Part shown: one piece after another, positions 1-64,000 of the stretch
Layout of the letters: each line of letters opens with the position of its first letter
How positions within the stretch are numbered: the first letter of the stretch is position 1
NCBI GenBank assembly: GCA_963719035.1
Contig: CAVRAO010000008.1
Span: forward strand, 128,001-192,000
Source: Methanobacteriota archaeon
GTDB taxonomy: Archaea > Halobacteriota > Bog-38 > Methanoflorentales > Methanoflorentaceae
Direction: 5' to 3'
DNA: 64,000 nucleotides
Notes under the pieces: model-generated
Told to the model about the DNA's origin: nothing
The model's database searches: none
What the model saw: only the letters and a program-made list of their open reading frames with translations
Made by a program: the position numbers and the translations under genes

Positions 1-589
1 GCTCGGTAACAAAACTGGCAAGTTCGTGATCCTGGCAAACAGAGGGCATTGCAACGTCACAGGGTTCAATCAAATCCTTAATTGGTCACATGGATTTCCA
101 TACGCCGTCGACTTCTCGACCGGGGCGCCACGTTATCAGCCGGGCGAGTACTCGTGTGTTGATGCACTTCGGCGGGGCGAAGTCGACGCGTTGTTCTGCA
201 TGTGCGCCGATCTGGCGGCTCATTTACCGAAAATAGCTGTCGAGAGGATGTGCGAGATCCCCGTAGTCTCCATAGAAACTGCGGAGGGACCACAAGCATT
301 CATTAGCGACGTCGTGCTACCAGGTGTTTTAGACGCTATGGAGTGTGAGGGCACTTTCTATCGGATGGACAACGTGCCGATCTACGCTCGAAGCTTCTGC
401 GATCCGCCATTTGACTTCACGAAGTCAAATGAAGACACGTGTACACAGTTGCGTGACGCCATTATACAGAAACTGGAAGCGCGAGAAAAGGCAAAGGAAG
501 AAGAGACGCAGGCGATGCCTCAGACGACTCCACTCACTAACGAAGAGTTTGGACAACGTTTAGATAAGCTCGTTTCCAGAGCCGTTTAA
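1..589 (+). CDS. fwdB: Formylmethanofuran dehydrogenase subunit B, C-terminal part (5' truncated by window edge)
   Basis: RGHCNVTGF...GFPYAVDFS..GAPRYQPGE and ECEGTFYRMDNVPI motifs; followed by fwdD/C. Confidence 0.93.
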   Translation, partial: LGNKTGKFVILANRGHCNVTGFNQILNWSHGFPYAVDFSTGAPRYQPGEYSCVDALRRGEVDALFCMCADLAAHLPKIAVERMCEIPVVSIETAEGPQAFISDVVLPGVLDAMECEGTFYRMDNVPIYARSFCDPPFDFTKSNEDTCTQLRDAIIQKLEAREKAKEEETQAMPQTTPLTNEEFGQRLDKLVSRAV

Positions 590-1824
590 TGATGCAGGAG
601 GAGAGTGGATTGGATATAATTCTAAATACCGGCAGCACCGCATTTCAGGGCGCCGTCATCAAAGGCGGGCGCAAATTCACTGACGAATATACGCACGAAG
701 CGGCGTATTGCGATATTAACCCTGAAGACTTTGAGGAATTAGGCAAACCGTGGGTTGTAAAAGTCACCAACGAGTACGGCGACAGCGTTATCCTGAGGGC
801 AAAAAAGACCGACAGGCAACAAAAAGGAGAAATCTGGATCCCCCGTGGTCCGTGGGCGAACATCGTCGTAACCCCGGTAACGGAATCAACAGGCAGTCCT
901 CGATACAAGAACTTGGTCGTTCAAATTGAAAAAGGGAGTGGCCCCGTGCTTGGACCTCAAGAGCTCATGAAAAAGTCACTATACCAAACGGGCAAGACCA
1001 AAGTGGGAGGCGAATCGCAAATGGACCGCTTAACGCTGACACCAAAAGACGACGTCGACTACCTTGTACTTGAAACGCCAGTTATAGCACCTGATGCAGT
1101 TTGCGGCAAAACCCTTGAAGAAATTGCTCAGTTGCCAGTTCTCGAAGGAAACACCACGTGGCCGCTCGGGCGGTTTTTCACCGTCACCGGAAAAGTAGCA
1201 GACTCGGCAGAGGACCAAGGGATTATTGTAGCAGGCGACGTTCCTCGTGTCAAGTACATCGGCGCATTCATGACAGCCGGAGCTGTGCTTTGCAAAGGCG
1301 ACGTTGATATGTACTGTGGCGCCTGGATGAAGGGCGGAAGAATTCGGGTAAAAGGAGATGCTGATGCCTTTTGCGCCATCCAGATGGAGGGCGGCGATAT
1401 CCTCTTTGAAGGGAACGTATTTGACTACTGTGGCGCCTCCTACCGCGGTGACTGGCGCGGCATGAAAGGTGGTAAGATCGTTATTAACGGGAATGCAGGC
1501 CAAAGCGTCGGAGAGTACATGATGGGCGGCACGATCACCGTCAAAGGCGACGTCGGCATCAATGCTGGAATTCACATGGGCAAGGGCATTGGACGGAAAG
1601 ACCCCCCTCCAACCATCATCATTCACGGTAATTCGCCGGGACGCGTTGGCGCGATGATGAACCGTGGATACATCTACGTGTTCGGAAAAATCGGAGCCAT
1701 GATGCCTGGTTTCTCACCTAATGGGACCGAAGAGCTTGAAATCGACGGAGTAAAAGCAACTTTTCAAGTCCTAAACGGCGACCACGGTGAAAACGGAGAA
1801 GGCAAGCTGTTTGTAAAAATGTAG
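589..1824 (+). CDS. fwdC: Formylmethanofuran dehydrogenase subunit D-C fusion
   Basis: N-terminal ~135 aa FwdD-like (ILNTGST..QG, IPRGPWAN, TESTGSPRYK); C-terminal FwdC GXGXG beta-helix (YRGDWRGMKGG); no stop between them. Confidence 0.9.
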   Translation: MMQEESGLDIILNTGSTAFQGAVIKGGRKFTDEYTHEAAYCDINPEDFEELGKPWVVKVTNEYGDSVILRAKKTDRQQKGEIWIPRGPWANIVVTPVTESTGSPRYKNLVVQIEKGSGPVLGPQELMKKSLYQTGKTKVGGESQMDRLTLTPKDDVDYLVLETPVIAPDAVCGKTLEEIAQLPVLEGNTTWPLGRFFTVTGKVADSAEDQGIIVAGDVPRVKYIGAFMTAGAVLCKGDVDMYCGAWMKGGRIRVKGDADAFCAIQMEGGDILFEGNVFDYCGASYRGDWRGMKGGKIVINGNAGQSVGEYMMGGTITVKGDVGINAGIHMGKGIGRKDPPPTIIIHGNSPGRVGAMMNRGYIYVFGKIGAMMPGFSPNGTEELEIDGVKATFQVLNGDHGENGEGKLFVKM

Positions 1825-1951
1825 TCAAGGAACGCCCGCACAAACACCGCGGGCGGCCTGCATTACGCCAACTCGGGACATCAATCATACGAATGGACAT
1901 ACGAACTGCCATGCACCTCAATTCAATAATGAAGGAAGGATAGAGCTTTCA

Positions 1952-2152
1952 GTGGCGGTCTCGTATGACGACTTGTTGGACAAGCTTGGAGAATTATCAG
2001 CCGACTTCGCTGACCTCGACTACTTGGTAAGACTTCTAAAGCGCGAACAATATGAAGTTGCCGGGCTAGATACCGTGCTGCACGAATTGAGCGGTTTCAT
2101 CAAAATAATAGGAGATAAACTTATTCTGCTAAAAACCGAACTTCCTGAATAG
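1952..2152 (+). CDS. Small helical hypothetical protein
   Basis: 66-aa ORF, GTG start with purine-rich upstream sequence, plausible composition. Confidence 0.55.
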   Translation: MAVSYDDLLDKLGELSADFADLDYLVRLLKREQYEVAGLDTVLHELSGFIKIIGDKLILLKTELPE

Positions 2153-2733
2153 TAGCGGACGTCATCTGACCTCTTTTATGCTATGCACGCCGCTGCAAGA
2201 GCTGTAGGCCAAGCGTTTTTTTTGCTTAGGAAGCTGAGTAGAGTTACCGTTAACACGATTTCTCCAAGCACTACGATCGCAGGAGTTCGCCTCACGCTTG
2301 CTATCGGGCATACAGACCTACTATAAGACGGGGCATATTGTCAAGATTGACTAACCGATCCGTTTGCTCAACTGCGATTATTTCACTTTTTTGCAGCTGC
2401 TGCACAAGACATTTGGAGCGCCTTTAGTACAGTTATGGTAAACGATGAAACTGACCTGCTGCTACCGCATTGGTAAGATTGACGACATCAAAGCAGTTGA
2501 GCCGTTGAGATGGGCACACACGATAATTGTGATTGTGTTCGTATGGCGCTGCTGAGGCTCTGAAACGAATCTCGTCGCATTCTTAAGCGAGCCGCACTTA
2601 GCGATCATTTTTTTCATGTATTCTTTTTTCAAACAGCTTGGCACGGAAGCCAAACCTCATGGCGTCGATTTTTATATATATCCGACTGACTTAGTTGAAC
2701 GGCAAGCACTGTTTGACGTGCTTAAGGATTTAG

Positions 2734-2943
2734 TTGTTTAATATCGAACGAAAGGGTGATTATGTGAAGTGCGGACAGTGTGACAAAAAAATCATCAGTG
2801 AATGCAACTGCTCATGGCCGGGGACTAAACACTTGTGGATATGCGAAACGTGCGGCGTAGTGCGTGAGCTTGAGCTATCTGATAAGCCCGAAACCATAGC
2901 AGACAAAAAGCTCCATGCTCAGCTTTTCGGCGACAACGTGTAA
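2734..2943 (+). CDS. Small Zn-finger-like protein
   Basis: CGQC, CNC and CETC motifs; TATA-rich promoter at ~2670. Confidence 0.6.
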   Translation: MFNIERKGDYVKCGQCDKKIISECNCSWPGTKHLWICETCGVVRELELSDKPETIADKKLHAQLFGDNV

Positions 2944-3142
2944 GCAGTAGCTTCTAAGCTGTGATCAGGCCTTGCGACTAAGAATTCGACATTCTTCTCT
3001 GGGGTGGCGCTAGAAACGAAATAAGTGTCATTCGTACCGTTGGTATCTTAGTCACTATTTGACCGGGCAGGAAAACCTGCGATGAACCCAGCCCGGTCGA
3101 GGTTTTTTTTTGCTTTTGCTAAGGGTTTCAGACTACTCCATC

Positions 3143-4163
3143 TCAGAACCCAAAATAGCATACGGGATACTGGCATTCTTTACAGTCCGCGCAGAAACCT
3201 CCCTCACCCAGAGGTGCGATGTCCTCTTTTTTGATCTCCAAACCTGCGAAAATTCGGGGCAGGAAAACATCGATGCTGGTAGTGGGGAAGTGCATGGAGG
3301 CTCCCGGTACACCCATCAGCATGGTACATGCCCAGATAAGCCATTGTCAGCATATTGCCCGGCTGCACGGGCACGCCCTGTGTCACCAGTCTTGCACTGC
3401 TGCTTCGGATGGCAGTGGGCGTCAGATCGTCGGGATCTACGGACATGCCGCCGGTGATTAGTATCAGCTCCGCACCTTGGTTTGCGTAATTTCTGATGGC
3501 GGCGGACAGCATATCCAAATCGTCGGGGCATTTTGTGACGCCCAGAATCTCCGCTCCATACCCCTCTAGCTTCGAACGCATGACGGGCTCGAAACTGTCC
3601 TTTATACGCCCGTAATAGACCTCGCTGCCGGTGATGATCACGGCGCTTTTCAGAGGCTTGAAAGGCTTAACAGAAAATACGGGGAAGTTTTCTTCCGCGA
3701 TTCTAACGGCCTTTTCAACATTTTCGCGTTTTGTGACCAGAGGTACTATCCTGGCGCCTGACAGCTTCTCACCCGCCCGGACACGGGTGAAGCCAGGGCG
3801 GCAGGCCACGGTATAGTGCTCCACGGAATTTATCTTTATCAGCGCCTCGCTGTTTACGAAGAATAGACCGTCTCGGTCTGCGGTTATGTGCATTTTGCCC
3901 TCGGAGGGGCCAGAATAACTAAGGCCCTCACCGCATATGGCTTCGGTTATCGCTCGGGCCGCGTCGTCTTCGTGAACCTCGTCCGCCTCCGCCTCCCAGA
4001 CAAAAACGTGAGACTTGCCGATGTCCAGCAGCGCGGGGATATCCTCTTCGGCAATCACATGGCCGCGCCTGAACTTCACCCCCGTGAAGCCGCTTTCCAA
4101 GATTGTGGTCATGTCATGGCACAGTATTTGGCCCACGGCTTCTTCAACAGGTATCCTTTTCAT
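3143..4163 (-). pseudogene. MoeA-like molybdopterin-binding protein with a +1 frameshift at ~3326
   Basis: TGGMSVDPDD and PVQPGNM motifs; the alternate frame continues GVPGASMHFPTT..GEGGFCADCKECQYPVCYFGF* to the stop at 3143. Confidence 0.85.
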
Positions 4164-4428
4164 ATCTAAAATTCTCCTTATCGCTCACGTTTACTGACCC
4201 TGTCTTTTTTAGTTGCCCCTTTAGCATTGAATCAAATGTTCATCACCTGATATCAATCGATCTCAAGAGAGAGAAAGACCTCTCAATCAAGAACGCGCAT
4301 TTATTATATTGATATATTTATATAAAATTTATTAAATAATTGTAAAAAGAGCTTATTTTTTACTTAAGACGAGTCAGCGCCGTTGGAAGCCTCAACGATC
4401 GTAGGTTGGTTTTTTAAAAAGTGGCATG

Positions 4429-4461
4429 GTTTTGTTACCATTTTGTTACCATTTTGTTACA
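4429..4461. repeat. Three-copy 11-bp tandem repeat (TTTTGTTACCA)
   Basis: ttttgttacca ttttgttacca ttttgttac read directly. Confidence 0.8.
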
Positions 4462-4640
4462 CTTTTTTTCCGTTCGCCAACACCTAGCATCTTATAGACA
4501 ATGTTCTCTAGAAATCTAGCAGCTGCGCGTGCATTCCCCCCTTATTAACGATCCTGATTGATCTCGGGCACAGCCACTTATTGTCAGATTGTCCTAAAAC
4601 CTATATAGGCGCTTGATGAATATGGTGGAGGAGACTTCTT

Positions 4641-5787
4641 ATGATAACCAAGCAGGACGTCATAGATGTGGTGAGCAAATATGATAAAAAGAATATCACA
4701 ATCGGCGTGCTCGGCTCGCATTCCGCACTAGATGTCTGTGACGGTGCCCGCGATGAAGGGATTCCCAACCTCGTCGTATGCCAAAAAGGCCGTGATAGAC
4801 TTTACACGAACTATTTTAAGAATCGGACCGTGAACGGACTGCAGAAAGGTTTCGTTGATGAGACTCTTGTACTTAACAAGTTTGATGAGATCCTCGCTGA
4901 CGGAGTGCAGCAACAACTCATTAAAAAAAATACGCTATTTATCCCCAATCGGTCTTTTGTAGTCTACAACGGCGTGCGGCGGGTCGAGAATGAGTTTAAG
5001 TTGCCACTCGTCGGCACGCGCGACATGTTGAAAATCGAAGACCGGGAGACGGAAGAAGAAAATTATTACTGGGTCAGTCAACAAGCGGGCATTCCAATCC
5101 CGAAACACTATGCGAGCAAAGACGATATAGACACGCTCGTCATGGTAAAGCTCCACCACAAGTACATGACGCTCGAGCGCGGGTTCTTCACGGCCGCGTC
5201 CCCCGAGGAGTTCGACGCAAAGGTCGAGCGCCTCCTTAAGCGCGAGATTATTACAACCGAAGCCCTCAAAGACGCCCGCATTGAACAGTATATCATAGGG
5301 CCGGTGTTCAACTTTAACTTCTTTTATTCCCCCATCGACGACGAGATTGAGCTTTTGGGGATTGACTTCAGATTCGAAAGCAACCTCGACGGATTGGTGC
5401 GCATTCCCGCTGAGCAGCAGTTAGAGCTGCCCGCACAGGTACCGTGACCCACTTATGACGATCGTTGGCCACGCTAACGCGTCGCTCAGAGAGTCCTTGC
5501 TCGAAAGAGTGTACCGTATGGCTGAGCAATTTGTAGCGTTCTCGAAGCGACACTACAGTGCCCCTATCATCGGGCCATTCTGCTTGCAGACCATCGTTGA
5601 TCAAAACATGGACTTTTACGTGTATGACATCGCGACGCGGATCGGCGGAGGCACAAACGTCCATACGAACGTCGGTGCTTCGTATGGAAATTCCCTGTTT
5701 GGAACAAGGATGAGTTCAGGACGGCGTCTCGCGCTTGAGGTCAAGCGCGCAATCGCTCTTAACGAAGTAGAGAAGATCATAACATAG
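4641..5787 (+). pseudogene. purP: PurP-family FAICAR synthetase (ATP-grasp), split by a 1-nt insertion at ~5439 (possible assembly error)
   Basis: GSHSALD, IPNRSF, ERGFF, GPFCLQT and RIGGGTN motifs; removing one G in CAGGTAC gives continuous ..PAQYRDPLMTIVGH.. Confidence 0.88.
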
Positions 5788-5788
5788 C

Positions 5789-7204
5789 ATGAAACGCACT
5801 AAATCAAAACAAAAGGCGGACTGGGACGTTATAATCATAGGAGCGGGGCCTGCTGGCATGTGCGCAGCAAACGAGCTCGCAAACCATGACATTGACGTGT
5901 TGATCGTCGATCGCGGGCACGACATAAAAGAGCGCCGATGCCCTATGGAAGATACAGGAAAATGCGCGGAGTGTAAACAGTGCGACATCATGTGCGGCGT
6001 TGGCGGCGCCGGTACGTTCTCTGACGGCACCCTTAATCTCCGGCCTGATATCGGGGGTGACCTTGCAGCAATCACGGACGATGACGCGTTTGCGTGGGAA
6101 CTGGTGAATTATGTTGACAGCCTGTTCCTCAAGTACGGCGCCCCCGAGAAACTCTTTAACGCCGAGGGCGTTCAAGTTGAAAGACTCAAGCGGAGTGCGG
6201 CTTCAGTAGGCGTGCATTTTATAGAGATCTCCCAACGCCACATGGGCTCTGATAACGCGCCCCGCATTATCGAGAACTTTGAAAATGATCTAAGGTCTCG
6301 CGGGATAACCTTTCGCCTAAATGCTCAGGTGCACGACCTGCTTATCGACGATAACACATGTAAGGGAGTACTGCTCGAACACGGCGAGAAGCTTTTCTCG
6401 CGATTTACGCTCCTTTGTCCGGGAAGGATTGGCGGGGAATGGGTAAATACCCTCGTTAAGCGCCACGGTATCGGTGCCAAGCACGGGGCGATAGATATCG
6501 GCGTTCGCGTCGAGGTCCCGGCGATAATAATGGACCCGATAACGAACATAAACCACGATCCGAAATTTCACATTCGCACAAAGCGGTACGACGATTTCAT
6601 AAGAACCTTTTGCACAAACGAGCACGGGTTTGTCGTCAAAGAGCGATACGAAGGGTTCATCGGCACAAATGGGCATTCCCTCAAGAGTCGACGTTCCGAG
6701 AACACGAATTTTGCTTTCTTGGTACGCACCGAACTTACCGAACCACTCGAGGATACGACAAGATACGGCAAATCGGTCTCGAAACTAGCGACGACTATAG
6801 GGGGCGGCAACCCGATTCTACAAAGAATGGGGGATTTACGTCGAGGACAGCGTTCGACGTGGAGCCGCATTCGGAGAAACCCGGTAAAAAACACCCTTGA
6901 GGATGTCACCCCAGGTGATATTTCCATGGCAATGCCGCACAGGATCGTCATGAACATTATCGAAGGACTCGAAAAGCTAAACGAAGTCATACCAGGCGTT
7001 GCTTCAGACTCAACCCTGCTCTACGCTCCCGAAGTGAAGTTTTACGCGATGGAGCTGACGGTGTCGAAAGAATTGGCGACGAGCATTAAGGGGCTCTACG
7101 CAGCAGGAGACGGGACGGGACTTTCTCGTGACATAATCAACGCATCGGCGACTGGAGTTATCGCCGGCAGAGGGATTCTCAAAGAGCTAGCGAGTCAGTC
7201 CTAG
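5789..7204 (+). CDS. FAD-dependent oxidoreductase (COG2509-type)
   Basis: GAGPAG Rossmann motif, Cys cluster, GVGGAGTFSDG, RTFCTN, LLYAPEVKFY, GDGTG. Confidence 0.88.
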   Translation: MKRTKSKQKADWDVIIIGAGPAGMCAANELANHDIDVLIVDRGHDIKERRCPMEDTGKCAECKQCDIMCGVGGAGTFSDGTLNLRPDIGGDLAAITDDDAFAWELVNYVDSLFLKYGAPEKLFNAEGVQVERLKRSAASVGVHFIEISQRHMGSDNAPRIIENFENDLRSRGITFRLNAQVHDLLIDDNTCKGVLLEHGEKLFSRFTLLCPGRIGGEWVNTLVKRHGIGAKHGAIDIGVRVEVPAIIMDPITNINHDPKFHIRTKRYDDFIRTFCTNEHGFVVKERYEGFIGTNGHSLKSRRSENTNFAFLVRTELTEPLEDTTRYGKSVSKLATTIGGGNPILQRMGDLRRGQRSTWSRIRRNPVKNTLEDVTPGDISMAMPHRIVMNIIEGLEKLNEVIPGVASDSTLLYAPEVKFYAMELTVSKELATSIKGLYAAGDGTGLSRDIINASATGVIAGRGILKELASQS

Positions 7205-7324
7205 ACAGCGAAGCGTCGCTATTGCCGTTGCTTTTTTTGTCGACTACCCATCGACCGCTGCAAACGCGTGCTCTTTTATATTGGTGAACGCAATACTGTC
7301 CCATCTACTCCGGGGGGGGAGCGC

Positions 7325-8368
7325 GTGAACCGAGCACAAGAACTTATAGAAAACTATGATCTGAATGACCTAACGCTCGCAACTTTGTGCTCCCACACGA
7401 GCCTGCAGATTTTCCACGGCGCCCGCGCAGAGGGCTTTAAAACGCTCGGCCTCGCCGTCGGCCACATACCGAAATATTATGACGCATACCCCAAGGCCAA
7501 ACCCGACGACTTTTTAGTTGTTAGCAGCCATCTGGATGTGCTTAAGCACGCTAACGACTTGCGTGAACGGAACGTGATTCTAATCCCTCACGGATCCCTC
7601 GTTGAGTACCTCGGCGCTGACAATTTTTTAGATCTGAACGTGCCCACCTTTGGGAATCGTCGCGTGCTTCAATGGGAGTCAGACCGCGCTAAAAGCCGAC
7701 AATGGCTAGAGGGGGCAGGGGTTATCATGCCCAAAGAGATACACGATCCGCGAGAAATTCAATCCCCAGTCATCGTAAAGTATCATGGAGCTAAAGGCGG
7801 CCGAGGCTTCTTCATCGCAAAAGACTATGCTGACTTCATCAGAGGCATAGATCCGTCTGCACAATATACTATACAAGAGTTTGTTCTTGGCACGCGATTT
7901 TACTTTCACTACTTCTACTCGCCTATTGCAAAAACTGGCTACCGATTGCGCAAAGGATCCCTTGAGATGCTCGGCATTGACCGACGATTGGAGGCAAACG
8001 TCGATGAGATCTATCGAGCAGGAAGTGTTGCTGTCGAACCTACTTTTGTCGTTACAGGGAACATTCCTGTCGTGCTACGAGAGAAGCTCCTCGAAGAGGT
8101 ATTTGATATGGGGCGCCGCGTCGTCGAAAAATCGATTGATTTGTTTGACGGCATGATCGGGCCATTCTGTCTAGAAACGATCGTTACCGATGCGCTTGAA
8201 TTCAAAGTCTTTGAGGTGTCAGCCAGGCTTGTAGCCGGCACTAACCTCTATCCGACAGGGTCTCCTTACGCAGATTATGTATATGACACCATGTCGTGCG
8301 GCAGACGTATCGCGCTTGAAATACGAAATGCTTTGCAAGCAAATCAGCTCACAGACGTCCTGAGTTGA
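7325..8368 (+). CDS. purP: PurP-family ATP-grasp protein, second paralogue
   Basis: CSHTSLQIFHGARAEGF, GAKGGRGFF, GPFCLE, FEVSARLVAGTN; GTG at 7325 is the likely start. Confidence 0.9.
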   Translation: MNRAQELIENYDLNDLTLATLCSHTSLQIFHGARAEGFKTLGLAVGHIPKYYDAYPKAKPDDFLVVSSHLDVLKHANDLRERNVILIPHGSLVEYLGADNFLDLNVPTFGNRRVLQWESDRAKSRQWLEGAGVIMPKEIHDPREIQSPVIVKYHGAKGGRGFFIAKDYADFIRGIDPSAQYTIQEFVLGTRFYFHYFYSPIAKTGYRLRKGSLEMLGIDRRLEANVDEIYRAGSVAVEPTFVVTGNIPVVLREKLLEEVFDMGRRVVEKSIDLFDGMIGPFCLETIVTDALEFKVFEVSARLVAGTNLYPTGSPYADYVYDTMSCGRRIALEIRNALQANQLTDVLS

Positions 8369-8478
8369 ATAATGCGCGAGGCTCTCGAGCCGCAAAGGTT
8401 GTGTTGGCTTGTTATTCCCTTAAGGGACCTATCCAAAGTGGTCTAATCGCAGTAACGTCAAACGCAAAAAATAAATGA

Positions 8479-8606
8479 GAGACGTAGCAGCGCTCCATGG
8501 TTCCCGAAGGCTCTCGCACTTCAGTACAACATGGAACGTTGACGGGCTTATCTTCCGTGTTCGGGATGGGTACGGGAGTTTCCCCGCCGCTATGGCCGCT
8601 ACGTCA
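8479..8606 (-). rRNA. rrf: 5S rRNA
   Basis: GACGTAGCGGCCATAGCGGCGGGG...CCCGTACCCATCCCGAACACGGAAGATAAGCCC; terminal helix GACGTAGC/GCTACGTC. Confidence 0.95.
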
Positions 8607-8678
8607 AGCCAAGGTCCGGATTTGAACCGGAGTGTAGTCGCTCTGCAGGCGACCGCGTAACCGCTCCGCCACCTTGGC
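8607..8678 (-). tRNA. tRNA-Cys(GCA)
   Basis: GCCAAGG acceptor stem, GTCGC-CT-GCA-GA-GCGAC anticodon arm, GTTCAAATC T-loop. Confidence 0.96.
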
Positions 8679-8785
8679 GATCGCGGGCAAACCACTGGCG
8701 CTCGTATAAAGTGCATGTTCCATAATTATACTCTCCTGAAGACAACGCTCCAAGAGGCCTGGTATACGCCTAGCTAATGTAAAGA

Positions 8786-11690
<2,905 letters not shown>

Positions 11691-11832
11691 ACTTTACATT
11701 AACTAGTTAGCGTCCAGAATTATGGAACTTATGCACGGTACACTTTGTAAAAGTGGACCCTTCCACAGCGGCGCCAGCCACTGTGTGCATTAAACTGGAA
11801 TATCTTCTTTCGCGCCCACGCGGGTCGTTAGA

Positions 11833-11905
11833 TGGACTCGCTGGGATTTGAACCCAGGGCCTCTGCCTTGCAAAGGCAGCGCTCTTCCAGCTGAGCTACG
11901 AGCCC
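11833..11905 (-). tRNA. tRNA-Ala(TGC), rRNA spacer
   Basis: GGGCTCGTAGCTCAG...CTGCC-TT-TGC-AA-GGCAG...GAGTCCA. Confidence 0.97.
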
Positions 11906-11949
11906 TAGGTGTGGAAGGTCCCTTGATTCGGCTTCCGCCTGTATTGCTT

Positions 11950-13420
<1,471 letters not shown>

Positions 13421-13699
13421 TATATATGCACACTACAAGGAATTGTGCGGATTCGCATTTGATTGCATGTCCGCTTCGACCGATTCCGTATATTTACGGC
13501 TTCAGCCGAATCAATTAAGACCTACGTCAGTTGCAAGGTTTCTGACAGATTGCGCCAGCTGACTTACAACTCCACTGTATATATTTCGCGACCGGAGATC
13601 GATCCCTCACGGTTGGAAGTATATTCCACATAAGGACCGTATGTTGGTCGCGATGGACCTCATCTCGAAAGATGAAGCCTTTGTTCTATAGAATTCGTA

Positions 13700-13716
13700 G
13701 GTATATAAGGTTTACC
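13700..13716 (-). promoter_or_regulatory. Probable rRNA operon BRE/TATA promoter
   Basis: GGTAAACCTTATATAC on the minus strand, ~280 nt upstream of 16S. Confidence 0.5.
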
Positions 13717-13902
13717 GGCGCTCAGAAACGCCATCTCGAAAAAAGTCCGTTACAGCCCCTTCGCGATAAATACTGATCTTTGCGCGCTTGCCTGATAGCG
13801 GTTCTTGTATTTACCCACGTGGCTGCACAGCGGCAGCGCTGCAAAGCCAACATGTGCTGATAATCTACGTCAAACACGGTCGAAAACCGTTTCAGGTATA
13901 GG

Positions 13903-14220
13903 CTACTTTTTCCACACGTGGCTTAGTGTGAATCTGCCGCGTGTCGCTCGATCTAGTTGCTCGGTGAATTCAAGGGCAGACTTATTGAACTCAGCTTGCA
14001 CGAGCGTTTCAGAAAACGAGGGATCGGCTTGGTGCACCATATGTGCGATAATGAACGGAAGGAGGCTCGGGGCGAGATACTTATGCTCGTACCGCAGCGC
14101 AGCTTCGTCTATTGCCCGTTGCAAAAGCTCACGAAGGCGCTCTAGTTCAGCGGCCCCGCAAAAATCAGGCTTTTCGCCATACACTTGATTTGATGTGATT
14201 TCTTGCAATATGCGCACCAT
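13903..14220 (-). CDS. Hypothetical protein (105 aa)
   Basis: ATG start, TTTAAG box upstream, helical composition. Confidence 0.55.
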   Translation of the reverse strand: MVRILQEITSNQVYGEKPDFCGAAELERLRELLQRAIDEAALRYEHKYLAPSLLPFIIAHMVHQADPSFSETLVQAEFNKSALEFTEQLDRATRGRFTLSHVWKK

Positions 14221-14455
14221 AAAAGCGTGGGTTCTCGAAACGGCTTAAATATTTCGATTTGATCGTGCCGTGTCACGAGCCAATGGGTTCTTAGCCACTT
14301 GCCGCTTGTCGCGTGATACACTGCGACGTAGTCACCGATTCATAATATTAAGCGCTTGGCTGAGCTTAACTGGCAAAAAATAGCACATTTAAAGTAGGAG
14401 CGCTTTATAAACACTAGTTTAGCCCGAAGGTTTTAGGTACGACGTCTAAGGAGGA

Positions 14456-14887
14456 CTGGTTCTAACGGCTGAAAAAGCGTGGGGATTAGCCGCGTACGCG
14501 TTGTTGCGGAACAGCGAGGACAAATACCTGCTTTTACGCAGATCTTCAGATTCCAAAACAAATCCAGGGAGATGGGAACCTCCAGGTGGCAAGATTGAGC
14601 CTGGAGAGCTGCTTGACGAGGCTCTTCGAAGAGAAGTATTTGAAGAGACGAACTTGCAGATCGTCGTTCGCCGATTGCTGGGCGCTGTCGAGTTCGAGCT
14701 TCCTACCATTAAAGTCGCGTGCCTCATTATGGAGGGGCGTATTATATTAGGGGATATCCATCTTAGCGTTGAGCACGACGCATATCGGTGGCTCAGGTTA
14801 GAAGAGGTGCGACACGTCGACCTTGCGACGCATTTTAGGCGCTATTTCTTCAGCGATCAATCGCAGCGAAATGTTATGGTTGAGTGA
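14456..14887 (+). CDS. Nudix hydrolase (start possibly CTG at 14456; first TTG at 14501)
   Basis: Nudix box [24 protein letters not shown]; NPGRWEPPG; [10 protein letters not shown]. Confidence 0.92.
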
Positions 14888-14929
14888 GACTATACCCGTA
14901 AGTGCTTCATCAATCAGAGATGTGCGTAG

Positions 14930-17461
14930 GTGCCGAGCACGATGAGTGAAACCGATCAAGACCAGTTCCGCGCGTGGTATAGAGAGCAAATTGAGAACTT
15001 TGAACGCGTTGCGCCGCGCTATGAAGATCTGGCAAAGGTTCTTGATGCTATCCTTACGGCGCTTGCAGAGCGATACGCACCGCTTGCAATAGTACAAACA
15101 CGACCGAAGTCACTTTCGAGCTTCGCAGAGAAGATTATTCGAAAGCGCGCTGAGGTGAGCGACCCGGTCAACGAGTTTACCGACCTCTGTGGGGGACGCG
15201 TCATCACCCACACCCAGACCGAGGTCACGTCGATCTGCAATTATATCGAGAAGCATTTTGACATCGATTGGGACAATAGCGTCAACATTGACCAACGCCT
15301 CAAGGCGACCGAGTTTGGGTACCGATCGGTCCACTACATCGTCAGCTTGCGTCCTGGTTCGTTGACGGTCGGAAGCATTTCGATTGAGATTCCAGAGACG
15401 GTCGCCCGTTTGAAGGCTGAAATACAGGTGCGCACACTCCTCGAACACGCGTGGGCTGACTTCAGCCACGATAAGAGTTACAAAAGCTCGTTTGCATTCC
15501 CGCGACAGTGGCAACGTGAACTGGCGCGGATAGCCGCGGTGCTCGAGGATGCCGATCAATCCTTTGCGACGATTGAGAACCGCCTGACAGCTTACGCTGC
15601 TAACTACAGCGCATACATGAGTGAAGCGCAGATACGAGAAGAGATGCGCACCCTCATCATGATCCTTGAACACGACCCACACAACGTCCAGCACGCGCAC
15701 CGGATTGGACGACTGGCGATGACGCTCGGCGACTGGGAGCGGGCCATCGAGACCTTTACCGCGTACGTCGATACGGGCTACCCTCCCCTCCTCAAAGATC
15801 TAGGAGTTGCACTCTGCAAGCGACACAGCGCAAAGCCCTCAAGCACACCTTATCGAGAGGGACAGCGCTTCATCGAGACTTCGCTTGCGAAAGTCCACGA
15901 CCCTGATACGCTTGTCTGTCTTGCAGATACGTGGCGTGAGAGTGATGAATGGAAGGCGCGAGAGTTATACCGTCAGGCGTTTGAGCTCGATCCCTCAGAT
16001 CCCTACGCGCTCATCAACTATCTAGAGCTCGAAATCAGCCATCGCGGAACGACCTCTGTCGTCGACGTTGTTCGCCCCTTAATGCGCATGGCAATTCGAC
16101 GATGCTGGGAACAGATCGCTGTTGGGATCAATATTCCGTGGGTATACTATGCCCTTGGAGTGCTCCATTTACTCCTCGATGAGCTTCACGATAGTCTCAT
16201 CGCTTATGCAAAGGCTATCCAAATGAGCACCGCAGAGTGGCCGATTGCAAGTGCATACCACTCTCTCGTTAAGCTGGCCTCTGTCCAGAGCGCGTTACAC
16301 GGTTACACGTGGGCGCGCACCCTCTTGCTCGTTGGATGGGCAGGGCGGTTCGACGCTGCTGAGGCACGCACATATCTCGAAAAGTTGGCCACGCCGAATA
16401 GCCGGCGAATCAAAGCGCCGGTCACCATCGTCACTGGTGGGTACGATTCTCTGAGTGAATCATATGCGACGAGCTATCAGGAGCTTATGCGTGAGGCTTT
16501 CAAGGACTATAACGGGACAATCATCTCGAGCGGTATCGACGCGGGCATTAGCCACGTCATTGGGGATGTGCAAGAGCGCTATCTCGAGCTACAAACGATT
16601 GGATTCGTTCCGAGCGTGCTTCCCCAAGGCTCTGCTCTCGATGCGCGGTACAGCGAAATCCGCCGAACGGATGATGAGGGATTCAACCCCGCTGAGCCCC
16701 TCCAATATTGGGTTGATCTTATAACATCGGGTATTTCACCCACGAGCGTCAAGCTTCTCGGCATCGATGGCGGCAGCATTGCGGGCATCGAGTATCGTCT
16801 AGCGCTCGCATTGCGCGCGAGCGTCGCCGTCGTCGCGGGAAGCGGCGAGGAAGCGGCGCGGTTGGTCCAGGACGACGAATGGCGTACGTCCGAGACGCTC
16901 ATACAACTGCCAAAAGATCCGCTTTCTGCGCAGGTGTTCATCGGTTCAACCGAACAAACGCTCCCAACGGCCATACGAGAGCACATCGCACGCGAGATCC
17001 ACGACATCTATCGCAACCGCCTCAAAATGACGCAAAGCGAGGACCCCTCGCTTGCTGATTGGGATAGGCTTGTCGAACACCTTAAAAACTCAAGCAGGGC
17101 ACAAGCGGATCATATCGCACAAAAACTAAGCGCAGCTGGCTATGGAGTCAGAAAGGCACGCGGCACGCCTGTCGTGCAGGAGTTCTCGTCTGAGGAAGTC
17201 GAGATCATGGCAGAGCTTGAGCACGGCCGGTGGAACGTGGAACGCCTGCTTGACGGGTGGAAATGGGGACCGATAAAGGACGTGGCAAATAAGATTAGCC
17301 CATATATCATACCATGGACCGGACTGCCCGAAGAGATGAAGGAGTACGATCGTGATGCGGCACGTCAGATACCGCATTTGCTTGAGGAGGTGGGCATGGA
17401 GGTCGTCCGAATGCCTACTCAGAAACGCAAACCGTCGCGGCGCAAGCCTGTTCCTGCTTAA
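14930..17461 (+). CDS. Multidomain RelA/SpoT-type nucleotidyltransferase + TPR + SLOG-like + RyR repeat protein
   Basis: RPKSLSSFAEK, DLCGGRVI, GYRSVHY, EIQVRTLLEHAWA; TPR helices ~aa 250-470; SSGIDAGIS/IDGG/VAVVAGSG; AELEHGRW..ERLLDGWKWG..KD..K.SPYIIPW..LPEEMKEYDR. Confidence 0.88.
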   Translation: MPSTMSETDQDQFRAWYREQIENFERVAPRYEDLAKVLDAILTALAERYAPLAIVQTRPKSLSSFAEKIIRKRAEVSDPVNEFTDLCGGRVITHTQTEVTSICNYIEKHFDIDWDNSVNIDQRLKATEFGYRSVHYIVSLRPGSLTVGSISIEIPETVARLKAEIQVRTLLEHAWADFSHDKSYKSSFAFPRQWQRELARIAAVLEDADQSFATIENRLTAYAANYSAYMSEAQIREEMRTLIMILEHDPHNVQHAHRIGRLAMTLGDWERAIETFTAYVDTGYPPLLKDLGVALCKRHSAKPSSTPYREGQRFIETSLAKVHDPDTLVCLADTWRESDEWKARELYRQAFELDPSDPYALINYLELEISHRGTTSVVDVVRPLMRMAIRRCWEQIAVGINIPWVYYALGVLHLLLDELHDSLIAYAKAIQMSTAEWPIASAYHSLVKLASVQSALHGYTWARTLLLVGWAGRFDAAEARTYLEKLATPNSRRIKAPVTIVTGGYDSLSESYATSYQELMREAFKDYNGTIISSGIDAGISHVIGDVQERYLELQTIGFVPSVLPQGSALDARYSEIRRTDDEGFNPAEPLQYWVDLITSGISPTSVKLLGIDGGSIAGIEYRLALALRASVAVVAGSGEEAARLVQDDEWRTSETLIQLPKDPLSAQVFIGSTEQTLPTAIREHIAREIHDIYRNRLKMTQSEDPSLADWDRLVEHLKNSSRAQADHIAQKLSAAGYGVRKARGTPVVQEFSSEEVEIMAELEHGRWNVERLLDGWKWGPIKDVANKISPYIIPWTGLPEEMKEYDRDAARQIPHLLEEVGMEVVRMPTQKRKPSRRKPVPA

Positions 17462-17657
17462 GACTTCGTTTCCTGGGGGGCACGTTTAAGCGCGGCACGA
17501 GCCCGTCTATTTTCAGGATATCAACCGAGTGATTGCTATTTGTTTGAAATTTCGTCTAACTAACGTCACGTAGAACGGCAAGTGCACACAACGGAGACTG
17601 ACTATGTATCTACAAACCGATGAGGCAACAGCATCGAAATTTGGCGCCTTTTCCTCG

Positions 17658-18245
17658 TCACTTAGTGATATTGAACGACTGCGTCATGTTCTGCGCAATC
17701 CCCAGATAATTGGGGTAAAGGCTTTGCGTCGTCGTGTAAAGCAACGCGTAACCAGTTCGGTTTACCAAGGTAAGTTGCAACATAGCTTGCGAGGGCGTAT
17801 CTTCGTTTACGTATGTGTAAACGAGCCTCTTGGCAGGATAACCCGAAAGCGTGCTATTAGTCGAGTTAAGCAACTTGAAGTCATTCAAGCGTTGAATCCC
17901 TGACACTGCACCCTGTGAATAATCATCAAGCGTCATAGTCTCTAGTTTCTCAGGCGCTGTAACGGTGAAAAACGCCGAAGTTCCCAAGTTAAACGATACC
18001 GTTTCGTTCGGTTTACCTTCTGTCTTGGTCCACGAGGAGGGATATTGGATCGAAATACCCGCAGATCGATTAGTATAGGTTAGATAGCCTGAGGTGTTTT
18101 TTGGAACAAACTTTGGATCCCGCGTCGCTGAAGCGACGCTTGGAGTTGGAGTGTTACTGACGTTGGAGGTACATCCCGCCACAAAGACCATTGCCGCGAG
18201 CAGTATTCCGACCACGAACACTGTGGAAATATGTTTCCGCATCAT
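17658..18245 (-). CDS. PsbP/DcrB-like lipoprotein
   Basis: Lipobox FVAGC; YTN...GISIQYPSSW; TLSGYPAKRLVYT; paralogue at 59846. Confidence 0.8.
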   Translation of the reverse strand: MMRKHISTVFVVGILLAAMVFVAGCTSNVSNTPTPSVASATRDPKFVPKNTSGYLTYTNRSAGISIQYPSSWTKTEGKPNETVSFNLGTSAFFTVTAPEKLETMTLDDYSQGAVSGIQRLNDFKLLNSTNSTLSGYPAKRLVYTYVNEDTPSQAMLQLTLVNRTGYALLYTTTQSLYPNYLGIAQNMTQSFNITK

Positions 18246-18455
18246 GCAACCACGTCGCAGTAGGACGTCGCACTCTCAGATATAACTTCGTATGGTATCT
18301 AATGAGGCACAGAAAAGGACACTTGAACAAAAGGGCCAGTGGCTCTTAAGTTTCTATCGCTTACATCATAGCTACACTGTAACCCTCCCTTATCTCACCG
18401 ATGCGAGCAAGCAAAATCGACATTTCGCGAGGCTTAAGTCGGCTAACTTTTCACG

Positions 18456-19409
18456 CTAAGCTGCAAGTCTCACCGTGGAACGCGCCGCCCAATGCCTAAG
18501 CCTATTGCCCGTGCGATGCGCAGTCAAGTGCAGTCGCCCACCGTCACGAGTCCAGTAGCCAGTCGGCACAAGCTGCACTTTTAGCATAGAATTTGGCATA
18601 TACGAACCAAGCAACCACAACGCATTACTCTCGTACCGGTCATGACTTACTTGATTGGTTGTTTCAAGGTGAGTTATAAAGTGGGTGAGAAAATCTTCTG
18701 GTGTCCATCCCGTTTCTCCCTGATAGGTCGATGTAAGTAAAGTTCGTAAATAATCACGAGGGGTAGAATATGCTTCCAGCTGTTTTCTTCCTCCGATTAC
18801 TTTACCCCGTCCTTGTTGAGGGATTATAGGTAGAGGCTCAATTAGTCCCACACTCCAGCCAGGCACAGCACATAAGCCGGGTTTCTGCATTACTTCTTCT
18901 TTAGTCAATCCTTGATGGCTATGATCGGCATAGGTTTGAGGGAAATAAACAAGCTGAGCAGTATCCACTGCTTGACGCACCATATCCCATATCCAGATCG
19001 GTTCACCAGATTTTACATGAATCGGTATGTCAGCGTCTTTAGAGTTTTGTTTTGTCTGGATAATTTTTCCCGCTGCGACATGTTTAAGAACGGCAGTTTT
19101 TACCCGATCAATAAGTTGTGAAGTAGGTATTGCGATCGGCGTTAACTGAAGCTGAGTAAATCCTTGTCGCATCTTCCTGTCAACCAATTCCTTATTGCGT
19201 GTAAATATCTCTTGCAGCCGTTCTTGAGTTGGTACAGGATACTCTTTTCCGTCAATTCCAAAGACACCCACACTCTCGGTTTGCGGTAAAAGACTTAATA
19301 TCCCTGTCTTTTTAAGCGTTCGGAGGCATCTTTTACACTCACTCTCGATTGATACCTCTTTTCGAACTGGTTGTTTGCCAACTCCAACACGTGCTTCTTT
19401 TATCATCAC
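18456..19409 (-). CDS. Hypothetical protein (317 aa), AT-richer than neighbouring genes
   Basis: Long ORF with Trp/Gly/Pro-rich conserved-looking motifs; no family recognised. Confidence 0.75.
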   Translation of the reverse strand: MMIKEARVGVGKQPVRKEVSIESECKRCLRTLKKTGILSLLPQTESVGVFGIDGKEYPVPTQERLQEIFTRNKELVDRKMRQGFTQLQLTPIAIPTSQLIDRVKTAVLKHVAAGKIIQTKQNSKDADIPIHVKSGEPIWIWDMVRQAVDTAQLVYFPQTYADHSHQGLTKEEVMQKPGLCAVPGWSVGLIEPLPIIPQQGRGKVIGGRKQLEAYSTPRDYLRTLLTSTYQGETGWTPEDFLTHFITHLETTNQVSHDRYESNALWLLGSYMPNSMLKVQLVPTGYWTRDGGRLHLTAHRTGNRLRHWAARSTVRLAA

Positions 19410-19662
19410 TACCCTTTCCCCAGTTTTTGTTGTTTATCTAAAAGGTGCGCGCTACGGCAATAGAACGGCTAACTCTTTAACCATGCCGTTCTATTTTCCA
19501 GCGGCGCGATTTTTGTAATTCCGAAAAAATTTTATTTTTATTAAGAACGTTACTATTGTAACAATCTTAGGAACGGTTATATATTGTATTACCGTTACTA
19601 CGCATGACTGAATACTAGAGATACCAGGGGGGTAAGGAGAGACCACGGACATCGAATACCGA

Positions 19663-20016
19663 TTGCACTTCGTGAGACAACAAAACGGCCCACGAAGGCG
19701 GGTTCAACATGGAAATGTTACGCTTCACGGAGTTTTAGAGAAGCGGAAACCAAACGGACGCGTGCTCGATAAAACGCGGCTCGGTTCTATTGACCTAGAA
19801 GCGCTTGAATACGATTTGGTAAAGGATCGCGACGAATTTTGGCGCGTGACCGACTTATACCTCAACTTGTTCGATGTACCGCCTAAAGCCGCCGACGAAA
19901 TCTGCGAGTATCTATCCCAAGTCGTGAAGCCGATCACGGAACGCGAAGCGGCGTCTTATTACGGTTGCAGCGCCGATTGCGCGAGACCGTGTGCCCCGAT
20001 GCGTAAGAAAATATGA
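19663..20016 (+). CDS. Hypothetical protein, translationally coupled to a small RHH-like gene
   Basis: 117-aa ORF; its TGA overlaps the next ATG (ATGA at 20013-20016). Confidence 0.55.
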   Translation: MHFVRQQNGPRRRVQHGNVTLHGVLEKRKPNGRVLDKTRLGSIDLEALEYDLVKDRDEFWRVTDLYLNLFDVPPKAADEICEYLSQVVKPITEREAASYYGCSADCARPCAPMRKKI

Positions 20017-20156
20017 AACGTGAAGATCGCGCGACGATATCAGTGCACGTCCAAACGAAAGCCGAGGTAGACACTATAGGCAAGCGCGGCGAGACGTTTG
20101 ACGATATCATCAAGCGATTGCTTGCGTGCTATCGCGAACGTTGCGCGGGCGAATAG
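20013..20156 (+). CDS. Small ribbon-helix-helix / antitoxin-like DNA-binding protein (47 aa, not in the ORF track)
   Basis: MKREDRATISVHVQTKAEVDTIGKRGETFDDIIKRLLACYRERCAGE; TIxV..GETFDDIIxRLL is typical of archaeal RHH proteins. Confidence 0.75.
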   Translation: MKREDRATISVHVQTKAEVDTIGKRGETFDDIIKRLLACYRERCAGE

Positions 20157-20319
20157 CGCTCATTATTAACGAAAAACCCGATAAACCTGCCACATCGATT
20201 GATTATGCAGCGGCAACGCTTTTTGAAAGTCTTGCACGAGTCTACCGCTGTGCACTTAAATTCAGCGTCATCGCAGTTCGCTACGGCACTGACAATAACT
20301 AAAGAAGGTGTAGTCATAA

Positions 20320-20505
20320 GTGGAGCAAGATCTCGCTCTGAGGATTGTCTTAGTTGTGGCAGGTCTCGCAGCTCTCGCGTTCGGTATCGCTAATGAATTC
20401 TCGAACGGGTGGCAGCTGGACATCGTGAACCTCATTACTATCTTTGCTGCTATCGTGCTGATCATTCTAGGGATTGTTGTAAAAGACATCAGGCGGAGGA
20501 AGTAA
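20320..20505 (+). CDS. Small two-TM membrane protein
   Basis: Two hydrophobic helices, basic C-terminus, GAAGGTG SD-like sequence upstream. Confidence 0.7.
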   Translation: MEQDLALRIVLVVAGLAALAFGIANEFSNGWQLDIVNLITIFAAIVLIILGIVVKDIRRRK

Positions 20506-20535
20506 AGGCCGCTACAGGCTCCGATGCAAGCCAAC

Positions 20536-20604
20536 TATCCGCATCCGCTGCTTGAGCACGTTTATGATGTGTATATGCAATAATGGAGCGATGTCGAGTT
20601 ATAA
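20536..20604 (+). pseudogene. Extreme 3' fragment of an archaeal tyrosine integrase
   Basis: YPHPLLEHVYDVYMQ*WSDVEL*, homologous to the fragments at 21104 and 54378. Confidence 0.6.
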
Positions 20605-20667
20605 GATTTAAATGATTGCCATTTTAATCAGCAGCAGCCGGAAAAAAAGAAAGAAAAATGCAGGCCA

Positions 20668-20982
20668 TTAGGCCTGCATCAACATCTGCGCCAATTCTTC
20701 CCCTGTTATGCAGGGCCACAAGTCGATATCGTACATGTCCGATGCTTTCTTCATCGGCGGTTCCATAGAAAATGCCATTAACGCCTCAAAATTTGGAGTG
20801 TCGTACACGACAACTTGGAAGTGCTTTTGATGTACGCTCCATGCACCGACTATTTTGACCCCGTGTTTCTTTGCGAGTTCTTCCATCTGGCTCAGGCCTT
20901 CGAGCGTCGCTTTCCTATAATACTCATTATGCGCGGCACATTCTGCAGCACCGTGTGAAATTATCGACAAAAACAAAGCCAT
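20668..20982 (-). CDS. DUF3303/GYD-like small ferredoxin-fold protein
   Basis: H...C..H N-terminus, KHGVKIVGAW, VYDTPNFEAL; SD GGAGGTGA; paralogue at 53904. Confidence 0.8.
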   Translation of the reverse strand: MALFLSIISHGAAECAAHNEYYRKATLEGLSQMEELAKKHGVKIVGAWSVHQKHFQVVVYDTPNFEALMAFSMEPPMKKASDMYDIDLWPCITGEELAQMLMQA

Positions 20983-21030
20983 TTTGAATCACCTCCTTTA
21001 ATGTTAAAACACGTACAAAGGCGCCCTGAG

Positions 21031-21064
21031 AAAATAAATGTTGTTGTAACGTCCGCTTGTTACA
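21031..21064 (-). promoter_or_regulatory. Conserved promoter: palindrome TGTAAC-GTCCGCTT-GTTACA followed by TATA-like ATTTATTT
   Basis: Near-identical copies at 54304-54336 and 55589-55627, each upstream of DUF3303-like genes. Confidence 0.75.
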
Positions 21065-21103
21065 CTGATGGGCTTTGTTTTGGCTACGCTCGGCAGCGCG
21101 ACG

Positions 21104-21280
21104 CAATCTTATTTTGTTCCTTGCGATCTTAGGAAATTTGCTGAAAAATATGGCGATATAATTCAGTGGGATCAATCAAACCGAGCGTACATTATGACGC
21201 ATGGCGTGAGTGGAATCGATTGGAAGCATTACAAACATCCGCTGCCGGAGCACATTTACAACGTTTATGCGAACATTAGA
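21104..21280 (+). pseudogene. C-terminal fragment of an SSV-type tyrosine integrase
   Basis: DLRKFAEKYGDIIQWDQSNRAYIMTHGVSGIDWKHYKHPLPEH resembles the xLRKF ... HY catalytic region. Confidence 0.65.
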
Positions 21281-21478
21281 AACAGGTTGTTTAAGCGCTC
21301 ATTACGTTCGCGCAGGCTCGGCGCCTAATCCATTAAATCAAATAGCTAACGCGGTGTGTCTTATCAAATTGTGAGCCAAAATCATTGGTTAATGCAAAAA
21401 AGAGGTAAAATTTCCTAATCTGATGGCAAACTTTTTAAGAGTGCGCAGTATGGTTCGAACGTTAAAAAGAATAGCCAG

Positions 21479-22879
21479 GTGTTGAGTATGAAAAAGCTTC
21501 TCGTGCCCTCTGTTGTAATCCTACTTCTCACTGCTTCCGTCGTAACGGCCTATCCAAGCGCCGCACAAGCCAGTGACACACAACTACCTTCTTGCGGTTC
21601 AAGCATAACCGTGTCAGCAAAACTTGACGCTTACATGAATGCTCTCACCGACGCGGGGCAGTTTGCAGGAGCCGTGCTCGTGGCGCAAAATGGCACTGTG
21701 CTCCTCTCGAAAGGGTACGGAATGGCAAATGACGCGTGTTCCGTCCCCAACACACCACAGACTGTTTTTCGGATCGCCTCGAACACCAAGCAGTTCACTG
21801 CTGCCGCCATTATGAAGTTGCAGGAGCAGGGACGGCTCAACGTCACCGACCTGATCACAAAATATATCCCTGACGCTCCGCCGCAGTGGAAGGATATTCG
21901 GATCGACGAGCTGCTGAATCACACCTCCGGGATGCCACGCGAAGGGGGATATGATGTCACCGATCCGACCAATATCGTGCTGCCCGACCTCGTGCATCGG
22001 TTTTATGCCTTGCCCCTCGACTTTGAGCCCGGAACGAACTACAGCTACTCCAATAACGGCTACATCACGTTGAGCTACATCATCGAGCAGGCATCCGGCC
22101 AGTCGTATGATGAGTACCTATATCAGAATGTCTTCAAGCCGCTCGGGATGTACAGCACGGGAGGACAAGAAACGAGCGATATTGTCCCTAATTTGGCGTG
22201 CGGGTATACTACTGAGGCCGGTACCCTCATCAACTACGATTTGCAAAACATCCACAACGTTTACGGTGCCGGATCGCTTCACTCCACGACCGAAGATCTT
22301 TACAGGTGGGGGCAGGTATTTCAAACGCCGGGAGCAATCCTTTCTTCTGCGTCGGTCGGTGCGATGCTTGAGCACAGCTACGGGATATCCAAGGTTACCT
22401 ATGACAACCGCACGTTAGTCAGCTTCACCGGGCGCAACTTCGGTTACATTTCGCAGGTTATGTATTTCCCCGACGATAACGTGACCATTGTGTGGCTGTC
22501 AAACTACGACAGAACCTACGTGGCAAACCTTACAAAAGACCTCATCGCAATCACCTTTGGACAGCCTTATAGTCTGCCCCAAAGGATCGACAGGCAGCAA
22601 ACGCCATTAGACGCAACGGCGTTGCAGGAATACACCGGAACTTACCAAGCGGTAGGGGCGCCTTGGAGCTACACGGTATTTCAGGACGGCAACCTGCTCT
22701 TTTACACCTCGAGCGTGCCTAAAGAGACCGTCAAGCTCTTTCACGAGAGCAACGACACGTTTTTTGTGACGAGCGAGTCTCCGGACTCGTTCATATTTAC
22801 GCGGGATAACAGCGGGAAGGTAGACGGGTTGAATATGACCTCAGGGACAGGAACTGACAGGGCAGTGAGGATCTCCTGA
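21479..22879 (+). CDS. Secreted serine hydrolase (class C beta-lactamase family) with C-terminal DUF3471-like domain
   Basis: Signal peptide; FRIASNTK (SxxK); LLNHTSG; YSYSNNGY. Confidence 0.9.
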   Translation: MLSMKKLLVPSVVILLLTASVVTAYPSAAQASDTQLPSCGSSITVSAKLDAYMNALTDAGQFAGAVLVAQNGTVLLSKGYGMANDACSVPNTPQTVFRIASNTKQFTAAAIMKLQEQGRLNVTDLITKYIPDAPPQWKDIRIDELLNHTSGMPREGGYDVTDPTNIVLPDLVHRFYALPLDFEPGTNYSYSNNGYITLSYIIEQASGQSYDEYLYQNVFKPLGMYSTGGQETSDIVPNLACGYTTEAGTLINYDLQNIHNVYGAGSLHSTTEDLYRWGQVFQTPGAILSSASVGAMLEHSYGISKVTYDNRTLVSFTGRNFGYISQVMYFPDDNVTIVWLSNYDRTYVANLTKDLIAITFGQPYSLPQRIDRQQTPLDATALQEYTGTYQAVGAPWSYTVFQDGNLLFYTSSVPKETVKLFHESNDTFFVTSESPDSFIFTRDNSGKVDGLNMTSGTGTDRAVRIS

Positions 22880-23066
22880 AAAGATGGCCTATAGCAGCTG
22901 GAGCCTAATACAAGTTACGACTCTATTGTCCGCAAGTAATAAGTTCCTATAAAGGCCGAAAGCACTATCGACCAACACCTCTCTACCATTGAATCAAAAA
23001 TCGCCGAGCTAGAAAAACTTATTTTACTAGAAAGAAGTCAAAATAGAGCCGATAAAGAAAACGAAA

Positions 23067-23140
23067 GGCCGAGGGCGAGATTCGAACCCGCGTCGTGGCC
23101 TCCACAGGGCCATAGGATTACCAGGCTACCCCACCTCGGC
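23067..23140 (-). tRNA. tRNA-His(GTG)
   Basis: GCCGAGG acceptor, TGGCC-CT-GTG-GA-GGCCA arm, discriminator C; position -1 encoded as A. Confidence 0.95.
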
Positions 23141-23158
23141 TCAATATATAACGTACGA

Positions 23159-23269
23159 TAGTCCCGTGCGGATTCGAACCGCAGTCGCGGGCTTTCTTCT
23201 ATCAGTGGTCAACGTTCAAGACCACGTGAATCCAAAGGCCCGCATGATTGACCACTACACCACGGGACT
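23159..23269 (-). tRNA. tRNA-Gln(TTG) with 38-nt canonical intron (23194-23231)
   Basis: AGTCCCG acceptor; CGGGC-CT-TTG-G[intron]A-GCCCG. Confidence 0.93.
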
Positions 23270-23456
23270 TCGCCCTAGGGTAAGAGTCATACATACTTAA
23301 CGTTTTGGTGGTGTCTATCGCTCATTAGAAGCGTTCATCAGCAAGGGAACGTCATTTCACAAACAATTATGACAAACCAGAGCGCTCGCTCTTCACGCAG
23401 TGTCAGCTTTCAACATTTTTTGCGCCGATGCATCGCAGCTCATTAAGATTAAAAAA

Positions 23457-23625
23457 TGGGGCTGGAGAGATTTGAACTCTCGATCGACGGGTCTCTCCGA
23501 TCAGTGCTCCAACGGGACATCACTTGGCCCAAGCGTCCCCGAGCCATCAGTTGACCCGTTGCTCATCATATCGCGAACTTCATACCGCTGGAGCCCGTCG
23601 CCATTCCAGACTAGGCCACAGCCCC
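23457..23625 (-). tRNA. tRNA-Trp(CCA) with 95-nt intron (23493-23587)
   Basis: GGGGCTG acceptor; ACGGG-CT-CCA-G[intron]A-CCCGT. Confidence 0.94.
23493..23587 (-). ncRNA. Intron-encoded box C/D guide RNA of pre-tRNA-Trp
   Basis: Box C ATGATGA, D' CTGA, C'-like GTGATG, D CTGA; guides ACGGGTC and TTGGAGC complementary to its own anticodon arm; known euryarchaeal arrangement. Confidence 0.85.
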
Positions 23626-23634
23626 ACAAATACG

Positions 23635-23741
23635 CGGGCCGGGAGGGAATTGAACCCTCGACCTTTGGGTATCTCTGGTCAACAGGTCATCAGTAAAATA
23701 CCGTAAGAGCCCAACGCTCTGCCTGACTAAGCTACCGGCCC
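23635..23741 (-). tRNA. tRNA-Lys(CTT) with 33-nt intron (23671-23703)
   Basis: GGGCCGG acceptor; TTGGG-CT-CTT-A[intron]A-CCCAA. Confidence 0.93.
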
Positions 23742-23840
23742 GTTTTTTGGCATATCCTCTTATACCCCTTCCACATATATACGTTACTCAATTCAAATTT
23801 GAGATTTTAATAATGAGGCTCAAGAAGCAGGTGGTAGCTT

Positions 23841-25301
23841 ATTTCGGGTTATAACGCGACAAGCTTCGAGCAAGGCTTACCCCTCAAGAATGACGAGCGA
23901 CTCACGTTCGCGATACTCGGCGCAGGCAGCGTTGGCTTTCTCGTTGCCAAGGAACTCGCGCAACGCGGCCGGATGTTTACCATCATCGAAAAAAACGCGA
24001 AACGTGTTGAGACGCTTCGCGACCAGAATTTTGACGCGTACGTCGGCGACATAACAAAGAAGGAGGTCATCACGAACCTCCTAACCTCCGACCTTGAGAT
24101 CGTAATGATTCTAAGCTCCGACGTTAAAGCGAACATGGCCGCACTGAGTGCGATAAAGGAAAGAAAACCGGACGTTTTTGTCATCGTGCGTGCCGCTGAC
24201 CCCCTCAGCAAGGACAAGCTCGAAGAGTCCGGCGCGGATGCGGTCGTTTATCCATCGGCACTGATCGCGAACGCCACGCTGCACGATCTGCAGAAGGCCG
24301 AATCACAGCGGTCGGCGACTCGACTTCATCAGATCCTTAAAACCATAAAGACGCTCGGCATTCTCGTTCACGACAACCCCGATCCGGACTCGATAGCAAG
24401 TGCACTCGCGCTTCGGCAAATCGCCGCAAGCGTTGACACCGAGGCGACAATTATTTACCATGGGGAGATTAGCCGACAGGAAAACCGGGCATTTGTTAAC
24501 TTACTAGCTATTGACCTCGTCCACGTTGACGCAGTTGACCCGAGCGACTACGACATGCTCGCCTTGGTCGACACCGCCACCCCAGGGGCGAACAATCCGC
24601 TGACGAACTTGGACAACGTGGGGATTATCATTGACCATCACGAAGTTCCCGAACAAAACGTCCTCTACACTGATATCAGGGATGTTGGCTCAACCGCCAC
24701 GATACTGACTAGTTACCTCGAAGAACTCGACATTGACATCGACAAACGACTCGCCACGGCTTTGCTCTACGGTTTACGAATCGATACGCAGGACTACAAG
24801 GTCCACGTGACTCCAGCAGATCTTGCCGCTGCTACGACGCTCATGCAGCTCTCCGATAGAGAGGTCCTTATCCAAATCGAATCGCCAGCGATGTCGATGG
24901 AGACGGTCGACATAATAGGCGAGGCTATCCACAACAAACACATTACCGGGAGCTACCTCATCTCAAACGTTGGGTTTATCCATAACATTGACGCTCTCGC
25001 GCAGGCTGCCGATTACCTGCTCAACCTTGAGGGGGTAACCGTCGTCGCGGTCTTCGGGATGAATGACGAGAAGATTCACTTGTCTGCGCGGAGCAAGGAC
25101 ATACGAGTAAACATCGGTGCTGTGATGAACCAAGCGTTTGGCGATATAGGCTCGGCTGGCGGCCATTCAAACGCGGGTGCCGCGCAGATCCCTCTTGGAG
25201 TCTTTACGGGCGTCCGCGACCGCACGACACTGCTGCATCTCGTCGAAGAGGTCGTAACGCGCAGATTTTATGCGGAAATTGGCGTCGAACGAGGCGAGTA
25301 A
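23841..25301 (+). CDS. TrkA-N (NAD-binding) + DHH/DHHA1 phosphoesterase; true start lies upstream of ATG 23973
   Basis: In-frame ILGAGSVG at ~23913; HDNPDPD, IDHH, SARS and AGGH motifs; frame open back to the stop at 23835. Confidence 0.88.
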   Translation: MSGYNATSFEQGLPLKNDERLTFAILGAGSVGFLVAKELAQRGRMFTIIEKNAKRVETLRDQNFDAYVGDITKKEVITNLLTSDLEIVMILSSDVKANMAALSAIKERKPDVFVIVRAADPLSKDKLEESGADAVVYPSALIANATLHDLQKAESQRSATRLHQILKTIKTLGILVHDNPDPDSIASALALRQIAASVDTEATIIYHGEISRQENRAFVNLLAIDLVHVDAVDPSDYDMLALVDTATPGANNPLTNLDNVGIIIDHHEVPEQNVLYTDIRDVGSTATILTSYLEELDIDIDKRLATALLYGLRIDTQDYKVHVTPADLAAATTLMQLSDREVLIQIESPAMSMETVDIIGEAIHNKHITGSYLISNVGFIHNIDALAQAADYLLNLEGVTVVAVFGMNDEKIHLSARSKDIRVNIGAVMNQAFGDIGSAGGHSNAGAAQIPLGVFTGVRDRTTLLHLVEEVVTRRFYAEIGVERGE

Positions 25302-25401
25302 GCGCGGCTCTGCTCCTTATTTCTCAACTGCTGTGACCACATTTAAGTCCGCGTCGAAGCGTTGCAGCTTGACCCGATGCACACCTGAAAACTCGTCAAC
25401 T

Positions 25402-26478
25402 TTAGTCGCTGGCAACCTCTGAGGGGAGGGCGCGCAGTTGCTTAGCCTTGACAAACGCGATCAGGTCATCCACCGTGGGATGTACAGCACGCTTACTCGA
25501 AACGTAATAACCGGCTACCGCGTTCGCTAAGCAAAGACGAAACGCTGGCGTCAAGCCCAGAAGCTCACCAAAGATGTTGCCAGCGTTCCACGCATCGCCC
25601 GCGCCCGTAGATCGATGCAGTTCCACGTCAAATGCGGGGAAAAACGTCACGTTCTCGTCTATCGAGGCCACAAACGACGGGGTGTGGTAGTCAATCCGCG
25701 CGGCAACTCGCCGCTTAAACGCGATTGCACGTTCAACGGTAGCCTCACCTGCGTGCTGCCCCAGCTCGTTTTGATTCATGCTCAGCATATCGAGGTTTTT
25801 GTTCACGATGACGCGTTCAAAGAGCTCTGGAAGTTCGTAAATGCGAGGGCTCGGATCCGCTGAGTCAAAATACGTCTTGACGTTGTACTGCTTAGCGTAC
25901 TCGAACGTTTTCACTGCAAGATCAGTGCCACCAACGACGTTGGTGCCCCAGTCATAAACGGCCACGAGCTGGCTGCTCTCGATCAATTCGAGGTCGGCGT
26001 CGCGCAAGCTATCAAAAGTAAAGTCGTAGTTTGAGCCAACATCGTTGAGCATGACGTTGATTTTTCGCTCACCGATCTCAATCGCAAGGGTCTGCCCCAA
26101 CCTCCCGTCGGTCTTTGCGTGGGAGACGTCCATGCCGCTGTTCTGGGCGAAGAACTGCAAAACGTGATGTCCAAATTCGCTCGTCCTGCCGATGAAATGA
26201 GCGCTCAGCCCCAGTCGTGACAACGCGATTGCTGTGTTTACGGCGCCCCCGCCTGAGAGCACGTTTTGGACAAAGCCGGGTATATTTCCCCCACCCGCTT
26301 CGTACTTCGTTCGAAGCTGACCGTAAAAGGTGTTTAAATCGTCGACCTGAACGAAGTGATCTAAATAGAAGCTCGGCGTGCAAACGACGTGTTGCTTTTT
26401 CGTCTCTCTCACGTCGAGTCCCGTAAGGATCTGTATCAATTCGCGCTTGACGTCCTCGTGAACCGTTTTCAAGGCCAA
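25402..26478 (-). CDS. PfkB-family carbohydrate kinase
   Basis: GGGAVNTA.ALSRLG and STGAGDAWNAG signatures. Confidence 0.9.
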   Translation of the reverse strand: MALKTVHEDVKRELIQILTGLDVRETKKQHVVCTPSFYLDHFVQVDDLNTFYGQLRTKYEAGGGNIPGFVQNVLSGGGAVNTAIALSRLGLSAHFIGRTSEFGHHVLQFFAQNSGMDVSHAKTDGRLGQTLAIEIGERKINVMLNDVGSNYDFTFDSLRDADLELIESSQLVAVYDWGTNVVGGTDLAVKTFEYAKQYNVKTYFDSADPSPRIYELPELFERVIVNKNLDMLSMNQNELGQHAGEATVERAIAFKRRVAARIDYHTPSFVASIDENVTFFPAFDVELHRSTGAGDAWNAGNIFGELLGLTPAFRLCLANAVAGYYVSSKRAVHPTVDDLIAFVKAKQLRALPSEVASD

Positions 26479-26570
26479 CCTCCGCTGTAAATTCTAAAAG
26501 GGAATGTTATTTATACGTTTCTTACCGTACGCATACACGCATCTGCGGCGAAACGCCTTACGGAGATAGT

Positions 26571-27275
26571 ATGCCTATACGGAGTTCTTACGAACTGACG
26601 AGGCTTTTTTTGTCACTCTCAGACGTTAGCCGGCTCGACATCCTTAACCAGTTGTATGAACAAACGTCAGTCGTCGACATTTGCAGACGATTTGGTCTGC
26701 TCGTACACGAAGTGGTGCGACATCTCCGCCGGCTGGAAGACGTAGGACTCGTCCGTCAGCTCCCAAATGGCGACTACGTCATATCGGAATATGGAAAAGT
26801 GGTCATAACCTACGTCGAGGGCATAAGCGACGTCCAAGATTTGTTGGAATACTGGGAGCGCCACTCAGCAGCTGAACTTCCGGAGCACCTCAAACGTTTG
26901 CCGGCCGACCTTAGTGAGTTTTTTATCTCCGACGGTGACCTAGTCCTCCCAGAAGCAACGGATATAGTGCGCGAAGCGAAAAGCTTCCTATGGGTTTTGA
27001 ATTACGTCGTTGACGAGACAACGGTCAAGGCCTCCGCGATTGAAGTGCTCTGCAAACGCACGGCGACAACAGAGCGCCCCCCCGTTCGATGCATCGATGG
27101 CGTCAACACCGTGCTTCTGCTCAACGAATTTTGCGCGCTCATCTGCTTCCCACGGGTGACCACCAGAGAAGTATACGACATAGATATGTCGTGTGGATTT
27201 TTCGTCACTGCGACCCATATAACCTATAGACGCCTCGCCGAACTTTTTGATTTTTTCTGGGAAAGCAGCGACTAG
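26571..27275 (+). CDS. ArsR-like wHTH transcriptional regulator with C-terminal sensor domain
   Basis: LSDVSRLDIL...VRHLRRLEDVGLV; YWERH motif. Confidence 0.8.
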   Translation: MPIRSSYELTRLFLSLSDVSRLDILNQLYEQTSVVDICRRFGLLVHEVVRHLRRLEDVGLVRQLPNGDYVISEYGKVVITYVEGISDVQDLLEYWERHSAAELPEHLKRLPADLSEFFISDGDLVLPEATDIVREAKSFLWVLNYVVDETTVKASAIEVLCKRTATTERPPVRCIDGVNTVLLLNEFCALICFPRVTTREVYDIDMSCGFFVTATHITYRRLAELFDFFWESSD

Positions 27276-27328
27276 ATTGATTGAGGTAGTGATTTAAACA
27301 CGTAAATAGATTACAAAGCAGAGGAAAC

Positions 27329-27469
27329 ATGGCAAAAGATCCCGTTTGCAGTATGGACGTAGACGAAAAGATGGCAAAGTTCGTCAGTGAATATAAGGGT
27401 AAAAAATACTTTTTTTGCGCACCTGGCTGCAAGGCGATGTTTGACCGAGATCCGGAACATTTCATCTAA
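27329..27469 (+). CDS. YHS-domain small metal-binding protein (46 aa, not in the ORF track)
   Basis: MAKDPVCSMDVDEKMAKFVSEYKGKKYFFCAPGCKAMFDRDPEHFI. Confidence 0.92.
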   Translation: MAKDPVCSMDVDEKMAKFVSEYKGKKYFFCAPGCKAMFDRDPEHFI

Positions 27470-27534
27470 GCTCAGGATAACGATCGCTCACTGCCAGAAG
27501 CGCAATTTCTTTTTTCCGGCGCAGACCAGTCGTC

Positions 27535-28323
27535 CTAGCGCACGTTTCGAAACAGAAGAGACCCGACAATAGTCATCAACACGAAAAAGCCGAATACGAC
27601 TGCCAGATCGAGCATCAGAGAATATGTATGCAAGCCGGTAACCGCGTAGCGCAGCGCATCGACGCTATATGCGAGCGGGTTGATGTCTACGAGGACCTTC
27701 ATCCAGTCGGGTAGCGACGTGACGGGGAAGAATGCCCCGCTTAGGAAAAATATTGGAAGCACCAAGAGGTTAGCGACTACTTGAAAGCCCTCGATATTCT
27801 CAAGCCGTGAGGCGATGCTGATACCGAGCCCGACAAAACCCATGCCGGTGAAGAACATCGTCACGAGAATGAGCGCCAGGGCCCCGGCGAGTCCGAGCGG
27901 GCCCGATATCTTTACGCCGATCAGCGTGGAAAGGGCAAGTATCAGCAGGGCCTGTATCGACGCTTGCGTTGTGCCGCCGAGGGCTTTTCCCAGGACGATT
28001 GACGTCCGCGACACAGGAGCAACGAGAATCTCTTTCAGGAAGCCAAATTCCTTGTCGAACATAACGCTCATCCCGGCAAAAATCGAGGTAAAGAGTACCG
28101 TCATGCCGAGGATCCCGGGCGCAAGAAAGTTGATGTAGTTCGTGCTACCGCCAGGCCCACCGAACGATAGCGATGAGCTAAATCCCGACCCGAATATAAT
28201 GAGCCACAGAAGCGGAGTAATAAGAGAGGTAACGACCCGCGACCGAGCGCGGATATACCGGATCATTTCCCTGAGCCAAATCGAATAGATATCACCCATA
28301 AACTCTATTCGCCCGTTTGGCAT
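27535..28323 (-). CDS. ABC-2 type exporter permease (DrrB-like)
   Basis: DKEFGFLKEILVAPVSR, FLSGAFFP, NPLAY; six TM segments. Confidence 0.92.
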   Translation of the reverse strand: MPNGRIEFMGDIYSIWLREMIRYIRARSRVVTSLITPLLWLIIFGSGFSSSLSFGGPGGSTNYINFLAPGILGMTVLFTSIFAGMSVMFDKEFGFLKEILVAPVSRTSIVLGKALGGTTQASIQALLILALSTLIGVKISGPLGLAGALALILVTMFFTGMGFVGLGISIASRLENIEGFQVVANLLVLPIFFLSGAFFPVTSLPDWMKVLVDINPLAYSVDALRYAVTGLHTYSLMLDLAVVFGFFVLMTIVGSLLFRNVR

Positions 28324-28325
28324 CT

Positions 28326-29306
28326 CTATCGTCTCCCTGGACCGTACCCGGCGAAACCGCCGGCAGCTTCTTGAGCCCGAATCTCGCGTCCTGTGTACTT
28401 GATAAATATGTCCTCCAACGTCGGCTCATGGAGTGAAATCGAGGGCACGGCGATCCCTTCTTGACGCGCCACATCCAAAAAGACCGGTATCGCGGTCTCG
28501 CCCTTATCAACGCTCAGCCGCAGCGTGCCGTCGACCAGTTGCGTTGACTTGACGACATCGAGCTGTTCGAGCTTGGCCTTAAGCTGCTCACCCCCATTTG
28601 GCACTTTCATAATCACGATGTCGCCTCCGACGTCGTGCTTAAGGTTATCCGGCGTGTCCATCGCTACAATCTTTCCGTGATCCACTATGGCAACGCGATC
28701 GCACAGCTGATCGGCTTCGTCCATATAGTGCGTCGTCAAGATCATGGTGATCTGCTTTTCCTTGTTGAGCCGCCCGATGTACTCCCAGATGTGCCGGCGG
28801 GTTTGAGGATCAAGACCTAGCGTAGGTTCGTCGAGAAAGAGGACTTTCGGGTGGTGAAGCAAACCGCGCGCGATTTCCAAACGCCGTTTCATCCCTCCAG
28901 AGTACTTCTTCACGATGACGTCGGCCTTGTCGCTCAGTTCGACAAGTTCGAGCACGTCATTTATTCTCCCTGCTATTTCACCGCGCGGCACTTTATAGAG
29001 CCGGCCGTGGAAATCGAGATTTTCCCTGCCCGTCAGGTTATCATCGAGACTCGGATCCTGGAACACGATCCCTATTAGTCCCCGCACGATATCGGGTTCT
29101 TTTCTCACGTCGTGTCCGTAGATACTTGCCGAACCGCTCGTAGGCCTCACTATAGTACACAACATCGAGATCGTAGTTGTCTTGCCCGCACCGTTTGGGC
29201 CAAGTAATCCGAACAGTTCGCCTTCGTCAATTTCAAGAGTGATGCCCTTAACGGCTTCAACGTTCTCGAATCGTTTGAACAGGTCCTTAGTTTCGATAGC
29301 TTTCAT
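28326..29306 (-). CDS. ABC exporter ATP-binding protein (DrrA-like)
   Basis: GPNGAGKTT, YSGGMKRRL, LDEPTLGLD, TTHYMDEA. Confidence 0.95.
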   Translation of the reverse strand: MKAIETKDLFKRFENVEAVKGITLEIDEGELFGLLGPNGAGKTTTISMLCTIVRPTSGSASIYGHDVRKEPDIVRGLIGIVFQDPSLDDNLTGRENLDFHGRLYKVPRGEIAGRINDVLELVELSDKADVIVKKYSGGMKRRLEIARGLLHHPKVLFLDEPTLGLDPQTRRHIWEYIGRLNKEKQITMILTTHYMDEADQLCDRVAIVDHGKIVAMDTPDNLKHDVGGDIVIMKVPNGGEQLKAKLEQLDVVKSTQLVDGTLRLSVDKGETAIPVFLDVARQEGIAVPSISLHEPTLEDIFIKYTGREIRAQEAAGGFAGYGPGRR

Positions 29307-29551
29307 GAGTACTCACAGTGCATCAAGGCGCATTTGAAAATCAAAATGTAGCTAACACTGCACGCTATATTTATCAGTTTTAGCATATATATAACGTGTT
29401 GATATATTGATCGCCAATACAATGCGTTTTTTCCCCCTCGTTGCGCCCCTTAAGGGCCTTATCGCCTACAGAAACGCTATTAGACCGCACGGTTACTCAT
29501 AACGTTAAAGTACTAAAATGGCAAAGGGTATGTGCCAATGATTAGAAACGG

Positions 29552-30859
29552 ATGATCACAATGGAGTATTGGAATCCCAACATCGAACGTTTGCCAGAAG
29601 AAGAGCTCAGACAGCTGCAGGAACGCAAGCTTCGACGGCTGGTCGAAAACGCGTTCGAATATTCCAGTTTTTACAAGGAACGCTTTGGATCGGCCGGTAT
29701 TTCACCAAATGATATTCGGTCACTTGAAGATCTCCCAAAGCTGCCGTTTACCCACAAAACGGATCTGCGCGACACCTACCCGACTGGCATGTTCTCGGTT
29801 CCGCAGAGCCAGATCGTGCGATTTCACGTTTCAAGCGGCACGACGGGCGTACCGACCGTCGTCGGTTACACCGCTAACGACATCGACGTGTGGTCAACGT
29901 GCTTAGCACGTTCACTAACGGCGTGTGGGTTGGGACGGGGTGACGTTGTCCAAGTTGCATATGGCTACGGTCTGTTTACAGGCGGGCTCGGCCTCCACTA
30001 CGGGGTGGAAAAGATCGGCGCAACCGTTCTACCTATAGGCGCTGGCACGACGACGAGACAGATAAGCCTCATGAAAGACCTCGGAACGACAGCCATCGCC
30101 TGCACGCCATCGTACCTCCTCCACATCGCCGAAGTCGCTGAGTCAATGAACGTCGATATAGCCTCGCAAACTAAACTACGAGCGGGCATCTTAGGAGCTG
30201 AGCCCTGGTCGCTCGAATCGCGAAAACGCATTGAGCAGAGCCTTGGGATAAAAGCGTATGACATCTACGGCACGTCTGAAATGAGCGGTCCGCTCTTTAC
30301 CGAGTGTTCCGCGCAGAATGGCATTCACGTGTGGGCAGATCACTTCTTGCTTGAAATTGTCGACGATCGCGGCAGTCCAGTAAAGCAGGGAGAGAAGGGA
30401 GAACTCGTCGTCACGACGCTCTCAAAAGAGGCGCTCCCACTCATACGTTACAGGATGGGAGACGTCACGTCGCTCGTGTGGGAGGAGTGCGAGTGCGGAC
30501 GGACGCATCCGAAAATTATGCGCATTCAAGGGCGTGTCGACGATATGATCGTTATCAGAGGCATCAACGTGTTTCCAAGCCAGATCGAATCGGTGCTCAT
30601 GCAGATTCCTGAAGTCGGCGACCACTTCCAGATCGTGGTCGATCGCGAAGGCCCTATGGATATCATGACGGTGAAGGTTGAAGTCACGGAAAGTGCACTG
30701 AGCGACAGAATCAGCGCGCTCATGCAGCTCGAGGAACGGATAGCAAAGCAGCTCCGAGAAGTGCTGATGGTGAACGCAAAAGTAGAGCTCGTGGAACGTG
30801 GAACGCTACCGCGATCGTCCGGCAAGTCGCAAAAGGTCATCGATCTCCGCGAGGTTTAG
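29552..30859 (+). CDS. paaK: Phenylacetate-CoA ligase family protein
   Basis: SSGTTG, YGYGLFTGGLG, DIYGTSE, RYRMGD, GRVDDMIVIRGINVFP. Confidence 0.92.
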   Translation: MITMEYWNPNIERLPEEELRQLQERKLRRLVENAFEYSSFYKERFGSAGISPNDIRSLEDLPKLPFTHKTDLRDTYPTGMFSVPQSQIVRFHVSSGTTGVPTVVGYTANDIDVWSTCLARSLTACGLGRGDVVQVAYGYGLFTGGLGLHYGVEKIGATVLPIGAGTTTRQISLMKDLGTTAIACTPSYLLHIAEVAESMNVDIASQTKLRAGILGAEPWSLESRKRIEQSLGIKAYDIYGTSEMSGPLFTECSAQNGIHVWADHFLLEIVDDRGSPVKQGEKGELVVTTLSKEALPLIRYRMGDVTSLVWEECECGRTHPKIMRIQGRVDDMIVIRGINVFPSQIESVLMQIPEVGDHFQIVVDREGPMDIMTVKVEVTESALSDRISALMQLEERIAKQLREVLMVNAKVELVERGTLPRSSGKSQKVIDLREV

Positions 30860-30871
30860 CATTCAAAGTTA

Positions 30872-31312
30872 GTGATGCGAATGATCCAAAACAAAGTATT
30901 GAAGCAAATCACGTTGTTCGCAGAGAACAAACCCGGTCGACTAACAAGCGCGACGAAAATCCTTTCTGAAAACGGAATCAACATCCGTGCTTTTACGATC
31001 GCTGACACCGGTGAGTTTGGCATAATTCGGTTCGTGGTCGATGACGCAGACGCGGCCTTGCGCTACTTACAAAGCGCAGGGTTCACCGTATCTGAAACCA
31101 AGGTACTCGGTCTCGAAATGCCGGACAAGCCCGGGGCCTTGTTTGAGATCAGCAGTGCTCTTTCCGACAACGGGATAAACGTCGACTACGCTTACGCTTA
31201 TGCGAGTGCAACGCCTGGTAAAGCAATCCTGATTTTCCAAGCGAGCGACCTTACGACAGCAGCCAAATTGCTCACCGAACGTGGCTTCCAGCTTGTCGAG
31301 TCCTCGCCGTAA
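30872..31312 (+). CDS. Tandem ACT-domain protein
   Basis: KQITLFAENKPGRL...GINIRAFTIADT; classic paaK neighbour. Confidence 0.9.
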   Translation: MMRMIQNKVLKQITLFAENKPGRLTSATKILSENGINIRAFTIADTGEFGIIRFVVDDADAALRYLQSAGFTVSETKVLGLEMPDKPGALFEISSALSDNGINVDYAYAYASATPGKAILIFQASDLTTAAKLLTERGFQLVESSP

Positions 31313-31555
31313 AGCGATTCGAATGATGGTGTCTGCAAGCTTGTAACGACGAACGAGGGCGCTATCGTCATAGATGCAATCGCTGCTTGGTAAGGCGATC
31401 ACCCCGAACACAATGGAATCAGAGAGGGTCACGCGGACGACCGCTTTACCCAAAAGCGTGCGATCACACCGCAAGTCGGCAAATATTGAAATCAAACGCG
31501 CACGACATTACTATATGAGAAAGTGTGATAAACGCCAAGGCCTAACTAAGCATCA

Positions 31556-32920
31556 ATGCAGCTCGAGACTGTGAAGGCAAAAGGTCTTGCCCATAACAGC
31601 TACTTCCTTTCTGACCGTGGCGAGGCGATCGTTATTGATCCTCGCCGAGATTGTGCTAGATATGCGAAGCTTGGGGTCCGAGAGTGCGCCCAAATCAAAT
31701 TTATCTTTGAGTCGCACTGCAATGAAGACTTAGTTGTTGGCTCGCTCGACTTGCAGCGGCAGACGGGTGCAGAAATCGGACATAGCAAAGAAACGCGTTT
31801 TCGATATGGAGACCACAATCTCGCTGACGGCGAGACTTTCTATGTTGGCGATCTCAAAGTTGAGGTCCTAAGCACGCCCGGACATACCAACGATAGCCTA
31901 TGCTTCGTTGTCTATGAACGTCTGCACAGCGATACGCCGTTATTCGTATTTACGGGCGACACGCTGCTTGCGGGCGACGTCGGGCGGACTGATCTCCTCG
32001 GAGCGGAACAGACCGTCTCACAGTCAAAAAAGCTCTATCGCAGCATTTTTGAACGGATTTTGCAGCTTGGCGATCATGTGGCTGTGTACCCTGCTCACGG
32101 CGCAGGAAGCGTTTGCGGACACAATATGAGCACACGGGATATAAGCGTGCTCGGCTACGAACGGCGAATGAATCCGTTACTCCAGCTAGACGAAGAACGT
32201 TTCGTGCGCTATTTGACCGGGCTGCACCTTTCACTCCCACCTTACTTCCGTAGAGCGCGTGACCTAAATCTCGAAGGCCCACCGCCGATGCCACATGCTG
32301 TTCGCGAGGTCAACCCAGACGAATTTGACAATCTCGTCAAAGGAGGAATAACCGTTATTGATACCCGCGAGCCAGGGGCGTTTGCCAGCTCGCATGTGCC
32401 TGGATCACTTAGCATTTGGCTTGACGGCACAAGCTTCTTTCCTGGATGGGTGCTTGGCGTCGATGAGTCAGTCGCGCTCGTGACAGAGAGCCCGTCTGAT
32501 GCCGCGGTTGCTCGAACGTATTTGAGCCGGCTCGGCTTTGACGATGTCGCAGCCCACCTCTGCAACGGAATACCCGATTGGCGCAACCGAGGAAAGCCAA
32601 TTGCGCGACTCAAGACGTGTTCCGTTGATCTTCTGAAAAAGGCCCTAGATCGGAATGCCGTTAGTGTGCTCGACGTCCGTGAAGAGCCAGAATGGCGGGA
32701 GGGGCACATCGAAGGAGCCGCGCACCTCTTTGTCGGCCATCTGCAACAGAATCCAGAGGATATACCGCGGAACAAACCCCTCGCGATCCACTGTTCGTGG
32801 GGGGGGCGCGCGAGCCTTGCCGCAAGCATTTTATCGAGACTCGGGCTCGTAAACGTCTACGTCGTTCTTGGCGCGATCAGAGCTTGGAAAAGCCGCGGAT
32901 ATCCGCTCAAGCGCGGATAG
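31556..32920 (+). CDS. MBL-fold hydrolase / persulfide dioxygenase-like protein with two rhodanese domains
   Basis: TPGHT, FTGDTL..GDVGRTD, PAHGAGSVCG; IDTR..F..SHVPG; DVRE..EW..GHIEGA..HCSWGGRA. Confidence 0.9.
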   Translation: MQLETVKAKGLAHNSYFLSDRGEAIVIDPRRDCARYAKLGVRECAQIKFIFESHCNEDLVVGSLDLQRQTGAEIGHSKETRFRYGDHNLADGETFYVGDLKVEVLSTPGHTNDSLCFVVYERLHSDTPLFVFTGDTLLAGDVGRTDLLGAEQTVSQSKKLYRSIFERILQLGDHVAVYPAHGAGSVCGHNMSTRDISVLGYERRMNPLLQLDEERFVRYLTGLHLSLPPYFRRARDLNLEGPPPMPHAVREVNPDEFDNLVKGGITVIDTREPGAFASSHVPGSLSIWLDGTSFFPGWVLGVDESVALVTESPSDAAVARTYLSRLGFDDVAAHLCNGIPDWRNRGKPIARLKTCSVDLLKKALDRNAVSVLDVREEPEWREGHIEGAAHLFVGHLQQNPEDIPRNKPLAIHCSWGGRASLAASILSRLGLVNVYVVLGAIRAWKSRGYPLKRG

Positions 32921-33125
32921 GATTGTGTCCGGGCAATCAATGTGCTCATAGCCGCTCGATGCAAGTTTCTCGATGAAGAGCTCGTCGTTCGTCTTATTTC
33001 TTAAAAACAGCCTTGTATGATAAAAGAGGGGACGATTCCGTTACCATGCAGCTCAGACATCTTGAGCGGCTTTGTACAAAGACTGCGCGAACCGAGACTC
33101 GCCTACGCTACGCAGTGTCGTCTCT

Positions 33126-33482
33126 TCACGTTCGGCGCTGTGTGTCACGCCACGCTGTCATGCCACCTTTCAAAACAAAGACTCGCTCAAATCCCGATTC
33201 CTGAAGCATTCGAGCTGCAGTCTCTGAGCGTTTCCCCGTGCGGCACACAACGATAATACCTTCCCCTTCGCGTTTCGAGAGCTCCCCTATACGCTGTTCA
33301 AGCTGTTGAAGCGGAATGTTCACCGCATCAGGCAATCGTCCCAACTCGCCCTCAAGTTCGTGCGGGGCGCGAACATCGAGCACCAGACATGCCGGCTCCG
33401 TCTTTAGTCTTCGCGCAAGTTCAGCCGGCGTCAAATAGACTAGGCGAATCTTATCACGCGTATTCTGATTCCTATTTACCAC
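33126..33482 (-). CDS. Single-domain rhodanese
   Basis: LDVRAPHE, VCRTGKRS, LKGGMTAW. Confidence 0.9.
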   Translation of the reverse strand: MVNRNQNTRDKIRLVYLTPAELARRLKTEPACLVLDVRAPHELEGELGRLPDAVNIPLQQLEQRIGELSKREGEGIIVVCRTGKRSETAARMLQESGFERVFVLKGGMTAWRDTQRRT

Positions 33483-33569
33483 AGGATCCTCGATTGTGCC
33501 CTCACGGCTTACGATGCCATTCGCCCCCCATGGGGCTTTCTTTACTAAAGCGCTTCAACTGACGTCGAT

Positions 33570-34265
33570 TTACTCTTCGAGCTCTTTATAACAGAACCAA
33601 AAGTCGTAATTATCATACATCTTGACACGTTCTTTGGCAGTCTTTTCGTCGGCTGGTGCAGGAATAAGGACTTTCTTCCCGATAAGCTCATTTTGAGGCC
33701 ATCCCGCGGGCATTGCGACCCCATATTTATCTGCGGTTTGGAGGGCTGTCACGGCCCTAAGTATTTCGTCCATATTTCTGCCGACTTCTTGTGGATAATA
33801 GATTATCAAACGAACGACGCTTTTAGGATCAACGATGAATACTGCGCGCACGGTATTTGACGCCTTACCCGGGTGAATCATTCCCAGCATCGAAGCGACC
33901 TTACCCGTATCAGCAATTATCGGGAACGGAATTTCAACGTCCATGTTCTGTTGGATCCACTCGGTCCACTTCATGTGCGAGATGACTTGATCAATGGACA
34001 GTCCAATGAGTTTGCAGTCTAGCTTCTTAAACTGGTCATACCGTTTGGCGAAGGCCACAAACTCGGTCGTGCACACCGGCGTAAAATCTGCAGGGTGACT
34101 GAAAAGCACGAACCACTTGCCGCTAAAAGCATCAGGCAGCGTCATCTTGCCGTGGGTCGTTTGGACTTCGATTTGCGGGAATTTGTCACCGATTAACGGC
34201 ATTCCTGGCGCAGCTGGTGCGCTTTTTGCTGCGCTCATTCCAGCGCTCGCGGTACTCGATTGCAT
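33570..34265 (-). CDS. Peroxiredoxin (Prx6/archaeal type)
   Basis: [25 protein letters not shown]-terminal WFC. Confidence 0.95.
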
Positions 34266-34889
34266 ACAATCCGATTTCAAAGCGCGCATATATATACATT
34301 ATACAAAACCGTGAGCAGCGCGAGCCAAATCATGAAGCGAAAGAAACGTTGCACCTCACTACATGCACGAGCAGCTTCCCATTTGTGTGAGAGAGATGGG
34401 GAGGAGCGACCTGTGAGAGTTATCAAACGAAAAAAAGTCTTTGAAGTGTCCGACGTGTCCGGTCGTGCAATGTTGCACGCCCTTGGAGCAATCACTACAT
34501 GTTCGGTTCGCTGCGTTCAGGATACGTTCCAACGTTTTTTTAAACAGCCCGTGCCCAAGAGCGCGCCTTCGGGCTTTTTCTTGGTCCTTTGCCCAGTCTA
34601 GCCCGCGGCTGAAGCGAAAAGAGCGTTCTTTGGCGTTAACGGCGTGCTGGTGAGTTTGTCCACGCGCACTTCTAAGGAGAGAAGCGACTCGTCGACAAGC
34701 CGAACCGTCTGGTATTGTCCGTGTCGAGCGGCGCCACTAAAAACAAGTTTAAGAAGCGCTCAATCTGGCAATTTGCGGGTAATTCACTAATTAACAGCAT
34801 CAAAACGTTTTTATACCTTAGAAAAAGATTAATTACAGCACAGATGAATAGCGAAAGCTCTTATCCGTGCTACGTAAAGGAGATGAATC

Positions 34890-35468
34890 ATGAAAAAAAT
34901 AGCCATTTCTCTATTGGTACTGGCTCTTGTGGCTGCATTTTCAGCGACGGGCGTAGTGTCAGCGGCAACCTGTGCTGCAACGACGACTGCCTGTCCATCG
35001 ACCACGAGCGCTCAGTGCACCAGCTGCGTCACGTCAACGTGCTGCTGCTGTCCGTGCCCGGTAGTAACGTGCTGTCCAGTAGTCACGACCTGTGTCGTCA
35101 CCAAGTGCTGTGAAGTCAAGACTGAAGTCAAGGCAGCAGCCTGGGTACACCCACCAATCAAGGCAGCTGCTGGCGCAGTCGCAACGGATGGCGCCGCCGC
35201 AACCACTGGCGGACAAGCTGTCAACCAACAGATCGCGCAAAGCAACACCGCCAACGCCGCCATTAACGGCGATAACAACATTGTCACCTTCAACCAAGGG
35301 AACATCGCTGGCCAAATCGCAGTTCCGGTACAAATCGACATCAAGGACATAACGATCAACCCGGCCTTGGCGTGGAACGGTGGACAGATTGGCGACCGCA
35401 CCAACAGCAATAACGAAGAAGAAGTCGTAGTCGTAGTACCACCCGCGGCACTACCCGTGGCGCCCTAA
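34890..35468 (+). CDS. Secreted Cys/Thr-rich protein, copy 1
   Basis: Signal peptide; 14 Cys in ~48 aa; Q/N/G-rich beta-strand region; SD AAGGAG. Confidence 0.85.
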   Translation: MKKIAISLLVLALVAAFSATGVVSAATCAATTTACPSTTSAQCTSCVTSTCCCCPCPVVTCCPVVTTCVVTKCCEVKTEVKAAAWVHPPIKAAAGAVATDGAAATTGGQAVNQQIAQSNTANAAINGDNNIVTFNQGNIAGQIAVPVQIDIKDITINPALAWNGGQIGDRTNSNNEEEVVVVVPPAALPVAP

Positions 35469-35489
35469 AACGTTAGTTGATTTCGATTT

Positions 35490-35520
35490 AAGCCAGGGAT
35501 AACCTGGCTTCCTTTTTTTT
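35490..35520 (+). terminator. Hairpin + poly-T terminator
   Basis: AAGCCAGG-GATAA-CCTGGCTT followed by a T-run; copy at 37670-37699. Confidence 0.8.
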
Positions 35521-35775
35521 ACTATTATTGCAGTTAGCTCTGCTTTGATGAGCAGTTGACAAGCGTTGCCGTAGCGGCTTGTGCCGTTTAACGAGAGACA
35601 TTTACGTCAGCTTTAAATGCCTGGGCGTCCAAAACCCCTTGAATTTATCTCGCCCTACGATCACGGAGGGGCACGAGCACCGCAGCAGCCTCACGTAAGA
35701 GAGGAGCTGCGTTAAAAGCGGTTAAAGGGATCTCACGCAGCGTATTAAGAAAGCGTATTAAGCCGACAAGAAGGG

Positions 35776-37074
35776 GTGAAGGGAACGTTGGAAAACCGAA
35801 CGAAAGCGCCGTACTCGGACCAACAAAAATATCCCTCACGCGGCGAAGCAAGGCTGTTCCCTAACGTTCAGTTTATTTATGAGCTTGTCTTAGCGCAGCT
35901 CGAGCTGCATTCTCTCAGTGCTGCTTTTGAGATGGATGATGAGCTTTCAGGCGTAACACTGCGCAACGCCGGAGACGATCAGCGACTAAAAAGGCGGCTC
36001 GCATATTTTCAGACGGTCAACGGAGAGCACACCGACTACTTCTACATTTCACGAAAAAATAGGACGCGATCGGTCAATCAGTATCTGACTCACTGGATCT
36101 ACCCCTACAAGGGTAAGTTCCATCCACAGATGATCAGAGCAGCGCTCAACATTATCGGAATGGAACCGGGAGAAACGGTCTTAGACCCCTTCGTCGGAAG
36201 CGGAACGACGGCACTTGAAGCGCAGTTGCTCGGTGTTAACTGCGTTGGCTTTGATGCATCGCCACTGTGCGTCCTCCAAAGCAGGGTCAAGACTGCGTCA
36301 CATGAAGCCATCAAGGAAATAAGAGACCAATGTGAAGCGCTTATGGCACTCAACCAGGCAGAAATGGCATTGGACGGAAAGGCTCTGAACCCTTTTACAT
36401 CAATTGCTGATCAAAGGGTTCAAGATTTCTTTCGATTGGCAAAGCTCGTCGCGCTGAGCGACAGCGTTCGGCGTCGAAAAGACTCATCGATGGCATTTGG
36501 CTCACGTACAAGATTAATGACGAAGTCGATTATGGATTATGATCAAATACGAACAGAACTCAAACTCTCACTGGGACGCGCAACGATCGAACAAGGGGAC
36601 GCACGCGCGCTGCTCTTACGCGATGAAAGCATCGACGGTATCATCACGTCCCCGCCTTATGCCATAGCACTTGATTATATCAAGAACGATGCTCACGCGC
36701 TTGAGGCCCTCGGACTGGACATACGTGAGATGCGCGAGCAGTTCGTCGGTTTGCGAGGTCCAATGAATGACCGGGTAGAGCTCTATGATGAGGACCTGAA
36801 GAAGAGTTTGGATGAGATGATGCGAGTGCTGAAGCCGAACAGATATGCGTTTATCGTTATCGGAAATGCCGTTTACAAGGGACGGACACTCGAATCAGTC
36901 GAGCTCATAGTCAAACATGCAAACAAGATAGGATTGCGTCTCACAAATAGGATCAACAAGACTATCTTTGGCCTCTACAACGTGATGCGAAGCGAAACAG
37001 TTTTAATCTTCAAAAAGGATAAAGACTGTAACAACACAGATGACGGGAAAAAGCCCCGCTCTGTGTTAAGTTAA
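35776..37074 (+). CDS. Amino-DNA methyltransferase (N4-C/N6-A), apparently orphan
   Basis: YPYKGKFHPQM, DPFVGSGTT (motif I), ITSPPY (motif IV); no adjacent restriction endonuclease recognised. Confidence 0.88.
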   Translation: MKGTLENRTKAPYSDQQKYPSRGEARLFPNVQFIYELVLAQLELHSLSAAFEMDDELSGVTLRNAGDDQRLKRRLAYFQTVNGEHTDYFYISRKNRTRSVNQYLTHWIYPYKGKFHPQMIRAALNIIGMEPGETVLDPFVGSGTTALEAQLLGVNCVGFDASPLCVLQSRVKTASHEAIKEIRDQCEALMALNQAEMALDGKALNPFTSIADQRVQDFFRLAKLVALSDSVRRRKDSSMAFGSRTRLMTKSIMDYDQIRTELKLSLGRATIEQGDARALLLRDESIDGIITSPPYAIALDYIKNDAHALEALGLDIREMREQFVGLRGPMNDRVELYDEDLKKSLDEMMRVLKPNRYAFIVIGNAVYKGRTLESVELIVKHANKIGLRLTNRINKTIFGLYNVMRSETVLIFKKDKDCNNTDDGKKPRSVLS

Positions 37075-37085
37075 GGAGATGAATC

Positions 37086-37646
37086 ATGATGAAGAAAATA
37101 GCCATTTCTCTATTGGTACTAGCTCTTGTGGCTGCATTTTCAGCGACGGGCGTAGTGTCAGCGGCAACCTGTGCTGCAACGACGACTGCCTGTCCATCGA
37201 CCACGAGCGCTCAGTGCACCAGCTGCGTCACGTCAACGTGCTGCTGCTGTCCGTGCCCGGTAGTAACGTGCTGTCCAGTAGTCACGACCTGTGTCGTCAC
37301 CAAGTGCTGTGAAGTCAAGACTGAAGTCAAGGCAGCAGCCTGGGTACACCCACCAATCAAGGCAGCTGCTGGCGCAGTCGCAACGGATGGCGCCGCCGCA
37401 ACCACTGGCGGACAAGCTGTCAACCAACAGATCACGCAAAGCAACACAGCCAACGTCGCCATTGACGGCGACAACAACGCTGTCGAAATCAACCAAGGGA
37501 ACATCGCTGGCCAAATCGCAGTTCCGATAAAAATCGACATCAAGGACATAACGATCAACCCGGCCTTGGCGTGGAACGGTGGACAGATTGGCGACCGCAC
37601 CGACAGCAACAACGAAGTAGAGGTCTTAGAAATCGGAGACGGCTGA
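37086..37646 (+). CDS. Secreted Cys/Thr-rich protein, copy 2
   Basis: Identical to copy 1 for ~115 aa, then divergent with a different C-terminus. Confidence 0.85.
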   Translation: MMKKIAISLLVLALVAAFSATGVVSAATCAATTTACPSTTSAQCTSCVTSTCCCCPCPVVTCCPVVTTCVVTKCCEVKTEVKAAAWVHPPIKAAAGAVATDGAAATTGGQAVNQQITQSNTANVAIDGDNNAVEINQGNIAGQIAVPIKIDIKDITINPALAWNGGQIGDRTDSNNEVEVLEIGDG

Positions 37647-37788
37647 TAAAGCGTTAGTTGAATAGATTTAAGCCAGGAATAACCTGGCTTCCTTTTTTTA
37701 TATTGTTGTAGTTAGCTCTGCTTTTGTTATCAGTTTTAAACGTTGCCGAAGCGGCTTATGCCGCTAACTATGTTAAAAAACAACAAAA

Positions 37789-37845
37789 AACGTAATGCAA
37801 AGGGAAAAAGTTTTAATCTTCAAGAAGGATGAAGAGTGCACTTAA
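37789..37845 (+). pseudogene. Duplicated 3' tip of the methyltransferase gene
   Basis: NVMQREKVLIFKKDEECT* versus NVMRSETVLIFKKDKDC at 36979-37029. Confidence 0.8.
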
Positions 37846-37863
37846 CGCCCTGAACCAGAATCC

Positions 37864-38172
37864 ATGCGAGCACTTATCGTGTACCCGTGGCAGGTGGAAG
37901 AATTTATCCAGTGGTTAGAGCCGGACGTTTCGAGATGGCCGATTGACAACGTGAAGGCAGCACTGACCAAAGTGTCCTATGAAGAGCTCATTAAGCTTCA
38001 CGTGGTTCCAGCGCTTTCCAGGTACGACGCGCTCAGATGGTTTGAAGATGGCAGGCTCGTTGGCAGTAAAAACAACGGGTCTCAAGAGATCTTAAATAAC
38101 TTTAAGGACTACCGCTTCAACGGCTTGTTCTACTCGGGTCTGTTCGACACCGAGGGCGAACCGGATTGGTGA
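37864..38172 (+). CDS. Hypothetical protein (102 aa)
   Basis: ATG-started ORF with normal composition. Confidence 0.6.
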   Translation: MRALIVYPWQVEEFIQWLEPDVSRWPIDNVKAALTKVSYEELIKLHVVPALSRYDALRWFEDGRLVGSKNNGSQEILNNFKDYRFNGLFYSGLFDTEGEPDW

Positions 38173-38224
38173 CTTTTTAAACCGCGCGCAGATTGACCAA
38201 AGCACGCGTTGACTGCCGTGGGCA

Positions 38225-38689
38225 TTATTTCCTGAGCGTTTCTAAAGTCTGTTTGACGGCGTCAACATGACCGCCAACCTTTACTTTTCGCCACTCGTGC
38301 GCCAGCTTCCCTTGTGGAGTGATCAGAAACGTGCTACGTTCAATGCCGTAATATTCCCGTCCGTACATGCGTTTTAGTTTCCAGACGCCATATTTTTCCG
38401 CCACTTCGTGATCTTCGTCACTCAGCAGCAACACGCCAAGCTTGTGTTTTTCAGCGAATTTCTGATGACTGGCAGGCGAATCCGGGCTAATCCCGATGAC
38501 TACTGCGTTGTGCTTCGCAAAGTCTGGGAGTTGTTCGCTAAACTCTATCGCCTCTCGTGTGCAGCCACTTGTGTTATCTTTAGGGTAGAAGTAAAGAACA
38601 ATCCATTTGCCCGTAAAATCGCTTAAACATTGTTGCTTGCCTGTGCGATCGGGGAGGCAGAACAAAGGCACTTCAGAACCGATTTCCAT
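38225..38689 (-). CDS. bcp: Thioredoxin-dependent thiol peroxidase BCP/PrxQ
   Basis: YFYPKDNTSGCTREA, GISPD, ERSTFLI; SD GAGGTG before MEIG. Confidence 0.93.
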   Translation of the reverse strand: MEIGSEVPLFCLPDRTGKQQCLSDFTGKWIVLYFYPKDNTSGCTREAIEFSEQLPDFAKHNAVVIGISPDSPASHQKFAEKHKLGVLLLSDEDHEVAEKYGVWKLKRMYGREYYGIERSTFLITPQGKLAHEWRKVKVGGHVDAVKQTLETLRK

Positions 38690-39010
38690 TTTACACCTCA
38701 AAACCACTGCTCGCTCTGTTTGCGAACAACGCTTTACGCATGAATATAGGGGTATCATAACCTTCATAAGAATTACGTGCCTCCTGTCCTTTTTCAAACA
38801 GCGTAAGCATGTGTTTTAGTGTTCCGCTAACGGTTCAATCGATGCGGTGCCAAGCGTCTGAGGTAGTTTTAGCTCGTTCTAAGCGAAGGAACGACTTATA
38901 AATGTTTGTGGCAGCCTAAGACAGTCACGTTCGTATTCGACAGCATATAACTGAGCTATATATGAAAAACACTTATTGCGTTGTGACAATCGTTACAAGC
39001 GTGAAGACTT

Positions 39011-39289
39011 ATGCTAAATCCACTCTTGCACGACGGCCCTGCTGAAGTAGCGTTGATGACTGATCTGCAAAAAGAGGTTTTCAAAAGCATTAATGAAGCG
39101 AGCGGCGAAGGCCTTCGCTTGTGGCAGGTGCAGAAGAAGGTTTCTGGGTCGAAGTCACAAGTGCAAGAAGCGCTCCACGAGTTACTGGCGGCAGGCTATA
39201 TCGGGATTCTGTCAATGGGCGGGGGGCCCAAATACCATAAGATTGCCTCAAAAGCTTACATCTTGGCAGCGCTGGACGCAAATCGCTGA
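39011..39289 (+). CDS. Small winged-helix protein
   Basis: Helix pattern LQKEVFKSI..SKSQVQEALHELLAAGYI followed by a wing. Confidence 0.55.
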   Translation: MLNPLLHDGPAEVALMTDLQKEVFKSINEASGEGLRLWQVQKKVSGSKSQVQEALHELLAAGYIGILSMGGGPKYHKIASKAYILAALDANR

Positions 39290-39365
39290 GACTCGCCAAC
39301 GATTCTCTTCCGACGCGTTAGCGGATTGGCTTTGCAATTTGTGCGTGTCCTTGATGGCTCCTCTA

Positions 39366-40172
39366 TTATGCTAATACAAAGCTAAACAACACAATTCTCT
39401 GCCTCGCATCGCGCTGGGAGATCAGCCCAAAATGAGCCTGCTTGTATCTAAAACGTTGATAACCTTCAGGCCCCGCAATTCCCACTCGTACGAGGTAGCT
39501 TGTATCTAAATCGCGCGCGATTCCACGTGAAGCCACTTCGTATCCGGCGTACCGATGGTGCTCCAAGCGCATCATTGCGAGAACGTTGCCTCGTCGGTCG
39601 GAGAACACCGCCGCATCGTGATCGTGTCCACAGAGGATAACGTATCCAATCCCGCACCTTTCCTTGACGTATTCGAAGGCTTCTGCTGGTTTGTAGTGGT
39701 ACCCGCTTGCGTCGATGTACGACCTTGACGAGATGCGTTGCCACGACCGATGATAGAGCCACCCGGCGCCGAGTCTGTGCGGGTCGATCGGGCCTCCATG
39801 AACGGCGAGAATCCGATTATCCTCGCTGATGTAGCAGTCGGGAAGCGCCTCCAGAAAAGATGCGTATGCGTCCAAGTTGGTGTGCGCCTGCCTGCTTCTA
39901 GCGTCACTGCCGGATAATGGATAACCTAAGAGCAGCGCTTCATCGTGATTCCCGAGCAAGGAGACGACGGGGCGTGTTTTTTCGAGCTCTCGCAACGTGT
40001 CGATGACCTCTCTCGGATGATAGCCGCGCTCGACCGTATCGCCGAGGTTGAGGATCAGTTCCACTTCGGAGTACTTCCGCACGTATCGCTTGTCGGCAGT
40101 AATGTTGAGGATTGCCTCGAGCGCGCGTATGTCGGCGTGCACATCCGATATGACTAGTATGGACACGTCCAA
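39366..40172 (-). CDS. Calcineurin-like metallophosphoesterase
   Basis: SDVHAD, LGDTVERG, LGNHD, VHGG, CGHDH. Confidence 0.9.
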   Translation of the reverse strand: MDVSILVISDVHADIRALEAILNITADKRYVRKYSEVELILNLGDTVERGYHPREVIDTLRELEKTRPVVSLLGNHDEALLLGYPLSGSDARSRQAHTNLDAYASFLEALPDCYISEDNRILAVHGGPIDPHRLGAGWLYHRSWQRISSRSYIDASGYHYKPAEAFEYVKERCGIGYVILCGHDHDAAVFSDRRGNVLAMMRLEHHRYAGYEVASRGIARDLDTSYLVRVGIAGPEGYQRFRYKQAHFGLISQRDARQRIVLFSFVLA

Positions 40173-40689
40173 GCTCCTCTTGACGCACTTGAAGACTTAA
40201 AGCCGCTTTGACGTCTGTTGTGCGTTGAGATCTACTTTGCCATAATGCACGGTTGTGGCCGTATAGTCGCCTACGTCAGTATCGCAGCTTTCACGTTTGT
40301 CTTATGTTCAAAGGATTAAGCGCACCAAAACCGTTCCAAAACCACACCATTTTTTTTTGTTACGGATTGAATTGCAGAGGAAATACTTCCTGTCTAGAGG
40401 CGTGGTCGGTAGTGAGGACAATCTGAGTTAAACAAAGTAATTAATGATATGCGCTTTTTTATATTAATCTATATATATAACAAGGAGCCCAGCCGTACTC
40501 AGATGTAAATTGTCGGGCGCTGAAATGAGGCTGCTCTGTTAATCTTTACAAATTTAAAGCTCACATCTTTTTTTTAAATTGTCTAACGCCCAAACGTGAA
40601 ACATTAACTTGTTGCACAACATAGGGGTAATCGCTATTCTTTGATGCAGAGGGTTCAGCAAACCCCGTCTCCTCGGTATCGGCGGCCGG

Positions 40690-41150
40690 CTGGTGAGCTG
40701 TGACGCTGGGCAGAACGCGGAATAATGCTGAGAACGACGTTTTTAGATGCAACGCTCGAGCTTGCCGACCGCATTAGGGGCGGCGTTCACGCGAGCGAAT
40801 CGACGTCTAAAAAACGTCGACAGATACACAAAGAGAGCAGTGATACAATGAGACTGCACGGGACACAGACTAAGCGAGGCCAATCACGCCCTGCGTCCGT
40901 TGCGATACGCAACTGCGACACGCGGCGTGGCCTCTATGTACCGCACATTGACCAGCGTGGCACAAAGACGACGGAGTCTGGGGTATGCAAGACGCAGCGG
41001 TGAGACAACAGTTATGCTCCTCAGGGCGCATGGCAAATCCATTGACGCCATCGCCCGCGAACTGAGCGTCCAGAAACAGACGCTCATTGCGTGGAAAAGC
41101 TCGTGCAAAGAGGAGATTGCTGACATGAAGGCATACATAATCTGGGAAAC
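40690..41150 (+). pseudogene. Decayed copy of the 49680-50600 module (3' end of MerR-like gene + HTH gene)
   Basis: gatgcaacgctcga..gagcgaatcgacgtctaa matches 50163-50228; ATGCAAGACGCAGCGGTGAGACAACAGTT at ~40985 matches 50376 with a 1-nt deletion. Confidence 0.75.
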
Positions 41151-41154
41151 TATG

Positions 41155-41631
41155 CTACCGCTGTTTCAACAGCTCTTGTATCTGCTCTTCTGCAGGAACT
41201 GCCTGGGACCATACGTTCTCAAAGGATGTGAGGAGGTACTCAGCATAATTAGGACTCTCGCTCCAGAAGGCAGTGAGAGGAGTATCAAGCGTATATTCTT
41301 GGACGCCGAGATTTATCGCGCTGATGCTCTGCTGCTTATCACCTACGATCATGAAGATTTCATGGAACTGGTCACTATGACGCAGATCATAACCGATATC
41401 AAGTCGCTTTCGCACCCCTTCAACGTCATCGCGCGATATGGGTATAATGCCCCTGATCGCCCCGCCGTTTTGTATGAACCGGTCGGCGCTTTGCATAGAA
41501 GCATAATTCGCGGCGAGGGACACAAAGGAATAAGGTGTGACGTAGACAATCTCGTGCTTTGCTGATTCAAATATCCCTAAAATCACCGCTATGGCGTCTT
41601 TAACACTGTTGATAACTGTACCGGCAGGCAT
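41155..41631 (-). CDS. TrmB-family C-terminal (effector) domain lacking the HTH
   Basis: Aligns with the C-terminal half of 41741-42583 (GG..RGI..I, D.G.D.RH, ISAIN, YL..FE..W.Q.VPAE..IQELLKQ). Confidence 0.8.
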   Translation of the reverse strand: MPAGTVINSVKDAIAVILGIFESAKHEIVYVTPYSFVSLAANYASMQSADRFIQNGGAIRGIIPISRDDVEGVRKRLDIGYDLRHSDQFHEIFMIVGDKQQSISAINLGVQEYTLDTPLTAFWSESPNYAEYLLTSFENVWSQAVPAEEQIQELLKQR

Positions 41632-41740
41632 GAAAAGTCATATCGAAACTGGCTTATACATAAGTATGTGACACAGGATGGTGTCGCTTGGATTTTGAAA
41701 AAAGATGGAAATTGTTCGGCTCCGTTGTGTAGTAAAGCTT

Positions 41741-42583
41741 TTAATGATCTGCCTGCGGAGGGCCTTGCTTGAGCAGCTCTTGTATCCTTTTTTCCGCTGG
41801 AACAGACTGCTTCCAAAGAGATTCAAAAGTGGAGACGAGATACGCGCCATATACAGGGTCACTAGCATAGAGCATATTGGCTGGTTCATTGAGCCTCACG
41901 TGCTTGACATCAATGTTAATCGCACTGATACAGTGCTTTCTTTCGAAGACTGCGTAATACAGCCCTTGGTAGCTGTCAAAGTGCCGCACGTCCTCGCCGA
42001 CATCTAAGACCTCTTGCACGAACGGTATTACAGAATAGGTGATGTCAGTGATGCCCCGCGTCTTCCCTCCTCGTTTAGATAGCTCACTAACGACGTCGTT
42101 GATGCCAAACATGGAGGCCAACTGCAATCCTTCTTTGGGCGCTATCCACAGAAACTCCTGTTCTATTGAGGAGAGGATGGGTATCGCAGTGTTGACGATC
42201 TCCTTGATGCTCTTGAGTATCTTAAACGGAGCAACTTCGTCGGAGCGTCGAAACTGTTGCTGCTTTGCCAGTTCCTGCAGCTCCCGTTTTCGCATTTCCA
42301 TCTCACGCAGTTCGCTCTGTTGGTTTTTCAGTACAGAGCTAAGGGCGACATTAATGTCCACTGCGGCGTAGACTGTCGGCGAATTTAGTGACGGACGCAC
42401 CATACCCCTCTCAACGAGACTATTCAGGGTGCGGTGCACGTCTTCACGATACGTCTTCAGTGACTTTGCGAGCGGGGACGGCGTCTTGGGGCCGTATTTG
42501 AGCAGGTGCAGATACGTCTGCGCCTCCTTTTCGCTGAGCCCGAATCCAATTAAACGGCGGGAGAAGTCTTCGTCAGTGGCCAT
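41741..42583 (-). CDS. TrmB-family transcriptional regulator
   Basis: FGLSEKEAQTYLHLLKYG..LAKSL..YREDVHRTLNSLVERGMV; PLD-like C-terminal domain. Confidence 0.9.
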   Translation of the reverse strand: MATDEDFSRRLIGFGLSEKEAQTYLHLLKYGPKTPSPLAKSLKTYREDVHRTLNSLVERGMVRPSLNSPTVYAAVDINVALSSVLKNQQSELREMEMRKRELQELAKQQQFRRSDEVAPFKILKSIKEIVNTAIPILSSIEQEFLWIAPKEGLQLASMFGINDVVSELSKRGGKTRGITDITYSVIPFVQEVLDVGEDVRHFDSYQGLYYAVFERKHCISAINIDVKHVRLNEPANMLYASDPVYGAYLVSTFESLWKQSVPAEKRIQELLKQGPPQADH

Positions 42584-42622
42584 CAGTAATCACCTCGTAA
42601 GTGAGCTTATGATAGATATACG

Positions 42623-42775
42623 TTACTTAATGAGCGGGGGGCGAAGCACGCTGTTCACGGCGTTGGCGAGGCGCTCTGCGCACTTGGTGCAGTTTGGATC
42701 GTTTGTGTTCACGCAGCCGAAGTGGAGGCCATACCAGCAGGCCCCGGTTTTTATGGTCGTTAGGTTCGTTGCCAT
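42623..42775 (-). CDS. 4-Cys microprotein (50 aa) upstream of TrmB
   Basis: MATNLTTIKTGACWYGLHFGCVNTNDPNCTKCAERLANAV..; GGAGATGA SD; similar ORF at 52336. Confidence 0.6.
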   Translation of the reverse strand: MATNLTTIKTGACWYGLHFGCVNTNDPNCTKCAERLANAVNSVLRPPLIK

Positions 42776-42979
42776 AATATTCATCTCCGATCCAACTGCA
42801 CCGAGTAGTTTCATAAGGCCGCGTGAGACAGCGATTGTGTGGAAAAGCGTGACAGTGTGTTTGTGTCACGCCTCACAGCGGCTATCGCAGGAAAGCGGCG
42901 ATCGAAAAAACAGAAGCTAATCGAGTTGCAGCTAATCAAGCAGCAGCTGCAAAAACAGCTGCATAGCGATAGCGCTATG

Positions 42980-44704
42980 CTAATGTCGACTGTGACCTTT
43001 CGATTGCCCAAGCCCACCGAACATCTCGAGTCCCTGCTGCGACGCGAGGATGCGCTTTAGGTCAGACCGATGCATGGCGACGTAGAGAAGACTCTGGATG
43101 CGTCGTAACCCAGAACTTGTCTCGGGATTGCGCAGGATCTGACGCGCTTGTTCGTCCGTGATGCCTGCAAGCGTGAGCATCGTGCCCGTCGTATCGGCGT
43201 ACTGCACCGACTCAGCAAAGCCCCGCCCGATATCATCACCGTGTGCGCTGCGCACGTAGACCGCCCCTTCAGCGTACTGACTGCCGTTCGCAAAATAATT
43301 CATCTGCCCTGATTCGACGATCGGGACGAGCGTAAATGAGCGGATATCCTCGGGCACAATCTCGCCAAACGTGAACTCCCATTGATTCGGGTGCCACGTG
43401 TGTGTTACGGGATATGACTGCTCGTTTGGCGAATAATCGCTCTTCACCCATTGAGAGACCACAAGCGTGCCGACCGTATTGGTAAGGTTTTTTTGCTCGT
43501 CCATGTACTTTCCAACAACGGTGGCCTGCATAACACCGGGTGGCTGCGCCCCGGTCTGATAATAAAACGAAATATACGCGTTCGTATGCGGGGCAAACAT
43601 CGTAAGCTGACGATCTCCGTTAAATTGTGCCATGAACCAGTCCCATCCGGGCGGTTCAGGCTGCTTGGTGTTGTTTGCGGCGCGCAAGACGGAAGACTGG
43701 GGATTGCCTGCAAGGTATCCCCATTGATGATCAAACCAAAACGTGCCGCGTTCAAGTTTGATGGTCTCGCCATCGATTCTAAGAGAGCTTTCAGGAGCGA
43801 CCTCCATGTGAGGGATGGAGTAATAGAGCGTTTCCATCCCATCAACGCACGGCATACAACCATTGGCACCTTGCAAGAGGTACTCCTTGCCTGAGGTGAA
43901 CGTAAGATCAATTTCCAATTCCTTCGCTTCAGCGCGCTTTTCGACCCCCCACGCAGCCAGATGAAGCGGGAAAAAGGAAGCGGTGGTCGTGCTCTCAATC
44001 CGGTTGCGACCGACTGCGTAGTGATACGGAGCAAGCCCACACGTTATGAGGCCCGTCGTGCCCGCAATCACGACAGGATCTGCTTGATAATGCCGATCGC
44101 CCGCTTTACTGATCCCTAGTTGGAGTTCGATGACCTGATTTTCGATATCAGTAAGGTTGAATTGCGCCGCCAGCGCGGGATTGAGCAGAGGAGCGCGGAA
44201 CAACATGTACTCGATACCGAATTCACGCCCTTCCGCGTCCCAACAGCTGCCGACAAAAAAGTGCCAGCCAACTTGTGTTTTGAGCTGAGGCAGGTGGTCG
44301 CGCGGAAACTCAAGATCGGCCGTCTCGGGTAATCGTTCGAATCCCTGGCTCGCGTTAAGGCCGAGGAACTTACTCACGATCACATACGCTTGATGAGGTG
44401 TAAGTTCTCTGCATAAGCGCTTGAGCGCAGTGTAACGCCGTTCATAATTTGGATTATGAGATTGCGGATGCGCCAGAAGCCAGTCAAGGTACGCGCCCAT
44501 CCTCGTGCCTAACGACTGCGTGCTGTTTTTGGAATCGCGGATTTGCACACCGACATCATCGGGGATATTGTCGGATTCAAAAAAACGCATCCAGAGCGCA
44601 TGCGCGATGTGCTGTTTCGTTGCGTCGTCAAGAGGCATCTCAAAATCGATAGCGTCATCCATTAATCTCAATCCTGATTGTACGGTCGTATGTTGCCCTT
44701 TCAA
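42980..44704 (-). CDS. Lipocalin-like CrtC/AttH family protein
   Basis: FPRDH....GWHFF, YYSIPH, WFDHQWG, GWDWF, YAEGAV..G.GFAE. Confidence 0.85.
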   Translation of the reverse strand: MKGQHTTVQSGLRLMDDAIDFEMPLDDATKQHIAHALWMRFFESDNIPDDVGVQIRDSKNSTQSLGTRMGAYLDWLLAHPQSHNPNYERRYTALKRLCRELTPHQAYVIVSKFLGLNASQGFERLPETADLEFPRDHLPQLKTQVGWHFFVGSCWDAEGREFGIEYMLFRAPLLNPALAAQFNLTDIENQVIELQLGISKAGDRHYQADPVVIAGTTGLITCGLAPYHYAVGRNRIESTTTASFFPLHLAAWGVEKRAEAKELEIDLTFTSGKEYLLQGANGCMPCVDGMETLYYSIPHMEVAPESSLRIDGETIKLERGTFWFDHQWGYLAGNPQSSVLRAANNTKQPEPPGWDWFMAQFNGDRQLTMFAPHTNAYISFYYQTGAQPPGVMQATVVGKYMDEQKNLTNTVGTLVVSQWVKSDYSPNEQSYPVTHTWHPNQWEFTFGEIVPEDIRSFTLVPIVESGQMNYFANGSQYAEGAVYVRSAHGDDIGRGFAESVQYADTTGTMLTLAGITDEQARQILRNPETSSGLRRIQSLLYVAMHRSDLKRILASQQGLEMFGGLGQSKGHSRH

Positions 44705-45256
44705 TGCACCTTATCCTTAAAAAAGGGGCCGTATGTTGATGGAGTGCTATCATAAGACAATGCATATGCAAAAACTAAATGCTTAAGCTCAGCCGCCTTC
44801 CCGTATCGCTTTTCAGACGGACTAAATCAGCAACCTTATACGCTACACTAAGGTGATAAAGAGCAGTTTTTCACATAGGCGGCGAATAGTGAACTAGCCT
44901 GTCGAAAAGCGGTGATTATGGCGGATAGACTAGATTTGAAACGTATGGCATTTATCGCCCTCTTGCTCTGCGTGATGATAGTCGCGGCTGTCGGAGCAGG
45001 CGCGCCCGAAACCGTGCTTAGTGCTAAAAATGCGATTTAAATTATCGCTAATTATAATACGCTCCGGGGGCGCTATATGGACATACCTGTCTCTGCGATG
45101 CGGTCGCCAAATCCTACGTGATAAAAGACGCCTGGGATGATGAGATAACGCTCGTACCGCGCGATGAGAAATTCCCAGAACTGGAAAAATAACCAAAAAC
45201 CCCCAAAACCACCCCGGCTCTAAGTGGGGCAATCGAATTCGAACTGGAGGCACAAT

Positions 45257-46219
45257 GTGAAGGAAATCACGATAAACGAAATCGAAGGCTTTCAGATAGG
45301 CAGCGACCAGGATACGGTCGGCGGAACCGGCTGCACGGTCATAATATGCAGGAATGGCGCCACTGCAGGCGTGGAGGTAAGGGGGTCGGCCCCCGCAACA
45401 AGGGAGACCGACCTGCTTTCGCCCCTGAACATGGTCGAAAAGATAAACGCTGTGATACTTTCGGGAGGCAGTGCCTTCGGGCTTGACGCCGCGGGAGGCG
45501 TCATGAAGTACCTGGAAGAGGACAGCATCGGCTTCGAAACCGGCTTCGGCGTAGTGCCGATCGTATGCGGAGCCGCGCTTTTTGACCTGTGCGTCGGAAA
45601 TCCGAAGGCCAGACCTGACATGAAAATGGGCTACGCAGCCTGCATGAACGCGAGGAAGAACAGCCCCAAGGAGGGGAATTACGGCGCCGGAACCGGCGCC
45701 ACGGTGGGAAAATTCCATGGGCCTGACCACATGATGAAGAGTGGGCTGGGGATGTACGCCGTGCAGGCCGGAAGGGTCAAATGCGGAGCCATCGTAGCCG
45801 TCAACGCCCTGGGAGACGTTTATGACGCGGATACGGGCGACCAGTTGGCGGGTATCCTGAACAAGGACAGGAACGGCCTGGACAATACCCATGCGCTCAT
45901 GATGGACTTCATGGAGCGTGATCTCAACGCGTTCAGGGCAAATACGACCCTGGGGTGCATCATAACCAACGCCAGGCTCACCAAGGCCCAGTGCACCAAG
46001 CTGGCCGCATTCACGCATAACGGATACGCCAGGGCGATACGTCCTGTACACACGACCGTGGACGGCGATACGGTGTTTGTGATGGCTGCGGGAAACGTTG
46101 ACGCAGCGCTGGACAGCCTGGGAGTCCTTGCTGCTGACGTCATGGCCAAGGCCATAGCAAGGGCGGTGCTGTCGGCCGAGCCTGCATATGGGCTTCCCGT
46201 CGCACGCAGTTTTAAGTAG
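45257..46219 (+). CDS. P1/S58 family peptidase (DmpA-like)
   Basis: TGCTVI, RGSAPATRETDLL, LSGGSAFGL, VNALGD, NTTLG, HTTVDGDTVF. Confidence 0.92.
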   Translation: MKEITINEIEGFQIGSDQDTVGGTGCTVIICRNGATAGVEVRGSAPATRETDLLSPLNMVEKINAVILSGGSAFGLDAAGGVMKYLEEDSIGFETGFGVVPIVCGAALFDLCVGNPKARPDMKMGYAACMNARKNSPKEGNYGAGTGATVGKFHGPDHMMKSGLGMYAVQAGRVKCGAIVAVNALGDVYDADTGDQLAGILNKDRNGLDNTHALMMDFMERDLNAFRANTTLGCIITNARLTKAQCTKLAAFTHNGYARAIRPVHTTVDGDTVFVMAAGNVDAALDSLGVLAADVMAKAIARAVLSAEPAYGLPVARSFK

Positions 46220-46520
46220 CGGGAATCAGCGTTTAGCCGAGAGCTTGGGCTCTTAATCAAGTCGCGTCCGCACTTTTCTCGTTTGGATACTGGGCGCGAG
46301 ATACGTTGAGTGTCGCCCCGCCGTGGAGGGGATGTTCACCAGCGTAATTCGTCCCCACGACCCCATCGTGATTGCCTGAGAGTAACCCCCGACGTGCGAC
46401 TTACGGCCTCAAAGGGCCAACCGGCGAAGACAATCGGTTAAAATAAAGTTAGTTACATAGATACCGCAATGCCAGCGTGGTGACAGATCATCGCTACGGT
46501 CAAATGAATGGAGACAGGAC

Positions 46521-46916
46521 GTGCAGAATCGCGCCAACTCAGAAATCGATAGCGTGAAGCGCTTGCTGCATGAAAGCCGCGGACTCATCGAGCACATTTC
46601 AACATTGACTGATGAGCGTGCCAAACTCAACCCGCTTCCCGGTTCACTTCGAAAACGGCATATGCGATGTGGCAAGCGGAGTTGCCGCTGTAGGACGGGC
46701 GCACTGCACGGCCCTTACTACTATTTTGAGCCCTCACGGCAGCACGGGAAGTGGCGCTACGTTTCGAGGGATCGCCTTGTTGACGTGAAGAAGGGCATCG
46801 CTGACTGGAAAAAGCAGCAGGAAATCGACGAAACGCTGCAGACGTGTGCAGCTCGGCTTGATGCTGTCCTTAAGGCGATCCAAAAGGAGATTGCCTCGGT
46901 GATTTCAGCACCCTGA
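46521..46916 (+). CDS. DUF6788-like Zn-ribbon protein (often associated with mobile elements)
   Basis: GSL...RCGKRSCRC..G.LHGPYYY. Confidence 0.75.
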   Translation: MQNRANSEIDSVKRLLHESRGLIEHISTLTDERAKLNPLPGSLRKRHMRCGKRSCRCRTGALHGPYYYFEPSRQHGKWRYVSRDRLVDVKKGIADWKKQQEIDETLQTCAARLDAVLKAIQKEIASVISAP

Positions 46917-47057
46917 CGAGCACGCTATCATAAAACGTGCGGGTTGTTATCGTCGATAGATGTTTGTCCTACTCTAATAATGGATAAATTCATATATAAG
47001 TAGAGTAGGATAACGCGTACAAGATTCCTTCTTCAGAAGCTATCTGTGTTACCGGTT

Positions 47058-47711
47058 ATGGCTCACATTCATCTGCCGGATGGGGTGTTCTCGCTTCAAT
47101 GGGTGATCGTCTGGTGGACGCTCGCCTTGATCGTGCTTGCAATAGCGCTCCTCGTCTCGCGTCGCCAGACTGTCGCCACCCAGCGGATCACCATCGCGGC
47201 GTTACTCGCTGCTGCTGCGTTCGCCATATTTCAGGTGAACATCCCGTTCGCCGGCGGGGTGCATATGAACCTCACCCCGCTCATCGGCATTCTCGCCGGC
47301 CCTACCATCGGGTCGCTGATCGTGTTGATTGTCAATATTCTCAGTGCGGCGATCGGCCACGGCGGGTGGGGGCTGATCGGGGCAAACACCCTTGTGAATA
47401 TTAGCGAGGTCGGGAGCGCGTATTACCTCTTCTATTATGCGACCCGCCGTTTTGAGCTCTTCACCCGTGGAGCGGTCGCGGCGTTTGGCGGGTTGCTTGT
47501 GGGAAACGCCTTGTCAGTAATCATCATCGTGATTTCAGGGATACAGGGGAGCACCCTTTCGGGAAGTGCGTTGCTCGTGTACATACTCCAAGTCCCCCTC
47601 TTGAACCTGATTGTGGCCGTAGGCGAGGCGATTGTGACGGGATTTGTGGTAGAATATTTGGGCAAGGTGCGCCGTGATTTGCTCGCTCCGCGAGACGTTG
47701 TTGGTGAATGA
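47058..47711 (+). CDS. cbiM: CbiM/NikM family ECF substrate-binding component
   Basis: MAHIHLPDG N-terminus, HMNLTPLIGILAGP, GHGGWGLIGAN. Confidence 0.88.
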   Translation: MAHIHLPDGVFSLQWVIVWWTLALIVLAIALLVSRRQTVATQRITIAALLAAAAFAIFQVNIPFAGGVHMNLTPLIGILAGPTIGSLIVLIVNILSAAIGHGGWGLIGANTLVNISEVGSAYYLFYYATRRFELFTRGAVAAFGGLLVGNALSVIIIVISGIQGSTLSGSALLVYILQVPLLNLIVAVGEAIVTGFVVEYLGKVRRDLLAPRDVVGE

Positions 47712-47943
47712 CGTGAAGTGGCAATATCTCATATTGGCGGCGGTCTTTATTGGTGCGGTGGCAATCTCTCTCTGGACAGCCACGCGTGTCGACATGCACG
47801 AAATAGAACAAGGCTTAACCAACGTCTCAGAGGAGGAGCACGAGGGAGTTATTGAAGGAGGCAACGTCGCTCTCTACGGCGCAATCGTAATTATACTGTT
47901 TTTTATCGCCCTCGCTGTTTTTGTTTGGTCAAAATATCAATGA
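47704..47943 (+). CDS. Small two-TM CbiN/NikN-like partner
   Basis: Overlaps the cbiM stop; two TM helices with an acidic/His loop. Confidence 0.6.
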   Translation: MNDVKWQYLILAAVFIGAVAISLWTATRVDMHEIEQGLTNVSEEEHEGVIEGGNVALYGAIVIILFFIALAVFVWSKYQ

Positions 47944-48064
47944 ATACGTGCCTAGGATGCACACACTATCAGTCTATCAGCTTATTGTGCACCAAAAACG
48001 TTCGGTTTTTGCATTACCGACTGGGGGGCAGAAGGGCAGTGATGAGCAGTCTTTACGGTGCACT

Positions 48065-49354
48065 TTACCCTTTCAGGCCCTGCACCACCGCGGTGGTCGT
48101 GCCCTGCCCTTGGACGACCGTTGCGCCTGAGCGGGGATCGGTGCTGAATTGCGCTGTCTCCACCTTCACGTACGTGCCGTTTTGACTTGTGATCGTCCAG
48201 AAGTCATAGTTCGCATACGCCCGATCGCCGACGGCGTTGAGCGTGGTATTGCCGGTGATGCCGGCATAGGCACTGGCAACGCGCGGAATGGCCTCTCGAA
48301 GCGCGGTGGTGTTCTGTGCGCCCACCTCGGCTATCGCGCGAGCCATGATCCACACCGCGTCGTAGGCGAAGGAGCCATAGGGGGTTTGCACCGTGCTATT
48401 CACGCTCGTATTATGCATGAGGCGATCGTATTGGGCGCCTTGCCCTTCGACCTGCTGAACGGCGGTGTAGTTCACACGGGCAGCTATCTGCGCCACTGTG
48501 TCGTTGGCGAGGATGGCGTTGATTGGCGTCGCTGCAACGCCCCACCAGCGCGCCGCCGACCATTGCGGGTCATTGCCCGCTGCGATGAGCATCGGCACCG
48601 TATTACGTTCGAACCCGATGAAGAGTACGCCGACCGAGCCCCCTTTGTACGTGGCTATCACTTGCGTGAGCTGTGGTCGCACGGCATCGAGCGCGCCGCT
48701 GAAGTTCGTGGTATTCGGCGGAAATCGCTCCGCCGCGGTCACGACGCCGCCCTGCTGTCGGAACGCGGTGGTCGTTGCGTTGATGAGTCCGTTGCCGTAG
48801 ACGTCGTCGCGTACGAAGGCTATGAGCAGACTCACTCCCTGTTCCGTCATCGCTTCAGCGAGCGCGGGGCCCTGGTGGCTGTCGTCGGGCACGATACGAA
48901 ACACGTTCCCTCGCGGAACGCCGAGCGACGAGGCGGTGCTTCCGTAGCTGATGAGTACCATGCCGACCTGGTCAGCATAGGGGGCGACGGCTTCGACTTC
49001 GGCGCTTGAGTAGGGCCCGATAACGGCCATCACCCCGTCTGCGTGCAGCGCTTGCATTGCCGCGAGCGCGCCATCAGGGGTCGTTCCCGTGTCCTTGACG
49101 GCGAGGTGGACGCGGACGCTCGCTTTAGCCGCGGTGAGGTAGTCGTTGACGTCAGCCTCCGCTGCGTGAATGGTGCTGTTCACGTTGGCGCCGACGTTCG
49201 CTCCGTCGCCTGTTAGCGGTAACAGCGCGCCGACGGTCACGCTTTTGGGTTGCGTCGTTCCCGGTTGAACGCTTGACGTGCATCCGGCGGTCAGAACGGT
49301 TCCAAGCACGACGAGCGCAATGAACGCCGTGCCCCAACGGCTCGTAAACGGCAT
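48065..49354 (-). CDS. Branched-chain amino-acid type substrate-binding lipoprotein
   Basis: Lipobox LTAGC; VGALLPLTG, IGPYSS, FRIVPDD, AYDAVW, GITG. Confidence 0.88.
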   Translation of the reverse strand: MPFTSRWGTAFIALVVLGTVLTAGCTSSVQPGTTQPKSVTVGALLPLTGDGANVGANVNSTIHAAEADVNDYLTAAKASVRVHLAVKDTGTTPDGALAAMQALHADGVMAVIGPYSSAEVEAVAPYADQVGMVLISYGSTASSLGVPRGNVFRIVPDDSHQGPALAEAMTEQGVSLLIAFVRDDVYGNGLINATTTAFRQQGGVVTAAERFPPNTTNFSGALDAVRPQLTQVIATYKGGSVGVLFIGFERNTVPMLIAAGNDPQWSAARWWGVAATPINAILANDTVAQIAARVNYTAVQQVEGQGAQYDRLMHNTSVNSTVQTPYGSFAYDAVWIMARAIAEVGAQNTTALREAIPRVASAYAGITGNTTLNAVGDRAYANYDFWTITSQNGTYVKVETAQFSTDPRSGATVVQGQGTTTAVVQGLKG

Positions 49355-49679
49355 ACGCACGAGCGTGTTAGACGAGGCAATATGATATAAAGGTGCATGG
49401 GCCTTGCGGGGCGCAACGGCCGAATCTTCTGTCTCGTCCGATTGAGCGCTTCCCCATATTGGGCACACACCACTAGACGAAGGTGTGTTCTTACGCGGAA
49501 GCCAAAAGCCAGTGGTATCTGTCGTGCATGTAGAAGCTGCTGACACCGGCACATGCCCCCGTCGCATTTTTAAAGAAAGCCTTTTCATCAAGCTATCTGG
49601 TTTTAGTACTCATAAAGCCTACGCTCGTAAAAAACCGAAAAATTAATATTCTTAGCGAGCGTGGTAAGGTCAATAGATT

Positions 49680-50228
49680 ATGAATATAGAAGAGTTCACC
49701 GACAGGCTCCATCGCCTTGGCATCGACGTGCCTGCAGGCACGTTACGGCGGTGGGCAGCAGAAGGGCTTGTAACAGCACCGCGGCGGGTGCAGAACCCGG
49801 CAGGACGTGGGCGGCTGAGCGACTGGCCTGAGACGTCCGTTGAAGAGGCCGCGGCGTGCTGGGCCGTCCGGCACCTCACCACTCAGGGGGCGGCACCCAA
49901 CGTCGAAACGATGCAGCGTGTCCGGCTGCTTTCCCGAAAGCTCTCCGAGACACCGTTTGGCATCATAACAGGAGACGTCAAGCCCGACGGGACACGCGGC
50001 CTGTTTTTGTTCTCGTCAGCGCTCCACCCGCTCGTCGTGAACTGGGCGGTGACGGTGGAAAAGGTGCGCCGTGGCTGGCCGGTGCTTAAGCCGGCGCGCC
50101 TCACGTTTCGGTGGACGGTCGCGGGCACACCGCACGAGGGAACGCTGAAAACGGCGCTGGTCGATGCAACGCTCGAACCGGCAGATCGTAATTCAGTCAG
50201 CATTCACAGCGAGCGAATTGACGTCTGA
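49680..50228 (+). CDS. Hypothetical protein with N-terminal MerR-like HTH
   Basis: GTLRRWAAEGLVTAP.R..GRGR. Confidence 0.7.
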   Translation: MNIEEFTDRLHRLGIDVPAGTLRRWAAEGLVTAPRRVQNPAGRGRLSDWPETSVEEAAACWAVRHLTTQGAAPNVETMQRVRLLSRKLSETPFGIITGDVKPDGTRGLFLFSSALHPLVVNWAVTVEKVRRGWPVLKPARLTFRWTVAGTPHEGTLKTALVDATLEPADRNSVSIHSERIDV

Positions 50229-50375
50229 GAGCGAACGACTAACGCCAGTAGTGAGACCATACATACAGAGACGACGCAGAGCCACTGTCGACTCTTGCAC
50301 GCAGACAGGACTGCGGCGGGATCTCCTGTCGCCACAGATCAGGTATTGACCATGCGAAACGCACGAGGCTGAAGC

Positions 50376-50620
50376 ATGAAAGACGCCGAAGTGAGACACC
50401 AGTTTATAACGCTCAGGGCACAATTCAAGAGCTTTGATACCATTTCCAAAGAGCTGCGCGTGCACAAGCCGACGCTCATCGAGTGGGAACATGAGTACAA
50501 AGAGAAAATCGCAAATCTCAAGGCTATCGAACTGGAGGAACTCAGAGAACGGTTTTGGCTTACGACAAAGGCGCAGACGACTCGCGGTCTTTGAGAAGCG
50601 TATTGAGCTGTTAGGGGGGG
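50376..50620 (+). pseudogene. HTH protein of a mobile-element module, frameshifted near 50575
   Basis: FITLRAQFKSFDTISKELRVHKPTLIEW; alternate frame continues RRLAVFEKRIELL. Confidence 0.65.
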
Positions 50621-50694
50621 CGTCGCTTAAAATGTGCTTCAGACAGGCCGACAAGACAGAGGACGGCCAAGGGTATCAGTCAAGAAGGTGAACA

Positions 50695-52023
50695 ATGACG
50701 AAGGGACTGCTCATCGCGGGAACCAAAAGCGGGATCGGAAAAACGACGGTCGCACTCGCCATCCTCAAAGCGCTTGTGGACTCAGGCTTTACGGTGCAGT
50801 CATACAAAGTAGGCCCGGATTTCATCGACCCCAGCCACCTCGAAAAGGTGACTAACGCGCCGTGCTATAATCTTGATTCGTTCATGATGGGTGACGACGG
50901 CGTCAGGCGAGAGCTGGCAAAATCCACCGCCGACTACGCCATCATAGAAGGGGCAATGGGCTTCTATGACGGGATCTCAAGCTGCGCTCAGATTGCAGAC
51001 CTGGCGAAAGTGCCGGTTCTTCTGGTGATTGACGCAAGCGCTTCTGCGGAAAGCGTCGCTGCAGAGGCTTTAGGGTTCGTGAGGTACGCATCTTACACCC
51101 CATACGAACTCACGATAGCTGGCGTTATAGCCAACCGCGTCAGCACCCAAAGACATGGTGAAAGCATACGACGGGCGATGAATGTAATAAATGTGCCGCT
51201 GGTCGGAACGGTTGAAGGAAACGCCGAGGGCATCCCGTCACGACATCTCGGACTGCATTTGGGGTCGGAAGTTTCACTGTCCAACGCCGCCTTAAAGTCA
51301 ATCTACGAATCACTGGATATCGATTTTATAAAACGAATAGCGGCGCCCATCGCGCCTCACAAGCCGCACGAGCTGCGCGAGAAAACCGGCACATACGATG
51401 CGCGAATTGGGATTGCTTACGACCCCGCATTTTGTTTCTATTATCGCTCAAACATCCAGTCAATTCAAAAACACGCCCAAATTGTCTATTTCTCTCCCAT
51501 GCGCGACGCACTCCCAGACGTCGACGGGTTGTACATCGGCGGCGGGTATCCGGAACTTTATGCTACCCAGTTGAACAAGAACAGACGCCTTCTCAACGAT
51601 GTGAAAAAAAATGCGGAAGACGATATGCCCGTTTACGGCGAATGTGGGGGGCTCATGTACCTGTCGCGCTCGCTCACCACAACTGATGAAGAAAGAGTCA
51701 CTATGGGAAACGTTCTTCCGATGGACGTTCAAATGACAAAAAAGCTCCAAGCCTTAGGGCATGTAGCGGTCGAGACTGTTATGGAATGTCCAATCGCACA
51801 GCGCGGCGATGTCTTACGCGGACATGAGTACCATTACTCGATTGCTTCGCTAGATTCTGATGCGCGATTCGCTTATCGCGTAGCACAAGGTAAAGGAATT
51901 GACGGACGTGATGGGGTAATAGAGGGCAACGTCGTGGCTTCGTATCTTCATGCGCATGTATACTCTATGCCTCGCGAGTTTGACTTGTTTTGCGCAAAAG
52001 CGAGTGCTTTCTCTCACACGTAG
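50695..52023 (+). CDS. cbiA: Cobyrinate a,c-diamide synthase family protein (CbiA/CobB; CfbB not excluded)
   Basis: GTKSGIGKTT, KVGPDFIDP, EGAMGFYDG, SRHLGL, GGGYPE, GECGG, GHEYHY. Confidence 0.9.
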   Translation: MTKGLLIAGTKSGIGKTTVALAILKALVDSGFTVQSYKVGPDFIDPSHLEKVTNAPCYNLDSFMMGDDGVRRELAKSTADYAIIEGAMGFYDGISSCAQIADLAKVPVLLVIDASASAESVAAEALGFVRYASYTPYELTIAGVIANRVSTQRHGESIRRAMNVINVPLVGTVEGNAEGIPSRHLGLHLGSEVSLSNAALKSIYESLDIDFIKRIAAPIAPHKPHELREKTGTYDARIGIAYDPAFCFYYRSNIQSIQKHAQIVYFSPMRDALPDVDGLYIGGGYPELYATQLNKNRRLLNDVKKNAEDDMPVYGECGGLMYLSRSLTTTDEERVTMGNVLPMDVQMTKKLQALGHVAVETVMECPIAQRGDVLRGHEYHYSIASLDSDARFAYRVAQGKGIDGRDGVIEGNVVASYLHAHVYSMPREFDLFCAKASAFSHT

Positions 52024-52335
52024 AATCAATCGCGAAGGGTGTAGTGATAAGGTCACAGCGGGCGTTAGGTGTGGTTTCACCCCTCGACCGTTTCAATGTA
52101 GTCGCAGCGACTGATATTCGTAAGAATCAAGATGTTACCTTTCCACTGCGACTTCTCAGAGGTGAGGTCATTCAGACATTAATACAACAGCAGTTTACCT
52201 GAAGTTCAATGACCAGGACCTACAAGATGTACATGCTAATGTGCCGGTTTAAAACCTCTTAATTGCGTCTGTGGTAGACTACAACAGCTCAGCTGTGCCA
52301 GACTATCGAACGGCCTTGTTTGCCTAGTGCCATAA

Positions 52336-52485
52336 TTAAATTCTTACGATATCAGCGTAAGCGTTGGCTACGCATTTGGCGCACAACTTGCTGTCCGGAC
52401 TTACTAGTCCCAGCCCGCACTCCGTATTTATGTCAAAATAGCAATAGTTGAGGGCGAGTGCTGTTGTTTTGACTTCTGCTTCCAT
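52336..52485 (-). CDS. 4-Cys microprotein (49 aa)
   Basis: MEAEVKTTALALNYCYFDINTECGLGLVSPDSKLCAKCVANAYADIVRI; strong SD AAGGAGGTGA. Confidence 0.7.
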   Translation of the reverse strand: MEAEVKTTALALNYCYFDINTECGLGLVSPDSKLCAKCVANAYADIVRI

Positions 52486-52869
52486 TTGTTTATTCACCTC
52501 CTTTACTCTCATGTAAGCAGGGAGGACACGTGCCGCCATTCGCAAGTCCAGGAGGCTGGTACGCTCTTCCTCACTTTCGATAACCCAAACAATAAGTCAA
52601 TATGTAAATGTGCGTGACACGACTTCTGTGTTACAGACTAACACTGCGTGCGGCAAACTGCAGTTAAACCGACGAGTTTAGATAGTTTTTATAATAAGTA
52701 AGTGCCTGAAGACGTAGGCATTTATTCGTGCAATTTCGTTTTTATTTGAGTAAAGAGAAGTGTTATTGCAATTTTTAAACAGGCTTACGCGGCGGCTTTT
52801 TAACTACCTTCATGCCGCTAAAATCGCTTATACGCCCACCCTGCCATCTTCTGGAACATTAGCTCGGTT

Positions 52870-53067
52870 CTAGACCCGCCGTCGTCCATCATTCACGTTC
52901 TCATGCACCCGGTGAGATCGTCCTTTTCTATCTTTAAAACAAAAATACTTACCTTCAATCTCCTTTTCGAGCTCTTGAAACGCTTTTTCGTCCGGTGACA
53001 CGATCACACAAAATAATTTTAAATCATCCAACGCCTTTTTCGGATTCAGTGGGTCTATCTCCATCAC
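52870..53067 (-). CDS. Short hypothetical protein or gene fragment
   Basis: 65-aa ORF; no family recognised. Confidence 0.35.
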   Translation of the reverse strand: MMEIDPLNPKKALDDLKLFCVIVSPDEKAFQELEKEIEGKYFCFKDRKGRSHRVHENVNDGRRRV

Positions 53068-53338
53068 TCTAGCCTGCTATCGTTAAAAAACACAAAGTTT
53101 ACGAAGCCAACCTAATCCGCGCGAACAAGCGCCCCGACTGGCTCAGGCATCATCACTTCCCTTGTTTGTTAGCTAAAGCCTACAAGTTGTAAGAACGGGC
53201 TCTTATTTTATTATTGCGTTGCAGCCAAGTGTGACGCTAAATTGTAGTCACGCGGGTTTACATAACGACGTATCGTTGGTGCTATCGGGAGCAATGAGGG
53301 CATTGCTGTCACAACACCAAAAAGGCGAGTCAAACAAA

Positions 53339-53641
53339 ATGAACGAACAAGAACATAAGATAATGGAGGGAGTCAAGAATATGCCTACCCATAAGAAAGT
53401 ACCCGATGAAATTGCTGTGGCATCGGTGACAGCAGCATGCGTCATCGGCCTTGCCGTAGCGTTCAAGAACGTTTTTAACGTAAATGTCCCTTTTCTCTTC
53501 TCAATAACCGTTCCGCTCTATCTATTTATTGTTTATATGATTACACGGCCGACGGTACAAAGATTTAAACACGAAACACTGCTGTGGAGTGCAGTAATAG
53601 TTCTCGTGTCCGCGTTCACGCTTCTTTTTTACGTTCTGTAA
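53339..53641 (+). CDS. Small three-TM membrane protein
   Basis: Three hydrophobic segments; palindrome and TTTACATA box at 53229-53264. Confidence 0.7.
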   Translation: MNEQEHKIMEGVKNMPTHKKVPDEIAVASVTAACVIGLAVAFKNVFNVNVPFLFSITVPLYLFIVYMITRPTVQRFKHETLLWSAVIVLVSAFTLLFYVL

Positions 53642-53903
53642 CGTTTTATCATCTCCTTACGCGGCATATCGTGTTCCGTTAAACCTATCCTCTGGGCTAA
53701 ACGCAGCCCTAGTAGGATGGCAAGCGTAAACGGCCACTATACGCGAGTTTTACGCTGCCGCTACTGTTTCACGCTCACAGATACAACTTCAACTATTAGT
53801 GATAACTGCGCGACGGAACAGGCGACCAGGATTAAGCGCGGGTATAAAAGGCGTCGGTATATGCCTCGTAAAGCTATTAGTTCAAAAAAAGAAAAGATGC
53901 AGG

Positions 53904-54221
53904 TTACTTAGCCTGCATCCACCGCTGCATCATTTCTGCTAAAGGCTCGGCGACCCTCAGGTCACTTGTATAGAAACCCAGCATTTTATTGATCGCTGGT
54001 TCTGCGGACCATGCTAACATCGCCTCAAAACTTGGGGCTTCATACACCATAACCTGCAAGTGCTTACGATGTACGTTCCATCCGCCAACTATTTTGATGC
54101 CGTGTTTGTTTGCGAGCTCTTCGAATTTGCTCATGGCTTCAAATGTCACCTTTCTCACGCTCTCGTTGTGAGTCAGACAATCTGCGGCAGTGTGCTTAAT
54201 AACCGACAAAAACGTCAGCAT
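53904..54221 (-). CDS. DUF3303/GYD-like protein
   Basis: Paralogue of 20668 (KHGIKIVGGW.VH.KH.Q..VYEAP.FEA). Confidence 0.82.
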   Translation of the reverse strand: MLTFLSVIKHTAADCLTHNESVRKVTFEAMSKFEELANKHGIKIVGGWNVHRKHLQVMVYEAPSFEAMLAWSAEPAINKMLGFYTSDLRVAEPLAEMMQRWMQAK

Positions 54222-54377
54222 CTTTGATTCGCCTCCTTTCACGTTTAGCGGCGGTGGTAGTGACCCCGCTTTTTCTTAAAACGCGTAAATAGGCACCTTA
54301 AGGAAATAAATGTTGTTGCAACGTCCGCTTGTTATACTGATGGGCTTTATTTTCGGCCTACGAACGGCAGTGCGACT

Positions 54378-54579
54378 CAATCTCATTTTGTTCTTTGCGA
54401 TCTAAGGAAGTTCACAGAACAACACGGCGACATATTGCAGTTGGGATCAGGCAAATCGAGCGTACATAATGACGCACGGAGTCAGCGGAGTCGATTGGAA
54501 GCACTACAAACACCCATTGCCTGCGCACGTGTATAATACCTATATGCGATATTGGCGAGATGTAGATTTGCAATTTTGA
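54378..54579 (+). pseudogene. C-terminal fragment of an SSV-type integrase (frameshift at ~54441)
   Basis: DLRKFTEQHGDILQ / WDQANRAYIMTHGVSGVDWKHYKHPLPAHVYNTYMRYWRDVDLQF*. Confidence 0.68.
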
Positions 54580-54850
54580 CCGCAGGGAGCACATTCATGC
54601 GAGCGGATGGATGCAAAATATCTCAAATCGGTTACACTAATGGTGCATTCGTATTGACGGTGATGACCCAAAGGCAAGAACGTGCCGAAAGTGAAAAGAA
54701 AAAGAGGGGGCTACAAAGAAGCGAGGCCTACATCACCTTTAACTCTTGTATCAGACGCTGCACCTTTTGATCTCGCTTCGCGAGGCAACTGGAGCTCGTT
54801 TCTGAAAGGCAATGCGCTGAAACTTTCGCCCCTGTATTATCGAAGCACCA

Positions 54851-55171
54851 CTAATAACCCTGCACGGCCGCAGCTGCTTCCTTTATCACCACCCTCGATT
54901 CGGCAACATTAAGCACCGGGTATATTTCCCACGTGATGATCGGCCGGTACTTGAACATGACCGCGGCCAGGGCTACTTTATCGTCGAGCTCGCTTAAAGC
55001 GTATCCATCCATTCCGTTGCCAAACTGTCCCCAGTCGCTAAATGACCCGTAGTGCAAATCTACTTTTGCCATTTTGAGCATCGATGAGAACAGTTTCCCT
55101 ATCTCTGTTGGCGTCGTGGGAAGCTCAAGCTTTGAATTGTCAACGTGCCACCTTACAAAGAACTTTGGCAT
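54851..55171 (-). CDS. DUF3303-like protein (tandem copy)
   Basis: KFFVRWH..DWGQFGNGMDGYALSE; high identity to 55186. Confidence 0.82.
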   Translation of the reverse strand: MPKFFVRWHVDNSKLELPTTPTEIGKLFSSMLKMAKVDLHYGSFSDWGQFGNGMDGYALSELDDKVALAAVMFKYRPIITWEIYPVLNVAESRVVIKEAAAAVQGY

Positions 55172-55185
55172 TTTTCACCTCGTTA

Positions 55186-55509
55186 TCATTTAATCAACTG
55201 CGCGGTCGCGGCTGCTTGATTTATCACCGCTGTCGATTCGTCCACACCATACACCGCATTTATGTCCCACGTGATGAACGGCCTGTACTTGAACATGACC
55301 GCAGCCAGGGCTACTTTATCGTCGAGCTCGCTTAAAGCGTATCCATCCATTCCATTGCCAAATTGTCCCCAGTCGGTAATTAATCCATTGTGCAAATCCT
55401 CTTCTATCATTTTGAGCATCGATGAGAACAGTTTCCCGATCTCTGTTGGCGTCGTGGGAAGCTCAAGCTTTGAATTGTCAACATGCCACATTATAAAGAA
55501 TTTTGACAT
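55186..55509 (-). CDS. DUF3303-like protein (tandem copy)
   Basis: As above; SD GAGGTGA. Confidence 0.82.
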   Translation of the reverse strand: MSKFFIMWHVDNSKLELPTTPTEIGKLFSSMLKMIEEDLHNGLITDWGQFGNGMDGYALSELDDKVALAAVMFKYRPFITWDINAVYGVDESTAVINQAAATAQLIK

Positions 55510-56062
55510 TTTTTCACCTCGTCGCGTTTTGGCGGCGGTAATAGTGATCGCCGCTTATTCTTAAAACACGTAAAGAGGCACCTTAAGGAAATAAATGTTG
55601 TTGTAACGTCCGCTTGTTACAACGACAGGTTTTATTTCGGCTGCTAGACGGCTGAAGTATGAGGGATCGTGAAATGGGTGCCGGTGCGTCGCTATTATCG
55701 TCATCAGAAAAAACCCATCATGCTTAAAAGTCGAGCTTGTTCATTGTCGACTGACAGCAACGGCAGTTTCATTTACCCATGCGAGTTTGATCGCAAAATC
55801 TTCGTTGAAGATCAAGAGAGTTGACGTTTTAGCAAATAGTTAGCTCTCACTTTTGCTTCTGCTAAACCGCCCTTGCCAAAAAAATCAGCATCCACAATAA
55901 ATGCATAGCGGAATTTTTAGATCATGTTAATTTGATTAATATTCTTAATAATTTTATAAAAAAAATTGAATTATTAAGAGAGAGCTTACTTGACGGCAAA
56001 ATTTGCCTTATTGTATAAATTCGCAGTATCGCACCTAAAAGGAGGTCAAAATAGCAAGCTTT

Positions 56063-56090
56063 ATTTCCCAAAATGTGTATTTTCGGAAAT
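56063..56090. promoter_or_regulatory. 11-6-11 inverted repeat (dif-like candidate recombination site)
   Basis: ATTTCCCAAAA-TGTGTA-TTTTCGGAAAT, arms 10/11 complementary; abuts the integrase GTG. Confidence 0.6.
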
Positions 56091-56617
56091 GTGAAGAATA
56101 TAACCGATTATTTGGAGCGAGAGCAGGTCGATGCGATCCTTGAGGCAGCGAAGATCACAAATTTTAGAGACTATCTCCTCATCCGTGTATTGTGGCGCAC
56201 TGGTGTCCGTGTAAACGAGTTAGTCAATATCAGGCCGGGAGATATTGAGTGGAACAATCAAGTGATCAATATTATTAAAGCCAAACGTGGAAAGCAGCGA
56301 AGAGTGCTTCTTGACGAAGAAACCCTTAAAATGCTCTCCGATTATGTCTTAGCACAGAATACCCCAGAGGATCACCTATTTTCGGTCTTACAAGCAGACA
56401 AATCCGATACATTGTCAAAAAATACGGGAATACGATAGGCGTTAATATACACCCGCATATGCTAAGACATAGTTTTGCGATCCACTTGGTTCGCGGCGGC
56501 ATGGATTTGCGGCGGTTACAGCTTCTTTTAGGACATAGTAGCCTTAATATGACGCAGATTTATTTACAATTCAAAGATGATGATATTCGAGAGGTTTATC
56601 AGAAGGTAGATTTTTAG
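56091..56617 (+). pseudogene. Catalytic-domain-only tyrosine recombinase (mini-integrase), 1-nt deletion at ~56373
   Basis: TGVRVNE, KAKRGKQR; second frame HPHMLRHSFA..LLGHSSLNMTQIY. Confidence 0.88.
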
Positions 56618-57273
56618 ACGTGGTATTTTTATAAAAGTGAGAGTTAAGAGCCCAAAAAAAAGTTAAGAAACAATAGTCGACCAAGTAGAAAAATTTGATG
56701 CTCCTTGAAACTCATATAATTTGATGATATCTAATTACTTTTGTAACTTCGAGAGCTGTAATTATGACTGAATTACGCTCAAGATATCTTCGATTGAAAT
56801 TTAACGTAACATCTAACGAGTAAAATTAGGTCGCGTACGTTGTTTCTTATGATGTGCTATCATTAGCTCAAAATGAGTGATATTAGACGAGCTAAATAAG
56901 CTGAAAAACGAGATATATTTAAGTAAAAGTCTTAATTTTAGGGCCATCTCATGCATTTTGTTGCTAAGTCATTAAATCAAAATTATAAAAGTAAGTTCCA
57001 ACCTGTAATGACGAATCATAGAGATTGGGACAAATAACATTAATTTAAATAGTTATTATTTAATAGATATATTAAAATTAATCTAATATGTTATAATAGG
57101 TATGATTATTCTTTTAAATAATAACTATATCACTTGTAGCTGGTCTTACAATCTATGCAGGAATAATATAATAGGCTTAAGCCGTATATTCCCAAAAAAA
57201 ATCAGGTAAAAGTGAGAGTTAATGCAGTTGCCGATGCGTGTGAGTTGGCGAAAGTTAAAATTTGGATCGCGGC

Positions 57274-57495
57274 TTATAAATCGCCATCAAATACGGCTAG
57301 AATCGTTTCAAGTTCGTCTTTATCAACACCTTCTTTTGGGTGGAACTTTATGCCATGGTCCCCATGATGGTGCTTCCTGTGATCATATTTACCTATTAAG
57401 ATAGCTTGAGGAATTCTTAATGGAAATGCTTCACATCGCTGCGCTTTTCGATAATATTTGCAGACCAAACACATTGAAACTGGATATACTGGCAA
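57274..57495 (-). CDS. Small Cys/His metal-binding protein (CxxC..CxAFPxxIP..DH..GDxGI type)
   Basis: Motif read directly; SD GGAGG before TTG. Confidence 0.7.
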   Translation of the reverse strand: MPVYPVSMCLVCKYYRKAQRCEAFPLRIPQAILIGKYDHRKHHHGDHGIKFHPKEGVDKDELETILAVFDGDL

Positions 57496-57844
57496 AATGA
57501 GGCCTCCATTTTCGATTTTTTTTCCATCGTCGTAATGTGAGGTATTTCCGTTTTAAAAAGGGAAAGGTTCCTTTTACATGATCCCATTACTTATCGCGTC
57601 CCATTTCCGCGTCGTGATCGATGGATTATAAACTGTTACTTGCACTAAATAAATATTTACAGTAAAACCCCATCGCCGCGCAGGCAGAGGCTCCATCCCC
57701 AGAATCGAACGCGACGATTGATGAGCCTAAATTTTGGAACTCTCACTTTTGCCAGTTCAGACTCAATTAGTTTCACTTGCCTTTCAAGACATATATGAGC
57801 GTGTGCCGTCTTAAAGGGAAAAAAGAAAAAGCAGGCCGTTAGGC

Positions 57845-57890
57845 CTATTTTGGCTGCATCATCTGCATAGCTTCTTCCATCGTCTGTTTA
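57845..57890 (-). pseudogene. 3' remnant of a fifth DUF3303-like gene with its terminator
   Basis: QTMEEAMQMMQPK* followed by GGCCTAACGGCCTGC and a T-run, as at 20640-20680 and 53884-53920. Confidence 0.6.
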
Positions 57891-57952
57891 ATATTTGTCG
57901 TTAAACATATTAATAGGATGGACACATTTAACGTTGCTGAGGTGTATAAATC

Positions 57953-58048
57953 ATGAACCCAAAGCTTGAGGATTTTTTTACGATCGCCGAGTTCGTGATG
58001 ATGGTGATCATTATAGTTCTATTCATAATGTCGTTCTTTCTGTATTGA
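57953..58048 (+). CDS. 31-aa single-TM microprotein
   Basis: MNPKLEDFFTIAEFVMMVIIIVLFIMSFFLY; GAGGTG upstream. Confidence 0.45.
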   Translation: MNPKLEDFFTIAEFVMMVIIIVLFIMSFFLY

Positions 58049-58717
58049 CGGTTGTGAGCGTTTGTTAGTTGCTCGTCGGCCAGATCACATAAAGTCCTTT
58101 AACCAATGCTAAAACGATAGTCACTCAAATATCCGCGTTTTTATCCTTTCGCCCATCTAGGAATGGAATAATCGCTTCCACTACATGCAGAAGAAGCGGG
58201 CAGCAATGTTGTATACAAATCTTGTCGCACTCAGGCGGAATTTCGAGAACAGGCTTGTCGCGCGCCTGTTAGATCAGCGAACTGAGATTCAATAGCAAAA
58301 AGCTGTTGCTCGTAGCCTGTATTTGACTCCGCTTCCGTATGATACCCACTAGATTAAAACTAGAAATGCTTCGGATAAACCTCACAGAAGCTATGCTTAT
58401 GCTAGTCTGCTAGTCCTATGCACTCGTGTCGCCGTGCTCCCACACCGTAACGTTCTGCAAAGGCCAAACTGGGGATGCTATCGAAAGTGTTGCCAGCCAA
58501 CTTATGATCGACCGTAACCAGTTCAAGACCGGCGCAGTCAATTGCTACAGGATCGGTTCCCGCAAGTATGTAGCCGAGACACGCTTTCTACCTCTTCTTT
58601 TATGACTCTGGTTACCTTCACAAATGTAACTTTGTTATTTACGATAAACGAACTTTTTGGTGTTGACATAGCAAAGCGGGTTTCGTACTTCAGTGAACGC
58701 TCCGACAGGCGGTGCCG

Positions 58718-59542
58718 TTACTTATTGATCTCTTTTCCACAATAGGGGCATGTAGACGGAATATCGCGTTCCTGTGCCCTCCTTCTTTGATACTCTTCAT
58801 AGAAAGCCGATCCAAGAATTCCGGTAGGTAGCGCAAATAGTGCAATGCCGAAGAAAGCTATTGCACTACCGACTACCTTGCCGATTGGAGTAACTGGCCA
58901 TACATCTCCGTAGCCGACAGTGGATAGCGTAACAACAGCCCACCACATCGCGTCGGGAATACTTCCGAATTTTGCCGGTTGTGAGGGGCCTTCAACAAGC
59001 CACATCACTGCAGATGCTGCGATGAGAACCGTTGCTCCTACAATTGCAACCGCGAAGAGTTCCCAGCGGCGTTTGTAAAGGACTGTTTTTAGAATATCAA
59101 ACGCAGGGCTATAGCGGCTAAGCTTGAATATCCTTAGCACAATTAGCAGCCGAAGCGCGTGAGTGATAGGTTCATCCACGACAAAGAGCGTGAGATAGAA
59201 AGGCACGACCGTTATAAGATCAATGATGGCTAAAGGCGTGAGAGCGTAACGCATCCGTCCTCGAATCGTCTCCTTAAATCGCTCGTCGAGCGTACACGTC
59301 CAGAGACGCAGTGCGTATTCAACCGTAAACACGATAGTTGAAAAGAGCAGGAACGAGTAATAGAGCACTGCGCTATGTTCATAAAATGCCCGATCGCTCG
59401 CAAGTATGACGGCAAGCACGTTAAGACAGATAAGAAAGATGAGGAACCAATCTACAGCCTTTCCTATTAGACCGGCCCGGCTACCACTTAGAGCCTTAAA
59501 AACCTGATGTTGTGCTACGCGATAGAAAGATGAGACATTCAC
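58718..59542 (-). CDS. Voltage-gated-type potassium channel
   Basis: FTVEYALR, S4-like LRLLIVLRIFKLSRY, WWAVVTLSTVGYGD, C-terminal CPYCG. Confidence 0.93.
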   Translation of the reverse strand: MNVSSFYRVAQHQVFKALSGSRAGLIGKAVDWFLIFLICLNVLAVILASDRAFYEHSAVLYYSFLLFSTIVFTVEYALRLWTCTLDERFKETIRGRMRYALTPLAIIDLITVVPFYLTLFVVDEPITHALRLLIVLRIFKLSRYSPAFDILKTVLYKRRWELFAVAIVGATVLIAASAVMWLVEGPSQPAKFGSIPDAMWWAVVTLSTVGYGDVWPVTPIGKVVGSAIAFFGIALFALPTGILGSAFYEEYQRRRAQERDIPSTCPYCGKEINK

Positions 59543-59845
59543 TGTTCTTCCTCGAACACGTAAGCTGCATCGATATATTAATGCTCGGGCGGGTCGTGCA
59601 ATTTTGCCGTCTTTGCTTTTGCAAAAGAACGCAGTCTGAGCCCCTGCAATTCGCCAACCACCATCAGACAACGCGCCGCAAAATACCCGCTCTCGCGGAT
59701 TAACGACCGTGCTTTTTAATTGGCCAGACCTAATTTAAGCAGGCAAAAGGAGAAAAAAACAAGAAGGGAGTGCTAACTTCTTTTGTTGCCCATTCTACTA
59801 TCGCCACAACACAGTATACGCTACACGCTAGAAGCAACGTTGTCC

Positions 59846-60415
59846 TCAACTGATGATGTTGAAAGACTGTATCATTTTTTGCGCAATTTCGAGATTCGAA
59901 GCGTATGCGCTCTGCGTCGCCTTGTACAGCACAGTATATCCGGTGTTGTTAGCCACTGTTACCACTAACAAGCTTTGCGTGGGACCAGACATGAAGACAT
60001 ACTCCTTGGAAGGATAACCTGAAAGTGTGCTGTTGCTGGAGTTGAGCAGCTTGAAGCCGGACAGCAACTGACTGCTGACTGATATCTCATCCGCTGAGTA
60101 GTTGCTAAGCGTCGTATTCGCCGGTAACGCTACGGGCTTGTTGACCGTAACGGTGCTGACTTCTCCTATATTGTTATACTGGCTAGTATTGTTAAAAATG
60201 GCAAATCCTTCTGTTGGTTGCGTTACTTGCCAAGACGAAGGATATTGGATCGTAAACCCAGAAGAACGATTCCCATACGTGATATATCCTAACACAGGAG
60301 AGGTATTCAGAGGAGATGGGGTGCTGTTACCTACGTTGTACGTGCAACCCGAACTGAAGACCGTTGCTGCGAGCACTATGGCCACGATTATAGAGAGCCA
60401 CTTTTTTCCAGATAT
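59846..60415 (-). CDS. PsbP/DcrB-like lipoprotein (start uncertain)
   Basis: Lipobox FSSGC; GFTIQYPSSW; paralogue of 17658. Confidence 0.78.
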   Translation of the reverse strand: MSGKKWLSIIVAIVLAATVFSSGCTYNVGNSTPSPLNTSPVLGYITYGNRSSGFTIQYPSSWQVTQPTEGFAIFNNTSQYNNIGEVSTVTVNKPVALPANTTLSNYSADEISVSSQLLSGFKLLNSSNSTLSGYPSKEYVFMSGPTQSLLVVTVANNTGYTVLYKATQSAYASNLEIAQKMIQSFNIIS

Positions 60416-60591
60416 ATCGACTTCCTTTGCATGTTGTTGAACCTGAGGTAAAAGGCCGTCGTGATAATATTTCAGTTTATAAAGAAAAGGTAGAATAGCG
60501 CAAAGCAAGCAGGTTGCTGGTAGACACGATGTGCGCAAGTCCAGAAGTTCCGTTCTGTATACGCGGCTGTCAACTCCCAGCAGCTATAGCG

Positions 60592-61068
60592 TCAATAGAG
60601 GGGCCCTAAGCACAAATGCAGTAAAGAGGCATCTGACACTTCAATGAGCTCATCGATTGCTTCTATTTTGCTCCAGGGAACCGTTATTTCGATATGCAAC
60701 GCTTGAATACCAACGCCAATCTCTAAGCCAATCTCTTTTGAATCGGAATCAATGCTAAAGTTTTTAACGTGACCGATATCACACCCACTTAACGAGACAA
60801 CTGCTTTTTTAAGCAACCCTTTCGCGTAAACGGCCTCAGCATCGCTCTCATTGAGTGACCTAAAACGTGCTGTATCGGAAATAGTCAAAGAGTCGTCGCC
60901 TGGTTCAACTTCAGATGGTGGAATCACAAAGGCATGTTTAGCAAATTCATCTTTAACTACCAACAGCCCCTCTTTAAACCCATCTTTATACGTCACGTCT
61001 GCGACGATGCCCCAGTCAGTCCCGCTTCTCGACGACACAGGCTTATTCAAAATGTTTTTTTGCCACAT
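60592..61068 (-). CDS. Tandem PRC-barrel protein
   Basis: Two repeats of LxKxVxSxxGxDxGxV..IP.. Confidence 0.75.
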   Translation of the reverse strand: MWQKNILNKPVSSRSGTDWGIVADVTYKDGFKEGLLVVKDEFAKHAFVIPPSEVEPGDDSLTISDTARFRSLNESDAEAVYAKGLLKKAVVSLSGCDIGHVKNFSIDSDSKEIGLEIGVGIQALHIEITVPWSKIEAIDELIEVSDASLLHLCLGPLY

Positions 61069-61161
61069 AGTATGACCCTTATGCACGTTACGAGTTAAAA
61101 ACCATATTGTTTGCTGTGAGCTATCGAAAAGGAAAACGAAAAGCGAAAAGTTCAATGCCCG

Positions 61162-61719
61162 CTACGGAAGCAAAGTGGCCATAATCACATAATGGTAGGG
61201 CCCCGAGTCCTGAATTGAAACCACATGAAATCCTGCTCGTTCGATGAGAGACGCGGCTTCTGACTCACTGAACCTTATGTCAACCGGCGGCCCAAACGGC
61301 GTCGGTTCTTTTTTCCAGTCCAGGTTGACGAGTCTACCGTCGATCTTAAGGGCCCGCTTGGCATTCAGCAAGACCTTGAACGGATCTTTGAAATCGTGCA
61401 GAGCTATTCCGATAAACGCAATGTCTGCACAACGCTCACACAAAAAGACGTCTTCGGCTGCGGCTCGCGTGACCCGAATATTGCCTAAACCCGCCTGTTC
61501 AGATTGCGCACGCAATTCTTCGAGAGCTTCACCGTCAATATCAATGCCGCATACTAAGCCGTCAGAACCTGCCATCTTGGCTGCTGGAAGAGCAAAAAAA
61601 CCAAATCCACAGGCGAGATCTATAAAAACGTCGCCGGACTTAACCCCCGCTTCGGTCAGGATTTGTTCAGGGTTCTGCCAGCTCCTTCTCTCTGCCTCGT
61701 TACGATACGTATGATGCAT
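61162..61719 (-). CDS. Class I SAM-dependent methyltransferase
   Basis: DLACGFG, GIDID, LHD, DWKK...GPP. Confidence 0.9.
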   Translation of the reverse strand: MHHTYRNEAERRSWQNPEQILTEAGVKSGDVFIDLACGFGFFALPAAKMAGSDGLVCGIDIDGEALEELRAQSEQAGLGNIRVTRAAAEDVFLCERCADIAFIGIALHDFKDPFKVLLNAKRALKIDGRLVNLDWKKEPTPFGPPVDIRFSESEAASLIERAGFHVVSIQDSGPYHYVIMATLLP

Positions 61720-61834
61720 GATCCTTCGCGTGCGAAAAAAGAAGCACACAAACTATTTATGTCTCCCTGGAGGTGAAAGATCGGCTCCGCTTTTCGGATC
61801 TTCAACTATTGATCACATGCTGATCCGTAACCGA

Positions 61835-62404
61835 TCATAATCCGTCTATCCTTACGTAATTTTCAGTAAATCGCAGGAATTGGACGAGCAAAAACCCCAG
61901 AAAAGTCAAGATGAGGGTATAAAGTATCATATCACTCCACAGATACCCGCCAATATTATCGATAATCGCATACTTTCGCATGTCAGCGATGAGATGGCTT
62001 GCCCAGATAGCGCAAGCGGCATAACCGGCGATTAGCGCAGTCCTCGGTCGACGTATAAAAGGCACAAATCCCACCAAGAAAACGAACGGTAAAACAACAA
62101 GTGAGTGCGAGATCTCGATGTTATTTACGAAATCAAATCCTCGTGCTAAGTCGGGCAAGAAGGCTATAAACGGCACCACAATCAAATAACGATAATTGAT
62201 GAATGGAAAGACGATACAAATTGCCAGCACAACATGTGCTATGATTTCATAGCGCTCCCGTGGTGGAAGATTAAACCATAGGTAAAAAAAGAGCAGCTGC
62301 GCAACGATAGCCACAGCAAGCTTAATGAGATCACCTTCAAGGGCCCGTCTCTTATAATCCCCTATTTGATCAGTCGGATAATAGGTCCTCTTTTGCGTTT
62401 CCAT
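61835..62404 (-). CDS. Membrane protein, possible YdjM-like metal-dependent hydrolase
   Basis: Multiple TM segments; H..PD..SHS..SHLIAD motifs. Confidence 0.65.
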   Translation of the reverse strand: METQKRTYYPTDQIGDYKRRALEGDLIKLAVAIVAQLLFFYLWFNLPPRERYEIIAHVVLAICIVFPFINYRYLIVVPFIAFLPDLARGFDFVNNIEISHSLVVLPFVFLVGFVPFIRRPRTALIAGYAACAIWASHLIADMRKYAIIDNIGGYLWSDMILYTLILTFLGFLLVQFLRFTENYVRIDGL

Positions 62405-62546
62405 CGTAAAGCCTTTTCGAAAGAGCTTGTCTTTGTATATAGTTGTGCTGAGCGATCCTTACGTGATTTTTTGTACGATGAGTATTTTGTTGAGCGGGTT
62501 GTAATACGCCAAAAGCGCTACTAACAAAGCCACTATACCAGACGTA

Positions 62547-63761
62547 TCAGAATACTTTGAAGATGAGCAGGAGCCCAAATGATACCATCAGAAGCCCGGC
62601 TATAAGCCGCATATATCGCGCTGATTTCATTCTCCATTCTTCGGCCCTGTCTGTACTCACCTTGATCGCGTAGATCGCTATGAATACGAGGATCATTGGC
62701 AAGACAAATGCAAACGAAAACAAGGCGGTGTAGAGGTTGTTCTGCATCGTAGGCATGCTGGTCAAGTATGTCGTCGAAAAGTATGTGAACGGACCGATTG
62801 TGCACGGCAAAGCGGCAATCGTTGCTATGCAGCCGAGCCCTATTATCGCAATAAAAGAGCCGGTTTTTCCGAGAGTGCTGATGCTGTGTTTGGTGAACGT
62901 TGGGATTTTGAAACTAAACCAGCGGTTATACCAGAAGAAATCCTTGATCGAAACGATCCCGACAACGAGGAGGAAGATGCCAATTGCAGTCTTTGTCAGT
63001 GCAAGGTTCGATGCGCCAATAATTCGAACAAACTGCACAACCGCAAGTGCTGTAAGGAAGAATACAACGAACACCGTGGCAATGTAAGTCACCCCGATAG
63101 CGAGAGCGCGAGAGCGCGAGCCGGTTAGGGCAATCGTCCCCATGAGGAATATGAGCACCGAAAACACACACGGGTTTATTCCACTAATTAGCCCCGTCGT
63201 GATAAAAAGAGGAAGGGGGAAGCTGCCTTGGGCGTTTGTACCGTCGTCTGTCGTTGTTGAGTTCCCTGTGGAATTGCTTGTATGAGTCGTGGGTTTAGGC
63301 GTCGGGGTTGGCACGACGTGGCCCGTGATCTGATCGCCAGGGCCGGTCGCTCCGTTCTGAACGGCCCTCGCAACTTCTGCTTGCACGTCGGAGATTGACT
63401 CCTCGCCTCCCAAGAACTTCTTTTTGCCGATGAATATGGATGGCACAGAGTCAAACGTCATATTGTATGCTGCTATAAACTTCTGAAAAAGGGTGTAATT
63501 CGCGTCATTTTGGGTTTCGATCCTATAGACGTGAAGGGTGGGGTACTGACGTTCCAGCGCCGCTATCGTCGGCGCTATAGCCTGACAGTGCGGACAATCA
63601 GTTCTATAAAATTCATACAAGTTTACAGGCCACGGAGGATATTTCGCAATTGAGGTAGTGTTTGAAAGCGATGGCGTCTGCGCTGCCACGGGACCAACGG
63701 CTGAGCTAAATAACAGTGTTATTAGCACAATCGACAGTCCGAAAATCGCTTTCTTGTGCAT
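62547..63761 (-). CDS. Secreted thioredoxin/glutaredoxin domain fused to a CcdA/DsbD-type transmembrane domain
   Basis: Signal peptide; CPHC; VP.IFIG; Thr/Pro linker; INPC and LPCT membrane cysteines. Confidence 0.88.
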   Translation of the reverse strand: MHKKAIFGLSIVLITLLFSSAVGPVAAQTPSLSNTTSIAKYPPWPVNLYEFYRTDCPHCQAIAPTIAALERQYPTLHVYRIETQNDANYTLFQKFIAAYNMTFDSVPSIFIGKKKFLGGEESISDVQAEVARAVQNGATGPGDQITGHVVPTPTPKPTTHTSNSTGNSTTTDDGTNAQGSFPLPLFITTGLISGINPCVFSVLIFLMGTIALTGSRSRALAIGVTYIATVFVVFFLTALAVVQFVRIIGASNLALTKTAIGIFLLVVGIVSIKDFFWYNRWFSFKIPTFTKHSISTLGKTGSFIAIIGLGCIATIAALPCTIGPFTYFSTTYLTSMPTMQNNLYTALFSFAFVLPMILVFIAIYAIKVSTDRAEEWRMKSARYMRLIAGLLMVSFGLLLIFKVF

Positions 63762-64000
63762 AAACCTCAGTACCCTCGTGTTCTTGTGTTGTGTGTAAAA
63801 CGAGACGAATCTTCGTTAACGCATTTGTTTTGAATGTATGCGTCTTTTTAATAAATTATCTTCTTGTTCGTATAATTAAGTTTTGTTCTCAGTAGCTATA
63901 ACGTTCACTGTCGACATCAAACGATAAGGCAGTAGCACTCATTTCTTCTGTACTTTATATCCTTCTTCGTACCGTTTAGCGAGGATATCTAAAAAAACAA

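Follow-up and report, generated by a model that had tools for sequence, protein, structure and literature searches.

The stretch of DNA analysed here (the window) comprises 64,000 nt of an archaeon of the Methanoflorentaceae (contig CAVRAO010000008.1, positions 128,001 to 192,000). Positions 34890-37646, which an earlier note on this DNA had treated as a single gene, contain instead two paralogous genes, copy 1 and copy 2, with a methylase-like gene between them (Table 1). A GGAG stands 7 nt 5' of the copy 1 ATG and a hairpin with a T-run lies 3' of each copy, in agreement with the strong Shine-Dalgarno sequence and the terminator proposed at the outset. The BRE/TATA-like element farther upstream is, going by the consensus, presumably an archaeal promoter. 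Across 11 upstream sequences from relatives, which represent three tail types, the block ATCAAAACGTTTTTATAC is nearly invariant (alignment A3), and AAGGAGATGAAT(C/T)ATG is common to most loci of the window's tail type. Of the seven predicted pairs of the leader hairpin, three are doubly changed in one or more of 14 sequences; support for this hairpin is weak, because its consensus energy is just -3.06 kcal/mol.

Table 1. Features of the locus and its surroundings (positions refer to the window)
Feature	Positions	Strand	Remarks
1-Cys peroxiredoxin	33570-34289	-	PF00578 6e-32, 1-cysPrx_C 1e-10; kept upstream flank (synteny)
BRE/TATA-like element, AAAACG TTTTTATA	34802-34815	+	~75 nt upstream of copy 1 ATG
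Copy 1 5' leader	34838-34889	+	small nested hairpin with GNRA-type loop, then AAAGGAGATGAATC
Copy 1	34890-35468	+	192 aa
Copy 1 signal peptide	34890-34964		residues 1-25
Copy 1 Thr/Cys-rich module	34965-35120		residues 26-77
Copy 1 linker			residues 78-104; Ala/Thr/Lys/Glu
Copy 1 Asn/Gln-rich beta module	35202-35384		residues 105-165; ~60 residues, Asn/Gln/Thr-rich
Copy 1 C-terminal tail			after the beta module; EEEVVVVVPPAALPVAP
Terminator-like hairpin + T8, after copy 1	35490-35520	+	-14 kcal/mol, z -3.38
Methylase-like gene	35776-37074	+	432 aa, N6_N4_Mtase-like
Copy 2	37086-37646	+	186 aa; 185 aa if the second ATG at 37089 is used
Terminator-like hairpin + T7, after copy 2	37670-37699	+	-12.6 kcal/mol, z -3.51
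Methylase 3'-end remnant	37789-37838	+	86% identical to 36979-37028 (repeat and alignment)
Conserved neighbour of copy 2	37864-38172	+	102 aa, without family assignment
Bcp-type peroxiredoxin (AhpC/TSA)	38225-38797	-	PF00578 8e-40; kept downstream flank (synteny)
'Trx-CcdA' ORF	62550-63761	-	404 aa, CPHC motif

Transcripts of copy 1 may be represented in one metatranscriptome library by a contig of 273 nt that equals 35168-35440 with 0 mismatches and includes the copy-1-specific part, and by a second one of 184 nt with 1 mismatch; two short contigs match copy 2 with 6 and 2 mismatches and may originate from relatives or from copy 1. These four short contigs, of depth 2-5 and from a single library (share of words 0.08), could reflect DNA carry-over. 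They cannot rank genes, and an absent contig says nothing on expression: the peroxiredoxin, methylase, 102-aa and Bcp genes have none in that library, which is uninformative on their expression.

The two copies share 169 of 182 residues (93%), and their first 300 nt are 99% identical. Residues 1-115 of copy 2 equal those of copy 1, the beta module carries eight replacements, and the C-terminal tail differs; among the codons, 16 non-synonymous and 6 synonymous differences are found, with every non-synonymous one after residue 115. Judging by the sequence, the locus is a tandem duplication of ~2.2 kb followed by a deletion, and the methylase remnant 3' of copy 2 marks this deletion in the second duplicated unit. 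A C-terminal-only remnant of the same kind is present in three other genomes (G009, G014, G015). The methylase-like gene lies inside the duplicated unit. It matches PF01555 (E 8e-20) and UPF0020 (E 4e-12) and contains the motifs DPFVGSGTT and SPPY; its best solved relatives are tRNA m2G10 methyltransferases (1e-9), followed by N4C/N6A DNA methylases. Its ORF overruns the stop of its relatives by 18 codons into the copy 2 leader (alignment A4), and the family gene starts 12 nt past the methylase stop in the window and 29 nt past it in L013, L015 and L024. This close spacing raised the question whether methylase and Cys-rich gene are linked in function. We discarded such a link because the methylase is an accessory gene (14 of 24 genomes, in some of them fragmented, as in G018), because only its last ~65 residues are left in the three genomes with the remnant, and because one genome of the sister genus has the methylase but no family member. 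A further idea, that the tail's GGQ motifs are modified by the enzyme, was given up, since GGQ is not conserved in the family. The 102-aa gene, which has no match in Pfam or NCBIfam, is syntenic 3' of the methylase in seven relatives' loci (L005, L006, L007, L017, L050, L072, L083).

Copy 1 opens with MKK, a hydrophobic stretch and VSA, a signal peptide already read from the sequence in the earlier note and here assigned to the Sec type; the mature protein is without a membrane segment. In the AF2 model of copy 1, a helix at residues 5-19 is the sole secondary structure. As also described before, the 48 residues from 28 to 75 hold 14 Cys, among them CCCCPC and two CC pairs; a short, charged linker of Ala, Thr, Lys and Glu comes next. 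The Cys residues occupy positions 28, 35, 43, 46, 51-54, 56, 61, 62, 68, 73 and 74; in composition alone, the module consists of 29% Cys in CxxC, CxC and CC arrangements, and at least nine of the 14 are conserved in the family alignments. Hence, the view of a small, very Cys-rich and probably secreted protein with strong expression signals is retained. The lipobox of lipoproteins has G, A or S directly before the Cys. It is absent from the family, where T, Q, D or S precedes the first Cys (VSAATC, VSAQC, VAADC, AADSC). We did not retain a 4Fe-4S interpretation of C-x2-C-x4-C-x2-C-P, the signal having no twin arginine. Ice binding was also considered for this Thr/Cys-rich protein with TxT-like strands from a cold peat habitat.

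The family is small and narrowly distributed. Out of 796 candidates, 21 proteins were found at E<=1e-3, and the family makes up 22 of 1,835,955,588 cluster representatives. It is present in 12 of the 24 genomes of the family and order, the present genome counted; without the latter, the homologue search in the lineage confines it to one genus, with 11 of 17 genomes in genus g1 versus 0 of 6 in the sister genus g2. Up to six family matches occur in a single genome (G019). Searches of Pfam and NCBIfam with both copies gave sub-threshold matches only, among them Pectate_lyase_5 at E 0.019 on copy 2. The profile search of solved structures with alignment A1 yielded just E 4.9 and 8.3, and in the ESM Atlas the best score for the whole protein was 0.80, with no usable match for residues 100-175. 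In the literature searches, no paper paired Methanoflorens with cysteine-rich, the matches listed for hypothetical proteins and metaproteomes of Methanoflorens contained no mention of methanoflorens, and none was, by title and abstract, about Cys-rich surface proteins of methanogens with a signal peptide.

The comparison of the tail with curlin repeats and chaplin domains, drawn in the earlier note, had to be abandoned. Neither copy matches PF07012 or PF03777 at E<=1, and the quoted curlin motif and the quoted GN-x-VQVPV-x-V are both absent. Over the whole genome, the curlin profile produced 0 matches, with the E. coli control above the cut-off, and the chaplin profile a single match on another contig, which is below the cut-off (E 0.085) and has a stop inside. 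Curlin repeats follow the motif S-x5-Q-x-G-x-x-N-x-A-x3-Q; neither this motif nor the consensus of the earlier note occurs.

The segment quoted before, QQIAQSNTANAAINGDNNIVTFNQGNIAGQIAVPVQIDIKDITIN, is indeed present in copy 1. No strands occur in the AF2 monomer models, either for the whole protein or for the tail (mean pLDDT 47.8 and 62.0), and such a strandless monomer of low confidence is compatible with disorder and equally with folding on assembly. When four copies of residues 103-177 were modelled together (alignment A2), the score was 0.57 versus 0.00 for the best of three controls, which did not include a shuffled sequence. The pass mark of this complex test is reached by 20 of 30 proteins solved as same-chain pairs and by 1 of 23 single-chain proteins; it was calibrated on two copies with other alignments, and the four-copy score of 0.57 lies outside this calibration. 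At least 94% of the contacts agree between the four-copy runs, with a partner pLDDT of at least 70. The model is parallel and in register, residue i on i, over residues 105-160, and the contacts of least error pair i with i or i+/-1 (fragment positions 16, 21-27 and 37-44, corresponding to residues 111, 116-122 and 132-139). The multimer prediction proposed as a check of stacking favours it, as a model only, and the predicted stacking is what the subunit of a cross-beta polymer would do. From the earlier notion of a beta-solenoid polymer subunit, in-register stacking between chains is kept as a prediction, but a multi-repeat solenoid within one chain is not supported because there is no internal repeat (best score 23 versus 23.0 +/- 4.6 in shuffles, 143 of 300 shuffles being as good). 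In 32 sequences, Gln113, Gln117 and Gln136 each reach a conservation of at least 90%. Against stacking count the charged residues D150, K152 and D153, which lie inside the predicted stack, and the tendency of predictors to place low-complexity chains side by side.

With a probability of about 0.4, we favor a lineage-specific, self-associating, Cys-cross-linked surface or matrix protein that uses an amyloid-like mechanism and belongs to no known amyloid family. Its components differ in strength: the protein is very probably a secreted, lineage-specific surface or extracellular protein, self-association of the tail stands at about even odds, and a true amyloid fibre or sheath is rather doubtful. 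All support for assembly is computational. According to this model, the mature protein would be exported by Sec, with a tail that does not fold stably by itself. Copies of this tail would then assemble with one another by parallel in-register beta stacking, in which Gln113, Gln117 and Gln136 would form ladders, and the Cys residues of the front module would hold the assembly together, or fasten it to the cell envelope, through disulfide, possibly metal, bridges. A tough surface or matrix layer that evolves fast could result.

The modularity of the family and its pattern of selection enter into the favored reading as well. A crude filter recovered 97 family ORFs, 86 of them distinct, in loci L003-L090; a split by regular expressions assigns 44 of them to the beta type of tail, 29 to short forms ending in (F/W)xPY, 8 to a CTSC/MKCANYP-repeat type and 7 to a helical-repeat type, with 9 cut or unclassified. 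By sequence, the family is modular, a near-invariant front part being joined to tails of at least four unrelated kinds. Since helical-repeat and very short tails also occur on this front module, the family as a whole cannot have polymerisation as its function. The dN/dS is 0.07-0.23 in the front module (nine diverged pairs), and in the beta module it reaches 1.19-2.86 in the six pairs among win1, win2, L011 and L012, where the counts are small (1.5-3 synonymous, 10.5-19 non-synonymous differences). For the beta module, the pair L013/L015 gives 0.96, and three distant pairs give 0.53-0.73. The window's tail type thus evolves fast among close relatives, possibly under positive selection. Between win1 and L012, dS is highest in the linker (0.51), lower in the front module (0.24) and lowest in the tail (0.08), and this mosaic of synonymous divergence along the gene indicates recombination.

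One could also conclude from this pattern that the protein is a variable, non-polymeric surface display protein, whose Cys/Thr front serves as stalk or anchor without any fibre and whose swappable, rapidly changing tails are displayed as heads that capture partners or particles, or that let the cell escape or decoy viruses. The single front module with its unrelated tails, the dN/dS above 1 in the tail, the recombination mosaic and the tandem copies that differ in the tail only all speak for it, as do the large loop insertions tolerated in L008, L009 and P0022 and the N-x-S/T sequons that replace NGGQ in a second sequence type. Against the favored reading itself, replacements between the two copies fall on residues 116, 133 and 134, inside the stacking segment, and fast, possibly positive, evolution of such a segment is unusual for an amyloid core. 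We nevertheless regard the display protein as somewhat unlikely: the four-copy model clears its controls and its contacts are in register, ladders would suit the conserved Gln positions, and no membrane anchor, lipobox or sorting signal was seen in the protein, so that anchoring itself would need cross-links.

The 14 Cys and their conservation would also suit an extracellular protein with a thiol or metal function within an oxidative-stress or sulfur island, either binding Ni, Co, Zn or Cu or acting as a sacrificial thiol buffer. The locus is kept between the 1-Cys and Bcp peroxiredoxin genes, with rhodanese and MBL-rhodanese genes upstream (Pfam matches); this synteny is weak as evidence of linkage because it is seen within one genus only, and genes of the window's tail type occur at further loci that lack such neighbours (L008, L009, L022, L023 and L025, each with ~4 kb or more of sequence downstream). 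Beside a short paralogue lie a PadR-like regulator and a small Cys/His-rich protein, yet at one locus only among the short forms (L004). The 102-aa gene, which has no match in Pfam or NCBIfam, is syntenic 3' of the methylase in seven relatives' loci (L005, L006, L007, L017, L050, L072, L083). The supposed link to a Trx-CcdA disulfide-handling gene of the window is weak as well, the ORF being 25 kb away with sub-threshold matches only (Pfam Thioredoxin 22.4 bits versus a cut-off of 23.5; NCBIfam DsbD 24 bits versus 330). Since a thiol or metal function leaves the tails unexplained and no metallothionein family is matched, we hold it to be very unlikely.

Less plausible still is a secreted antagonistic or signalling peptide (archaeocin-like), or the precursor of a ribosomal peptide, with a constant front that guides processing. 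Constant N-terminal and variable C-terminal parts, many paralogues, tandem duplication, restriction to a genus and a high content of Cys, Ser and Thr speak for it, but what is constant comprises an ordinary Sec signal and the Cys module itself. A modifying enzyme, a dedicated exporter or an immunity-like gene was found neither among the Pfam matches (E<=1e-5) of 66 ORFs of the window nor at the syntenic loci, and the only bacteriocin-family match in Pfam and NCBIfam covers just the signal peptide (E 0.12-0.21). True homology to curli (CsgA) or chaplins is practically out of the question and already refuted at the sequence level: the likeness is one of composition only (Asn, Gln, Gly, Ala, Ile) with one relaxed chaplin motif match, GNIAGQIAVPV, and profiles, motifs and internal repeats all fail.

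The favored reading of a self-associating, Cys-cross-linked protein has a bolder form, in itself distinctly unlikely, namely a new archaeal functional amyloid with a Gln/Asn-ladder module of ~60 residues that would be exported unfolded, polymerise with near-identical copies only and be stitched into the envelope by Cys. If so, the keratin-matrix-like Cys module could be a universal 'staple' for swappable heads, and rapid change of the stacking module could tune which cells or strains co-polymerise or which viruses bind. To our knowledge, no methanogen of this lineage of peat and thawing permafrost is in culture; a highly expressed, lineage-specific envelope protein would provide a handle for antibodies, enrichment and cell sorting and would mark strain-level variation. 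Possibly it would also add to the functional amyloids a new sequence class in which cross-beta stacking goes together with dense cysteine cross-links, and the design of a constant Cys front with a swappable tail could serve as a display scaffold. If no polymerisation takes place, an orphan surface protein family of narrow range is left.

Among known systems, CsgA is likewise secreted and rich in Asn, Gln and Gly, with Gln/Asn ladders in a parallel beta stack; its five repeats are, however, stacked in one chain, whereas stacking is predicted between chains here, with no internal repeat, and csgB/E/F/G-like genes are not among the window's Pfam matches. The chaplins of Streptomyces (ChpA-H, PF03777) are small Sec-secreted proteins, several paralogues per genome, whose domain of ~50 residues has no stable fold alone and presumably joins with that of other molecules to form amyloid fibres at the surface. 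The present family resembles them in size and secretion, in a domain that is apparently unfolded alone and in its multiple paralogues, but chaplins have 2 Cys instead of 14, are hydrophobic instead of Asn/Gln-rich, and in their long forms carry a sortase anchor for which there is no signal here. In composition, Cys runs such as CCCCPCP, CCPVVT and CPTACPTACP, at ~29% Cys, resemble those of disulfide cross-linking matrix proteins and metal-thiolate proteins, i.e. high-sulfur keratin-associated proteins and metallothioneins. This is analogy only, without homology or family match, and the present protein is an exported archaeal one. The Vsp/Vlp proteins of mycoplasmas offer another analogy, with a constant 5' end encoding a signal peptide, divergent exposed C-terminal parts, tandem paralogues and recombination mosaics; unlike the genes described here, in which neither lipobox nor switch element was seen, they encode lipoproteins with repeats behind phase-variable promoters.

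An archaeal system to compare is the sheath. SH proteins of Methanospirillum, Methanothrix and ANME-1 possess a signal peptide and form an amyloid-like cross-beta assembly, and recent tandem duplications of their genes are common, as are variable extra domains (PMC11576556). Two of these traits recur here, in the signal peptide (MKK, helix 5-19, VSA) and in the tandem gene duplication. Membership among the known sheath proteins, such as those of Methanospirillum and Methanothrix, is nonetheless not supported, in view of the module size and of the other orders from which SH proteins are reported (PMC11576556). The SH core, which AlphaFold2 models readily, consists of two sheets of six antiparallel strands each (PMC11576556). 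The tail cannot hold it because ~60 residues are too few for twelve strands, a test that rests mainly on size given the low confidence of our strandless AF2 models. By this description, the antiparallel two-sheet core is set apart from the parallel in-register stack predicted here. As the sheath is described there as cross-beta hoops joined by disulfides (PMC11576556), a Cys-linked beta polymer of the kind proposed here would have a precedent in strictly anaerobic methanogens.

The interval that the earlier note had read as one gene (34890-37646) holds three plus-strand genes, i.e. two paralogues flanking a methyltransferase-like gene (methylase). The proteins of copy 1 and copy 2 are 93% identical (169/182), and the initial 300 nt of their genes are 99% identical (repeat D1). 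All the sequence features quoted for the single gene are located in copy 1: the N-terminus MKKIAISLLVLALVAAFSATGVVSA is followed by 14 Cys in 48 residues (28-75; positions 28, 35, 43, 46, 51-54, 56, 61, 62, 68, 73, 74), the linker EVKTEVKAAAWVHPPIKAAAGAVATDGAAATTGG, an Asn/Gln-rich stretch reaching INPALAWNGGQ, and the tail EEEVVVVVPPAALPVAP. Hence the features were real and the one-gene reading was wrong; the interpretation, as discussed below, is partly supported. The strong Shine-Dalgarno sequence is also there (GGAG, 7 nt upstream of the copy 1 ATG), as is the terminator, an 8-bp hairpin with a T-run found 3' of both copies (-14 and -12.6 kcal/mol; z = -3.4 and -3.5). An upstream block, ATCAAAACGTTTTTATAC, is near-invariant in 11 loci spanning three tail types, and the ribosome-binding region AAGGAGATGAAT(C/T)ATG is common to most loci with the window's tail type. 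Directly before the ribosome-binding site, the 5' leader contains a small nested hairpin whose loop is of the GNRA type (GGGC-GNRA-GCCC; AGC-GAAA-GCT in the window), present as well at the related loci L005, L006, L007, L011-L014, L031, L043, L044, L050 and L090. Of its seven predicted pairs, three show a double change in one or more of the 14 sequences compared; the consensus energy is only -3.06 kcal/mol.

Features of the window, and two short-paralogue loci elsewhere in its genome
Feature	Position	Strand	Description
Split DUF1246/DUF1297 gene	4641-5784, 7268-8365	+	ATP-grasp, PurP-like; apparently split into 268-aa and 110-aa ORFs; adjoins an FAD oxidoreductase and an intact 366-aa paralogue
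rRNA operon	8482-13420	-	archaeal, complete (16S, tRNA, 23S, tRNA, 5S)
843-aa protein	14930-17458	+	RelA/SpoT nucleotidyltransferase region, TPR, SLOG-like domain, RyR domain; architecture unusual in an archaeon
tRNA cluster	23067-23741	-	four matches, some 107-169 nt, probably intron-containing
C/D-box sR3 match	23499-23573		inside one match of the tRNA cluster
Leader hairpins	34838-34870, 37034-37066
Copy 1	34890-35468	+	192-aa ORF
Methyltransferase-like ORF	35776-37074	+	432 aa; PF01555 N6_N4_Mtase E 8e-20, UPF0020 E 4e-12
Copy 2	37086-37646	+	186-aa ORF
Methylase 3'-end duplicate (D3)	37789-37838		50 nt, 3' of copy 2; 86% identity to 36979-37028
Low-GC patch	56000-58000		37% vs ~50%; probably a decayed mobile element
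Tyrosine-integrase fragment	56073-56435		121 aa, within the low-GC patch
Exported 404-aa protein	62550-63761	-	thioredoxin-like CPHC domain, Thr/Pro-rich linker, multi-pass membrane part
Short paralogue locus L003	contig G000:C2, ~3000-3225		ORF enters a long lysine-codon run (poly-A) at the locus end; possibly an artefact of assembly or masking
Short paralogue locus L004	contig G000:C10, 656-1770		94-aa ORF, Cys module only, ending WDPYNQGWIWVS

The assembly of the window's genome comprises 2.19 Mb in 13 contigs and is 91% complete. The locus is syntenic in L005, L006, L007, L011 and L017, with the order MBL-rhodanese and rhodanese, 1-Cys peroxiredoxin (minus strand), at least one family gene, methylase and a 102-aa ORF, Bcp peroxiredoxin (minus strand), and a small winged-helix protein. 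At L008, L009, L022, L023 and L025, each with about 4 kb or more of downstream sequence, genes with the window-type tail lie without these neighbors. Elsewhere in the window, the rRNA operon explains an ORF-poor stretch with strongly negative GC skew. The 404-aa exported protein is what had been called a Trx-CcdA disulfide-handling gene: its CPHC domain is present, the Pfam Thioredoxin score of 22.4 bits stays under the cut-off of 23.5, and the membrane part bears a weak likeness to the DsbD/CcdA core (NCBIfam DsbD E 1e-5, far under its cut-off).

The repeats at the locus extend beyond the coding regions: the leader is repeated with 76% identity over 59 nt (D2), the terminator and about 45 nt 3' of it are likewise repeated (D5, D6), and the 3' end of the methylase recurs behind copy 2. 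Tandem units of family gene and methylase are found in relatives, where the family gene begins 29 nt past the methylase stop (L013, L015, L024); in L015 a further methylase follows, and L006 carries an adjacent pair of identical family genes. The simplest history, as far as it can be inferred from these repeats, would be a tandem duplication of about 2.2 kb, covering family gene and methylase, followed by a deletion of about 1.4 kb that removed most of the second methylase. This duplication history is a new point. In alignment A4, the window's methylase lacks the stop of its relatives (GAT AAA here, GAT TAA in L013, L015 and L024), and its ORF continues for a further 18 codons, which reach into the copy 2 leader. 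Methylase homologs occur in 14 of 24 genomes (E<=1e-10); the gene of G018 is fragmented and contains stops, while in G009, G014 and G015 only the last ~65 residues are left, C-terminal remnants like the one behind copy 2. One sister-genus genome possesses the methylase without any family member. Because the gene is accessory, decayed in some genomes and present without the family, we treat it as a probable passenger of the duplication, not as a functional partner.

The family itself is narrowly distributed. Of the 796 candidates in a word-indexed protein search, 21 reached E<=1e-3; every one of these derives from metagenomes or MAGs, and two bear uninformative names. Searched against 1,835,955,588 cluster representatives, a 20-member profile matched 22 at E<=1e-3, 13 at <=1e-10 and 6 at <=1e-30, and all 22 are recognizably the same family or fragments of it. 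Family proteins have no match in Pfam, NCBIfam, solved structures or Atlas clusters. Within the taxonomic family, which equals the whole order, 12 of 24 genomes have matches, the window's own included; leaving it out, matches remain in 11 of the 17 genomes of the window's genus and in none of the 6 genomes of the other one. As many of the 24 genomes are 59-88% complete, a miss does not equal an absence. In addition to the two long copies, the window's genome encodes the short paralogues L003 and L004 and retains one remnant riddled with stops. The short paralogue of L004 lies behind genes for a PadR-family regulator and for a Cys/His-rich protein of 86 aa (GCSCGC, HHGHHGHH runs), a neighborhood not seen around the remaining short forms.

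A crude filter on 88 loci (L003-L090), which required 8 or more Cys plus an AQ[CS]TS motif and misses at least L011, yielded 97 family ORFs (86 distinct). Each of the 97 has the common front, i.e. the signal peptide and a Thr/Cys-rich module up to about VVTKCCEVK. Their tails, classified by regular expressions, are the window's Asn/Gln-rich beta tail (44), a short form ending near an (F/W)-x-P-Y motif (29), CTSCQKTSACPTTT with MKCANYPTT repeats (8), helical repeats of the type LSPEDLMKMKALLQQY (7), and cut or unclassified forms (9). Two front versions are near-invariant, MKKIAISLLVLALVAAFSATGVVSAATC... and MKKVIVSLLVLAFVALAATGTVSAQC..., and each is common to proteins whose tails are merely 40-55% identical. 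Furthermore, the slot between peroxiredoxin and methylase holds differing tail types, among them the helical type in L035 and L089. This modular architecture, a constant Cys-rich front with swappable tails, is a second new point. In L029, L030, L033, L035, L036 and L089 the front is fused to three to six helical repeats, LSPEDLMKMKALLQQY(G/E)GQ, and a Thr/Pro/Ala-rich tail; these fusions, which have no Pfam match, sit in the peroxiredoxin-methylase slot of relatives.

The two modules evolve differently according to Nei-Gojobori counts on eight genes with the window's tail type. In the front module, the nine pairs that show a replacement at all give dN/dS values of 0.07-0.23; dS spans 0.05-0.38. 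As synonymous changes are present, the module's constancy is due to purifying selection at the protein level, which extends to the signal peptide, and not only to recent gene conversion. For the beta tail, the six pairs among copy 1, copy 2, L011 and L012 give dN/dS values of 1.19, 1.44, 2.22, 1.76, 2.68 and 2.86, each derived from just 1.5-3 synonymous and 10.5-19 non-synonymous differences. Elsewhere the tail ratio is 0.96 (L013/L015) or 0.53-0.73 (three distant pairs). Copy 1 and copy 2 differ by 16 replacement codons, all past residue 115, eight of which fall in the beta module (residues 116, 123, 126, 131, 133, 134, 147, 148). The disparity between front and tail, with strong constraint on the one and rapid evolution of the other, is likewise new. 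Synonymous divergence is mosaic: between copy 1 and L012 the dS values are 0.24 (front module), 0.51 (linker) and 0.08 (tail), which points to recombination between modules.

What the tail may do is suggested by structure prediction. AF2 on the whole protein (20 sequences) reached a mean pLDDT of 47.8, with the signal helix (5-19) as the sole structure; for residues 96-192 (32 sequences) the mean was 62.0, with values up to about 80 at fragment residues 21-40, and this model contained no assigned secondary structure. The tail has no significant internal repeat, which speaks against a single-chain beta-solenoid. A multimer prediction did give stacking: four copies of residues 103-177 (fragment 8-82) passed the complex test with a score of 0.57, the best of three controls scoring 0.00. 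Of the proteins with solved structures used for calibration, 20 of 30 one-chain pairs cleared the pass mark, compared with 1 of 23 single chains; these counts hold only roughly for a custom alignment and four copies. Contact agreement between runs was at least 94% and partner pLDDT at least 70; the contacts with least error join the same residue in the next chain (fragment 37-37, 44-44, 25-25, 26-26, 22-22, etc.), within an interface of fragment residues 10-65 (protein residues 105-160). The predicted tail contacts thus correspond to parallel in-register stacking, the geometry of a cross-beta polymer. AQSNTAN (116-122) and VTFNQGNI (132-139) are the best-defined segments; Gln113, Gln117 and Gln136 are each at least 90% conserved (32 sequences), two of the three within these segments. 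Since predictors have a known tendency to place chains alongside one another, we take the four-copy result as no more than moderate support for self-stacking.

One metatranscriptome library, with a small share (0.08) of the stretch's words, contributed four contigs on the locus. Copy 1 is covered by 184 nt (34876-35059, 1 mismatch) and by 273 nt spanning its copy-specific part (35168-35440, 0 mismatches), copy 2 by two short contigs with 6 and 2 mismatches; at depths of 2-5, with DNA carry-over possible, these contigs support transcription of copy 1 only weakly. Taken together, the data describe an exported, Cys-rich protein specific to this lineage; its tail is predicted to stack on copies of itself in register, and the protein may therefore work in an amyloid-like manner. 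Our best reading of the whole mechanism, a self-associating, Cys-cross-linked surface or matrix protein, is given a probability of roughly 0.4. Its chief rivals are a variable surface protein that does not polymerize, which we consider less likely, and a thiol or metal protein, which we consider improbable.

The self-associating protein we favor has to be placed among named systems. The likeness to curli and chaplins suggested by the earlier note found no support in profiles or motifs: at E<=1, Curlin_rpt and the chaplin domain hit neither of the two copies, and the quoted motifs of both families are absent from the protein. Across the whole genome no curlin repeat was found, with E. coli over the cut-off in the control set, and the sole chaplin match, on another contig, is under the cut-off (E 0.085) with a stop inside. 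The known archaeal sheath (SH) proteins are described as having a signal peptide and a core of two sheets with six antiparallel strands each; their cap domains vary, their genes show recent tandem duplications, and disulfides link the hoops (PMC11576556). That paper reports them from Methanotrichales, Methanoregulaceae, Methanospirillaceae, some Thermofilales and ANME-1, and its text mentions neither Methanocell- nor Methanoflorens. The window's protein is set apart from them by this description, its tail of ~60 residues being too short for the SH core. It is a member of neither the curli nor the chaplin family, probably not an SH protein, and not a single-chain solenoid; what it has in common with SH proteins is export, beta assembly (predicted here), cysteines and duplication.
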